Shown here: piece by piece, positions 1 to 22,544 of the stretch | How positions within the stretch are numbered: the first letter of the stretch is position 1 | Layout of the letters: each line of letters opens with the position of its first letter | IMG/VR virus record: IMGVR_UViG_3300046513_000171 | Reading direction: 5' to 3' (one strand) | Source: an uncultured virus (IMG/VR IMGVR_UViG_3300046513_000171) | Lineage: Duplodnaviria > Heunggongvirae > Uroviricota > Caudoviricetes | Length of the DNA stretch: 22,544 bases | Program-made: the position numbers and the translations under genes | Notes under the pieces: generated by a model | Database searches by the model: none | What the model was told of the DNA's origin: nothing | The model's input: the letters and a program-made list of their open reading frames with translations, nothing else

Positions 1-313
1 GCCAGTCCGTCATGCCCGTAGTCTTCTCCGCTTCCTTGAGCGCGGCGTCATAGTCATCGAACGGGCCTTCGAGCGTCAACCCGTCGAACGCATTGCCGTA
101 CGCAATCACGAACTGCGGCACGCGTGTGTTCTGCTTCTCGAAGTACGCCTCGATGTCGGCGATGCGGTTGCGCATCTCTTCACGATCCTCGTCGGTGTAT
201 TGGTGGCACTCACCGCGCTCCATGTTGTCGAGGTCTGCCTTGAGCGTAGCCAGCAGCTCGCTCTCGATATAGAAAGCGACCGCCGTGTCGTCTGCAAAGT
301 GCTTGTACATCAT
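1..313 (-). CDS. Hypothetical phage protein, truncated by the window edge (MMYKHFADDTAVAFYIESELL...)
   Basis: Not in the ORF track. ATG at 313 follows palindrome plus GAAGGAG; frame is open to the window start; acidic protein-like translation. Confidence 0.8.
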   Translation of the reverse strand, partial: MMYKHFADDTAVAFYIESELLATLKADLDNMERGECHQYTDEDREEMRNRIADIEAYFEKQNTRVPQFVIAYGNAFDGLTLEGPFDDYDAALKEAEKTTGMTDW

Positions 314-348
314 GTCTCTCCTTCGGAAATTTCCGATTGGTGCTGCGG

Positions 349-627
349 TTAATCGCGCAAAACCTTCTGCGCCTTGTAGATCCACGCGCCGCGCTCGTGC
401 ACGGTGGTAGCTTCCTGAACAAGCTCGCGAAGTACCTGGTTATCTGCCGTGAGCTGATTAATCTGCTCGTCTCGTGTGTCGCGACCTTCCTTGCGCATGC
501 GCTCACGCAGGTGGAAGAAAAGCTCGGTGCGGTTCGCTGCATCTGCCGCGACGTTTTCGATAAACCACCACAGCGCTTGCGCGAGTGCCTGGCCGTCGAG
601 GTATGCCTTGGTCTGTTCGGTGTTCAC
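349..627 (-). CDS. Hypothetical phage protein, 92 aa
   Basis: GTG start after palindrome plus GAAGGAG; tiles between two palindrome copies. Confidence 0.85.
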   Translation of the reverse strand: MNTEQTKAYLDGQALAQALWWFIENVAADAANRTELFFHLRERMRKEGRDTRDEQINQLTADNQVLRELVQEATTVHERGAWIYKAQKVLRD

Positions 628-655
628 TTCGGTCTCCTTCGGAAATTTCCGAAAA

Positions 656-916
656 TTACTGCTGGTTCAGGTAATCCAGAATGCAGTGCTTCGCCGCGCG
701 CATGTCAGGCTCGGGCGTGTTGTAGCTCATGCTGAAGCATTCGAGATCCGTCGCTGCGAAGTGCGGCGCAGCCTTGATATTGATCGTGCGTGCGCCACGC
801 TGCCACTCGAAATACACGCCGTCGTTGGAGGTCGTGAAGTACAGGTACTCATGACCGTTGCGCTTGACGGTGCGCTCCAGGTTGATGTGGGCGTACCTCA
901 CCTTGGGTTTTTTCAC
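656..916 (-). CDS. Hypothetical phage protein, 86 aa
   Basis: GTG start after palindrome plus GAAGGAG; tiles between two palindrome copies. Confidence 0.85.
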   Translation of the reverse strand: MKKPKVRYAHINLERTVKRNGHEYLYFTTSNDGVYFEWQRGARTINIKAAPHFAATDLECFSMSYNTPEPDMRAAKHCILDYLNQQ

Positions 917-956
917 TTCGGGCTCCTTCGGAAATTTCCGATTGGTGCTGCGGTTG

Positions 957-1295
957 TTACTTCCAGAGGTGCTGCACCGTGACGATCAGGCCGACCATCG
1001 CGATGCCTACGATGTACAGCTTGTTCGTCAGGCGCTGCTCGATACCGTCGACGTGTGCCTTGAGCAAAGCAATGTCGGCCTTCAGATCAGATCTGGCCGC
1101 AGCCAGGTCTGCTTTCGTCGCGGCAATGTCGGCCTTCAGATCGGTCTTGAGCAGCGCCACGTCAGCCTTCGTCGCGACTGCGTCCGTCAGGCCCTTGTTG
1201 AGCGCGGTCACCAGGATCTCGGCGCCGCGCTCGGTCATGCCGCCCTCAGACGTGAGCTGCTTGATGAGTTCGTGTGTGTCGTTGAAAACGGGCAT
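957..1295 (-). CDS. DUF1640/CCDC90-like coiled-coil protein with C-terminal membrane anchor, 112 aa
   Basis: Start moved to ATG 1295 after TAAGGAGA; N-terminal DTHELIKQL..GMTERGAE, repeated ATKAD(V/L), C-terminal hydrophobic LYIVGIAMVGLIVTV. Confidence 0.8.
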   Translation of the reverse strand: MPVFNDTHELIKQLTSEGGMTERGAEILVTALNKGLTDAVATKADVALLKTDLKADIAATKADLAAARSDLKADIALLKAHVDGIEQRLTNKLYIVGIAMVGLIVTVQHLWK

Positions 1296-1305
1296 GACAG
1301 TCTCC

Positions 1306-1515
1306 TTAATCAACCGCGCGATGCACAACCTGCGTACCCACCGGTTTGCCGTCGATCATCTTCACGTCGGTCTCAGCCAGCGTCACGCTGACCATGTGGT
1401 GCTTCGACTTCGGCGTTTTGAACTTGACCAGCGCCGCGACCTTGGCGTCGTAAAGCGTGTTCGCGTAGATCTCCGCGCGCTGGCCGTTGTGCGAAAAAGC
1501 GATATAGCCGTTCAT
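1306..1515 (-). CDS. Hypothetical phage protein, 69 aa (MNGYIAFSHNG...)
   Basis: Start moved to ATG 1515 after palindrome plus GAAGGAG. Confidence 0.85.
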   Translation of the reverse strand: MNGYIAFSHNGQRAEIYANTLYDAKVAALVKFKTPKSKHHMVSVTLAETDVKMIDGKPVGTQVVHRAVD

Positions 1516-1540
1516 CTTGAACTCCTTCGGAAATTTCCGA

Positions 1541-2245
1541 TTAATGCTGCTCGACGATACTGCCATCAATGCGCACGACAGCGGCTACGTCCAGTTCGCT
1601 GTACTCCTTCGTGCACTGGTCCTCAGCCTCTTTCGCGCTCTTTGCCCACAGGCCGCGATACCAGCGCGTCTGGGCCACGCCGTTCAACCCGAACACACGC
1701 CAGAACTCCACGCGCACGAGCAGGTCTTCGTCGAGCGTAGTGGCTGTGCCGTCGTGCCATCCTGAAACCAGACCATCTTCATCGATCTTGCACTGGGAGC
1801 AGCCGTACGTCACGCGGCCGTCCTCGCTGGATACGGTCAGGATCTCGAACAGGTTCATCGACCACACGCCCGTCGTGCGCACCCTGTCCCCCACCTCGAA
1901 CTGCGGGCAAGGCTTGAGTGATGAGATATCGACAGGGAACGGGTTTCTGACACCCACCTTCACGCTGCGCAGCTGCGGCAGGCCGGCGTACATGCCGACC
2001 ACGGTCACGATCAGCCGGTCGTAGCTCATCATGGGCGGCACGTATATGGCCTTGCGGTGCGCGCCGAACGGGTCGAAAGTCGTGTTGACCGTGTGGACTA
2101 CCGTGCCGTTGTTGACGTTGGACCAGCACGCGCCTTCGTCCTCGCGGAGCACGGCAAATCCTTCACCACGCTTGATCCACACACGATCGTCCATCGGCAC
2201 TGTGAAGTGATCGCCTTCGACGAGTTCAAAGAACTTCAGTTTCAT
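1541..2245 (-). CDS. Hypothetical multi-module phage protein, 234 aa, with SH3/KOW-like FEVGDRVR motif
   Basis: ATG after palindrome plus GAAGGAG; the TAA stop abuts the next palindrome. Confidence 0.85.
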   Translation of the reverse strand: MKLKFFELVEGDHFTVPMDDRVWIKRGEGFAVLREDEGACWSNVNNGTVVHTVNTTFDPFGAHRKAIYVPPMMSYDRLIVTVVGMYAGLPQLRSVKVGVRNPFPVDISSLKPCPQFEVGDRVRTTGVWSMNLFEILTVSSEDGRVTYGCSQCKIDEDGLVSGWHDGTATTLDEDLLVRVEFWRVFGLNGVAQTRWYRGLWAKSAKEAEDQCTKEYSELDVAAVVRIDGSIVEQH

Positions 2246-2281
2246 TCTGTTCTCCTTCGGAAATTTCCGATTAGTGGTTGG

Positions 2282-2731
2282 TTACGCTTTCTCGCGCGCT
2301 GCAGCGAGTGCGGCCTTGGTTGCCTCGGACTTCTCCTTGCACTCGGCAGTCAGTTGGGTGTACACGCCGCCGTCGATCGCATACACATCACACAGGAAAG
2401 CCATCTGATGCACGATCAGGCGGATTGCTGCGTCATTGCGCACGTCCATCGTGTCGCCGTTCTCGCCGCGCTGGATCTGGTTGATACAGTGCACCAGCGA
2501 GCGCGCCACGCCGCTCAGATTGCCCGCCCCGGCCTGGATACCAATCGCATCGTTCCAGCGGTTGGAGGCGAGCACGTTCATGTCCTGCACGCCCGCCGTG
2601 AACGACTTCAGTCCCGGCCCTTCGAATGTCTGCACGGCAGGGCTCAGGATCTGGCGCACCATCTCGTGCGCTGCGGCATGTGATTCGGCTTCGAAAGTCA
2701 GTGCGATGTTCAGTGTGATCTGCTTGCTCAT
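2282..2731 (-). CDS. Hypothetical phage protein, 149 aa
   Basis: ATG after palindrome plus GAAGGAG; fits the tiling of the cluster. Confidence 0.85.
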   Translation of the reverse strand: MSKQITLNIALTFEAESHAAAHEMVRQILSPAVQTFEGPGLKSFTAGVQDMNVLASNRWNDAIGIQAGAGNLSGVARSLVHCINQIQRGENGDTMDVRNDAAIRLIVHQMAFLCDVYAIDGGVYTQLTAECKEKSEATKAALAAAREKA

Positions 2732-2759
2732 GATGGTGCTCTCCTTCGGAAATTTCCGA

Positions 2760-2957
2760 TTAATGAATGACCCGCTGGCAGTCGTGCAGCTTCAGAATGA
2801 AGCTCACATCCTCCCAGTCGAAGTCCTCGTTGATGTGATAATGCGAGCCCTCATGCAACTCGCATTGGTAAATCACCCCCGCTGACACCAGCGCCTGCGC
2901 CTCGTCATCATCCAGTACGCAAGGCACGGCGTCAGCTTCCAGAATCACTGCTGACAT
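2760..2957 (-). CDS. Small acidic hypothetical protein, 65 aa
   Basis: ATG 2 nt after the upstream stop; TAA abuts the palindrome at 2746-2759. Confidence 0.75.
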   Translation of the reverse strand: MSAVILEADAVPCVLDDDEAQALVSAGVIYQCELHEGSHYHINEDFDWEDVSFILKLHDCQRVIH

Positions 2958-2959
2958 CG

Positions 2960-3265
2960 TTACTTCGCAGCGAGCTGGCTGTCGTTGTTATCGATGTGCA
3001 CCCATGCCGGCCATTCCGCCTTCGCCGATGCCATGCTCGGCTGCTTCGGCATGTTGTCCTTGTAGTACTTCTCGCGCTCGACCGGGTTCATCGTCTGCGA
3101 GTTCGGAAAGTTTCCGAGCTGCGCCTGACCATAGCCATTCGCGCCGCCGTAGCTCGAACTCGATGCGGCCGCACCCGTGCCGTTGCCACCCGCCGATGCA
3201 CCACTGCCCGCAAATGCGGGCGCTGTGGCAATGAGAAGAAGCGCGGTAATCAGATACTTTTTCAT
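2960..3265 (-). CDS. Secreted/periplasmic small protein, 101 aa
   Basis: Sec-type signal peptide MKKYLITALLLIATAPAFA followed by a Gly/Ala/Ser-rich segment; AAGGGG upstream. Confidence 0.8.
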   Translation of the reverse strand: MKKYLITALLLIATAPAFAGSGASAGGNGTGAAASSSSYGGANGYGQAQLGNFPNSQTMNPVEREKYYKDNMPKQPSMASAKAEWPAWVHIDNNDSQLAAK

Positions 3266-3304
3266 TTTGAACCCCTTGGATTGCGTTATTGACTACAGGA
3301 TTAA

Positions 3305-3460
3305 CTACAGGAAAGGCTGCGGATGGACCAGCACGGTGAGCACCGCCGCAGCGACAGCGACCACCGTTACAAGCAGAGCCACGCACGTGCGCGCCGGCCA
3401 CCGCATCAGCGAGAGCAACACGAGCAACAGGACGAGCGGATTAGTCACGAACCGGGTCAT
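3305..3460 (-). CDS. Small hydrophobic membrane protein, 51 aa (MTRFVTNPLVLLVLLSLMRWPARTCVALLVTVVAVAAAVLTVLVHPQPFL)
   Basis: Translated by hand; fills the gap in the minus-strand cluster; two hydrophobic stretches. Confidence 0.6.
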   Translation of the reverse strand: MTRFVTNPLVLLLVLLSLMRWPARTCVALLVTVVAVAAAVLTVLVHPQPFL

Positions 3461-3554
3461 TGTCTGTCAGGTCCATGCAGGAGAAGACGTAGTCGATGAC
3501 CGCCACCACTGAGCAGCAGCCGAGAATGGCTGCGACGCCGAAGAGAGTTTCCAT
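3441..3554 (-). CDS. Possible small membrane peptide, 37 aa (METLFGVAAILGCCSVVAVIDYVFSCMDLTDNDPVRD)
   Basis: Translated by hand; ATG 5 nt after the upstream stop; no clear SD. Confidence 0.45.
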   Translation of the reverse strand: METLFGVAAILGCCSVVAVIDYVFSCMDLTDNDPVRD

Positions 3555-3559
3555 GATGT

Positions 3560-4198
3560 TCAGAACACGAACTGGCGCAGGGTGCCGTTATCGAAGTAGT
3601 AAGCCGTGGTCACAGCCTTGTACTCGACAGCCGAGAGGACGAACACGGCGCGGTTCATCTCGCGCATCTTGTTCATCGCCTCGTCGGGCGTGAAGCCGGT
3701 GTACGACTCCACCACGGGCTCGATCGCAGCTGCGCCGTCTTCACACTCGCCGCGGTACAGGACACCCGTCACCACGTACGAGGCCGCCTTCACGATCTGG
3801 TGTTCGAACACGATGAACTCGAACTGGCCGCCGTTGATCTTGGCATTGACGCGCCACTGCTCGTTGCCCTGATAGCTGACGATCTCAGCCGTGTGACCGA
3901 TGCCGGGCAGGATTGTGAGGCGGATCATCTCGCAGGGCTCGAAGCGCTCGAAGCGCAGTTCGCGTTCTTCGGAAATTTCCGAAGCGGGCGCAGCGAGGTG
4001 TACGGTCTGGATGACCTGCTGTTCGCGCTCGAACGGCGTGACGAATGCAGCGCTGCTCATACGATGGGCGCTGTACTCACTGACCTTGCGGTAGTGAATG
4101 CCGGCCGCGACGAACGTGTTGTTCGTCGCGAGTTCGTGGAAGAGGCGCGTACCGGTCACGGCATAGCCCGCCGGCGCCATGATATTGGTGTGGGACAT
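3560..4198 (-). CDS. Hypothetical multi-module phage protein, 212 aa
   Basis: ATG after palindrome plus GGAG; contains an internal palindrome copy translated as SEISE. Confidence 0.85.
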   Translation of the reverse strand: MSHTNIMAPAGYAVTGTRLFHELATNNTFVAAGIHYRKVSEYSAHRMSSAAFVTPFEREQQVIQTVHLAAPASEISEERELRFERFEPCEMIRLTILPGIGHTAEIVSYQGNEQWRVNAKINGGQFEFIVFEHQIVKAASYVVTGVLYRGECEDGAAAIEPVVESYTGFTPDEAMNKMREMNRAVFVLSAVEYKAVTTAYYFDNGTLRQFVF

Positions 4199-4337
4199 GT
4201 GGGACTCCGTTCGGAAATTTCCGAAAAGGTTGACTGCGTTTTATGTGCTGTGCATCGATCGCTCTGTGTCGATCGGCGCACAGTTTGTCAGATTGAAACG
4301 CCAGAGTAAAGGCGTTTCGAGTCGAGGTGAAAACTGC

Positions 4338-5291
4338 TCATTCGGGTTTCATCTTGCGCTGCATTTCCTCCAGTGAGGTGAATTGGGAGAGCGCGAACTG
4401 CTGTGCGGCGTCGGGCGTTTGCTCCTTCTTTCTCGTGCCGGCCTCGAACAGGCGCTCCTGTACCTTTTTGGGCGTCTTCTGAAACCTGTGGCCCGAAATG
4501 TCCACCGCGTGCGCCTTGGCGTTGTCGGCCCACAGCTGCGCGTACGTGCGCCCGTTGTGCGCGGGCAGAAGCATCGCGTTAAGCGCCTCGGGGTTCCACA
4601 CGCGCAGGAGCAACACGAAGAAATCCGGCGTGATGACCGTGACGTGGTCATTGTTGCGCCCGCGCACACGCATGATGTGATGGCCCCAGCTCGGGTAGCG
4701 CTCCTTCACGGTACGCGACTGCATGCTGGGCGTGATATCGCTCACGGGTGGCAGGAACCGGCACACGTCGGCCCACGAAAGCCAGGGCGTGTCGTTCACG
4801 TACAGGATGCGCAGGGGTGGCGACTTCTCCGTGATCCACGCCGTGTAGTGAAAACGCGCCGTCTGCTTTTCATCTTCAGTCGGCAGTGCGGGCACATCGT
4901 CAAGCGGACCCACGGCCGGCGCGATGCCTCGAAGCGCGCCGTTCTTCGTCACGGGCATGCCGGGGGGCGGCGCCATTGTCGGAAATTTCCGAACCGTCAC
5001 CCAATCGTTGAAGAGGTTCCACGTGTCGTGGCCCTCGATACGGTTCTGCAACCACTGCATGACAAGCGGGTGGGCTGCAAAGCGCAGCGTCAGGCGCTCG
5101 TTGCCTGGGTTCGGTACGAGGGTCGTGAATTCCGGCGCGTATTTCGGGATCTGCGCGCTGGAGCTGGGGTTCAGGTTGAGCAGCTTGACCACGTCTGCGG
5201 CGCACCACATGAGCCCGAACTCGGGGTGGATATAGCAGCGAACGAGCGACGGGAGTTGGGAGCCGTCGTAAGGAAAAATCTCGGTAATCAT
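4338..5291 (-). CDS. Tandem BRO-N-like (antirepressor-type) DNA-binding protein, 317 aa
   Basis: Two BRO-N-like signatures, VRCYIHPEFGLMWCAADVVKLL and LRILYVNDTPWLSWADVCRFL, separated by a Pro-rich linker; AGGAGG upstream. Confidence 0.7.
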   Translation of the reverse strand: MITEIFPYDGSQLPSLVRCYIHPEFGLMWCAADVVKLLNLNPSSSAQIPKYAPEFTTLVPNPGNERLTLRFAAHPLVMQWLQNRIEGHDTWNLFNDWVTVRKFPTMAPPPGMPVTKNGALRGIAPAVGPLDDVPALPTEDEKQTARFHYTAWITEKSPPLRILYVNDTPWLSWADVCRFLPPVSDITPSMQSRTVKERYPSWGHHIMRVRGRNNDHVTVITPDFFVLLLRVWNPEALNAMLLPAHNGRTYAQLWADNAKAHAVDISGHRFQKTPKKVQERLFEAGTRKKEQTPDAAQQFALSQFTSLEEMQRKMKPE

Positions 5292-5597
5292 AATATTCGC
5301 TTAGCCCTCCTGGGCCGTCAAAAAGGTAGGCACCTCCCAGAAAGAGGCGCAGGGGAAAAACACGATCACACAGAAAACAGCGGGGTCATTGCCGGGAGTG
5401 ACACCCAAAAAAGCAGGGGCGGGAGGCAATGCGAATACTATACTCTATTAATATCAAAAGAATAATAATAATAGAGTCTCTATGTTCGTGTGTCGCTGTG
5501 ATCCGATCGATGTTATTTCGCTGCGCGGTGCCAGATCGCTGCGAGTTTCGGAAATTTCCGAACGTCGAATCGGCCGCAAACCCTTGCTGGTAGCCAA

Positions 5598-6013
5598 TGC
5601 GCAAGTCGTGCGCAAGTCGTGCGCAAGTCAGAGAGTGTTGCTGAAAATGAGACAATATGGGCGAGTAATGGCATTATTCGTGCGAAACGTGGTCCATTAG
5701 CGCGAATTTTGCAATTATGCGAAATGCTCAATCGTCTCACGGCCACCGCTATGGCACGAGTATTACGACATTACTCGTGTTGTTTTCACGCCACACCGCG
5801 ACTTGCGCAAAATCGCCTCTGACTTGCGCAAATTTGTGTCAATTGTTCGTGCTAAAGCACTAAAAAAGCACGGTCGGACTGCGCAAGTCGCGATTACATC
5901 CCGCTTACAAAAGAACAATCCACTCCGCTTTCGGAAATTTCCGAAACAAACCACTCAGAAATTGCCGGAAACGAAGGAAACGACTTGCGCAAAGCCAATG
6001 CGCAAGTCGTTTC
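5598..6013. repeat. Cluster of eight TGCGCAAGTC motifs in non-coding DNA (iteron/operator-like)
   Basis: Plus-strand copies at 5598, 5609, 5620 (11-bp tandem), 5880, 5999; reverse copies GACTTGCGCA at 5800, 5821, 5982; 15-bp perfect inverted repeat 5977-5991/5999-6013. Confidence 0.9.
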
Positions 6014-6016
6014 TTC

Positions 6017-6163
6017 TCATCGGACGCTGCACCAGACCACGCCCCACGCGCCGCCCAGGAGCACGCCCGTCACACACGCGGCCGCAATCACCCACACGGT
6101 GTGATCGCCGTGCACGACGTACGCGGCGAGCTTCGGAAATTTCCGAAACAGGGTGCGCTTCAT
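6017..6163 (-). CDS. Small membrane protein, 48 aa (MKRTLFRKFPKLAAYVVHGDHTVWVIAAACVTGVLLGGAWGVVWCSVR)
   Basis: ATGA overlap with the upstream stop; C-terminal hydrophobic helix; palindrome encodes RKFP. Confidence 0.65.
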   Translation of the reverse strand: MKRTLFRKFPKLAAYVVHGDHTVWVIAAACVTGVLLGGAWGVVWCSVR

Positions 6164-6336
6164 CGCCCACCCCGCGAGATGTAATGACCGGCGATGAGAC
6201 GCTGCGCCGTCTTGCGCGCCATGAACATCATCGCGTCGCGGCCCCATGCGGTTGACATATGGGGAACGGACTTCAGCTGTGACGCGAGCAGCATCGCGTC
6301 GTCGGACTTGCCCTGTGCGTGCGGGATGGTTTTCAT
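6160..6336 (-). CDS. Hypothetical protein, 58 aa (MKTIPHAQGKSDDAMLLASQLK...)
   Basis: Translated by hand; GGAGAGG upstream; ATGA overlaps at both ends. Confidence 0.65.
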   Translation of the reverse strand: MKTIPHAQGKSDDAMLLASQLKSVPHMSTAWGRDAMMFMARKTAQRLIAGHYISRGGR

Positions 6337-6410
6337 TGCGCCTCTCCCGCCAGTTCACGCGCCGCCACTTCGTCGCTGTTCTCCAGCGCATACACCAGGT
6401 CATCAATCAC
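6333..6410 (-). CDS. Small acidic peptide, 25 aa (MIDDLVYALENSDEVAARELAGEAQ)
   Basis: GTG start after palindrome plus GAAGGAG with the same geometry as the larger genes; stop overlaps the next ATG. Confidence 0.6.
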   Translation of the reverse strand: MIDDLVYALENSDEVAARELAGEAQ

Positions 6411-6462
6411 GTTCGGACTCCTTCGGAAATTTCCGAAAATACTACGTTGAAAATGGGCGGAT

Positions 6463-6741
6463 TTATGCCTTGCGCCCCCACAGGCGGATTTCACGCAATG
6501 CCAGGCACGCGAGACGGTCTACCTCGTCCAGCTGCGCGGGCGTGCCCTCCCACACGAGCACGAGCTGTTTCGCCTCATGCACGGACTGGCGGTTGACGGC
6601 GCGCATGTACACACGCCGCTCTTGCGCCTCACGCCGCGATACGTTGTAGATCGGTTCGCACAACTTAATGAGACGGTCGGCATAAATCTCGACCGTGCTG
6701 CGACCAACAAACACGGCGCGTTCGGAAATTTCCGAATTCAT
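6463..6741 (-). CDS. Hypothetical phage protein, 92 aa
   Basis: AGGAGGTGA SD; TGATG overlap with the upstream gene; palindrome at codons 3-7 (SEISE). Confidence 0.75.
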   Translation of the reverse strand: MNSEISERAVFVGRSTVEIYADRLIKLCEPIYNVSRREAQERRVYMRAVNRQSVHEAKQLVLVWEGTPAQLDEVDRLACLALREIRLWGRKA

Positions 6742-7202
6742 CAATCACCTCCTGGCAAGTGGCAGCACGCATACAAGGCGGCCGCCTGTTTGAGCAATAG
6801 CTGGCGCCGACTCGTGCGAATCGTGCGTTTGCCACTACTTGTGGTGACACGCTGAGACGTTATTTCATCGTCACCGCATCGCGCCGCCTTTTCGAGCAAT
6901 TCGGAAATTTCCGAACTGTAGTCATACCGGCCTGTCTCGCCGATGAGTTCATCCGTCAGCGCATCGCGCATCTCGACATACGCGCCGCCTTTCGGAAATT
7001 TCCGAAAGGCTGTCAGCGCCCGCTGTCTGTCCGCACCACGATATAGCGCGGACCACGAACCATTACCCGTGCGCCAGAAAACGCAGTAACGCGCACGGTG
7101 CACGTCAAACGGACGCGCATGCCCGTACACTTTCGGATACGCGCCGCCAACCTGCGAACCGATCGCAGAGAGTGCGCGCGACACGTCGCGCAAGTCTTCC
7201 AT
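6741..7202 (-). CDS. Hypothetical phage protein, 153 aa, with two internal palindrome copies
   Basis: GGAG SD upstream; palindromes translated as RKFP and SEISE. Confidence 0.75.
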   Translation of the reverse strand: MEDLRDVSRALSAIGSQVGGAYPKVYGHARPFDVHRARYCVFWRTGNGSWSALYRGADRQRALTAFRKFPKGGAYVEMRDALTDELIGETGRYDYSSEISELLEKAARCGDDEITSQRVTTSSGKRTIRTSRRQLLLKQAAALYACCHLPGGD

Positions 7203-7275
7203 AGTCAGAACTCCGAACGATCAGACGATAGCGACGCGCGCTATCGTGTGTACGCTCAGTGAGTCAAGGCAAAGT

Positions 7276-7299
7276 GGCGCGCGGTACGTACCGCGCGCC
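7276..7299. repeat. 24-bp perfect GC-rich palindrome GGCGCGCGGTACGTACCGCGCGCC (possible terminator or processing hairpin)
   Basis: Directly visible, 14 nt after the stop of 7314-8102; second hairpin ACGATAGCG/CGCTATCGT at 7225-7247. Confidence 0.6.
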
Positions 7300-7313
7300 C
7301 GGCGATGAGTGGC

Positions 7314-8102
7314 TTACTCTGCATCGCCGGTTTGCGTGACAGGTGCGGGCAGGTCCACGCCGACAACGCTTGCAACACTGGCGCGCAACACGTTCAATTC
7401 ACCTGCCCACGCTGCGAGCGTATCGGAATCAAGCGAAGCGGCATTTACCGCAGCGTCGCTAAGCGCGTTCGCAATGATGCTCATACGGTCAAGCGTCGCT
7501 GCAATGTCAGCGGCGCGTGAAGTCGCTTGTGCTACTTGCTCAGCACGCGCGGTTTGCTCTGCATCCGGTGCGCCAGTCAGACCAACGTTCCCCGCGGGCG
7601 TGGATTCGACGGCGGCCTTTTCAGGGGCATCCTTCTTAGGCTGGAGGGCCTGGAGGGACGCAAACCCGCTGACGTTACGCAGGTCGGCAAGCTTGCCTGC
7701 TTCGATAGCCTTTGCGCACAGACGAAAAATCTTGAGCGCGTATTCACGGCGCTTGTCCTTCGAGTCTGCCCACGCATCGCGCACGATACCGCGCGCGGCC
7801 TCATCCCCCATATGCAGGAAGAGCGCGACGGACGACAGGAAGAACCGGCCCTGCGACGCTTCAAAGGCGTTCCCGTCCGCGATAAAGATATCGCGTGCTG
7901 TCGCCTCGTCCTGGAAGAGCGCTGCCACTTTGCCGACAGGTGAGAGAGCGCTGTAATGTGCGCGGGCATCACGAGGGAGTGCGGCGCGTACAGCGTCGAT
8001 TGCGGCATGTTCCGTGCTGACAGCGTGCGATGCTGCGACCGTACCGAACGTAGCGAAGACATTGTTGGCTTTGGCAACGACGTTAGCGGAAAGGGCTTTC
8101 AT
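7314..8102 (-). CDS. Hypothetical Ala-rich protein, 262 aa; first gene of the leftward cluster
   Basis: GAGG SD; long ORF co-oriented with the cluster. Confidence 0.8.
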   Translation of the reverse strand: MKALSANVVAKANNVFATFGTVAASHAVSTEHAAIDAVRAALPRDARAHYSALSPVGKVAALFQDEATARDIFIADGNAFEASQGRFFLSSVALFLHMGDEAARGIVRDAWADSKDKRREYALKIFRLCAKAIEAGKLADLRNVSGFASLQALQPKKDAPEKAAVESTPAGNVGLTGAPDAEQTARAEQVAQATSRAADIAATLDRMSIIANALSDAAVNAASLDSDTLAAWAGELNVLRASVASVVGVDLPAPVTQTGDAE

Positions 8103-8439
8103 GGTGAAACCTCACAAGAGAGAGTAGGGAAACGTCCCCAGGCGTCGCGCCGCTTGGCGCTACACATCTACTACAACAACGAACTACAGGACGAACAATA
8201 CCAGATTAATCGTGCTATTGATAATAACCTTAGATAAATTAAGGGTATTTCGTGTGCGTAGCTGCTGCGAAACGCAATGCACAATGGGGTTTTTAACAGG
8301 GTGTAACGCTTACTGGGTAAGGCTTAGTGCGCTTTAGCGTGGAGCGCTGCATTGTGCGATGCAACAATTAGTGTGTTACCGCACACAAGGGAGTGCCAGG
8401 GAGTAGGAAGGACGGGCAGACCGGTCGTGCGGCCGCACA

Positions 8440-8460
8440 GGGTGGCGTACCGTTTTTCGC
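8440..8460 (+). other. Candidate cos (cohesive end) site GGGTGGCGTACC followed by GTTTTTCGC
   Basis: Resembles recalled lambda (GGGCGGCGACCT) and N15 (GGGCGGCGTCCG) 12-nt ends; lies in the divergent intergenic region upstream of the terS-like gene; terminase is GpA-type. Confidence 0.35.
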
Positions 8461-8542
8461 CGACGGGCGCGCGGGGCCGGTAACCTCCCCCCTCCAAAAA
8501 AATTGCTCTAGAAAAATCCCCTAGCTTTCAATTTCATTACAC

Positions 8543-8571
8543 TTGACATTCACTCCCCATAAATCTACAGT
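8543..8571 (+). promoter_or_regulatory. Sigma70-type promoter TTGACA-17-TACAGT
   Basis: Perfect -35, 17-bp spacer, 4/6 -10, AT-rich upstream; expected +1 coincides with ATG 8578. Confidence 0.75.
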
Positions 8572-8577
8572 CTCGCC

Positions 8578-9024
8578 ATGAAATTCTCCGACGACAACCT
8601 GTTCGATGAAGAGCCCGAGCTGCACCGCGTCGATTCGCGTGCGCAAGGGGTGATCGACATGATCAAGGAGCTGTCCGCCGAGGACCAGCTGCTGGTCATG
8701 ATGGCCACGCGCGCCATGAACCCGGTGCGCGCCGAGGACATCGACCTCGAACAGGAGATCGCCGAGCAGCTGCGCGCGGCCCAGTTCCTGATGACGGAAG
8801 TGCTCACCAGCAAGGCCAACACGACCAGCAAGACGAGCGCCCTGTCGGCCGTCTCGCGCGCGATCAAGCAGCTCACCGACCTGCAGGCGAAGACGTACAA
8901 CATCAACCGGCTGCGCGCACTGGAGAAGGCTCTCGTGACGACGCTGCACGGCCACCCGGATGGCGACGCGCTGCTCGCGCAGTGGCGCTCGACGTTCCAG
9001 CGCATGGTCCAGGCGGGCGTATGA
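8578..9024 (+). CDS. Helical phage protein, 148 aa; possible terminase small subunit
   Basis: Strong GC3-biased ORF; size, helical character and position next to the cos-like site suggest TerS, but no diagnostic motif. Confidence 0.45.
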   Translation: MKFSDDNLFDEEPELHRVDSRAQGVIDMIKELSAEDQLLVMMATRAMNPVRAEDIDLEQEIAEQLRAAQFLMTEVLTSKANTTSKTSALSAVSRAIKQLTDLQAKTYNINRLRALEKALVTTLHGHPDGDALLAQWRSTFQRMVQAGV

Positions 9025-9227
9025 CGCGAACGATTCACAACTGGCGTGTCGACTTTGCCAATGACTACCACTTCGTCGTGGTTGGCGATCAGCGCGACCT
9101 CTCACGCTACCTGCGCGTCGCTCACGACTTCGGCCATACGAGGATCATCCGCGCGTGGCGCGATGACGCTCCCGTGGACCTGCTACTCGACTTCCACAGC
9201 TGCGGCGTAACGGTGACCGAGAGATGA
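9021..9227 (+). CDS. Hypothetical protein, 68 aa (MTRTIHNWRVDF...)
   Basis: ATGA overlaps with both neighbours. Confidence 0.7.
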   Translation: MTRTIHNWRVDFANDYHFVVVGDQRDLSRYLRVAHDFGHTRIIRAWRDDAPVDLLLDFHSCGVTVTER

Positions 9228-9427
9228 ACGAGACCGAACTCAGCCTGCAGCGCGGGCTCACCACCCCCGAAGAGACGCTGCGCTTCTATGAGCAGCTCGC
9301 GATCCTCGATGGCGACCACAAGCGCGCCAAGGGCCTCGCCGACCGTATCGCCGCCAACCATTACCGCGTCCTGCTCGGCGACGCGTTCTTCCGTCGCCTG
9401 CACAACACATGGACATCCGGCCTATGA
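9224..9427 (+). CDS. Hypothetical protein, 67 aa
   Basis: ATGA overlaps with both neighbours; GC3-biased. Confidence 0.75.
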   Translation: MNETELSLQRGLTTPEETLRFYEQLAILDGDHKRAKGLADRIAANHYRVLLGDAFFRRLHNTWTSGL

Positions 9428-9756
9428 CCAAGCCACCCAGCAAGCCCACCAGACGCCACTACCCGCCCCGCGCGATCGGCGTCATCTCGGTACCCATCGC
9501 CCTCATACGCAGCATTTCCGAGCGCACGGGCATCGCCGAGGACGTGGTGCGCGTGGTGCTCGTCACCGCCCTCGAAGAAATCAAGACGGCCGCCCGCACC
9601 ACGCGCGTGACCTTCCGCAACTTCGGCACGTTCCAGTCGACCACGTACAAGGGCACCACGCGCGCGATGCCCAGCGACCCGAGCACACCCATTACCTTTC
9701 CCACCCGCCGCCGGCTGGTCCTCAAATCCGTGTCAGAACCAGAGGCGGATCAGTGA
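9424..9756 (+). CDS. HU/IHF-like histone-like DNA-binding protein, 110 aa
   Basis: LIRSISERTGI...VTFRNFGTF...P..ITFPTRRRLVLK matches the HU/IHF pattern; start moved to ATG 9424 (ATGA overlap). Confidence 0.8.
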   Translation: MTKPPSKPTRRHYPPRAIGVISVPIALIRSISERTGIAEDVVRVVLVTALEEIKTAARTTRVTFRNFGTFQSTTYKGTTRAMPSDPSTPITFPTRRRLVLKSVSEPEADQ

Positions 9757-9959
9757 TGGCGGCCTACGTGAAGGCGGGCGCCACGCTCTCCATCGAGATG
9801 CACCGTACCGACGGCACCAAGGTGACCCGGCAAGCCTACCTGATGCGCTTTGCCGGTCCCGAATCGCCTCACCTTCGCCGCGGCGAGGCCGAGGTGACGT
9901 GGGCCGACATGACCACCGAGATCGTGAAGATCGGCGATATCCCGGTACGTCAGCGTTAG
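9756..9959 (+). CDS. Hypothetical protein, 67 aa (MAAYVKAGATLSIEMH...)
   Basis: TGATG overlap, GAGG SD; C-terminal part of track ORF 9288-9959. Confidence 0.7.
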   Translation: MAAYVKAGATLSIEMHRTDGTKVTRQAYLMRFAGPESPHLRRGEAEVTWADMTTEIVKIGDIPVRQR

Positions 9960-9979
9960 TCCCTACGCGTTTTACGAAG

Positions 9980-10015
9980 AAAACGCCCGGATTTCAGCCA
10001 GATCCGGGCGTTTTT
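9980..10015. terminator. Intrinsic terminator, probably bidirectional
   Basis: AAAACGCCCGGAT / ATCCGGGCGTTTT arms with flanking A and T tracts. Confidence 0.85.
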
Positions 10016-10132
10016 CATTCAAAATCACAGCAACACGCCTCAAGAGCGGTGTGAAAGCGCACACAAAGCGCTATAAAAGTAGACAGACCCGGCCATACGG
10101 GCAGTCCCACCACCTGACCAGTGAGTATCCCC

Positions 10133-10309
10133 ATGATCGCAGACAAGACCACCTATACGCCCTGCCCGTGCGGTTGCCATGCCCGCGCACAGGCACACCT
10201 GAACCAGTACGCTGCCACACAGCCCCGCAGAACCCGATGTGCAGTCCGATGGCTGCTCATGGCGACGTCAATCGGGGCATTGATGCAGGCAGCCGTGACG
10301 CTGCTCTGA
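10133..10309 (+). CDS. Possible small membrane protein, 58 aa, with CPCGC motif
   Basis: ORF with hydrophobic C-terminus; weak SD. Confidence 0.35.
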   Translation: MIADKTTYTPCPCGCHARAQAHLNQYAATQPRRTRCAVRWLLMATSIGALMQAAVTLL

Positions 10310-10311
10310 GG

Positions 10312-10367
10312 CACACATATACACCCATACGCATATGCGCCCATACGTACATATAGGCGCATATGCC
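10312..10367. promoter_or_regulatory. CATA-repeat tract upstream of parA; candidate centromere/operator for the RHH protein
   Basis: CATA at 10316, 10326, 10332, 10342, 10350, 10360; CCCATACG at 10324 and 10340; palindrome CGCATATGCG at 10330-10339; position typical of type Ib par centromeres. Confidence 0.55.
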
Positions 10368-10444
10368 AGTCAGCATTGACACGGTTAACCTCCTATACTT
10401 CGTGGCGTAGTCCCCTACAACCCCACACGAACACCGGAGTAACC

Positions 10445-11113
10445 ATGCTGATAGCCGTCGCCACCCGCAAGGGCGGGGTGGGCAAGACCACTATTGCCAC
10501 CAATCTGGCCGTGCGCCGGGCGCAGGACTCGCCCGACGTCCACCTCGTCGATGCCGACCGCGATGAGTACGCGCACATGTTCGGACTGACGCGCCGCGAG
10601 AACAACATCACGCCGACCATCAGCCTGTCCAAAATGACGGGCAACATTTACCCCGACCTGATCGCCGCGCGCGCCGCGCACGAGACCGTGATCGTCGACG
10701 TCGGCGGCAAGCAGGCGCCCGAGATCGTCTACGCGGTGGGCGCCTGCGACGTGCTGGTGCTCCCGGTACGCGCCGGTCAGTACGACGCGTGGTCGCTGCA
10801 GGCTGCCGCGCGCATGGTCAGCGAGATGCGCGCGAACGGCAAGACCTTCCGCATCGTCCCCGTGATGAACGCGATCCCGCCGGAGAAGAACAGCTCGCTC
10901 ACGCGCATGATCGAGGCCGAGCTGAAGACGCTCACGGAGATCTTCGGCGAGCCCAGGGTGCGCATCGTCGAGCGCGTGGCGTTCGTGACCGCCTCGATCG
11001 GCGGCAAGGGCGTGTGCGAGCTGAAGCGCGGGCGCGACACGGCGTCGGCTATCGACGAGATGGAAGCGCTGTACCGGGAGGTGTTCGGTACCGTCGCGCC
11101 CGCGCGCGCGTGA
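10445..11113 (+). CDS. parA: ParA/ParF-type partition ATPase (type Ib, no N-terminal HTH), 222 aa
   Basis: Deviant Walker A KGGVGKTT at the N-terminus, LVDAD, VIVDVGG; start moved to ATG 10445 after GGAG. Confidence 0.93.
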   Translation: MLIAVATRKGGVGKTTIATNLAVRRAQDSPDVHLVDADRDEYAHMFGLTRRENNITPTISLSKMTGNIYPDLIAARAAHETVIVDVGGKQAPEIVYAVGACDVLVLPVRAGQYDAWSLQAAARMVSEMRANGKTFRIVPVMNAIPPEKNSSLTRMIEAELKTLTEIFGEPRVRIVERVAFVTASIGGKGVCELKRGRDTASAIDEMEALYREVFGTVAPARA

Positions 11114-11145
11114 TAACAGAAAACCCCCGTTTAAGGAGAATTTTT

Positions 11146-11412
11146 ATGACCAAGCCAGCAGCGTTCAGCGCGGTACCCGACGCGATCGAGCGGATGGCGC
11201 GCGAGGCAGCAGGGGAGAGCGAGGCGCCGACACAGGGCGGCCGCAAGCTCCCCGTGAAGGCCTCGACCAAGGCCATGAGCGTGAACATGCCCAAGGACGT
11301 CTACGACCGGCTGCGGGACTTCTGGAAGCTCACCGACATCCCCATGACCGACGTGATCGTGCAGGGGACGATCAAGGAGCTGGCCCGCCTGTCGAAAGAA
11401 CACGGCGTCTGA
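11146..11412 (+). CDS. ParG-like ribbon-helix-helix centromere-binding protein, 88 aa
   Basis: TAAGGAG SD; flexible N-terminus then AMSVNMPKDVYDRLRDF..TDIPMTDVI (RHH pattern); directly after parA. Confidence 0.8.
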   Translation: MTKPAAFSAVPDAIERMAREAAGESEAPTQGGRKLPVKASTKAMSVNMPKDVYDRLRDFWKLTDIPMTDVIVQGTIKELARLSKEHGV

Positions 11413-11862
11413 AACGCAACTAGCTGTCTGCCACCCCAAACGGGGACGAACAGACCGCTAGTTGCCTTTTCTGCAAAACCGCTTTTCAGGGGTAGGTGGT
11501 CCACCCGCGCCCGCCTGGGGACAGCCGGGTTGCCCACACTGGCGTGTGGACAATCGGCGAGCCGATTCCCCGCCTGACCACAGGCTCCCCACGAGCTTCG
11601 CCCTTCGGGCCTGACGCGCGCTTCGCGCTTGCCCCAGTGAGAGAGAAAGTCAAAATTCGAACCCCCGAAACCGTCGGTTAACCAACAATAAGAAAGGAGG
11701 TTCGTCCAGACCGCTGTAAGTCACTGTAAACGTTGGAAAATTCCGTCCCCGAAAGGGGTCACAGATGTCCCGAATAGGGGACACTGGAGTCACCATTGCG
11801 TAGAGGTGGATCAATGGTCTATAGTCCTGTCAAGGGACATCGACGTCCTTCTATGTGACAGG
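11413..11862. promoter_or_regulatory. Probable plasmid oriV / rep control region
   Basis: About 450 bp non-coding before rep; three imperfect palindromes GGG(A/T)C-N6-GTC(C/A)(C/T) at 11756, 11778, 11834. Confidence 0.65.
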
Positions 11863-12393
11863 ATGCAGCAGGTGAGGAACGCGAATTTGCCCGAATTGGG
11901 GACGCCCGAGACACACAAGCCTGACTTGGGTGGCTGGCTTCAAGTGGAGAAAAAGACCTTGCGCGCTATTACGCAACTCACCGTCAAGCACCCAGTCGCA
12001 GCCGGGATGCTGCACTTGCTGGCAAGCAAGATGAGCCGCACAAACGCGGTCGTTCTGAGCCATAAGGCCATTGCCGAAGAGCTGGGTGTCGTCGAGCGCA
12101 GCGTCAAGCGGGCGCTCGTGATCTTACGCGAAGGCAATTGGGTCGAGGTGCTCAAGGTCGGGACGACCAACGCGTACCGGATCAACTCGCGCGTCTACTG
12201 GCAAGGCGAACGCGGCAAACGGTTCGCCAGCTTCTACGCGGCGGTGTCGGTGCGTGAGGATGAGCAAGACCCGGGCGTCGTGGACAACCACGAACCGCTG
12301 CATCAGATCCCCGTTGCCGCGCCCGACGAGCGCGTTCTGGTGGGCAACGAACCGCTCGACCCTCCAGACCAGCAGGAGCTGTTTCTAGCATGA
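11863..12393 (+). CDS. rep: Plasmid replication initiator of the pBBR1 Rep / RepL-like HTH type; start uncertain (11806-11872)
   Basis: GWLQVEKK..HPVAAGMLHLLASKMSRTNAVVLSHKAIAEELG..RSVKRAL..L..GNW..AYRINSRVYW..FYAAVSV aligns by eye with recalled pBBR1 Rep (HWVQTERK..PTAAMLLHHLVAQMGHQNAVVVSQKTL..AYVVNDRVAW..FSAAVVV). Confidence 0.85.
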   Translation: MQQVRNANLPELGTPETHKPDLGGWLQVEKKTLRAITQLTVKHPVAAGMLHLLASKMSRTNAVVLSHKAIAEELGVVERSVKRALVILREGNWVEVLKVGTTNAYRINSRVYWQGERGKRFASFYAAVSVREDEQDPGVVDNHEPLHQIPVAAPDERVLVGNEPLDPPDQQELFLA

Positions 12394-12536
12394 TCGGGAT
12401 CAACGAGGCCGCCATTGACCAGCTCGTCACGAAGCAGGAACTGAAGCTGGCCGTCTCCGAACTCAAAAACACGATATGGGGCGCAGCGTTCAGCATCGTG
12501 CTCGCGCTCGGCATCCTCCAGCACTTCCTGCGCTGA
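12390..12536 (+). CDS. Small membrane-anchored coiled-coil peptide, 48 aa (MIGINEAAIDQLVTKQELKLAVSELKNTIWGAAFSIVLALGILQHFLR), miniature DUF1640-like
   Basis: Translated by hand; AGGAG SD; ATGA overlap with the rep stop. Confidence 0.7.
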   Translation: MIGINEAAIDQLVTKQELKLAVSELKNTIWGAAFSIVLALGILQHFLR

Positions 12537-12563
12537 CGTTGATAATTCGCTTTATGTAAAATC

Positions 12564-12585
12564 GGCCGCCGCGAAGGTGGCCTTT
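12564..12585 (+). terminator. Possible weak intrinsic terminator after the rep module
   Basis: GGCCGCC-GCGAA-GGTGGCC then TTT. Confidence 0.45.
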
Positions 12586-12590
12586 CATTG

Positions 12591-12619
12591 TCGACTATTG
12601 CTCAGCAGTCCTGCATAAT
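12591..12619 (+). promoter_or_regulatory. Possible sigma70 promoter TCGACT-17-CATAAT
   Basis: Correct spacing, 25 nt upstream of ATG 12645. Confidence 0.45.
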
Positions 12620-12644
12620 CGCGCCAAACCAGACAGGTGCGACC

Positions 12645-13061
12645 ATGACGACGCTCAAATACTCCCCCGGCCTGAAGAACCGCCAGCAGGACGCGATCAC
12701 GACGGAAGTCGGCGCGAACGGCTTCCTGAACTATTACGACGGCGCACAGCCGAACGATCCGACCGTCGCGATCACCACGCAGAACCTGCTCGTGCAGTTC
12801 GCGCTCGGCGCAGCGGTGGGCCCCGCATCGGTGAACGGCGTGCTGACAGCGGCGGCTATCGCCGACGGCGCAGGCAAGGCAGCGGCGGCCAGCGGCAAGA
12901 ACGCGACGTGGTTCAGCCTGACCAAGGCCGACGGCACGCGCGTGGTCGACGGCGGGCTCACGCAGACGGGCGGTGGCGGCGACATCACGATCGACAACCC
13001 GAACATCGCGCAGAACCAGGTGATCTCGGTCACGTCCCTCACCCTCACGAACCCGAACTGA
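12645..13061 (+). CDS. Putative virion structural protein, 138 aa
   Basis: Gly/Ala/Thr-rich beta-type sequence (YYDGAQP..LLVQFAL..ATWFSL..VDG..GGGGDITIDN..I..NQVISVTSLTLT) typical of small phage virion proteins; start moved to ATG 12645. Confidence 0.65.
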   Translation: MTTLKYSPGLKNRQQDAITTEVGANGFLNYYDGAQPNDPTVAITTQNLLVQFALGAAVGPASVNGVLTAAAIADGAGKAAAASGKNATWFSLTKADGTRVVDGGLTQTGGGGDITIDNPNIAQNQVISVTSLTLTNPN

Positions 13062-13068
13062 GGTCGCC

Positions 13069-13512
13069 ATGACCACGCCCATCGAGCGCATCGCGGGGAC
13101 CAACGTCGCCGTCACAGGCGCGAACGCCATCGCCACCAGCACCTACGCGAACGCTGCCGACAGGCTGCGCATCCAGAACACGAACAACTGGCTGCTGGCC
13201 GACTTCCGGCTCACGGGCGTCACGTTCGGCGCGGCGCCCGTGCAGGGCTCGCTCCAGATCGCCAAGGTGCCGCGCGACTTCGCAGGCAACCCAGGCCCCA
13301 CGCCCGTCAACGCGTCGATGGTGCCGCTGCAGGTGTACCCGCTCGGCCCCACGCCCGGCGCAGGCAACGCGGCAACAGGCTGGGTGATGTCGGCTGACGC
13401 CGTGCCGCTCGACCCGGATGCCGACTACTGGCTCTACAACAACAACACCGCGCAGACGCTGGCCGCGGGCTGGACGCTCACCGCGCAGCCGTGGTCGCCG
13501 GGGACGCCGTAA
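13069..13512 (+). CDS. Putative virion structural protein, 147 aa
   Basis: GAGG SD; Thr/Ala/Asn/Gly/Pro-rich, low charge; operonic. Confidence 0.6.
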   Translation: MTTPIERIAGTNVAVTGANAIATSTYANAADRLRIQNTNNWLLADFRLTGVTFGAAPVQGSLQIAKVPRDFAGNPGPTPVNASMVPLQVYPLGPTPGAGNAATGWVMSADAVPLDPDADYWLYNNNTAQTLAAGWTLTAQPWSPGTP

Positions 13513-14715
13513 ATGGGTGCGCGCCCGGATCTCGCGCAGTGGCTGTGGCCTGATGCCTGTCAGGGCCGCGCCCCCACGGGCGCGATCCAGCCCGACCGCA
13601 GCAACCCGCTGCTTGCCGGGCTCGCGGACATCATCGTGCCGAGCGACCCGAGCACCTACACGGCGGTGTACGGCACGGCCACGACGAAGCTCGACCCCGC
13701 AGGTCAGGCGTTCTCGGGACTCATGCGGTTGCAGGGCCGCAAGGGCGCGATCGTCACCGACAACGGCTACACGATCCTCGTGCTCATGCGCGTGCCGAAT
13801 CCGGCACCGGGCGGGCTGGTGGTGGCCGCGTCCATCGACGACAAGACGGGCGGCAGCACGCCGTGGATCGGCTGCAACGGTGGCAACGTGGCCGTCAGCA
13901 ACTCGGCCGTCGACTATGGGCCGGTGGCCGTCGCAAACGGGCTGTATGCCGCGCTCGGGGTCTACGCCGCGTTCGGCTTCACCTCCTACGTGAACGGCGA
14001 CCAGTACAGCAGCAACTCATTCACGGTGGGCGGCACGGCGACGTTGTGCCTGATGAACTACGCGAACTCGACGGGCTTCGGCTTCACGGGCAACGTACTG
14101 GCGGCGATTGCATGGAACCGGCCACTGACGACGGCTGAAGCGCGCGCGGTGACGGCGTCACCCGAGGCGGTGTTCTCGCTGCTGGGGCCGGCGCCGTTCG
14201 GCCTGCCTGTGCTCGTGCCACTCGCCCCGCGCGTGTCCAGCGGCACGTTGACGGCCACGCGCGGCACGGCGAGCGGTACCTCGCAAGCGCACAGCTCGGC
14301 GCAGGGCGCGCTCGCAGCAAGCGCCGCCACAGCGCAGGGCAACAGCGCAGCGCGCTCGCACTCGGCGGGTTCGCTCCACGTGGCGCCCCAGGTTGCGCAC
14401 GGCGTGGCGGCCGCGCGAGCCAGATCGAGCGCCAGCGCCGCCGCGCGCCGCGCGACAGCGTCCGGTACCGCGAGCGCAGGCAGCGCCTCACAGGGCCAGC
14501 CCGTCGCACGGCGCGGTACCAGTCAGGGCAGTGCCGCCGTGCACTCGACGTCGAGCGCGGTGCTCGTGGCGCGCGCCGGTATCTCGCGCGGTCGCTCAAG
14601 ATCGGGTGCCGCTGCACCGGACGAACCCGTCAACGACCCGAACCGGGTAGCGTTCCCCGCGCGCAAGAGCGCAGGCAACTTCCGACCACGCAACAGCAGA
14701 GCGAGATTCCAGTGA
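13513..14715 (+). CDS. Putative virion fibre/appendage protein with LamG/ConA-like lectin-type domain and Ala/Ser/Gly/Arg-rich repetitive C-terminus, 400 aa
   Basis: YTILVLMR..YVNG..FTGNVLAAIAWNRPLTTAEARA resembles the LamG-like C-terminal motif. Confidence 0.65.
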   Translation: MGARPDLAQWLWPDACQGRAPTGAIQPDRSNPLLAGLADIIVPSDPSTYTAVYGTATTKLDPAGQAFSGLMRLQGRKGAIVTDNGYTILVLMRVPNPAPGGLVVAASIDDKTGGSTPWIGCNGGNVAVSNSAVDYGPVAVANGLYAALGVYAAFGFTSYVNGDQYSSNSFTVGGTATLCLMNYANSTGFGFTGNVLAAIAWNRPLTTAEARAVTASPEAVFSLLGPAPFGLPVLVPLAPRVSSGTLTATRGTASGTSQAHSSAQGALAASAATAQGNSAARSHSAGSLHVAPQVAHGVAAARARSSASAAARRATASGTASAGSASQGQPVARRGTSQGSAAVHSTSSAVLVARAGISRGRSRSGAAAPDEPVNDPNRVAFPARKSAGNFRPRNSRARFQ

Positions 14716-15005
14716 GCAACGACACCGCCATCATGCTCGAACCGAAAGATCCGGCCGAGACCACCTACTACGTGTTCGACTTTTCCGCCCTGCTCGCGCC
14801 CGACGAGAGCATCGCGAACTACGTGCTGGAGCAGCCTGCCGAGCTGGTGCAGGTGAGCGACAGCAGCGACGGTCGCGCGGTCACCGCCTATTACTCGGGC
14901 GGCTTCGAGGGCAAGGTCTACCGCCCTCGCTGCAAGATCACGTCCGATTCGGCCACGCCCCAGGTGCTCGTGCGCAGCCTCGCATTCCGCTGCGAGAAGC
15001 GGTAA
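14712..15005 (+). CDS. Small virion adaptor-like protein (KDP-x-E...FDFS motif), 97 aa
   Basis: GTGA overlap; PKDPAETTYYVFDFSALL..ESI...SGG..GKVY..RCKITS is a pattern common in small phage structural proteins. Confidence 0.6.
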   Translation: MSNDTAIMLEPKDPAETTYYVFDFSALLAPDESIANYVLEQPAELVQVSDSSDGRAVTAYYSGGFEGKVYRPRCKITSDSATPQVLVRSLAFRCEKR

Positions 15006-15038
15006 ACTTCGGACTCCCAATAAATCTGCGGGGTCAAT

Positions 15039-15470
15039 ATGAACTCGACCACGGTTCTCGGTATCTTCTACTCGCTCGCCTTTGGCTACATCGGGTTCCT
15101 GTTCGCACGCGAGCGTGTTTACCGGCGGCGGCTCGAAGACCACCTGGCCAACATCCTCGCGGCGCGCTACGAGCATCCGGAGACGCTGGCCGAGCACCTG
15201 TCGGATGCGGAGGACGCGTTCGAAGAGATCCGCTACGTGGTCCTCAAGCGCCGCGTCAAGCAGATGGAAGACAGCTACTGGACGCGGTTCGGCAAGCGGC
15301 GCGGTGACGTGACCCCGCCCGGAGAAAGGGCCGCCGCGCTGGCGCAGTTCGTCGGCGCCGATGAGGACCGGATACTGCCCACGGAGGGTTGCTTCCGTTC
15401 GCAGGCCTGCTGCCGCGAGAAAGGACACGGCGGGCCGTGCGCCATCCCCCTCGATGGAGACACGAGATGA
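15039..15470 (+). CDS. Hypothetical protein with N-terminal TM helix and C-terminal Cys/His cluster, 143 aa
   Basis: ORF track; VLGIFYSLAFGYIGFLFA; CCREKGHGGPC. Confidence 0.75.
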   Translation: MNSTTVLGIFYSLAFGYIGFLFARERVYRRRLEDHLANILAARYEHPETLAEHLSDAEDAFEEIRYVVLKRRVKQMEDSYWTRFGKRRGDVTPPGERAAALAQFVGADEDRILPTEGCFRSQACCREKGHGGPCAIPLDGDTR

Positions 15471-15556
15471 ACCCCCTCATGATCGGCTGGTACCTGTACG
15501 CGATCTTTTTCACGCCGCGCCCGGTTCGCGACGTCCGTAAAACTGAGGACTCCTGA
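15467..15556 (+). CDS. Small peptide, 29 aa (MNPLMIGWYLYAIFFTPRPVRDVRKTEDS), translationally coupled to terL
   Basis: GGAG SD; ATGA overlap upstream, TGATG overlap with terL. Confidence 0.5.
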   Translation: MNPLMIGWYLYAIFFTPRPVRDVRKTEDS

Positions 15557-17286
15557 TGCCCAGCGGTCGCAAAGCCAACACCGAATGGGTGATGGATGAG
15601 TCGAGCCTGTTCGACCGCCTGCAGACGGCGGTCGGCACGAGCTTCTCGCACGACGCGGTCCCCAAGTGGATCGAAGAGAACACCTACATCAGCGGCAAGA
15701 ACTACAGCTTCGTCGACCACGAGTACCAGCTGAAGATCCTCGCCTCGCGCAAGCCCGAGCAGTACACGAAGAAGTGCTCGCAACTCGGGATCAGCGAGCT
15801 GAAGGTGCGGCGCGTGCTCTCGCTGTGCTACATGATCCCGCACTTCTCCGCGATCCTGACGCTGCCCACCTCGAACTTCGCCTCGATGTTCGCGAAGACC
15901 CGGATCGACCCGGTGATCCGCGAAAGTGAGCCTTTACGGGAGGCCGTCGTCGGCAACAACGACAGCACGGAGCTGAAGCAGATCGGCTCGTCACTGCTCT
16001 ATATCCGCGGCACGTTCACGCAGAACGCGGCGATCTCGGTACCGGCCGACATGCTGCTGCATGACGAGGTCGACTTCTCCGATCAGGACGCCCTCACCAG
16101 CTTCCAGTCGCGCCTGACGCACTCGAAGCTCAAATGGAAAATGAAGACGAGCACGCCGACCGTGCCGCGCTACGGGATCGACGATGAATTTGCGAACAGC
16201 AATCGCTGGTTTAATTTTGTCCGCTGCTGCCACTGCAACCACCAGTTCATCCCGAGCTACCAGGACCACGTGGTTGTCCCCGGCTTTCATGGCGACGTCT
16301 TCTCGCTGGACAAGACGAAGCTGCCACGCACGCGCTGGCGCGAGGCATACCTCGCCTGCCCGAAGTGCAAGAAGCGTCCTGACCTGAGACTCGACTTTCG
16401 CGAGTGGGTCTGCGAGAACCCGGACGAGCAGCACAACGCCGACGGCACGCAGCTCTCCCCTTTCGACGCGCCAGGCTTCATCAGCGTGCAGGATCTGCTG
16501 CTCTCGCGTACGGGCTACAAGCGGCTGACCGACTTCAAGAACTTCGGCCTCGGGCAGACCGACGAGGACGAGCTGAGCGGCATCCAGCAGGCCGACATCG
16601 ACCTCATGGAGATGGTCTACCTGCCGGGGCTCGTCGGCAGCGTGCTGGGCATCGACATGGGCACGACCTGCCACGTGTCGGAGTGCTACATCGACGCGGG
16701 CAACCACCTGATGCAGCGTCGCGTGCACCGTATCAACTACAAGGAGCTGGACGCCGAGCTGGACAAGATCGTCAAGCGCTGCAAGCCGATCGCGATGGTA
16801 ATGGACAGCCAGCCGTACACCGAGACGGTGTACCGCATGCAGCAGAAGTACAAGAACCTCTACGCGTCGGTCTATGTGAAGGCCAAGGGCATGCGGCCGT
16901 ACCGGATGCTCGACGAGGAAGAGGACCGGAGGGACGCCCTCTTCGACGAGCGGCAGATCAACGTCAACCGGAACATCGCGCTCGACTTCCTGATGGAAGA
17001 CATCCGCGCCGGCCTGATCGGCAACGACCCGATGCAACCTGACGAGGACCGGCAGGAGTTCCGCGACCACATGCGCGACATGCGCCGCGTGCGGCTGGCG
17101 GGCAACGCGAACGCGCCAGACACAGACGCGTACCAGTGGGTCAAGTCGAAGGTCGAGATCGACCACATGCACCACGCATTGCTTTATGCGTGGGTTGCCG
17201 CCAAGCTGCGCCTCGCCGCGCGCCCGGTGATCGCCGTGTCGAGCCTGGAGCTGATGAGCAAGCTGCGACTGAAGGCGCCGCTTTAA
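15556..17286 (+). CDS. terL: Terminase large subunit, GpA (lambda-like) type, 576 aa
   Basis: KKCSQLGISE (Walker A variant), LLHDEVD (Walker B), STPT motif, CxxC pairs, C-terminal nuclease GIDMG and DHMHHA. Confidence 0.92.
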   Translation: MPSGRKANTEWVMDESSLFDRLQTAVGTSFSHDAVPKWIEENTYISGKNYSFVDHEYQLKILASRKPEQYTKKCSQLGISELKVRRVLSLCYMIPHFSAILTLPTSNFASMFAKTRIDPVIRESEPLREAVVGNNDSTELKQIGSSLLYIRGTFTQNAAISVPADMLLHDEVDFSDQDALTSFQSRLTHSKLKWKMKTSTPTVPRYGIDDEFANSNRWFNFVRCCHCNHQFIPSYQDHVVVPGFHGDVFSLDKTKLPRTRWREAYLACPKCKKRPDLRLDFREWVCENPDEQHNADGTQLSPFDAPGFISVQDLLLSRTGYKRLTDFKNFGLGQTDEDELSGIQQADIDLMEMVYLPGLVGSVLGIDMGTTCHVSECYIDAGNHLMQRRVHRINYKELDAELDKIVKRCKPIAMVMDSQPYTETVYRMQQKYKNLYASVYVKAKGMRPYRMLDEEEDRRDALFDERQINVNRNIALDFLMEDIRAGLIGNDPMQPDEDRQEFRDHMRDMRRVRLAGNANAPDTDAYQWVKSKVEIDHMHHALLYAWVAAKLRLAARPVIAVSSLELMSKLRLKAPL

Positions 17287-17393
17287 ACGGCGCGTTCTGT
17301 CCCTTACAGCGTGTATCCGTCGGTAACAAGTGTGGCCGATCCTCGCGCGCTGGCAAAGAATGCGGATTCCGTCCCGCCCAACTGGAGCGAGCC

Positions 17394-17615
17394 ATGTCCG
17401 CCATCGAACGTCTCGACGCGGCCCTCAAGGACTTCCGCCACTCTCTGGAGCTGCTCGACGAGCCTGGCCACTTTGCCGGGGTCGTCCACCAGCGCCCTGC
17501 CACTGCCCGCCGGCTGCACCTGGTGCGCGTGATGCTGCGCGCCGAGCGCGGCGTACCGAACACTGAACCCGACTACAACCCGGCGTACTTCGTCGACGAG
17601 TTGGTTCGCCACTAG
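17394..17615 (+). CDS. Hypothetical protein, 73 aa (MSAIERLDAALKDF...)
   Basis: GGAG SD; ATG 17394 inside track ORF 17136-17615. Confidence 0.65.
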   Translation: MSAIERLDAALKDFRHSLELLDEPGHFAGVVHQRPATARRLHLVRVMLRAERGVPNTEPDYNPAYFVDELVRH

Positions 17616-17648
17616 CAACCCCCAATCACTTTGGTCGAGTGATTTTTC

Positions 17649-17679
17649 AAGCCCGTGAATAACCTTCACGGGCTTTTTT
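17649..17679 (+). terminator. Intrinsic terminator
   Basis: AAGCCCGTGAA / TTCACGGGCTT stem followed by a T tract. Confidence 0.88.
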
Positions 17680-17695
17680 CATTTTGCTCTGGTGT

Positions 17696-17724
17696 TTGAC
17701 AGACTTCATCAGGACGTCTAATCT
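17696..17724 (+). promoter_or_regulatory. Sigma70 promoter TTGACA-17-TAATCT
   Basis: Perfect -35, 17-bp spacer, -10 with the conserved TA---T; just after a terminator. Confidence 0.75.
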
Positions 17725-17730
17725 CCGGGT

Positions 17731-17939
17731 CAACTGGCTCAACCGGTCGCCAGATCCAGAACACCGGACAAGCAACAAGCAATAAAGCGCAGCCCCCGGC
17801 AGCACCCCGAAGTCAAGGTCGTTGCGGCACAGCGACCTGTATCGCAGGTTCCCACCCACCTGCGGTATGCAGCACCTCTGTGGTTAGTCCGTGTTTGGCC
17901 TCGGCGCCGCGCATCGAAAGGTGCGCGGCGCTCTTCATT
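17731..17939 (+). ncRNA. Candidate ~200-nt structured non-coding RNA
   Basis: Own promoter; enclosing helix 17756-17769/17887-17898; adjacent hairpins 17816-17838 and 17839-17868; terminal 13-bp GAAA-tetraloop hairpin 17903-17932; no convincing ORF. Confidence 0.6.
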
Positions 17940-17951
17940 GGTGGTCATTTC

Positions 17952-17980
17952 TTGCGTAGTCCTCAACATTCCAGTAAATT
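17952..17980 (+). promoter_or_regulatory. Possible sigma70 promoter TTGCGT-17-TAAATT for the head operon
   Basis: Correct spacing, 28 nt upstream of portal ATG 18009. Confidence 0.55.
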
Positions 17981-18008
17981 TCGGCTCAATACTCAAAGGG
18001 TGGTTCCA

Positions 18009-19745
18009 ATGGCGGGAGTGCGCGAGACGGCGAAACGGGTGATGGGCTGGTTCGGCAACGGCCGCGCCCAGGCACAGCAGCGTCTGGCGAGTGCCGGGGC
18101 CCAGGAGCCGAAGCTCACCACCGCGAAGGTCGGTGCGCGCACGGTCGTGATCGGTGCGCGCGACGGCCAGGTCGGCTATGAGGTGCTCGGCCCCGTGAAG
18201 GGCACGGGCGGCCAGGCCGCGGACCTGCCGCAGGTCGCTGATCCGAAGATCAAGGGCAAGAGCGGGGTCACCACCCCGTCGATGTTCACCATCGCCAAGC
18301 CCTCGCCGCAGGCGCAGATGGTCGACACCGACCGCGGCACGACGAACCTTGATCTCACCACCTTCCGCACCACCGGCACCACCAAGCAGACGGTCCAGAT
18401 CTTCTCGAAGGTCAACCCCGAGCTGGCGGCGGCCGTCGACGCGTACATCCGCCTCGCGCTCACCGACGCGACCACGGTCGCCTATGACCGCACCTCGGGC
18501 AGCGTGGACCCGCAAGGCTCGGCAGTCATCCAGCAGTGGATTCGCCAGAACGACCTGATTGGTCAGTATGACCAGGGATACAACCCGAACTACACGCTGC
18601 GCGCGTTGTGCGAGATGTGGGCGCTGGAGTTGCGCCAGTTCGGCTCGGCAGCCGGCGAAGTGGTGCTGGACCAGGCGCGCGTGCCCACGCGTATCCAGCC
18701 GGTCGGCTCGCGCGACATCAAGTGGTTCCCGGCGCCGAACGCGCGCTGGGCAATCCCGAACCAGCAGGTCGGCGGCCAGTACATCCCGCTCGACTTCCCT
18801 GCCTTCTTCTACGCGTCGGTCGACCAGTCGCTCTACACGGCGTACTCGGAGTCGCCGATGGAGCCGTCACTGCAGCCGGTGCTCTTCGGCCTGCAGCTGC
18901 TCAACGACATCCGTCGCGTGATCCGCATGAATCTGCATCCGCGCACGACCGTCACGCTGAAAACGGAAGAGCTGCAGGGACTGGTGCCGCCCGAGGCGCA
19001 GCAAGACCCCGACAAGCTGCTGGACTTCTACAACAAGTTCATCGCGCAGGTCGCCGCCAACATCGACGGGCTGGAGCCGGAAGAAGCGCTCATCATGCTC
19101 GACTCGATGGAGGTCAAGATCCTCGACCGGGGCAACTCGACGCTCTCGAACGAGTACGACATCCTCACGAAGATGGCCGACCAGAAGATCAGCTCGGGCG
19201 CCAAGGTGCTGCCAGGCGTGATCGGGCGCGGCACCAACGCGTCGTCCGCGTCGGTCGAGTCGATGATCTTCATCAAGCAGGTCGAAGGCAGCGTGCAGAA
19301 GCCGCTCAACGAGCTGCTCTCGCGCATGTTCACGCTGATCCTGCGCATGCTCGGCTCCGACTCGGTGGTCGAATTCAGGCTCGCTGACATCGACCTGCGC
19401 CCGAAGGTCGAACTCGAAGCGTTCAAGGCGCAGCGCCAGGCGCGCGTCATGGAGCTGCTGTCGCTGGGCTTCATCAGCGACGAGGAAGCCTCCGTCCAGC
19501 TCAACGGCCAGCTGCAGAGCGGTACCTTCACGCCGCTCTCGGGCACGCGCTTCTATGAGCCGACGACCGTCGGCGTCACCGCGACCAACCCTTACTCAGG
19601 TAGCCCGTCAGGCGGCTCGCCCGGCCAGGACGGCGGCGGCGGCAGCCAGAACGAACAGCTCGGCAACACCCCCACCAAGGGCAAGACAGGTAGCAATCCT
19701 AAACAGGCGCAAAAACCGGCGCCTAAACAGACTCAGAAGGCATAA
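18009..19745 (+). CDS. Portal protein (probable), 578 aa
   Basis: Size and position between terL and head protease; low-complexity C-terminal tail; start moved to ATG 18009 (AAGGGTGG upstream). Confidence 0.8.
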   Translation: MAGVRETAKRVMGWFGNGRAQAQQRLASAGAQEPKLTTAKVGARTVVIGARDGQVGYEVLGPVKGTGGQAADLPQVADPKIKGKSGVTTPSMFTIAKPSPQAQMVDTDRGTTNLDLTTFRTTGTTKQTVQIFSKVNPELAAAVDAYIRLALTDATTVAYDRTSGSVDPQGSAVIQQWIRQNDLIGQYDQGYNPNYTLRALCEMWALELRQFGSAAGEVVLDQARVPTRIQPVGSRDIKWFPAPNARWAIPNQQVGGQYIPLDFPAFFYASVDQSLYTAYSESPMEPSLQPVLFGLQLLNDIRRVIRMNLHPRTTVTLKTEELQGLVPPEAQQDPDKLLDFYNKFIAQVAANIDGLEPEEALIMLDSMEVKILDRGNSTLSNEYDILTKMADQKISSGAKVLPGVIGRGTNASSASVESMIFIKQVEGSVQKPLNELLSRMFTLILRMLGSDSVVEFRLADIDLRPKVELEAFKAQRQARVMELLSLGFISDEEASVQLNGQLQSGTFTPLSGTRFYEPTTVGVTATNPYSGSPSGGSPGQDGGGGSQNEQLGNTPTKGKTGSNPKQAQKPAPKQTQKA

Positions 19746-19748
19746 ACG

Positions 19749-20762
19749 ATGAACCTCCTTTCGCTGCTGGGCGGCCAGATGTTGTGGGTGGGCGGCGAAG
19801 ACTCGCTCGCCCAGGTCGTGCTGTCGCTGATCACTGACGATTACGACCGCATGCGCGCCGAAGCCGAGCGCGAGCGCACCGAGTTCTTCAAGCAGCGTGA
19901 CTACCTGCGCACGCGCCGCAGCACAGCCAATGCCGGCGTGGTCGCCGCGCTCACCGCCGCGGGCATCACGGCGCAGGTCGACTCGGGCGACGCCAGCGAG
20001 AGCGAGGAAGAGCGCAAGGCATTCAGTTCCGCCCCGCTCTCCGTGCTCGATAACGGCGTGGGCGTGATCTCGATCAACGGCGGCCTCGTCAACAGCGACA
20101 AGTGGTACCTGAAGTACATGGGCATGGTCGGCTACCCGCACATCCAGGATTCGCTCGTCGAGGCGTACAGCAACCCCGACGTGAAGAGCGTCGTGCTCGC
20201 GATCAAGTCGCCGGGCGGCGCAGTGTCAGGCGTCTCCGAGACAGCTGCGGCAATCCGCGCGCTGGGCACGGTCAAGCCGGTGTCGACCTTCGCCGACGGC
20301 CTGATGGCCTCGGGCGGTTACTGGTTGGGCTCGCAGACGGGCGACGTGATGGCCGCCCCGATGAGCCAGATCGGCTCGATCGGCGTGGTGATGACGCACA
20401 TCGAGTACAGCAAGATGATGGAGAAGGCAGGCATCACGGCTACCGTCATGCGCAAGGGCGAATACAAGATGCTGATGACGCCGCATGAGCCGCTCTCGGA
20501 CAAGGCGAAAGCCCAGGCCGAGAACGACATGAACGTGATCTATGACTCGTTCACGCAGGACGTCGCGAACGGCATGGGCGTCTCGCAGGATACGGTCAAG
20601 AGCCAGTGGGGCGAAGGCCGGGTGTTCTGGACCAACGAGGCGATTGGCCTCGGTATGGCAAATTCTTCAGGATCTCTAACAGATGCTGTTGCAAAATCGG
20701 CGCAAAACGCAGAGAATCGCGCCAAACAGGCGAACGGTGCCGGTGTTCGTCATCACTTTTAA
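19749..20762 (+). CDS. S49-family (SppA/ClpP-like) head maturation protease, 337 aa
   Basis: IKSPGGAVSG, MASGGYWLGS, IGSIGV, GEYK, F..DVA, GRVF motifs. Confidence 0.93.
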   Translation: MNLLSLLGGQMLWVGGEDSLAQVVLSLITDDYDRMRAEAERERTEFFKQRDYLRTRRSTANAGVVAALTAAGITAQVDSGDASESEEERKAFSSAPLSVLDNGVGVISINGGLVNSDKWYLKYMGMVGYPHIQDSLVEAYSNPDVKSVVLAIKSPGGAVSGVSETAAAIRALGTVKPVSTFADGLMASGGYWLGSQTGDVMAAPMSQIGSIGVVMTHIEYSKMMEKAGITATVMRKGEYKMLMTPHEPLSDKAKAQAENDMNVIYDSFTQDVANGMGVSQDTVKSQWGEGRVFWTNEAIGLGMANSSGSLTDAVAKSAQNAENRAKQANGAGVRHHF

Positions 20763-20774
20763 GAGGATTTAGTC

Positions 20775-21449
20775 ATGCCGACGATTCATGATCTGATGCA
20801 GGCGACCAAAACCGCTGTCGCAGCCAAGCAGGCGGCGCAGGCAGCAGGTGTCGTCGCCAAGACCGAAATTGCTGCTGCCGCGGAAGCGGTCGCAGGTGGT
20901 GCCGGCGAAGGTGCCGTGGCTATCACGCAGGCCGCAGCGGCAGGCGGTGCGACGGCCGCCGGCGAACAGGGCAATGGGGCGAGCGCAGCTGGCGCTGCGG
21001 GAGCAGAGGCAGCAGCCGGTGCGGCCGCACCGGTTGCCGCAGCTGCAGCCCCTGTCGCAGCCCTCGCCGCTGACACGAGCCTGAACGCACTGGTGGGCAA
21101 AGTCACGGAGCTGTCGATTAGCAATGCGAAGCTCACGACCGAACTCGACGCGATGACGGCCTCGTGCGTCGCAATGATCGCCGTCGTGTCGGACTCGCTG
21201 GACCGCATGAGCATCGCGCTCGGCGGCGGCAAGGTCGACGTATCGAAGCTCACGCCCGAAGCGCTGGTCGGCCTGCACACGGAACACGCCGCGAAGTTCG
21301 CTGCCAAGTTCCCGATCGGCGGCGTCGCCGCGGTCAACGTGGGTGCGGACGATGCAAGTCAGGAAGCGCAGCGCGGTAACGCCGAAGCACTGGCGATGCA
21401 CGCGATGCGTGTTGCGGCGGCTGGCGGGCAGCTCGCTGCGAAGAAGTAA
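20775..21449 (+). CDS. Ala-rich scaffold-like head protein, 224 aa
   Basis: GAGGA SD; position after protease; low-complexity N-half then coiled coil. Confidence 0.55.
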   Translation: MPTIHDLMQATKTAVAAKQAAQAAGVVAKTEIAAAAEAVAGGAGEGAVAITQAAAAGGATAAGEQGNGASAAGAAGAEAAAGAAAPVAAAAAPVAALAADTSLNALVGKVTELSISNAKLTTELDAMTASCVAMIAVVSDSLDRMSIALGGGKVDVSKLTPEALVGLHTEHAAKFAAKFPIGGVAAVNVGADDASQEAQRGNAEALAMHAMRVAAAGGQLAAKK

Positions 21450-21510
21450 GGTTTTGCCCGAAACGCTTTAAACCGCCCTTGGGCGAATCCAAAACTTCAG
21501 GAGTCCTGAA

Positions 21511-22005
21511 ATGGCATTGAAAAAAGTCATCCTCTCGGAAACGTCCGATGACCAGACGGAAAACGTCATCACCGTCAAGCTCGGCACGATCGGCAATCCG
21601 CTGACCGATGCCGACCGCGGCAAGCCGGTGAAGCTCATCGGCGACGCCCAGTTCGACCTCTGCGCGACGGGCGACCAGATCGAAGGCTACGTGGCCTCGA
21701 TCGCGAATTTCACGGCAGACGGCCTGACGGTTGGCTCGGTGCGCTACGTCGAACCGGGCAACAAGAAGGAAGCGACGATTACAGTCGCTGGCTGGGCGAT
21801 CGGCAACTACGTACTGGCTGACGCACAGGCTGCGCGCGGCACGTACAACGACGTGAACCAGTTCCCGCGCCCGAAGGTCAAGCTCACGGCTGACCAGCAG
21901 GCAGCGACGATTGCCGCCCTGCTGTTCCGTCACCGCATCGTCGGCGTCATGCCCGGCTTCAATGTCGGCGACGCGAACGCGGTCGTCATCATCATGCGCG
22001 CCTAA
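21511..22005 (+). CDS. Head decoration/cement-like protein, 164 aa
   Basis: AGGAG SD; immediately before the capsid gene; D.GKPVKL.GD..FDLCA.GD.IEG pattern. Confidence 0.6.
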   Translation: MALKKVILSETSDDQTENVITVKLGTIGNPLTDADRGKPVKLIGDAQFDLCATGDQIEGYVASIANFTADGLTVGSVRYVEPGNKKEATITVAGWAIGNYVLADAQAARGTYNDVNQFPRPKVKLTADQQAATIAALLFRHRIVGVMPGFNVGDANAVVIIMRA

Positions 22006-22049
22006 CCAGCGCAGCGTCCAACTCCAAAATCCTTAAAGGGGAACAGAAC

Positions 22050-22544
22050 ATGAAGGTCACCTTCCTCGACGCTGCGGGCGCTCAACAGCAAGCCACGCTG
22101 CCGTTGAACCTGTACCAGCTCGCGCATGAAGCGAACATGACGGTCGACGCGTACCTGTCGAACAAGTACAAGACCGACCCGTCGAAGTACGGCGCCACCA
22201 TGAACCAGATGTTCGCCTCGGCGGGTCTGTTCATGAGCGAGGACAAGACGCTCGGCATCAAGAAAACGTCGGTTGCCGAAGCGATGACGGGTGCCTGCGA
22301 CACGCAGTTCAACGTCGCCGGCTCGGCCAACCTCGCGGACGCGGTCCCCGCCTCGCGCATCCTGTTCCCGGCTGCACTCCTGCAGATGGTCGAAAGCCAG
22401 CTGTACGGCAACCGCGCCAGCGAAGTCGCGCTGTTCGACACGTTCATCACGGACAAGCAGACGGTCAGCAACAGCCGCTACTGGTGGCCGGTGCTGGACT
22501 ACACGCGCCCGTCGCAGGCAGCAAGCTCGCGCATCTCGCAGCTG
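22050..22544 (+). CDS. Major capsid protein (probable), truncated by the window edge (MKVTFLDAAGAQQQATLPLNLYQ...PASRILFPAALLQMVES...)
   Basis: Not in the ORF track; AAAGGGG SD; open to the window end; canonical position in the head operon. Confidence 0.75.
   Translation, partial: MKVTFLDAAGAQQQATLPLNLYQLAHEANMTVDAYLSNKYKTDPSKYGATMNQMFASAGLFMSEDKTLGIKKTSVAEAMTGACDTQFNVAGSANLADAVPASRILFPAALLQMVESQLYGNRASEVALFDTFITDKQTVSNSRYWWPVLDYTRPSQAASSRISQL

Follow-up and report, generated by a model that had tools for sequence, protein, structure and literature searches.

The DNA analysed here, a window of 22,544 nt (genome positions 62,001-84,544) from the 84-kb genome of an uncultured rhizosphere phage, G000, contains part of an arm in which a single 14-bp palindrome recurs. 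By whole-genome search there are 28 copies (26 exact and 2 with one mismatch), all at genome 51,907-69,005 and all confined to a single 17-kb arm whose genes are co-oriented, small and likely early. Nineteen are fused to a Shine-Dalgarno (SD) sequence, 7 are inside ORFs and 2 are in non-coding DNA, 21 of the 28 being outside ORFs. The 16 exact copies in the window, from 323 to 7005, compare with 0.56 matches in dinucleotide shuffles of it when up to 3 mismatches are permitted; one relative has 27 copies. The features of the window are as follows (no strand is assigned to the palindromes).

323..336: palindrome, exact; AGGAG-fused on the minus strand, 10 nt from start 313
639..652: palindrome, exact; SD-fused, heads gene 349-627
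928..941: palindrome, exact; SD-fused, heads gene 656-916 and on one side borders the 599-bp module missing in a strain of run X14
943..1521, minus strand: two-gene module (1306-1515 and 957-1295) between two repeats, missing in a contig of run X14
1527..1540: palindrome, exact; SD-fused, upstream TAA adjoining
2257..2270: palindrome, exact; SD-fused, heads gene 1541-2245
2746..2759: palindrome, exact; SD-fused, upstream TAA adjoining
3103..3117: 15-bp variant with one additional central base, within ORF 2960-3265; outside the count of 28
3969..3982: palindrome, exact; within ORF 3560-4198, without SD
4211..4224: palindrome, exact; followed by ACGGAG, heads ORF 3560-4198
4979..4992: palindrome, exact; within ORF 4338-5291, codons R-K-F-P
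5548..5561: palindrome, exact; non-coding, one flank of an iteron-like repeat tract, place shared with relatives 093 and 251
5931..5944: palindrome, exact; non-coding, opposite flank of the iteron-like tract
6133..6146: palindrome, exact; within 48-aa ORF 6017-6163 (R-K-F-P), conserved in 093 and 251
6423..6436: palindrome, exact; SD-fused, heads a 25-aa ORF with start 6410
6722..6735: palindrome, exact; within the 5′ end of ORF 6463-6744
6901..6914: palindrome, exact; within ORF 6741-7202 (S-E-I-S frame), conserved in 093 and 251
6992..7005: palindrome, exact, the arm's first copy; within ORF 6741-7202 (R-K-F-P frame), conserved in 093 and 251
10445..12393, plus strand: genes for ParA, a small partner and a RepL-like protein, from Pfam/PHROG scans

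The initial annotation had described the palindrome as the leading part of a standard, SD-joined gene-junction unit, and the geometry it gave is borne out. The distances from the palindrome to starts 313, 627, 916, 1515, 2245, 2731, 4198 and 6410 are 10, 12, 12, 12, 12, 15, 13 and 13 nt, the gaps from stop codon to palindrome, put at 0-15 nt, measure 12, 3, 15, 0, 11 and 0 nt, the spacers from SD to start are of the 4-9 nt described, and at 1541 and 2760 the upstream TAA abuts the palindrome with a gap of 0 nt. Palindrome and AGGAG make up a single identical block of 19-21 bp. AGGAG generally follows the palindrome, but not at all junctions as had been thought, the copy before start 4198 having ACGGAG instead. 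As a definition of the element the junction unit fits the 19 SD-fused copies but not the other 9 of the 28, and the element is larger than first claimed. The first arm gene (7314-8102) has no copy upstream, the first copy being within the second gene. The arm's promoter was searched for and not located, no conserved motif was found in the 45 nt upstream of SD-fused copies (19 in G000, 20 in 093), and none of four strong promoter-like sites of G000 touches a palindrome.

Half of the window's 16 copies (those at 3969, 4979, 5548, 5931, 6133, 6722, 6901 and 6992) have no SD-adaptor role. Four orthologous in-ORF palindromes are identical in G000 and 093/251, and many of the 16 codons that they cover are rare in G000 (AAA provides 12% of Lys, TTT 14% of Phe and ATT 11% of Ile). 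For codons beyond the palindrome that specify the same residue, the unchanged share is ~47% (50/107, 12/25 and 41/89), which puts the chance of 16 unchanged codons at 0.47^16, or ~6e-6. Since the in-ORF copies retain rare codons in diverged orthologues, the palindrome is under selection even where there is no SD. The copy at 4979..4992 recurs at the equivalent codons of two relatives, the proteins concerned being ~33% identical to the product of ORF 4338-5291, and both non-coding copies are kept in place in 093 and 251. (The two non-coding palindromes, at 5548 and 5931, flank an iteron-like tract.)

Conservation of SD-free copies in ORFs and non-coding DNA weighs against a role in RNA, where a stem of 5 bp, capped by an AAUU loop and immediately 5′ to the SD, would allow a phage RNA-binding protein or nuclease to set translation or processing of individual cistrons. 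Several features are nevertheless what such an element would have. The hairpin of the G000 palindrome is predicted to fold (dG -4.9 kcal/mol, median pairing probability 0.95 in context), its distance to starts is fixed at 11-14 nt in both G000 and 093, AGGAG is present in 16 of 18 arm genes headed by a palindrome versus 4 of the remaining 26, and one-base variants in G000, 093 and 133 lean to the 4-nt loop (3 of 5 distinct ones). The short stem ending at the SD that had been envisaged is accordingly predicted to form, but it leaves the SD no more open than does a shuffled core (0.53 with the palindrome versus 0.51, and higher at 10 of 19 sites). Compensatory changes were not found among the palindrome copies of G000, 093, 133 and 251, and the loop is itself self-complementary. 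Counterparts in two named relatives behave like DNA sites: that of Lumi, TTACT-N5-AGTAA, barely folds (median -1.2 kcal/mol), its inner pairs being broken 18 times and compensated twice, and the centre of that in K478b is free (C16/G10/T3/A2 on the mRNA-like strand). Action as RNA is unlikely.

Each gene had also been seen as a cassette-like module, to be checked by whether gains and losses break exactly at the palindromes. Blocks of palindrome plus SD do flank modules whose presence varies among near-identical strains, two modules being missing repeat-to-repeat among the joints listed. A joint in a contig of run X14 (L016 12922->13522) leaves out 599 bp, which is exactly the distance between the palindromes; 20 letters fit either side, and the crossover falls inside the repeat (window 923-942 / 1522-1541). 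This joint comes from 1 of 8 runs (record 19, 895 nt, depth 5.65). The other joint, 6844->7528, found in 4 of 8 runs, deletes a module whose two flanking repeats are alike over 35 nt but for one mismatch. All gene-order changes relative to 093 (4/4) are at palindrome-headed junctions, and similarity of relative 133 to 093 begins 3 nt ahead of a palindrome. Exact correspondence, however, is not general. Among the joints listed, 5 of 7 well-defined indels are not repeat-to-repeat, and enrichment of synteny breaks at palindrome junctions is not significant (13/19 versus 15/29, p=0.20, with junction 57,928, where the 093 orthologue has a longer N-terminus, counted as unbroken). Joints marked ‘between: not known’ with short sides were omitted from the indel tally because they may arise from the repeat itself. 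Gene 6463-6744 is absent stop to stop, and not repeat-to-repeat, in strains of runs X8, X11 and X14 and in 093/251. Summed depth is higher near genome 67.5-70 kb, which might hint at a terminal repeat and is not a copy number.

The repeat-to-repeat module differences and the order changes are also what a dedicated cassette system would leave, one in which palindrome plus SD would serve above all for recombination, as an adaptor of the integron or PeSL type retained for swapping genes together with their ribosome site. Besides the indels elsewhere and the lack of significant enrichment, conservation of in-ORF copies that would be harmful as swap points speaks against it. Integron cassettes end in a long imperfect attC hairpin with R and L boxes, whereas the G000 repeat, a perfect dyad of 14 bp, stands 5′ in the modules and many genes have none; as to a counterpart of IntI, Pfam/PHROG scans of the called genes, many of which have no family, gave no integrase family or site-specific recombinase. 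PeSLs of the T4-type phages RB49 and phi1 are ~100-bp elements with a sigma70 promoter and a terminating stem-loop, ending in an SD at junctions in hyperplastic regions of small genes, and recombination between copies removes or moves genes (PMC2839356). The two repeat-to-repeat modules of G000 are a parallel to the last of these features, but the block common to its copies measures 19-35 bp, no conserved promoter motif precedes it, and the predicted stem is followed by AGGAG rather than a U-tract; the likeness looks greater for phage KB12-38, whose copies are upstream of TTGA-type promoter-like sequences. The cassette interpretation is thus partly supported as a description, but not as the primary role, for which it is improbable.

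A de novo palindrome scan of 12 genomes (G000 and 11 named relatives, JWF being covered for 35-81.5 kb) detected a multi-copy palindrome in 8, with 7 of the 11 named relatives having start-associated palindromes of their own. Copies number 28 in G000, 36 in K478b, 14 in SHOU24, 12 in 2-1, 10 each in JWF and KB12-38, 21 in Lumi (17 after removal of terminal-repeat duplicates) and 7 (5 unique) in Seuss, the weakest case. The same scan yielded no multi-copy palindrome in PMBT3, Lana, UAntarctica or TCUP2199, where top counts were 4-6. Palindromes are enriched near SD-bearing starts in all 8 genomes and in 093. Literature searches gave no phage paper among the matches listed for the core motif and no match for five family motifs (the original JWF genome paper and supplements in general, outside their scope, may describe such repeats), and ‘palindrom’ does not occur in the accessible text of the Lumi paper. 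Scans for the palindrome gave 55 single matches in metagenomes and 6 in GTDB, all taken as chance, with no prophage copy and no host found; a further viral collection added only unrelated contigs, and ParA matches to plasmids (35-38%) pointed to no host. One motif is common to two Vibrio phages, as expected if the host sets the motif, e.g. through a host repressor whose binding ties the arm to host state. A host transcription factor is, though, very improbable: JWF, 2-1 and Lumi all infect Burkholderiales, yet the JWF/2-1 and Lumi motifs are unrelated, HTH genes encoded in the arm accompany the motifs, and none of the motifs is known to match a LexA box.

An HTH regulator is present in the palindrome arm of 6 of the 7 palindrome-bearing named relatives. 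K478b and SHOU24, whose palindrome reads TTGGTCT-N-AGACCAA, have a PadR-type wHTH gene directly behind a palindrome, and in Lumi, JWF, 2-1 and Seuss (E 0.004) the far end of the arm encodes a common HTH protein of the Cro/C1 type. None of the three regulator types was found in KB12-38, and none had a match in the 4 palindrome-negative genomes. A PadR family search of 10 named relatives had no match at E<=0.001; it missed even the SHOU24 homologue detected by phmmer and is thus insensitive. As the three regulator types are not mutually homologous, the link between regulator and palindrome is a correlation over few, related genomes.

For G000 the best candidate binder is the 119-aa product of a winged-helix gene outside the window, at genome 52,487-52,846. 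The gene has a sigma70-like promoter to itself, which is located between the last two palindromes, carries no palindrome and is conserved in 093 and 133; TTGACA-17-TAnnnT sites number 4 in G000 (shuffle mean 0.13, maximum 2), one of which serves this gene. The protein, 88% identical in 093, is the product of the most conserved arm gene, and an 86-kb contig encodes a 65% identical wHTH protein (P0005). It has no Pfam match below E 0.08 and no Foldseek match below E 0.04, and by structural comparison (VIA) it matches the wHTH domain of RIO2 (Z 10.8, rmsd 2.4, 83 aligned), TubR (Z 10.5, rmsd 2.2, 81 aligned) and many MarR proteins. It is predicted to form a homodimer (score 0.81 against 0.00 for the best control, contacts agreeing by at least 94% between runs, pLDDT at least 87). 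Among solved homodimers 20 of 30 attain that mark, as does 1 of 23 single chains; a pass may stem from resemblance to wHTH dimers already solved. Other candidates were set aside: the first arm gene (7314-8102) offers no family or fold lead, and the product of ORF 4338-5291, like the partner of ParA, varies too widely between genomes whose palindrome is identical.

TubR, a centromere-binding wHTH protein, being one of the candidate's two best structural matches, the array could instead organise DNA, acting like a centromere or a DNA coat in partition, replication or control of genome entry rather than in repression. G000 does have ParA and a small partner, and two palindromes bracket the iteron-like tract. 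Against this, the genes for ParA and its partner are very different from those of G000 in relatives with the identical palindrome, palindrome-bearing named relatives have no convincing ParA match (best E 0.01), and a centromere does not need enrichment at gene starts; we give such a function little credence. The ParA, partner and RepL-like genes suggest a plasmid-like dormant state, which would need the arm silenced.

Close parallels, besides the PeSLs, are found in mycobacteriophages. Cluster O genomes have ~30 near-invariant 17-bp palindromes, TGTTCGG-NNN-CCGAACA, proposed as the site of a dimeric protein, and repeat-to-repeat deletions between close genomes (PMC4351075). G000 shares the invariant dyads in comparable number, both intergenic and in ORFs, and the deletions; the Cluster O palindromes are also dense in a leftward region of small genes (PMC4351075). 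Half-site, spacing, host phylum and phage group are different, however, and Cluster O sites are genome-wide and not closely linked to translation starts, whereas two thirds of those in G000 are SD-fused and all are in one arm; Cluster O phages are without integrase and parAB, and G000 has parA/rep. Cluster A stoperators (L5, D29, TipsytheTRex) are present in ~25 mostly intergenic copies through which one repressor silences many genes (PMC5712189, PMC9283540), and they also recombine with each other to give deletions (PMC5712189). The 20-30 copies of one short, mostly intergenic site are matched in G000 (28, with 21 outside ORFs). Stoperators are 13-mers, asymmetric and aligned with the direction of transcription; their repressor is a monomer of two domains, and one operator is on the early promoter. 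The G000 site is a perfect dyad, the protein proposed to bind it is predicted to be a wHTH dimer, and the arm head has no copy. The SAS/ESAS repeats of Cluster K include or adjoin AGGAG and lie a few bases upstream of non-structural gene starts, and the ESAS inverted repeats, with a subcluster-specific consensus, were judged DNA-protein sites (PMC3203893, PMC12699233). Nineteen of the 28 G000 copies resemble them in this placement. SAS, however, is a 13-mer with the SD inside it and no palindrome (consensus GGGATAGGAGCCC), different from the palindromic G000 sequence, and ESAS consists of two imperfect 17-bp repeats with a variable spacer, in contrast to a single perfect 14-bp dyad that is conserved also without SD. 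The injection-stop palindromes of T5 were ruled out as a model, being clustered in non-coding DNA (bioRxiv 10.1101/866236).

With a probability of roughly 0.6, the palindromes are a dispersed, stoperator-like operator array for a phage-encoded dimeric repressor, recombination being a by-product. Copy number, arm confinement, conservation of SD-free copies and repeat-bounded loss or gain of modules in strains are observed, whereas a role at the DNA level, repression and the winged-helix protein as candidate binder are inferred from them and from the relatives. The repressor, of which the winged-helix protein is the candidate, would occupy many palindromes at once in stoperator fashion and so silence the arm. 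With no palindrome at the arm head, an operator of the classical promoter type seems to be lacking, and repression would depend on a roadblock. Most copies occupy the only free space, short spacers ahead of start codons, and in the G000 lineage shrinkage of the spacer has merged palindrome and AGGAG into one block. Ordinary homologous recombination between identical blocks would then likely excise, insert and reorder modules, which makes the cassette pattern a by-product and not an integron-type system. Further points count against an operator array: stoperators so far described are asymmetric and the G000 site is symmetric, the predicted hairpin and the loop variants also fit an RNA stem, the candidate binder's own promoter has no palindrome, its best structural matches include a centromere-binding protein, and KB12-38 has a palindrome but showed none of the three regulator types.

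A wider proposal, possible but on the less probable side, is that Proteobacteria siphoviruses like JWF, Seuss, Lumi and SHOU24 have a family-wide, lineage-private ‘regulon by adaptor’, each lineage with its own palindrome and own HTH dimer, operator and ribosome site having become in G000 a 19-bp block that is also a crossover point. If so, a gene gained at a junction would arrive already translated and already under the phage repressor, in what would be a self-wiring accessory-gene arm without integrase. It would also bear on the repeats of Cluster O and the ESAS of Cluster K, which have been unexplained since their description. In the Proteobacterial phage group added here, such repeats are accompanied by named candidate regulators and cultured hosts, the cultured members including Seuss (which infects Caulobacter crescentus), Lumi, JWF and K478. 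The strains provide base-level evidence that regulatory repeats of 20-35 bp move gene modules, and control of the accessory arm would thereby be linked to its evolution.

The start coordinates and palindrome-to-start distances of the initial annotation all proved correct on recheck, and the window holds 16 exact copies of the 14-bp palindrome, against 0.56 expected from shuffles with up to 3 mismatches allowed. In the whole virus record (84,544 bases with a 127-base overlap of its ends, the window being 62,001-84,544) there are 26 exact and 2 one-mismatch copies, every one inside 51,907-69,005, a leftward arm mostly of small genes without assigned function that, from gene content and position, are presumably 'early' genes. 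Nineteen copies are fused to a Shine-Dalgarno (SD) sequence; of the other 9, 7 are inside ORFs and 2 flank an iteron-like non-coding tract. A relative, 093 (85,240 bases), has 27 copies, all in 63,396-80,866 and 20 of them SD-fused, and 7 copies apiece occur on relatives' fragments 133 and 251. Genes for terminase, portal, S49 protease and major capsid lie in the window; those for a lambda-like tail, PolA, primase, helicases, SbcC/D-like nuclease, ligase and Holliday-junction resolvase lie outside it. JWF, 2-1, Lumi, Seuss, PMBT3, SHOU24 and Vibrio K478-type phages have terminases and portals with 26-30% identity to the ones encoded here. The 21 listed runs all come from rhizosphere metagenomes, with half or more of the genome's words present in 11 (6 of which may be the source).

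Four of the in-ORF copies lie at identical codons in the genome under study, 093 and 251, one of them in a protein just ~33% identical (101/310 aligned). All 16 codons inside these copies are unchanged, many being rare in this genome, while for unchanged residues nearby the codon differs about half the time; selection has therefore acted on the nucleotides, with the SD uninvolved. The suggestion that in mRNA the palindrome forms a stem ending at the SD is borne out as a predicted fold (-4.9 kcal/mol for the 14-mer, forming in most contexts) but not in its expected effect, as the hairpin leaves the SD no more accessible than does a shuffled core (0.53 vs 0.51), and it is unlikely that the palindrome acts as an RNA element in this lineage. 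No conserved promoter-like motif was found upstream of the SD-fused copies.

A de novo palindrome scan of this genome and 11 named relatives (JWF at 35-81.5 kb) yielded a multi-copy dyad in 8 of the 12, its sequence being specific to lineage.

Multi-copy dyads in named relatives
JWF and 2-1: GTTCG-TWA-CGAAC, 10 and 12 copies
Lumi: TTACT-N5-AGTAA, 21 copies, 17 unique
Seuss: TTACC-N3-GGTAA, 7 copies, 5 unique; the weakest, under its top background count of 9
K478b and SHOU24: TGGTC-TNA-GACCA, 36 and 14 copies
KB12-38: GGGTA-ACGT-TACCC, 10 copies

The highest palindrome counts in PMBT3, Lana, UAntarctica and TCUP2199 were just 4-6, and none of the five family motifs occurred in the literature searched by sequence. 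In all 8 genomes and in 093, SD-bearing starts have an excess of copies within 45 nt (p from 0.04 to 1e-18), at a distance that is fixed in the genome under study and 093 and variable in the others. Lumi copies have a median fold of -1.2 kcal/mol, with inner pairs broken in 18 instances and compensated in 2, and the central base in K478b on the mRNA-like strand is C16/G10/T3/A2; both patterns agree better with half-site recognition in duplex DNA than with a hairpin. An exception is KB12-38, most of its copies being upstream of AT-rich and TTGA-type promoter-like sequence. At 34,090-60,016 of its record (L121-L123) a 16-18-bp GC-rich palindrome precedes a conserved AT-rich block and TTGA-type -35-like hexamers, putatively a PeSL-like repeated promoter unit. 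At Lumi record 75,889 (L110) one SD (AGGAG) itself forms the palindrome's 5-nt spacer.

The reading we favor, at a probability of roughly 60%, is that a dimeric phage protein occupies the dyads as DNA sites and, through this series of roadblocks, keeps the arm repressed. Repression would operate either as the early phase ends or in a plasmid-like dormant state involving parA/rep, encoded as follows.

Window 10,445-12,393: ParA, a small partner and a RepL-like gene

(An HU-like protein is encoded ahead of parA, at window 9409-9756.) Weak points of the repressor reading are the lack of a palindrome copy at the head of the arm and the small probability of an RNA role in this lineage. Fusion to the SD likely arose for want of any free space other than spacers, and because crossover within the combined block passes both elements to an incoming gene. 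Given a dimeric repressor, the odds are about even that the binder is the product of the most conserved arm gene (genome 52,487-52,846; 119 aa, 88% with 093). Its model (pLDDT 70.5) is a winged helix, closest to the RIO2 wHTH domain (VIA Z 10.8, rmsd 2.4, 83 aligned) and TubR (10.5, 2.2, 81), followed by many MarR-type repressors, with every Foldseek E-value 0.04 or above. Its predicted homodimer scored 0.81 (best control 0.00), with at least 94% contact agreement across runs and pLDDT of at least 87; that score, attained in 20 of 30 cases for solved homodimers and in 1 of 23 for single chains, may be due to likeness to solved dimers and has no bearing on DNA. The gene carries a TTGACA-17-TAATCT site of its own, with both hexamers identical in 093 and 133; sites of the form TTGACA-17-TAnnnT number only four genome-wide (shuffle mean 0.13, max 2).

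TTGACA-17-TAnnnT sites
Window 8543-8578
Window 17696
Genome 52,884
Genome 42,061

All except that at 17696 closely precede a called gene and point in its sense direction; only 6-9 nt separate the ends of the sites at 8543 and 52,884 from an ATG, which suggests leaderless or near-leaderless mRNAs. As its promoter sits between the last two palindromes, the 119-aa gene could stay expressed with the upstream arm blocked. When the called arm proteins of K478b, JWF and Lumi (149 in all) were scanned against Pfam, K478b proved to have a PadR wHTH gene directly behind a palindrome, and Lumi a Cro/C1-type HTH. SHOU24 has a homologue of the former, likewise behind a palindrome; homologues of the latter occur in JWF, 2-1 and Seuss (E 0.004). 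The three regulators had no match in the four palindrome-negative genomes or in KB12-38, a correlation across few related genomes rather than independent proof. The arm also encodes an H-NS C-terminal-domain protein (genome 57,531-57,926).

Where strain contigs were compared, in 8 runs, one joint from metagenome run X14 (12,922->13,522 in L016 numbering) skips 599 bp with 20 letters matching both sides, exactly the distance separating window copies 928 and 1527; genes 1306-1515 and 957-1295 are missing from it. The repeat being shorter than the contigs' 31-letter words makes an artefact of assembly unlikely, though the joint is seen in a single contig (depth 5.65). Another, 6,844->7,528, present in 4/8 runs, lacks a module of two genes between copies 56,829 and 57,508, whose sequences agree over 35 nt but for one mismatch. 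Genes shared with 093 are permuted, and all four order changes are at palindrome-headed junctions. Five well-defined differences are not repeat-to-repeat.

Window 6463-6744: a gene
Replacement of 156/153 bp
Window 6160-6336: a gene whose boundary is an overlapping stop-start
Two insertions, 133 versus 093, one with a single end at a palindrome

Over the arm, synteny breaks affect 13/19 palindrome-headed and 15/29 other junctions (p=0.20), and a search of the called genes found no integrase family. The cassette-like array initially proposed, with gains and losses breaking at the palindromes, is thus upheld for the two joints and the order changes and not as a general rule: with breakpoints mixed, no significant enrichment and no integrase found, recombination makes use of the repeats without being channelled by them.

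What emerges is a real feature, a dispersed palindromic site array, here SD-fused and also used as a crossover point; cultured relatives have counterparts specific to their lineages, along with candidate regulators. Closest in proposed working are Cluster A stoperators, which repress and recombine with one another (PMC5712189), but those sites are asymmetric and the present ones palindromic. Cluster O palindromes (PMC4351075) resemble it in number, placement and repeat-to-repeat deletions and are themselves unexplained; Cluster K SAS/ESAS (PMC3203893) share the start association, but their sequence is absent here, as is the promoter of PeSLs (PMC2839356), with which shuffling is in common.

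Window 5291-6017 seems to hold an iteron origin with a palindrome on either side: GACTTGCGC occurs there eight times, in both orientations, beside an AT-rich tract (about 5430-5480); the corresponding repeats in 093 and 251 all read GACTTGTGC, changed in concert. The adjoining fast-diverging ORF (window 4338-5291; 317 aa) has no Pfam or PHROG match, presumably carries two BRO-N-type domains, as judged by eye, and is a candidate binder of the iterons, which differ between lineages. Arm gene 957-1295 has a weak CCDC90-like match and is akin to a 73-aa ORF of strain contig L017; the C-terminal portion of that ORF is in turn similar to a small ORF behind the rep gene (window 12390-12536). In unrelated viral contigs (L142, L143, L145, L148, L151 and L152) the same palindrome is found at the repeat-repeat junctions of tandem 9-bp repeats, in what looks like an iteron array.

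Follow-up and report, generated by a model that had tools for sequence, protein, structure and literature searches.

A 14-bp palindrome repeated along one early phage operon: putative docking sites of a dimeric DNA-binding factor

An invariant palindrome in a single operon

What reads a 14-bp palindrome, TCGGAAATTTCCGA, that a phage repeats exactly and many times along one operon? The window (the whole stretch of DNA analysed, 22,544 bases) contains 16 exact matches, all within 323-7005 (Table 1) and none elsewhere, as an earlier sequence-only reading had counted. Base composition predicts 3e-5 copies in the window by chance, none of 100 dinucleotide-preserving shuffles of the window contained a match, and allowing up to two mismatches added a single window site (21535, two mismatches). 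The same count in the complete relative G002 (85,240 bp) gave 25 exact copies, all between 63,396 and 80,866 (17.5 kb), and none in the remaining 67.7 kb. The '7-kb cluster' described earlier thus stands as to its confinement, but its size was set by the left edge of the window. In both the window and G002, GGAAATTTCC is found solely as part of the full 14-mer. All copies lie within one transcription direction, and their density peaks at the promoter-proximal end of the operon (10 copies in 3 kb). Searches with the 14-mer joined to its ribosome site (a 19-mer) yielded just 6 hits, all single, among 185,579 bacterial species genomes, and 23, likewise single, in a metagenome collection, in agreement with the previous view of a selected cis-element of one arm rather than a chance or host repeat. 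The 14-mer is under strong selection and is confined to one operon, the leftward one expressed first in this phage lineage.

The source is a novel, uncultured siphophage from soil, roughly 85 kb in size, with ParA (10376-11113) and a Rep-like gene. Its TerL is 92% identical to that of G002, and window positions 137-9744 align to G002 77,002-84,746. The zone of 14-mers in G002 includes ArdA, an H-NS-like gene and NinX, so that the supposed early/host-takeover arm is borne out as an early, anti-defence arm. The proposed plasmid replicon is plausible: G002 encodes ParA and a clear Rep3 initiator (Pfam, 77 proteins scanned), and the window encodes ParA, with a RepL/HTH match that is weak and below the cut-off. 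The early promoter probably lies between the terminator-like hairpin and position 7202, where promoters and terminators were sought by consensus scan only.

Table 1. Copies of the 14-mer and associated features in the window
Feature	Coordinates	Strand	Context
Copy 1	323..336		Class I: AGGAG, ATG at 313/310; minus-strand gene crossing the left end of the window
Copy 2	639..652		Class I: AGGAG, GTG at 627; gene 349-627, minus
Copy 3	928..941		Class I: AGGAG, GTG at 916; gene 656-916, minus; G002 homology block ends here
Copy 4	1527..1540		Class I: AGGAG, ATG at 1515; gene 1306-1515, minus; homology block ends here
Copy 5	2257..2270		Class I: AGGAG, ATG at 2245; gene 1541-2245, minus
Copy 6	2746..2759		Class I: AGGAG, ATG at 2731; gene 2282-2731, minus; adjoins stop codon of upstream gene
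Near-copy, one extra central base	3103..3117		Inside lipoprotein-like gene 2960-3265
Copy 7	3969..3982		Class II: in gene 3560-4198, 216 nt past start; S-E-I-S-E; 18-bp palindrome
Copy 8	4211..4224		Class I variant: ACGGAG, ATG at 4198 (gene 3560-4198); matches G002 78442 by position
Copy 9	4979..4992		Class II: in gene 4338-5291; R-K-F-P; aligned with G002 79291
Copy 10	5548..5561		Class II: non-coding, flank of iteron-like cluster; matches G002 79856 by position
Iteron- or operator-like repeat GACTTGCGCA, 8 exact copies	5598..6008		AT-richer non-coding stretch inside the zone
Copy 11	5931..5944		Class II: non-coding, inside iteron-like cluster; 18-bp palindrome; matches G002 80221
Copy 12	6133..6146		Class II: codons 6-10 (F-R-K-F-P-K) of 48-aa membrane-like ORF 6017-6163; matches G002 80445
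Copy 13	6423..6436		Class I: AGGAG, GTG at 6410; 25-aa ORF 6333-6410
Copy 14	6722..6735		Class II: in gene 6463-6741, codons 3-7 (M-N-S-E-I-S-E-R)
Copy 15	6901..6914		Class II: in first early gene 6741-7202; S-E-I-S-E; matches G002 80762
Copy 16	6992..7005		Class II: in gene 6741-7202; R-K-F-P; 18-bp palindrome; matches G002 80853
Leftward early operon, small orphan genes, all copies	2..7202	-	Runs past left end of window; extent inferred from G002
Terminator-like hairpin	7276..7299	-	Behind 262-aa gene 7314-8102; upstream of first motif-bearing gene

Two contexts of the palindrome

The 14-mer occurs in two contexts. Class I copies, which abut a Shine-Dalgarno sequence, make up 26 of the 41 copies in the window and G002; the gap to the Shine-Dalgarno sequence is zero, and the start codon follows 5-9 nt past it. 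The other 15 copies (class II) lie within genes or in non-coding DNA. In the window, eight copies are class I, on the minus strand (seven of the form ...CCGA-AGGAG-N5-8-ATG/GTG and one with ACGGAG), six are in genes (3969, 4979, 6133, 6722, 6901, 6992) and two are non-coding (5548, 5931), the same 8/6/2 split as had been read by eye. Each phage has two non-coding copies, at the iteron-like cluster; exact iteron-like repeats stand on both sides of the copy at 5931.

The two classes also differ in their flanks. Class II copies extend to a 16-bp palindrome, TTCGGAAATTTCCGAA, completed by T at -1 (14/15) and A at +15 (13/15), whereas the class I base at -1 is A in 19/26 copies (0/15 in class II; Fisher p=2.7e-6) and the 16-bp symmetry is mostly broken. 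Class I copies have A or T at -1 without exception (26/26) and at -2 in 24/26. Bases upstream of the class I junctions are partly conserved (a GCAGCA-like run), which suggests that whole junctions were copied. In-gene copies are read in two frames and in minority codons (share of synonymous set: CGG 14%, AAA 18%, TTT 15%, ATT 16%, TCC 13%). Four window copies (3969, 4979, 6901 and 6992) lie 197-299 nt inside from the gene start, and three class II copies lie no more than 30 nt into an ORF (6133 and 6722 in the window, 77992 in G002).

Fixed copies among exchanged genes

Ten of the 11 positionally matched copies are identical in the two phages, with ungapped flanks of +-40 nt that are 18-87% identical; the copy at 6423 differs from its G002 counterpart (80560) by one mismatch. 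Early proteins of the two phages are 29-78% identical, though the 14-mer is identical. The copy at 4979 and its G002 partner encode the same aligned residues (RKFP) in proteins just 29% identical. In-gene copies that stay fixed, in rare codons, despite such divergence argue for purifying selection on each copy rather than homogenisation of junctions.

Genes have been permuted, gained and lost at the copies. With no inversion or change of strand, a cassette order of h,g,f,e,d,c,b,a in the window stands against h,a,b,d,f in G002. Of the 14 ends of homology blocks, 5 are no more than 11 nt from a copy (6.5% expected; p=0.0015). In a metagenome contig that lacks genes 957-1515, position 922 is joined directly to 1522, the joint being flanked by 417 and 478 nt; gene 6463-6741, which carries copy 14, is missing in G002 and in one metagenome contig. 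About 20 identical bases recur at many junctions, so the junctions of site and ribosome site may act as crossover points. Gene shuffling at the copies was missing from the sequence-only reading.

Docking sites on DNA

We tentatively read the 14-mers (probability about 0.4) as docking sites through which a putative dimeric DNA-binding factor exerts stoperator-like control over the entire operon. Each copy would dock one sequence-specific dimeric protein on double-stranded DNA, the putative binder being either host-encoded or an early product of the phage. Sites in series would control the operon as a unit, through roadblocks or silencing in the carrier state or through shut-off after an early burst. 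In so packed an operon the sites would fill the sole free space, between a stop codon and the Shine-Dalgarno sequence that follows, to which they are fused; with no gap available, the site would be written into codons. Crossovers at these same junctions would reorder the orphan and anti-defence genes and account for their gain and loss.

We infer recognition of the palindrome in DNA by a dimeric protein, with repression as the outcome. Copies deep in genes (197-299 nt) and in the non-coding iteron-like cluster favour DNA over RNA, as does the promoter-proximal peak in density. The 14-mer also occurs inside tandem 9-bp TTTCSGAAA arrays in the non-coding repeat hubs of unrelated IMG/VR phages, a further point for DNA; in four such array records an excisionase-type HTH gene, judged from its translation, adjoins the array. 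By analogy, the dyad sites of the nearest published case are predicted to bind dimeric proteins (PMC4351075). A DNA roadblock, however, leaves unexplained both the zero gap to the Shine-Dalgarno sequence in 26/26 class I copies and the class I preference for A at -1 (19/26 vs 0/15). In addition, three of four near-variants in working positions are altered solely at the centre, one of them by a base insertion, and such changes are easier for a hairpin loop than for a dimer with fixed half-site spacing. A promoter scan found no promoter at the copies (4 found vs 3.3 expected) and hence no sign of classical operators acting at promoters. Stoperator-like blocking of transcription is the mechanism that we judge most likely.

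Candidate binders

Silencing of this kind, as the sequence-only reading proposed, stays the best single guess, but its suggested binders were not supported: the 317-aa 'BRO-N' gene had 0 Pfam matches with the threshold relaxed to E<=5, neither Pfam nor PHROGs revealed an RHH protein, and the 262-aa gene gave no DNA-binding signal. Zone genes returned nothing from Pfam or PHROGs, and no binding protein was found among them. The first gene of the operon (6741-7202, minus strand, 153 aa), with two 14-mer copies within it, belongs to a protein family of 11 members that are 62-100% identical to the window protein, with RKFPK and SEISEL invariant. Its AlphaFold2 model, three repeats of a beta-beta-alpha unit, matched nothing in the PDB and shows no recognisable fold (Foldseek E 0.02 and VIA Z 5.6 at best). 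The only clear DNA-binding domain nearby is that of an HU-like protein (9409-9756). Phage Lana has a syntenic counterpart annotated 'DNA binding protein', and its early region (the right-hand 22.5 kb) has no such repeat.

Alternative readings

The copies might instead act in the early mRNA, which we judge somewhat unlikely. Bordering the ribosome site on its 5' side, a hairpin with a 5- to 6-bp stem and an AAUU loop would allow an RNA-binding protein or endoribonuclease to repress, process or destroy early messages, for which T4 RegA/RegB and coat-protein operators are analogies. The gap-free fusion of 26/41 copies to Shine-Dalgarno sequences, the three class II copies close to ORF starts, the single transcription direction and the loop-only changes in three of four near-variants all fit such a hairpin. 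So do the flanks: in class I, with A or T throughout at -1 and nearly so at -2, A at -1 stops the stem from reaching the first A of AAGGAG, and in class II, T at -1 adds a U-A pair. The earlier argument against RNA from the AAATTT centre is not supported, because a hairpin with a 5-bp stem and AAUU loop is predicted (mean stem probability 0.87 over 26 contexts, -4.9 to -6.8 kcal/mol) and invariant loops are normal in protein-bound hairpins. However, the four window copies deep in genes and the two in the iteron-like cluster would be useless to a translation operator, and the predicted accessibility of the ribosome site is unaffected by the hairpin (0.51, vs 0.50 when the 14-mer is shuffled; Wilcoxon p=0.39). 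Rfam had no matching family, the 100 G002 proteins scanned (77 by Pfam, 23 by PHROGs) included no RNA-binding or RNase domain, and copies identical throughout provide no covariation.

It is highly unlikely that the 14-mer is purely a junction element with no trans-acting reader, in which identical junctions promote cassette exchange and frequent exchange keeps the copies uniform. The permuted gene order without inversion, the homology blocks that end at copies, the contig with its joint at a copy and the partly shared GCAGCA-like run would all follow, and the PeSLs of T4-type phages are a precedent (PMC2839356). Yet in-gene copies remain fixed, in rare codons, in proteins that have diverged to 29% identity; crossing over does not require a palindrome; and the copies have neither the promoter nor the terminator of PeSLs, with no T-run after the hairpin.

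Less likely still is a site for a host nucleoid or replication protein that reads TCGGAAA half-sites. Several phages, unrelated but with hosts of one group, would exploit this protein, here to bring in, protect or silence the arm that enters first. The 14-mer lies in TTTCSGAAA/TCGGAAR arrays of phages G003, G005, G006, G008 and G009, which share just a terminase, an endolysin and a P-loop match with this lineage, and it is unchanged between phages whose early proteins have diverged. Against this, CCGAAATTTCGG occurs 0 times in the lineage, where a single arrangement of two half-sites is found, which argues for recognition of the whole palindrome and not of single half-sites.

The least likely reading, that the 16-bp palindromes are parS-like sites of a centromere cluster near a plasmid-prophage origin, read by the ParA partner much as in the dispersed sites of N15 (a likeness raised previously) or chromosomal parS clusters, draws on ParA in both phages, the Rep3 initiator of G002 and palindromes in and between genes that are densest around the iteron-like cluster, but Pfam found no ParB-type domain in 35 window and 77 G002 proteins, no family matched the small protein that follows ParA in G002, the iteron-like repeats and Rep-type proteins differ between the two phages while the 14-mer does not vary, and we know of no centromere that resembles at least 25 sites mostly fused to ribosome sites, in a fixed register that this reading leaves unexplained.

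Relation to known dispersed sites

The KorB operators (OB) of IncP plasmid RK2 and the CUP repeats of IncN leading regions are bound by ParB-type or ArdK-type proteins, one regulator controlling many genes, including anti-restriction genes briefly expressed on entry. Like the 14-mers, they are identical palindromes or control cassettes scattered on a mobile element, some far from promoters, but no ParB-type or ArdK-type binder was found among the window and G002 proteins scanned against Pfam. The immunity repressor L5 gp71 binds the stoperators of Cluster A phages. Where these are described (PMC4351075, PMC3203893), they are many dispersed short sites, often in short intergenic gaps, that silence whole regions by blocking transcription; they are asymmetric, oriented with transcription, present in both arms and repressor-bound, unlike the symmetric 14-mer of one operon.

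PeSLs combine a sigma-70 promoter with a terminator stem-loop, in the account that PMC2839356 gives of them. As short conserved cassettes between small non-essential orphan genes, at which recombination shuffles, inserts and deletes genes, they resemble the 14-mers, which differ in having no promoter or T-run, in being fused to ribosome sites and in occurring also within genes.

The closest published cases, both likewise unexplained, are the repeats of Cluster O mycobacteriophages and the start-associated sequences of Cluster K. Cluster O genomes each carry more than 30 copies of a 17-bp dyad repeat, TGTTCGG-N3-CCGAACA, that is absent from host genomes and predicted to bind a dimeric protein, and its authors report no close linkage to translation starts (PMC4351075). 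The shared traits are numerous invariant inverted-repeat copies, set more densely along a long leftward operon; roughly one third are in coding regions and many in short intergenic gaps, and the half-site letters are similar (TTCGG...CCGAA). The 14-mer differs in its invariant 6-bp centre (a variable 3-bp centre in Cluster O), in its restriction to one operon rather than the whole genome and in the fusion of 26/41 copies to a ribosome site; the host group appears to differ as well, the present phage having proteobacterial-type genes. The SAS/ESAS of Cluster K is a 13-bp asymmetric word that is itself the ribosome-site region, conserved across subclusters and absent from the host (PMC3203893). 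Like the 14-mer it is a short exact repeat just upstream of the start codons of many gene families, whereas the symmetric 14-mer stands ahead of the ribosome site, and over a third of its copies lie away from starts.

An exact palindrome confined to the leftward early operon

The 14-bp palindrome TCGGAAATTTCCGA is real: a cis-element that spans the operon, is under strong selection and doubles as a recombination junction. The window contains 16 exact copies, all between 323 and 7005 and none elsewhere; allowing up to two mismatches adds a single, unrelated site at 21535. Base composition predicts 3e-5 copies, and none of 100 dinucleotide-preserving shuffles contained a match. A complete relative in IMG/VR (G002; 85,240 bp, rated 100% complete by CheckV) has the exact word 25 times, always within 63,396-80,866, giving 41 identical copies in the two phages. 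All 41 lie in the leftward operon, 11 of them in coding regions. GGAAATTTCC does not occur outside the full word in either genome.

The sequence-only reading had described a 7-kb cluster, with eight copies at ribosome-binding sites, six inside genes and two in non-coding DNA. Reading of the minus strand confirms this split, and the two non-coding copies share a 720-bp non-coding stretch. The clustering holds across the complete element, where 25 of 25 copies fall in one zone; its size does not, because the G002 copies span ~17.5 kb and the window therefore holds only the promoter-proximal 7 kb of the zone. The 18 intergenic gaps of at least 20 nt in the distal leftward arm of G002 contain no copy, and no other abundant repeat was found in G002.

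Besides the window and G002, two IMG/VR fragments of this lineage have a copy joined to a ribosome site. The 19-mer comprising the word and the ribosome site was found in three IMG/VR records, all of this lineage. Metagenome contigs gave 23 single matches. Host REP/REPIN-type repeats are abundant in the host chromosome. In 185,579 bacterial species genomes the 19-mer, counted with its ribosome site, gave 6 single matches.

Two classes of copy

The copies fall into two classes. In class I (26 of 41) the word abuts a Shine-Dalgarno sequence with zero gap; the window's eight have the layout TCGGAAATTTCCGA-AGGAG-N5-8-ATG/GTG, with AGGAG in seven and ACGGAG in one. Class II copies (15 of 41) lie inside genes or in non-coding DNA. 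The classes differ at the base preceding the word (-1; Fisher p=2.7e-6), which is A in 19 and T in 7 of the class I copies, never G or C, and T in 14 of the class II copies. Position +15 is part of the ribosome site in class I and is A in 13 class II copies, whose flanks complete a 16-bp palindrome (13 of 15). In-gene copies are read in two frames, encoding S-E-I-S-E or R-K-F-P, and use minority codons (CGG 14%, AAA 18%, TTT 15%, ATT 16% and TCC 13% of their synonymous sets).

The centre is invariant in all 41 exact copies, and only three near-variants alter it. In G002 (66,929-66,942) and in another IMG/VR record, G004 (3213-3227), the anti-restriction gene ArdA has at its ribosome site a variant copy with the centre AAACTT. 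As the two relatives have both kept it, the site may have been weakened on purpose.

Selection on the word

Positionally matched copies in the window and G002 are identical in 10 of 11 pairs and differ by one base in the other; their ungapped ±40-nt flanks are 18–87% identical, and the early proteins 29–78% identical overall. In the 317-aa gene and its G002 homologue, whose proteins share only 29% identity, the copy sits at matching aligned residues. The first early gene, encoding 153 residues, belongs to a family of 11 members that are 62–100% identical to the window's protein, and the residues encoded by both of its copies are invariant in all 11. Together, the comparisons show purifying selection on the word at the nucleotide level.

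The most conserved stretch of the 153-aa gene is the 91 bp between its two copies. At 6901-6935 and 6992-7020, each copy is followed by a similar AAGGCGGCGCG...ATG stretch, although the copies are in different reading frames; this is a small internal DNA repeat reaching past the palindrome.

Gene exchange at copies

Ends of homology blocks between the window and G002 coincide with copies: 5 of 14 lie within 11 nt of one, against 6.5% expected (p=0.0015). Shared cassettes follow one another as h,a,b,d,f in G002; in the window the order is h,g,f,e,d,c,b,a, and the strand is the same throughout. This rules out a single inversion, and the reversed order needs several independent cassette moves. 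Between window 1-4300 and G002 74,000-78,600, the shared early genes are reversed cassette by cassette with their strands kept.

One metagenome contig joins position 922 to 1522 (with 417 and 478 nt flanking), two genes between two copies having gone, and a second contig is without the gene at 6463-6741; joints with a shorter side of 21–35 letters, which are alignments of the repeat itself, were left out of this count of recombinants. The evidence here for reordering and loss of genes at copies is direct.

Recognition as DNA or as RNA

We favor a dimeric DNA-binding protein as the reader of the word, with a confidence of 0.4. Several copies in the window lie deep in genes (197–299 nt from the start), and non-coding copies lie beside eight iteron-like repeats. 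The 16-bp form is symmetric, copy density is higher toward the promoter, and in unrelated phages the 14-mer recurs within tandem 9-bp TTTCSGAAA arrays that lie in non-coding repeat hubs.

Recognition of the word as an RNA hairpin on the transcript is possible, at a somewhat lower probability. It would suit the zero-gap register of class I with the ribosome site, the A at -1 in that class, which would leave the first A of AAGGAG unpaired, and the A/T-rich 5' flanks. The stem is predicted with a mean probability of 0.87, and three of four near-variants at working positions alter the centre alone, one of them by an inserted base. The copies deep inside genes and at the iteron-like repeats speak against such a hairpin, as does the result of an Rfam search, with no match at the gathering score in the whole window. 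Opening of the ribosome site by the hairpin is rejected, predicted accessibility being unchanged (0.51 versus 0.50, p=0.39).

We give little credence to a scheme combining the two, in which the palindrome with its fused ribosome site would serve early-gene cassettes as a standard plug. A single factor would read it both on DNA and as a transcript hairpin, switching the anti-defence operon briefly on and then off, and with identical plugs phages could exchange, rearrange and pick up genes for anti-defence and host takeover. If true, this would amount to an integron-like cassette system without an integrase. Integron cassettes carry attC sites, long imperfect palindromes with an adjacent IntI integrase, whereas the sites here are exact and 14–16 bp long, and no integrase family was found among the scanned window and G002 proteins.

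Hairpin promoters of the N4 type, read by a phage-encoded RNA polymerase, are rejected because no RNA polymerase was found among the scanned G002 proteins, the largest of which are the tape measure and tail fibres; this, with the evidence on DNA and RNA, is why we prefer the dimeric DNA reader. A scan for promoters and terminators was at background level; it returned 4 promoter sites where 3.3 were expected, and none of them coincided with a copy.

Search for the reader

The binders that the sequence-only reading had put forward gained no support: Pfam and PHROGs scans did not bear out a BRO-N protein in the 317-aa gene and found no RHH protein, and the 262-aa gene product has no family in the ESM Atlas. 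A 148-aa protein likewise has no family there. Dispersed centromeres had also been suggested. The parS sites of parS/ParB centromeres are 16-bp palindromes near an origin or par genes; the 16-bp form of class II is densest around the iteron-like repeats. No ParB-type domain was found among the 35 window and 77 G002 proteins scanned against Pfam, though a small partner of another type is possible.

PDB sequence searches returned nothing below E 0.04. The structural model of the 153-aa protein contains three beta-beta-alpha units (pLDDT 72.5) and has no fold match in the PDB. No immunity repressor was identified in the window and G002 protein scans, and a SprT-like gene, another candidate, is absent from G002 and from four other IMG/VR records (G003, G004, G008 and G009).

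The iteron-like cluster occupies a non-coding, AT-richer part of the early operon and consists of eight exact GACTTGCGCA copies, with both orientations represented. These repeats differ by one base throughout between the two phages, GACTTGCGCA in the window versus GACTTGTGCA/G in G002, and the Rep-type proteins differ as well (RepL/HTH-like versus Rep3); the set looks like an origin or operator set with switched specificity. Because the 14-mer is invariant while these repeats and proteins differ, we infer that its reader is conserved or host-encoded, and probably differs from the protein that sets the element's replication or immunity specificity. The 14-mer resembles a published high-affinity H-NS site; this and the H-NS-like gene in G002 prompt the idea that H-NS might nucleate at the copies.

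The array-borne 14-mer, in tandem 9-bp TTTCSGAAA or TCGGAAR arrays, was seen in other IMG/VR records (L021, L027, L034 and L071 in G003, G005, G006 and G009; L152:9650-9800 in G008). In four array records a small putative excisionase-type HTH gene, its translation read by eye, adjoins the array. No binder common to this lineage and the unrelated array-bearing phages was found by blastp or phmmer; a host factor common to both is possible.

Relation to known systems

The literal word was not found in the papers searched, and searches by phrase turned up no useful account of comparable phage elements. Closest in print are the 17-bp dyad repeats of Cluster O, the start-associated sequences (SAS) of Cluster K, stoperators and T4-type PeSLs. 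The element mixes traits of all four and lacks a defining feature of each.

Cluster A stoperators are bound by the phage immunity repressor. They are short dispersed sites in many copies, as here (16 in the window, 25 in G002). The stoperator is asymmetric and oriented with transcription, whereas the 14-mer is a perfect palindrome and therefore cannot encode orientation.

Cluster O dyad repeats (PMC4351075) number dozens of copies, denser in the leftward operon and about one-third coding, much as here (11 of 41). Their arms are invariant and their centre variable, whereas the centre here is invariant too, and they are not closely tied to translation starts, whereas 26 of 41 copies here abut a Shine-Dalgarno sequence. 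Cluster K SAS (PMC3203893) lie a few bases before start codons and include the ribosome-binding region; 26 of 41 copies here do so (unit TCGGAAATTTCCGAAGGAG), but the other 15 lie away from starts, and the SAS is an asymmetric 13-bp word rather than a palindrome. T4-type PeSLs (PMC2839356) combine a sigma-70-like early promoter with a terminator stem-loop, whereas copies here have no promoter, and AGGAG rather than a T-run follows the hairpin. Recombination between PeSL copies shuffles orphan genes, and the window is alike in its permuted gene order, block ends at copies and 922-1522 joint.

Dispersed exact palindromes of phage genomes were published more than 10 years ago (Cluster O, PMC4351075; Cluster K, PMC3203893) and still lack a mechanism. 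What makes the present case unusually clean is that the two phages have 41 copies without a difference, that these are strictly confined to the operon expressed first (ArdA, takeover genes) and that they come in two distinct contexts; a single 16-bp oligonucleotide is therefore a simple test bed. It poses the questions of who reads such words, as DNA or as RNA, and whether it is standardized junctions that make early and anti-defence genes turn over so fast. Control of the whole operon by one reader, if real, would provide a handle to switch the phage early programme.

The phage and its relatives

Genes in window 1-8102 all run leftward and, except for weak matches, are orphans in Pfam and PHROGs; rightward genes begin at ~8.5 kb. 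Window 137-9744 aligns to G002 77,002-84,746 at ~70–80% nucleotide identity, and the terminases are 92% identical. An alignment search with TerL recovered only six loci, at 91–100% identity; terminases of cultured phages are ~30% identical, the best among the matches listed, and plasmid matches reach at most 27%.

Features of the window and of G002 (the G002 gene map is rough)
Feature	Genome	Coordinates	Location or direction	Remark
317-aa gene	window	4338-5291		
Iteron-like cluster	window	5598-6008		
153-aa gene	window	6741-7202	minus strand	first early gene
262-aa gene	window	7314-8102		
HU-like protein	window	9409-9756	rightward	above Pfam cut-off
ParA	window	10376-11113	rightward	3.4 kb from the copy-bearing zone
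RepL/HTH-like protein	window		rightward gene set	weak match
Virion genes, portal, S49 protease	window		rightward gene set	Pfam/PHROGs scan
Terminase	window	15556-17286	rightward	among virion genes
ParA, Rep3 initiator, siphovirus structural genes (tape measure, tail fibre J)	G002		plus strand	
Orphans, ArdA, H-NS-like protein, NinX	G002		leftward arm, promoter-proximal third	motif zone
Primase, DNA polymerase A, helicase, ligase, thymidylate synthase, SbcCD-like genes	G002		leftward arm, distal	

Among cultured phages, window 1-7500 matched only 127 nt of Pseudomonas phage Lana (megablast, blastn); Lana shares the gene layout in its right-hand 22.5 kb, where no dispersed repeat was found. Searches with the 262-aa protein alone, or with its two-sequence alignment against metagenome contigs, found no distant relatives. 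Window DNA is present in rhizosphere metagenome runs (21 runs listed, all DNA contigs).

No tRNA was found in the window. The ~690 bp after ParA (11114-11805) contain no convincing ORF by third-position GC, whereas the gene after ParA in G002 encodes 102 residues and belongs to no known family. A long leader (5292-5480) precedes the 317-aa gene; it includes an AT-rich block and, immediately ahead of the ribosome site, a terminator-like hairpin (5330-5350), and may serve as an internal promoter or as an attenuator.

What the first reader, a model, noticed from the sequence alone, without database searches (positions are those of the whole stretch)
10312..12585. Small-plasmid pBBR1-type replicon and type Ib partition cassette embedded among phage packaging and virion genes
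Seen: parA, an RHH gene, about 450 bp of non-coding DNA and an HTH initiator that aligns by eye to pBBR1 Rep, bounded by terminator-like hairpins (9980-10015, 12564-12585) and placed between the terS-like/HU operon and the virion genes. Established: pBBR1 is a small broad-host-range plasmid, whereas the classic phage-plasmids P1 and N15 use other initiators and type Ia ParAB/SopAB. Inference: a phage lineage became a phage-plasmid by capturing a compact plasmid module.
Basis: partly seen in the sequence, partly recalled or inferred. Interest (0 to 1): 0.75.

Follow-up and report, generated by a model that had tools for sequence, protein, structure and literature searches.

The report
Phage-plasmid with swappable pBBR1-type replicon
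An uncultured soil phage carries a plasmid partition operon and a replication initiator related to that of the small plasmid pBBR1, and its closest relatives keep the same slot but hold other initiators, so this looks like a phage that lives as a plasmid and trades its replication cartridge.

Summary
Window 10312-12585 contains centromere-like repeats, a small ParA (10445-11113), an 88-aa probable ribbon-helix-helix gene (11146-11412), about 460 bp of non-coding origin-like DNA and a winged-helix initiator (11872-12393). The initiator is 37% identical to pBBR1 Rep (E 7e-27). Hairpins flank the block.

The lineage did not become a phage-plasmid by capturing this module.
- All five relatives that cover the slot (TerL 87-100%) already have ParA plus the small gene there, with other initiators. 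Three were scanned and are Rep_3. L014, 97-99% identical to the window, has a RepL-like Rep plus a GIY-YIG gene.
- The window differs from L014 by one 741-bp cartridge (two 22-bp-spaced iterons plus rep) in place of 1,276 bp.
- Both alleles occur in the same rhizosphere metagenome runs.
- An 85-kb relative rated complete has a siphovirus-like tail, its own replisome genes and no integrase.

The same cassette occurs on other phage backbones, and Burkholderia phage FLC5 carries this Rep type where its relative KS14 has Rep_3. Best reading: a phage-plasmid lineage with an exchangeable initiator-specificity cartridge. It is a new member of a known kind. Replication and plasmid state are untested.

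The parts
9980..10019 (+). Hairpin with a T run (terminator-like in both directions) that closes the upstream HU-like operon
   Evidence: I10: 13-nt arms, 100% complementary.: -24.3 kcal/mol, z -7.27, 0 of 200 shuffles fold as well.
10121..10309 (+). Small conserved ORF (62 aa) with a PCPCGC motif and a hydrophobic C-terminal tail, just upstream of the par region. Function unknown.
   Evidence: translation. Homologous ORFs at the same place in L016 (4167-4364) and L019 (2089-2337). Only a weak DUF6527 hit, E 0.028.
10315..10366 (+). Centromere- or operator-like repeats upstream of parA: three copies of about 17 bp, the last two forming an 18-nt inverted repeat
   Evidence: D1/I1. Repeat clusters stand upstream of parA in 6 of 6 loci examined. 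By my reading of the printed copies, a CATACG/CGTATG-like core is shared by five of them; in L016 the copies read GTATGTAC and CGTACG, a looser match.
10445..11113 (+). parA: small Walker-type partition ATPase (222 aa), deviant Walker A KGGVGKTT at residues 9-16, no N-terminal DNA-binding domain
   Evidence: CbiA E 1.5e-10, match starts at residue 3; phrog_164 E 1.9e-25. NF041546 E 4.7e-31, 107.9 bits against a cut-off of 180. K9 G10 G11 G13 K14 invariant.
11146..11412 (+). Probable ribbon-helix-helix centromere-binding protein (88 aa): disordered N-terminal tail, short extended segment, two helices
   Evidence: conserved C-terminal M(S/T)VNMPK...ELA block in 6 loci. AF2 model with H50-63 and H67-86 at pLDDT 87-89, residues 1-43 low confidence; no Foldseek hit at E<=0.001, but many weak rows are RHH proteins (Arc, CopG, pCXC100 ParB 3no7, MazE, ORF56); weak support for binding ParA.
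11412..11475 (+). Long stem-loop followed by TTTTCT, after the par operon. Terminator-like, and conserved even in relatives with other ParA and Rep types.
   Evidence: I4.: -32.8 kcal/mol, z -6.22. GAAACGCAACTAGC.GTC core conserved in L014, L016, L018 and L010; 11408-11486 is one of few stretches alignable to L016/L018.
11533..11553 (+). Inverted repeat CCACAC-N4-GTGTGG that contains TGTGGACAA, one mismatch from the DnaA-box complement (consensus recalled, not from a call)
   Evidence: Read. The aligned position in relatives reads ATGGATAAC...GTGTGGAC. The same feature lies upstream of L014-type rep genes in L032/L033. pBBR1 ori has GTGGATATGTGGAC and CGTGGACAA.
11611..11653 (+). Conserved distal-origin element: CTGAC, a short G+C hairpin with compensatory stem changes, then TTGCCCC..TGAGAGAGAAAG. 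It ends exactly at the left breakpoint of the swap.
   Evidence: stem sequences differ but pair in 6 of 6 aligned rows, by my reading; the pattern occurs in 12 of 34 loci (L003-L011, L014/L031, L032). Variants in L033 and L034. pBBR1 has CTGCGCGCTTCGCTTGCC at about 1236-1255.
11655..12395 (+). The exchanged cartridge (741 bp): A-rich stretch, two iterons, rep promoter region and rep. In L014 it is replaced by 1,276 bp.
   Evidence: window-L014 homology runs 8812-11086, 11150-11654 and 12396-19467. table 5: an X10 contig joins 11654 to 12396 with 1,276 other letters between.
11680..11732 (+). A-rich block AACCAACAATAAGAAAGGAG and CTGTAA(N4)CTGTAAACG, conserved among pBBR1-type replicons on phage contigs. 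Candidate unwinding or host-factor region (inferred).
   Evidence: invariant columns across 6 loci.
11745..11784 (+). Two tandem 18-bp iteron-like repeats, 22 bp start to start (GTCCCCGAAAGGGGTCAC and GTCCCGAATAGGGGACAC), each with internal dyad symmetry
   Evidence: D3/I17; motif found 4 times against 0.01 expected (the pattern was derived from these same sites). Relatives have two 22-bp-spaced repeats of a different sequence at the aligned place. A third copy lies at 11890-11903 inside the 5' end of rep. A fourth, at 11434-11447, lies in the hairpin shared with L014 and is probably not Rep-specific.
11872..12393 (+). rep: pBBR1-family initiator. Single winged-helix domain (about residues 22-112 of the 173-aa form) plus a disordered C-terminal tail ending in a conserved motif. 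Other possible starts are 11806 (GTG), 11863 (ATG) and 11887 (TTG).
   Evidence: 37% identity to pBBR1 Rep, E 7e-27; 248 PLSDB records, best E 3e-31, on 2.5-5 kb plasmids annotated RepL or replication initiation protein. Pfam RepL 19.4 bits (cut-off 20.3), while relatives P0003, P0006 and FLC5 ORF44 are above it; winged-helix model, Foldseek prob 1.00 to ArsR/SmtB/CodY/TubR folds at E about 3e-3.
12390..12536 (+). 5'-truncated remnant (48 aa) of a small CCDC90/DUF1640-like membrane-tail gene, the scar of the right breakpoint. Its ATG overlaps the rep stop codon.
   Evidence: 46 of 48 aa identical to the C-terminus of L014's 73-aa ORF (3985-4206); residues 3-54 of the L014 ORF, including the part missing here, align to the paralog at window 957-1328 (E 2e-8).
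12564..12590 (+). Terminator-like hairpin before the virion genes
   Evidence: 7 pairs, 6 G-C, T-rich tail.: -15.2 kcal/mol, z -2.65.

Best explanation
The block is the plasmid-maintenance module of a phage-plasmid. It belongs to an uncultured rhizosphere/soil phage lineage of about 85 kb with a siphovirus-like tail and its own replisome genes.

Inferred mechanism, partition: the 88-aa ribbon-helix-helix protein binds the repeats at 10315-10366 and works with the small ParA to segregate a low-copy circular prophage (type Ib partition).

Inferred mechanism, replication: the pBBR1-family winged-helix Rep binds the two dyad-symmetric iterons at 11745-11784, and probably a third site over its own 5' end for autoregulation. 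It then opens the adjacent A-rich DNA and recruits host replication proteins. The upstream DnaA-box-like inverted repeat and the conserved hairpin element are expected to help. The phage's own polymerase, primase and helicases would serve lytic growth.

Shown by comparison: the initiator is exchangeable.
- Relatives keep the par genes and the distal origin at the same slot but carry Rep_3 or another RepL-like initiator.
- The window differs from a 97-99% identical sibling only by a 741-bp iteron-plus-rep cartridge. Its left edge is the end of an origin element shared by both replicon types.
- Both alleles coexist in the same samples.

So the pBBR1-type unit is one allele of a replicon-specificity cartridge in a lineage that was already a phage-plasmid.
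For: Homology of Rep:
- 37% identity over 164 aa to pBBR1 Rep, E 7e-27. pBBR1 record identified.
- 248 PLSDB records match, 61 of them over at least 80% of the query. The best are on 2.5-5 kb plasmids annotated RepL or replication initiation protein.
- Homologs include Paracoccus pMOS2 and pMARC3. In PMC3832669, the passages returned by term searches (they include part of the section on pAES7, pMARC3 and pMOS2) describe this Rep group as initiators, with two iteron-like repeats of 18-39 bp in oriV and a pAES7 REP shuttle plasmid that replicates in Alphaproteobacteria.
- A 46%-identical copy sits on a 3.9-kb Caballeronia contig labelled cov 2435.

Origin anatomy:
- Two 18-bp repeats 22 bp apart, about 90-130 bp upstream of the candidate rep starts.
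- The same layout with other repeat sequences occurs in 5 related loci, in FLC5 and in pBBR1, which has three 17-bp repeats.

Cassette conservation:
- parA, the small gene, a gap and rep lie in this order in 9 of 9 related IMG/VR loci, L003-L011. The five of them scanned (L005, L008-L011) have other phage backbones.

Slot conservation with swapped initiators:
- Of 8 TerL-related loci, 5 cover the slot. 5 of 5 have ParA plus the small gene, and 0 of 5 have the pBBR1-type Rep.
- L016 and L019 Reps are Rep3_N plus Rep3_C, E about 1e-34.
- L017's Rep is phrog_4402. L018 has the same layout but its Rep was not scanned.
- L014 has a 212-aa RepL/RP-C-like Rep with its own 22-bp-spaced repeats.

Breakpoints and reality of the swap:
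- Breakpoints at 11654/11655 and 12395/12396.
- One X10 contig carries the alternative form, while the same run also holds window-type rep contigs. X9 shows both forms too.
- An X11 contig bridges 11508-11744 in the window form.
- L002 from another sample carries rep joined to the virion genes.

Lifestyle:
- The 85,240-bp relative (CheckV 100%) is circularly permuted relative to the window.
- It has a tape-measure protein, J-like tail protein, DNA polymerase, primase, helicases, ligase and ThyA.
- PF00589 was found in 0 of 5 records and PF00239 in 0 of 4.

Precedents:
- KS14 is a plasmid prophage by miniprep. It has RepB next to the portal gene, plus ParA (PMC3091744, passages).
- FLC5, of the same genus, has the pBBR1-type Rep at that place, plus ParA.

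ParA with the small protein: ipSAE 0.56 against a best control of 0.00, verdict 'weak support'. The mark was reached by 116 of 157 solved complexes and 2 of 215 mismatches. At 0.60 or under it was reached by only 18 of the 157 and by both mismatches. Runs agree in at least 32% of contacts, and partner pLDDT is at least 64.
Against: - Nothing here shows replication, copy number or an extrachromosomal state. All function is inferred from homology and layout.
- The window's own genome is not held. Only 22.5 kb of a probable 85 kb was seen, so an integrase elsewhere in this particular phage is not excluded.
- No recognisable lysogeny repressor was found in relatives: HTH_3 in 0 of 3 records, Peptidase_S24 in 0 of 3. 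A temperate lifestyle is therefore unproven.
- The window Rep scores just under Pfam's RepL cut-off (19.4 against 20.3 bits) and has no NCBIfam hit.
- The RHH assignment has no significant fold match and no sequence match in PDB.
- No promoter was called for parA or rep by the consensus scan.
- IMG/VR classes the 85-kb record as linear, with no end repeats, and its ends do not overlap.
- The direction of the swap is ambiguous. The truncated small gene says the pBBR1-type cartridge arrived by cutting it. The GIY-YIG gene in the alternative cartridge could instead make that one the invader.
Confidence: 0.75

Rival explanations
1. One reading: an ordinary (integrating or lytic) phage lineage became a phage-plasmid by capturing the whole compact parA-RHH-ori-rep module from a small pBBR1-like plasmid.
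For: - Rep's nearest non-phage relatives are on small plasmids.
- The parA-to-rep cassette recurs as a unit on other phage backbones.
- On the tree, phage-borne Reps form one clade and FLC5's Rep nests separately among small-contig Reps, so transfer between plasmids and phages did occur.
Against: - 5 of 5 lineage relatives that cover the slot already have par genes plus another initiator there.
- The sibling L014 shares parA (99%), the small gene (96.5%) and the distal origin up to 11654, and differs only in the 741-bp cartridge.
- pBBR1 itself carries no par genes in the record seen, which has 1 annotated CDS.
Confidence: 0.1
2. The cassette is a phage replication origin used during lytic or induced growth, as P1 uses RepL/oriL. 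It is not a plasmid-maintenance replicon, and the phage is not maintained as a plasmid.
For: - No repressor was recognised in relatives.
- The block sits among late genes.
- P1 shows that a phage can carry an HTH initiator for lytic replication (annotation).
Against: - A complete small-ParA operon with upstream repeats accompanies rep in every relative. That serves segregation, not lytic growth.
- The lineage has its own polymerase, primase and helicases.
- Rep is not detectably related to P1 RepL (E 0.24).
- Homologs are the sole replication gene of small plasmids.
Confidence: 0.1
3. The HTH protein is a transcription regulator, not an initiator, and the repeats are its operators. Only the par genes are plasmid-like.
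For: - The fold is a generic winged helix, and the best structural matches are repressors of the ArsR/SmtB/CodY kind.
- The Pfam score is below the cut-off.
- One motif copy overlaps the gene's own 5' end.
Against: - Full-length similarity to pBBR1 Rep extends beyond the helix-turn-helix.
- The family is annotated as, and in Paracoccus was used as, the replication module.
- At the same slot relatives carry bona fide Rep_3 initiators, which argues that the slot holds an initiator.
Confidence: 0.04
4. Assembly artefact: a small plasmid and a phage were chimerically joined in a metagenome assembly.
For: The sequence comes from metagenomes. Assembly graphs break at 11650-11662 in run X8 and at 11654 in X9.
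Against: - The right junction is present in an independent contig, L002.
- The left junction is bridged by an X11 contig covering 11508-11744.
- 8 of 19 listed runs hold at least 92% of the sampled words of 11350-12650. Seven of these are flagged as possible sources and all may belong to one campaign.
- The graph breaks are explained by two co-occurring alleles.
Confidence: 0.01

Closest known systems
pBBR1 replicon (Bordetella bronchiseptica plasmid pBBR1, NC_025015.1) and its relatives on small proteobacterial plasmids, such as Paracoccus pMOS2, pMARC3 and pAES7
   Same: - The Rep proteins are homologous: 37% identity, E 7e-27.
- Both have a single winged-helix region that hits HTH_36/RepL weakly.
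- In both, the origin lies upstream of rep, with an A-rich stretch and 17-18-bp iteron-like repeats that have internal dyads.
- Both share the GCGCTTCGC(N)TTGCC hairpin element and GTGGA-type boxes.
   Different: - Here the replicon sits in an ~85-kb-class phage genome and is coupled to a par operon. The pBBR1 record shows only rep.
- Iteron sequence and spacing differ: 22 bp here against 25 bp.
- Rep identity is modest, and on the tree pBBR1 and pMOS2 are a distant outgroup to the phage clade (long branches flagged by the tool).
Burkholderia phages KS14 and FLC5 (Kisquattuordecimvirus, P2-like)
   Same: - KS14 is a phage maintained as a plasmid prophage, with ParA and a plasmid Rep next to the packaging genes (PMC3091744 passages).
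- FLC5 ORF44, annotated hypothetical, is 48% identical to the window's Rep and FLC5 has ParA.
- The genus shows the same alternation: Rep_3 in KS14, CEP1 and FLC10, pBBR1-type in FLC5.
   Different: - These are 32-kb myoviruses with unrelated virion genes.
- On the tree, FLC5's Rep does not fall inside the window clade and sits among small-contig Reps, which suggests a separate acquisition.
- KS14 encodes a serine recombinase, as stated in the paper's conclusions.
SSU5-like and P1-like phage-plasmids of enterobacteria
   Same: - These are large phage genomes that combine virion genes with a plasmid rep and par. That SSU5 is a siphovirus carrying its own replication genes is recalled, not from a call.
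- P1 subgroup 1 has two alternative replicase families at the same position, IncY and p0111 (PMC7969092 passage).
- P1 RepA is Rep_3, as in L016, L017 and L019.
   Different: - There is no detectable sequence relation of virion genes: megablast found none, and the best TerL match is 30% to ~80-kb Vibrio phages.
- Partition here is small ParA plus a small non-HTH protein. P1 has parA and parB CDSs of 1,197 and 1,002 bp, that is, a large type Ia ParA/ParB pair.
- The window's initiator is pBBR1-type, which the papers seen do not report in phage-plasmids. A search for 'phage-plasmid' plus 'pBBR1' returned 6 papers. By title and abstract, none describes a natural pBBR1-type phage-plasmid.
Modular chimeric replicons of Pseudomonas plasmids (Bardaji et al. 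2017, PMC5304414)
   Same: The idea that a replicon is built of exchangeable control and initiator modules that recombine in nature. From that paper I saw only the search listing's title and abstract start and two discussion passages. [quoted passage not shown]
   Different: Different Rep families, and those are plasmids only. Here the exchanged unit is iterons plus rep, with the distal origin and par retained, inside a phage.

Membership tests
pBBR1-type (HTH_36/RepL-like) plasmid initiators | Significant full-length sequence similarity to pBBR1 Rep | tested here: met
   60/164 identical, E 7e-27, covering residues 30-189 of the 195-aa ORF; tblastn E 1e-18 to NC_025015.1.
pBBR1-type (HTH_36/RepL-like) plasmid initiators | Single winged-helix DNA-binding domain recognised by Pfam RepL/HTH_36 models | tested here: inconclusive
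   The window Rep scores RepL 19.4 bits against a cut-off of 20.3. Close relatives P0003 (26.4), P0006 (22.6) and FLC5 ORF44 (26.4) pass. pBBR1 Rep itself is below both cut-offs (HTH_36 23.7 against 25; RepL 14.8). The AF2 model shows one winged helix with pLDDT 70-92, and Foldseek gives prob 1.00 to wHTH repressors.
pBBR1-type (HTH_36/RepL-like) plasmid initiators | Origin with iteron-like direct repeats just upstream of rep | tested here: met
   Two 18-bp repeats at 11745 and 11767. The same layout occurs in 5 related loci, FLC5 and pBBR1. Paracoccus relatives are described with 2 such repeats (PMC3832669, passage).
pBBR1-type (HTH_36/RepL-like) plasmid initiators | rep plus ori suffice for autonomous replication | not testable with these tools
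   Needs cloning on a non-replicating vector.
Type Ib partition system (small ParA plus small RHH centromere-binding protein, ParF/ParG-like) | ParA of about 200-230 aa with a deviant Walker A and no N-terminal HTH domain | tested here: met
   222 aa. The Pfam CbiA match starts at residue 3. KGGVGKTT lies at residues 9-16, and K9 G10 G11 G13 K14 are invariant. The size criterion is from general knowledge of the class.
Type Ib partition system (small ParA plus small RHH centromere-binding protein, ParF/ParG-like) | Partner is a small ribbon-helix-helix protein with a flexible N-terminal tail | tested here: inconclusive
   The model has a disordered 1-43, a short extended segment and two confident helices. 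Many weak Foldseek rows are RHH proteins but none reaches E<=0.001. There is no Pfam, PHROG, NCBIfam or PDB sequence hit.
Type Ib partition system (small ParA plus small RHH centromere-binding protein, ParF/ParG-like) | Repeated centromere or operator site next to the operon | tested here: met
   Three repeats at 10315-10366. Repeat clusters lie upstream of parA in 6 of 6 loci. Binding was not tested.
Type Ib partition system (small ParA plus small RHH centromere-binding protein, ParF/ParG-like) | ParA and partner interact | tested here: inconclusive
   verdict 'weak support', score 0.56, best of 3 controls 0.00. The mark was reached by 116 of 157 solved complexes and 2 of 215 mismatches. At 0.60 or under it was reached by 18 of the 157 and both mismatches. 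Contact agreement is at least 32% and partner pLDDT at least 64. Solved ParF-ParG-like pairs may inform the model.
Phage-plasmid | One replicon carries virion and packaging genes together with plasmid replication and partition genes | tested here: met
   (window). (85-kb relative with a full virion set, ParA and Rep_3).
Phage-plasmid | No integration machinery, and maintained extrachromosomally | tested here: inconclusive
   No integrase or recombinase hit among 36 window ORFs. PF00589 in 0 of 5 and PF00239 in 0 of 4 related records, including one rated complete. The episomal state is not testable here, and the window's own full genome was not seen.
Phage-plasmid | Temperate control (repressor or immunity) | tested here: not met
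   HTH_3 in 0 of 3 and Peptidase_S24 in 0 of 3 related records. No repressor appears among the PHROG hits. Most early genes have no family, so absence is weak evidence.
Rep_3 (iteron WH1-WH2 initiators: P1 RepA, KS14 gp37) | Rep3_N and Rep3_C domains | tested here: not met
   The window Rep has no Rep3 hit at E<=1. In contrast L016 and L019 Reps hit at E about 1e-34/1e-15 and P1 RepA at 1.6e-5.
P1 RepL (lytic replicon initiator) | Sequence similarity to P1 RepL | tested here: not met
   best BLASTP E 0.24 over 43 aa.

The most novel reading that the evidence does not exclude
The iteron-plus-Rep unit behaves as a population-level 'incompatibility cartridge'. Co-circulating, otherwise near-identical phage-plasmids carry different initiator and iteron specificities behind one shared distal origin (a DnaA-box-like inverted repeat plus a covarying hairpin that is also present in pBBR1). 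Recombination at that conserved element, possibly driven by the GIY-YIG nuclease in the alternative cartridge, switches replicon specificity. Siblings could then co-reside in one cell or escape replication-based exclusion. The same pBBR1-type/Rep_3 alternation in the unrelated KS14/FLC5 genus would make this a general feature of Burkholderiales phage-plasmids.
Probability: 0.3. Interest if true: 0.7.

Novelty: new member of a known kind. Interest (0 to 1): 0.5.

Why it matters
Phage-plasmids are increasingly seen as a bridge for gene flow between phages and plasmids, but they are known mostly from enterobacteria.

This finding adds an uncultured soil/rhizosphere lineage. It shows that the widely used pBBR1 replicon type also lives in phages, including the published phage FLC5, where the gene is annotated hypothetical.

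It also provides a clean natural experiment: two genomes 97-99% identical over the flanking regions, apart from a second 63-bp indel at the parA/RHH junction, that differ by one iteron-plus-rep cartridge and coexist in the same samples. That makes replicon-specificity switching, and the role of the poorly characterised distal part of the pBBR1 origin, directly testable with short cloned fragments.

Tried and rejected
- Megablast of the whole window against 50,697 phage records found no match.
- No TerL relatives were found in 185,579 species-representative genomes, so no isolate host or episomal contig was found. The host is only guessed as Burkholderiales, from GC content and the Rep relatives in Paraburkholderia, Caballeronia and Burkholderia phage.
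- No tRNA and no Rfam family at gathering level. Four chance-level hits appear at E 0.2-0.74. An att-like tRNA fragment or a known copy-control RNA in the gap is therefore not supported.
- A PDB sequence search with the small-protein profile and the Rep profile gave nothing below E 0.06.
- I considered that the L014-type Rep is a distant homolog of the pBBR1-type Rep. BLASTP gives E 0.024 over 45 aa. hhalign gives probability 21%, E 0.001 over 43 columns. The question is left open.
- A parA promoter read by eye (TTGACA at 10375) has a 12-nt spacer to TATACT and was not called by the scan, so I dropped it.
- CCATACG alone is not enriched in the window: 4 found against 1.97 expected.
- I read PMC5304414, PMC6579772 and preprint 10.1101/2025.10.16.682956 (passages only) looking for a family assignment of pBBR1 Rep. 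None is given. The preprint notes three 18-bp putative iterons in pBBR1.

Full report
**Observation**

Frames in this 62% G+C window were chosen by third-position GC.
- On the + strand from 8.5 kb the gene order is: a 148-aa ORF, two small ORFs, an HU-like gene (9409-9756; PF00216 E 8e-6), a 67-aa ORF, a strong hairpin with a T run (9980-10014) and a 62-aa ORF (10121-10309).
- The block under study follows, and then the virion and packaging genes. These are phrog_3758 at 12645-13061, a GP4 gp77-like adaptor at 14712-15005, TerL at 15556-17286, portal at 17880-19745 and an S49 protease at 19749-20762.
- The block itself runs as follows. There are three repeats of about 17 bp at 10315-10366. parA is at 10445-11113, and an 88-aa gene at 11146-11412. 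About 460 bp of non-coding DNA follow. The initiator ORF ends at 12393, and a public gene call of 173 aa starts at GTG 11872. A 48-aa ORF (12390-12536) and a terminator-like hairpin (12564-12582) complete it.

The 'terS-like' label for 8578-9024 could not be verified.

**Is the initiator pBBR1-like?**

Yes.
- tblastn against PLSDB found 248 records, 61 of them covering at least 80% of the query. The best are 2.5-5 kb plasmids of Salmonella, Shigella, E. coli, Acetobacter, Aeromonas and Paracoccus, annotated 'replication/maintenance protein RepL' or 'plasmid replication initiation protein' (E down to 3e-31).
- One hit is NC_025015.1, which the record names as Bordetella bronchiseptica plasmid pBBR1. 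BLASTP to its Rep CDS gives 37% identity over 164 aa, E 7e-27.
- Pfam places both proteins at the edge of RepL/HTH_36. The window Rep scores 19.4 bits on RepL against a cut-off of 20.3, and pBBR1 Rep scores 23.7 on HTH_36 against 25. Closer relatives of the window Rep pass RepL.
- The Paracoccus plasmids pMOS2 and pMARC3 are also hits. In PMC3832669 I read section 15 in full and the passages returned by term searches, which include part of the section on pAES7, pMARC3 and pMOS2. Those passages treat this group as initiators with HTH_36. They describe oriVs with two iteron-like repeats of 18-39 bp, in pMOS2 overlapped by inverted repeats. They also report REP-carrying shuttle plasmids, including one from pAES7, that replicate in Alphaproteobacteria.
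- A 46%-identical copy lies on a 3.9-kb Caballeronia contig whose title gives coverage 2435.
- The AF2 model built from 14 family members has one confident winged-helix domain (about residues 22-112), a disordered N-terminus and a roughly 60-aa disordered tail. Foldseek finds only generic winged-helix repressors at E about 3e-3.
- The protein is not Rep_3 (no hit at E<=1) and not detectably related to P1 RepL (E 0.24).

**Origin anatomy**

Two 18-bp repeats with internal dyad symmetry begin at 11745 and 11767, 22 bp apart.
- A degenerate motif made from them occurs 4 times in the window against 0.01 expected, all within 470 bp on one strand. The pattern was derived from these sites, so this is descriptive rather than an independent test.
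- A third copy lies at 11890-11903, in the first codons of rep. The fourth (11434-11447) lies in a hairpin shared with a sibling that has another Rep, so it is probably not Rep-specific.

Aligning the gap with five related loci shows one architecture:
- an inverted repeat containing a DnaA-box-like word (11533-11553; the consensus is recalled, not from a call);
- a block made of CTGAC, a short G+C hairpin and TTGCCCC..TGAGAGAGAAAG (11611-11653). The hairpin's stem letters differ between loci but still pair (by my reading);
- an A-rich block (11680-11699) and TGTAAACG;
- two 22-bp-spaced repeats whose sequence differs between the window and its 74-80% identical Rep relatives;
- then rep.

pBBR1 has a comparable layout. 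An A-rich run precedes three 17-bp repeats about 100-170 bp upstream of rep. Further upstream are GTGGA-type boxes and the word GCGCTTCGCTTGCC, which is nearly identical to the L011 version of the hairpin block.

**Partition genes**

- ParA is 222 aa with KGGVGKTT at residues 9-16 and no extra N-terminal domain.
- The 88-aa protein has no family hit. Its C-terminal 45 residues are conserved in six loci.
- Its model has a short extended segment plus two helices after a disordered tail.
- No structural match reaches significance, although many of the weak rows are ribbon-helix-helix proteins.
- Repeat clusters lie upstream of parA in 6 of 6 loci. By my reading of the printed copies, five of the six share a CATACG/CGTATG-like core and L016 is a looser match.
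- A complex prediction of ParA with the small protein gave 'weak support': score 0.56 against a best control of 0.00. The mark was reached by 116 of 157 solved complexes and 2 of 215 mismatches. At 0.60 or under it was reached by only 18 of the 157 and by both mismatches. Runs agree in at least 32% of contacts, and partner pLDDT is at least 64.

I read this as a type Ib-like system, with the RHH identity probable but not shown.

**The cassette elsewhere**

A search of IMG/VR with Rep gave ten loci.
- L002 is the same phage, 100% identical, and runs from within rep into TerL.
- In 9 of 9 others (L003-L011) parA, the small gene, a gap and rep lie in the same order. Rep is 74-80% identical, while ParA is only 28-64% identical.
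- The five I scanned (L005, L008-L011) have different phage backbones, with baseplate and tail-fibre genes, endolysin, Erf, SSB, a DnaC-like loader, or a primase-helicase and a DarB-like giant protein.
- Among cultured phages only Burkholderia phage FLC5 has a clear homolog (48%, ORF44 'hypothetical protein', next to the portal gene). FLC5 also has ParA.
- Its genus-mate KS14 was shown by plasmid preparation to be a plasmid prophage. It has a RepB-type initiator next to the portal gene, plus ParA (PMC3091744, passages). KS14, CEP1 and FLC10 carry Rep_3 there.
- On a maximum-likelihood tree of 21 Reps, the seven phage-contig Reps including the window form one clade (95/91). FLC5's Rep nests separately among Reps from 1-10 kb contigs. 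pBBR1 and pMOS2 form a long-branched outgroup (midpoint root, long-branch warnings given by the tool).

**The window's own lineage**

A search with TerL gave eight loci at 87-100% identity.
- Five cover the slot between the HU-like gene and the virion genes. All five have ParA and the small gene there, and none has the pBBR1-type Rep.
- L016 and L019 carry Rep3_N plus Rep3_C initiators (E about 1e-34). L017's is phrog_4402, 'replication initiation protein'. L018 has the same layout but I did not scan its Rep.
- L014 is 97-99% identical to the window over 10.6 kb. It has ParA at 99% and the small gene at 96.5%.
- From window position 11655 to 12395, L014 holds 1,276 different bases. These comprise its own pair of 22-bp-spaced repeats and a 212-aa Rep that passes Pfam RepL (25 bits) and touches RP-C. 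They also hold a 134-aa GIY-YIG gene and the first 27 codons of a 73-aa gene.
- The window's 48-aa ORF is the 3' part of that 73-aa gene (46 of 48 aa identical). The missing part is genuine, because it aligns to a paralog at window 957-1328 (E 2e-8). Arrival of the pBBR1-type cartridge therefore truncated this gene at some point.
- The GIY-YIG gene could, conversely, make the other cartridge an invader, so I leave the direction of the most recent event open.
- L014-type Reps on other contigs (L032-L034) lie behind the same distal origin architecture, again with a hairpin of different but pairing letters. Both Rep kinds thus share the distal origin, and the left breakpoint (11654/11655) falls exactly at its end.
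- Whether the two Rep kinds are distant homologs is unresolved.

**Is the swap real?**

- The 1,301-bp stretch 11350-12650 is held by 19 listed runs of rhizosphere or soil metagenomes, and 8 of them hold at least 92% of its sampled words. Seven of those are flagged as possible sources, and all may be one campaign.
- I laid contigs of four runs that were not flagged as sources.
- In X10, one 3,560-bp contig (depth 13.7) joins 11654 to 12396 with 1,276 letters between, which is the L014 form. Contigs identical to the window's rep (depth 5-6.7) are present in the same run.
- In X9, a contig ends its match at 11654 and continues with the L014-type letters, while another covers 11858-13000 in the window form.
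- In X11, a 237-bp contig bridges 11508-11744 in the window form.

Both alleles therefore coexist in the same samples, and the window is not a chimera.

**Lifestyle**

- The record behind L017 is 85,240 bp and is rated 100% complete by CheckV. Its two ends fall between the HU-like gene and parA, which are adjacent in the window and in L016, L018 and L019. The map is therefore circular or circularly permuted.
- It encodes a tape-measure protein, tail chaperones, a J-like tail protein and an endolysin. It also encodes a family-A-like DNA polymerase, primase, two helicases, ligase, SbcCD-like proteins, ThyA and a dNMP kinase.
- No tyrosine integrase (0 of 5 records) or serine recombinase domain (0 of 4) was found in lineage records. 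None was found among 36 window ORFs.
- Against a confident 'temperate' call, no HTH_3 or S24 repressor was found (0 of 3 each), and most early genes have no family.

**Comparison and novelty**

- The element works like known phage-plasmids: virion genes plus a plasmid rep and par, with no integrase.
- Alternative replicases at one position are already reported for P1-like elements (PMC7969092, passage).
- In the library searched I found no report of a natural phage-plasmid with a pBBR1-type replicon. A search for 'phage-plasmid' plus 'pBBR1' returned 6 papers, which I judged by title and abstract only. The FLC5 paper's text contains none of the words plasmid, ParA or replication.
- I did not read supplementary tables of the phage-plasmid surveys, and these may list such replicases.

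I file this as a new member of a known kind. Its added value is a clean, naturally co-occurring cartridge polymorphism and a shared distal-origin element that also occurs in pBBR1.

Noticed in passing
window 10121-10309; L016 4167-4364; L019 2089-2337: A small ORF with a PCPCGC motif and a hydrophobic C-terminal tail is conserved just upstream of the par region in three sub-lineages that have different ParA and Rep types. Function unknown.
   Followed up: partly
L014 3584-3988: A 134-aa GIY-YIG nuclease gene (PF01541 E 3.4e-6) sits inside the alternative 1,276-bp rep cartridge. A homing-type nuclease there could drive cartridge replacement.
   Followed up: no
window 12220-12393 (Rep C-terminus); alignment A4: The Rep family has a predicted disordered tail that ends in an almost invariant ER.LVGNE.LDPPDQQE(M/L).L(P/A) motif. 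From memory it resembles short clamp- or helicase-recruiting peptides. Not tested.
   Followed up: no
window 11412-11475; L016 5774-5852; L018 4642-4720; L010 7318-7380: The long hairpin after the small gene, with a GAAACGCAACTAGC.GTC core, is more conserved at the DNA level than the flanking par genes, across loci with different ParA and Rep. It may be more than a terminator.
   Followed up: partly
window 957-1328 (-) and 12390-12536 (+): These are two paralogous CCDC90/DUF1640-like small genes. The second is a 5'-truncated copy at the cartridge junction.
   Followed up: yes
window 5001-6000: A G+C dip to 0.52 with short divergent ORFs (5482-5700 +, 5803-6255 +, 6017-6406 -) between the leftward and rightward gene blocks. 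It is a possible regulatory or immunity region. No family hits.
   Followed up: no
window 14712-15005: A domain like the fibre-tail adaptor gp77 of podophage GP4 (PF23148 E 3.4e-12), in a lineage whose complete relative has siphovirus-type tail genes (tape measure, chaperones, J).
   Followed up: no
L001 1292-1801 (Burkholderia phage FLC5 ORF44): This gene is annotated 'hypothetical protein' but is a pBBR1-family Rep. It is 48% identical to the window's Rep and scores 26.4 bits on RepL. It has two pairs of 22-bp-spaced repeats upstream.
   Followed up: partly
window 11087-11149 vs L014 2274-2282: A second small difference between the siblings: a 63-bp segment at the parA/RHH junction in the window replaces 9 bp in L014. 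It changes the ParA C-terminus. Both forms are seen in runs X8-X10 (table 5).
   Followed up: partly

Follow-up and report, generated by a model that had tools for sequence, protein, structure and literature searches.

Trans-acting bacterial small RNAs with C-rich loops, such as the staphylococcal RNAIII and Rsa RNAs, pair with G-rich ribosome-binding sites. To our knowledge, few phage non-coding RNAs are known outside the model phages. We found none in the literature at the junction of terminase and portal genes, and a 2025 review (PMC12197685) contains neither the word "portal" nor the word "terminase". In lambdoid phages, morons bring their own promoter and factor-independent terminator and lie between late genes that abut in relatives, and they are expressed from the prophage, independently of the late operon; their cargo is a protein gene, and the HK022 record annotates a "moron gene product". 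At lambda PR'-tR', a promoter, a short RNA and an intrinsic terminator placed less than about 200 nt past the promoter head the long operon of late genes; the terminated transcript became the small RNA StxS in Shiga-toxin phages, and the short RNA can act in trans (as outlined in PMC7547250). The HK022 put RNA, an RNA-only processive antiterminator like EAR and canT, works in cis on the polymerase that transcribes it, by way of the beta' zinc-binding domain, and suppresses terminators further downstream. In the put RNA (about 70 nt, two stems), and likewise in EAR and canT, two adjacent stem-loops stand between a sigma-70 promoter and a terminator followed by a long operon (in the outline given by PMC9378689 and PMC11658703).

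Here we analyzed the block at positions 17696-18008 of the window, by which we mean the whole 22,544-nt stretch of DNA from an uncultured caudovirus. As far as sequence comparison can tell, the block is a conserved, plus-strand-specific structured RNA element with the anatomy of a promoter and a terminator, belonging to no known family, and we interpret it as a phage-encoded small RNA or RNA moron without known family. As in morons, a promoter, here a putative one (P1), and a terminator-type hairpin (H3) flank the RNA, and the unit lies between genes that are adjacent in relatives; the cargo here, however, is a predicted non-coding RNA, in a phage with plasmid-type maintenance genes. The element also resembles lambda PR'-tR' in the short distance from promoter to intrinsic terminator at the head of late genes, but PR'-tR' precedes lysis genes, whereas the element precedes the portal gene, has covarying hairpins and is followed by a second promoter-like site (P2) past the terminator. 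Its two adjacent stem-loops (H1 and H2) recall put, EAR and canT, although the stems of put are bulged and those of H1 and H2 are nearly perfect. With RNAIII/Rsa-type RNAs it shares C-rich apical loops and a 3' terminator hairpin, but the 5-7 nt that are complementary to the portal ribosome-binding site make a short match without specificity. As a compact, bounded unit of about 310 nt heading the structural operon of a likely phage-plasmid clade, the element could show how such elements silence or switch on virion genes; its value is limited by the small size of the family (five sequences).

The terminase-portal junction and its relatives

The block is conserved in five distinct sequences, corresponding to four lineages of one clade of uncultured phages of about 85 kb. 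The five versions are that of the window (L001 and L003 are identical copies), L002, L005, L006 and L007 (the same as L008, L009, L147 and G002), and a further record, G001, is identical to the window over the region. G002 is a record of 85,240 bp, 100% complete according to CheckV, in which the block is present once. Portal identity to the window ranges across the clade from 88% down to 75%. The source phage of the window has a G+C content of 62%, and its junction is organized as follows (window positions).

15556-17286: large terminase gene (TerL), matching phrog_675 over profile positions 8-549 of 576 and the Pfam family GpA_ATPase (lambda GpA type)
17394-17615, plus strand: 73-aa gene, the last of the upstream operon
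17649-17685, plus strand: upstream intrinsic terminator of the terminase operon, with an 11-bp stem (17649-17675) and the tail TTTTCATTTT
17696-17724, plus strand: P1, putative promoter of sigma-70 type (TTGACA, 17-bp spacer, TAATCT)
17731-17942, plus strand: predicted non-coding RNA of about 210 nt (ends inferred)
17952-17980, plus strand: P2, promoter-like site (TTGCGT, 17-bp spacer, TAAATT)
17983-18008, plus strand: portal leader with a G-rich ribosome-binding site (GGGTGG at 17998-18003)
18009-19745, plus strand: portal gene (phrog_3753, E = 1.4e-55), with the conserved ATG at 18009 as its true start
19749-20762: S49 head protease gene, 3' of the portal gene

An earlier note on this DNA had located the terminator, P1, H1, H2, H3, P2 and the GGGTGG motif, and all of them were found where it had placed them. 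The terminator at 17649 was the top match of a scan of the window for terminator-like sites, and such a site also follows the region of the 73-aa gene in L002, L005 and G002. Homologous 73-aa ORFs occur in L006 and L007, and the G+C content at third codon positions (GC3) backs the frame of this gene from about 17350, while the gene has no match among Pfam or PHROG families.

The alignments (A1 and A3) place the left edge of conservation at the invariant TTGACA of the P1 -35 box and the right edge at the portal ATG; the DNA 5' of TTGACA is unalignable between lineages. Identity of the element between lineages is 74-83%, with 77-86% for the whole portal gene and 66-74% for the third codon positions of the portal. 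The element lies directly 5' of the portal start in all five sequences, while the upstream neighbour of the block varies: a 120-aa ORF is found there in L005, L006 and L007 and is absent from the window and L002. Just 5' of the block the window has a terminator, and L002 a different one. These figures bear on a rival explanation, namely that the block is an ordinary intergenic spacer holding a promoter and a terminator, with hairpins kept through close kinship and an RNA that functions in termination only. Such a spacer would suit a sample of only four lineages in which L006 and L007 are 96% identical over the element; however, the flank 5' of TTGACA has diverged past alignment, whereas the element is conserved like coding DNA and above the level of third codon positions.

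We searched widely for further relatives. No match was obtained by blastn against GenBank phages or against PLSDB plasmids, and tblastn of the portal against the PLSDB plasmids returned nine records, every one below 30% identity. Searches of viral contigs with the portal protein and with a portal alignment gave nine and eight loci, respectively, from the same clade only; the corresponding search with a TerL alignment gave eight loci, of which seven belong to the clade and one, 30% identical, is without the element. A scan of viral contigs for the 14-mer GAAGTCAAGGTCGT matched at least 119 stretches, and nhmmer over 129 loci (the 14-mer matches listed plus the earlier clade loci) yielded nine matches, all from the clade. 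Two longer pattern scans gave eight and nine stretches, the sole newcomer (L139) having an H3-like hairpin only. The three stretches from a pattern scan of metagenomes were not homologous, nor was the one DNA match in genome contigs, in a Bifidobacterium MAG; 83 pattern matches in the genome-contig scans included no relative.

The nearest cultured phages (Achromobacter phage JWF, Pseudomonas phage Lana, Caulobacter phage Seuss and others) have portal identities of only 26-30%. In JWF, TerL and portal share 32 nt; in Seuss the two genes abut, and in Lana a gap of 186 nt separates them. Since the two genes overlap or abut in JWF and Seuss, the 73-aa gene, the terminator and the RNA unit together are, to judge from gene order, a clade-specific, moron-like insertion into what is elsewhere a single operon. 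The window also codes for a ParA-type ATPase (10376-11110), and a family search found ParA together with a Rep3-type initiator in G002. Because these genes are present, the phages of the clade are probably kept as plasmids in a carrier state, as plasmid prophages; in such a state the unit could be expressed, and a constitutive small unit would matter.

Coding potential, fold and covariation

The block had been described as holding about 200 nt without a credible ORF, and the comparison agrees: no ORF is conserved in the element, the open frames differ among the five homologues, and GC3 is flat (0.43-0.63 in the block, versus 0.83-1.00 in the portal gene). The idea that the region codes for a small protein on either strand draws on the long stop-free frames over the element in the window (104 aa on the plus strand and 90 aa on the minus strand) and on a 70-aa minus-strand ORF at 17647-17859. 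However, these frames differ from one lineage to the next, GC3 gives no sign of coding, and the minus-strand ORF would enter the unconserved flank. Since the indels of the element (1, 2, 3, 4 and 7-8 nt, not generally multiples of three) break the frames, and the frames differ between lineages, a conserved protein is excluded, and we give a coding function next to no credence. The portal gene does not reach into the element either. Translation of the portal from 17880, which the earlier note had named as an observation that would refute an RNA, is contradicted by three relatives (L002, L006 and L007): in-frame stops close the upstream extension there, and their portal ORFs open just 9 nt 5' of the conserved ATG. 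The GC3 signal of the portal sets in at about 18009.

No Rfam family (release 15) reached the gathering score for the element, so the Rfam search proposed earlier gave it no family name: the best scores within the element were 14.6 bits versus 80 when 17000-18600 was searched and 17.3 bits versus 40 for 17725-17950. No tRNA or tmRNA was predicted in the region.

The predicted RNA is composed of the following parts.

17731-17749, plus strand: 5'-terminal hairpin with a 7-bp stem and a 5-nt loop (A3 columns 52-70, 97.1% of cells paired)
17756-17767, plus strand: 5' arm of a possible long-range (enclosing) helix, partner 17889-17898
17768-17782, plus strand: A-rich single-stranded linker with a 7-nt tandem duplication (ACAAGCA twice)
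17787-17802, plus strand: invariant CCCCC motif (A3 columns 108-123)
17809-17815, plus strand: unpaired GAAGUCA just 5' of H1, invariant in all five sequences
17816-17838, plus strand: hairpin H1, with 8 pairs, 100% of cells paired and one pair changed on both sides
17839-17868, plus strand: hairpin H2, abutting H1, with 11 pairs, 100% paired and three compensatory pairs
17889-17898, plus strand: 3' arm of the possible enclosing helix (alignment A3)
17903-17942, plus strand: hairpin H3 with a T-rich tail (CTTCATTGG), of terminator type; stem-loop at 17903-17932, 13 bp, GAAA loop

The structured RNA that the earlier note had envisaged between a promoter and a hairpin terminator was borne out as conserved and specific to the plus strand, with fold z scores from -3.46 to -3.60. 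For the RNA at 17731-17942, z is -3.46; the G002 counterpart reaches -3.60 and that of L005 -3.59, and in each case none of 200 shuffles was as stable. The reverse complements are unremarkable, with z = -0.57 in the window (55/200 shuffles) and +0.17 in a relative (108/200). Over the wider span 17696-18010 (315 nt), z is -1.60 (7/100 shuffles), not exceptional on either strand. The G-T pairs that had been taken to favour structure at the RNA level are real and conserved in the alignment; several of them, invariant or alternating, would turn into A-C mismatches if the opposite strand were the RNA, and together with the fold asymmetry they indicate an RNA from the plus strand.

Covariation among homologues, proposed earlier as a check, was found in three hairpins. 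Across the whole structure five pairs are changed on both sides (one in H1, three in H2 and one in H3, whose G+C-rich stem is also 100% paired in A3), a count reached by 2 of 500 column shuffles, and the covariation score was reached by none of 500; with five related sequences from four lineages, all these pairing and covariation counts are indicative only, and related sequences can beat a column-shuffle control even without any structure. When partners were slid by one to three columns, pairing dropped to 29-44%. The 5'-terminal hairpin gives no covariation evidence because six of its seven pairs are invariant. In the four other sequences, the CCCCC motif is enclosed as a loop by a hairpin stem of 4 bp, of which the window forms only two pairs. 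The length of the linker is free, since the duplication corresponds to an indel of 7-8 nt relative to the other sequences.

The enclosing helix had a mixed outcome. The arms named in the earlier note, CCAGAACACCGGAC at 17756-17769 and GTCCGTGTTTGG at 17887-17898, are present, but in that register only 81.7% of cells are paired and no pair is compensated. A re-registered helix of 9 bp, in which G17759 rather than A17758 pairs with 17896, is 97.8% paired; three of its pairs have one-sided G-C/G-U changes and none is compensated, and 190 of 500 shuffles reach its score. The helix occurs in the minimum-energy fold of the window and is absent from those of G002 and L005. We consider it possible: it fits the alignment but is not established.

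These data also weigh on the spacer explanation. In its favour, the five local hairpins have 43 pairs of which 33 never vary, and the 315-nt span as a whole is unexceptional. Against it stand the compensatory changes, which fall in three separate hairpins and leave no cell broken, the strand specificity of the fold stability and the invariance of unpaired stretches, and we regard a mere spacer as improbable.

Putative transcription signals

The -35 box of P1 matches the consensus at all six positions and is invariant in the five sequences. The -10 box (TAATCT, TAACCT or TAAGGT) matches at three of six positions, with the key positions A2 and T6 kept. The pattern TTGACA-N16-18-TANNNT occurs twice in the window, versus 0.10 expected (two or more in none of 100 shuffles), and only three times in the 85-kb G002, where the P1 counterpart is among the three. 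The second such site of the window (8543) and its G002 counterpart (82317) lie few bases 5' of gene starts, and since they directly precede genes, the use of host-type promoters by these phages is plausible. In a stricter promoter scan of the window (4/6 rule), neither P1 nor P2 was flagged.

H3 has the build of an intrinsic terminator, a G+C-rich stem-loop followed by a U-rich tract. Among the terminator-like sites of G002, L005 and L002 it ranks first, and its tail in these relatives has at least 5 T in 8 positions. The terminator scan of the window did not flag it, the tail there having only 4-5 T. Its tail motif TTCATT is common to the other two plus-strand terminator-like sites of the window, at 12564 and 17649.

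The second promoter that had been suggested before the portal corresponds to P2, a promoter-like site at 17952-17980 with a conserved spacer. P2 matches 8 of 12 consensus positions, which is below the scan threshold, and it is the only site of its type in G002. Its spacer is unusually conserved, TTGCGTAGTCCT being invariant. Further downstream, the portal ribosome-binding site can pair with AUUUCG just 5' of it, which overlaps the -10 box of P2 (A3 columns 305-310 with 326-331, 93.3% paired, one compensated pair).

Possible functions of the RNA

We give a probability of about 0.48 to the following reading: the block is a self-contained non-coding RNA transcription unit that makes an autonomous small RNA, about 210 nt long with H3 as its terminator, and that also shields the portal operon. 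The host-type promoter P1, if active as predicted, would start a folded RNA at about 17731; this RNA would carry the 5'-terminal hairpin, the abutting H1 and H2, the invariant unpaired stretches and the C-rich loops, and would end at about 17942. Most transcripts would terminate at H3 and be freed as a small RNA. H3 and the terminator at 17649 would insulate the portal and structural genes from P1 and from upstream transcription, and these genes would initiate at P2. The invariant single-stranded parts of the freed RNA (the C-rich loops, GAAGUCA and CCAGAUCCAGAA) would most likely do its work, either pairing with another RNA or binding a protein. The strict position before the portal, and conservation that continues through P2 to the portal start, count against a small RNA unit, as a cis-acting leader would show both equally.

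A cis-acting gate of the structural operon is the main alternative, which we consider less likely. P1 would then be the real promoter of the portal genes and H3 a terminator to be overcome. A phage protein could act at the promoter or at H1/H2, by analogy with lambda Q at PR'-tR' and N at nut. Alternatively, the polymerase could become resistant to terminators through the nascent H1-H2 RNA, in the manner of HK022 put, Bacillus subtilis EAR and Tn916 canT. With such a gate, the short terminated RNA would arise as a by-product and may still have a role in trans, as StxS does. The linkage to the portal start, strict in all five sequences despite a changing upstream neighbour, agrees with such control, as does the succession of promoter, about 170 nt of RNA, terminator and long operon, which is the anatomy of lambda PR'-tR' (as far as PMC7547250 outlines it). 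The abutting stem-loops of about 55 nt recall the two-stem put RNA (in the outline of PMC9378689 and PMC11658703), G002 has more plus-strand terminator-like sites in the downstream structural block (18862 and 19676), and the P2 spacer is conserved beyond the need of a plain promoter.

Membership in the put family, however, is not favoured by a covariance model of H1-H2 (R1; 66 positions, 19 pairs), with which a search of the HK022 genome (40,751 bp; E values up to 10) found nothing. Control of Q or N type is disfavoured by the family search of G002 (PHROGs, E <= 1e-5), which covered 95 of its 97 crude ORFs and assigned none of these to an antitermination, sigma factor or RNA polymerase family; since 54 of the 95 searched ORFs are without a family, an unrecognised antitermination factor is possible. 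By inspection, no conserved pairing competes with the arms of H3. The sole point against the mechanism itself is P2, a conserved -35/-10-like site between H3 and the portal. An autonomous small RNA and a cis-acting gate are compatible and do not exclude each other.

As for what an autonomous small RNA might bind, the C-rich loop of H2 (TCCCACCC, 17850-17857) had been proposed to pair with the ribosome-binding site of the portal. Complementary stretches are indeed seen by inspection in all four lineages (CCACCC/GGGUGG, CCCCGCC/GGUGGGG, CCCCGUC/GGCGGGG and CCCCG/CGGGG), but they amount to 5-7 bp only, and the portal start region ranks 13th of 55 in a crude duplex scan of start regions. Exact complementary 10-12-mers are about as frequent in the phage genomes as chance predicts, and none is common to the window and G002. 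G-rich ribosome-binding sites such as that of the portal are the only candidate targets seen, and no target was convincing.

Two RNA classes were considered and rejected. A type III toxin-antitoxin (ToxI-like) RNA consists of tandem repeats between promoter and terminator and precedes a toxin gene; this does not fit, as there is only a two-copy 7-nt duplication and no direct-repeat family, and the downstream gene is the portal. An RNA of the phi29 pRNA type, which forms a ring through complementary loops in a phi29-type packaging motor, does not fit either, given no Rfam match, a terminase of GpA type and no G-rich loop that could pair with the C-rich ones.

The earlier note had also raised a packaging-associated RNA and an anti-defence decoy, and neither idea gained support. 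Taken together, an RNA that takes part in packaging like the phi29 pRNA, or that serves as a decoy (a mimic of the 16S rRNA 3' end included), seems to us very improbable. The place of the element between the terminase and portal genes would suit a role in packaging; however, the terminase is of the lambda GpA type, and we know of no GpA-type terminase that uses an RNA. None of the loops is G-rich, so that by inspection they cannot kiss, and neither pRNA nor rRNA families of Rfam matched the element; the rRNA model RF00177 had no match in G002.

The likeness to 16S rRNA is of two sorts. The apex of H3 (17910-17925) resembles the helix-45 apex, a stem with a GNRA loop, in 16S rRNA of the type found in Caballeronia, Ralstonia, Stenotrophomonas and Priestia: of 16 bases, 14 agree for the window and L002, and 15 agree for L006 and L007. 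When the last 80 nt of the rRNA served as target, 0-2 of 300 shuffles scored as high for the window, L002, L006 and L007, and 12-18 of 300 did so for L005. A chance match between two GNRA hairpins is possible, however, significance is overstated when shuffling destroys the hairpins, and the choice of target region was made post hoc. A second likeness, of 21 nt to the E. coli 16S tail (17858-17878, including CACCTC; 1/300 shuffles), is present in the window only, and the relatives are at chance (57-185/300 shuffles), which speaks against mimicry. That the RNA partly imitates the 16S rRNA 3' end and serves as a decoy for some factor recognising that end, for instance an enzyme of rRNA maturation or a defence nuclease that targets ribosomes, is a long shot. 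The invariant GAAGUC and AAGGU lie 5' of H3 in the order found in 16S 3' ends, where their counterpart is presumably the decoding-site strand.

Plasmid-type genes and insertions around the terminase

We found a ParA-type ATPase gene together with a replication-initiator gene, on one strand and upstream of the terminase, in the window and in G002, a complete relative of 85,240 bp:

Window 10376-11110 and 11806-12390: ParA-type ATPase and replication-initiator gene
G002 1068-1688 and 2567-3334: ParA-type ATPase and replication-initiator gene

The initiator of G002 is of the Rep3 type, and that of the window gave a weak RepL-like match only. No integrase was present among the families found. The occurrence of these two genes upstream of the terminase suggests a phage-plasmid lifestyle.

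Further downstream, several relatives carry an extra ORF of 120-122 aa, belonging to no known family, between the 73-aa gene that follows the large terminase and the RNA unit (the conserved block 17696-18008):

L005 2209-2577: extra ORF
L006 and L007 2206-2568: extra ORF
G002 8674-9036: extra ORF

Since this ORF was found in three lineages and is missing from the window and L002, the junction is a hot spot for insertions. A 159-aa ORF overlapping the end of the terminase gene (17136-17615) was discarded as an artefact of the longest-ORF rule; conservation and coding composition are limited to its last 73 codons, from ATG 17394. Within the RNA unit, the A-rich linker of the window contains a 7-nt tandem duplication (ACAAGCA x2, 17768-17782), which explains the 7-8-nt indel that separates it from the relatives. 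An imperfect 21-nt tandem repeat (18127-18175; 2.3 copies, 75% matches) lies in the portal gene, within its variable N-terminal region.

Promoter spacers and possible short leaders

The spacers of P1 and P2, the promoter and promoter-like site flanking the predicted RNA, contain invariant inverted motifs about 250 bp apart:

17709-17715: TCAGGAC, in the P1 spacer
17957-17963: (A)GTCCT(C/A/G)A, its inverted partner, in the P2 spacer

RNAalifold paired the two motifs, although the first falls upstream of the predicted RNA start; they may form paired sites for protein binding.

Promoters with a perfect -35 element (TTGACA, 17-bp spacer, -10 TACAGT or TAATCT) were also predicted directly before genes:

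Window 8543-8580: next gene's ATG at 8578
G002 82317, + strand
G002 64314, - strand

In all three, just 6-10 nt separate the end of the -10 element from the next start codon, a spacing that suggests leaderless or near-leaderless early mRNAs.

Hairpins resembling H3 and 16S rRNA

The three + strand terminator-like hairpins of the window (12564-12590, 17649-17685 and H3, the GAAA-loop hairpin at 17903-17942) share the tail motif TTCATT. The apex of the first, CGAAGGTG, recalls H3. A 25-nt hairpin identical to the H3 core occurs in L139, an unrelated 59.6-kb viral contig (866-897, minus strand), immediately 3' of a stop codon and without a T tail; the remainder of the RNA unit is absent there.

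In the H3 apex (17910-17925), 14 of 16 bases (15 of 16 in L006 and L007) agree with the apex of helix 45 in 16S rRNA of the Burkholderiales/Xanthomonadales/Bacillales type. This score was reached by 0-2 of 300 shuffles for the window, L002, L006 and L007, and by 12-18 of 300 for L005; the match may be a chance likeness of two GNRA hairpins. Another stretch, 17858-17878 (21 nt; the 3' arm of hairpin H2 and adjoining bases), aligns with the E. coli 16S 3' tail, CACCTC included, a likeness not kept in the relatives.
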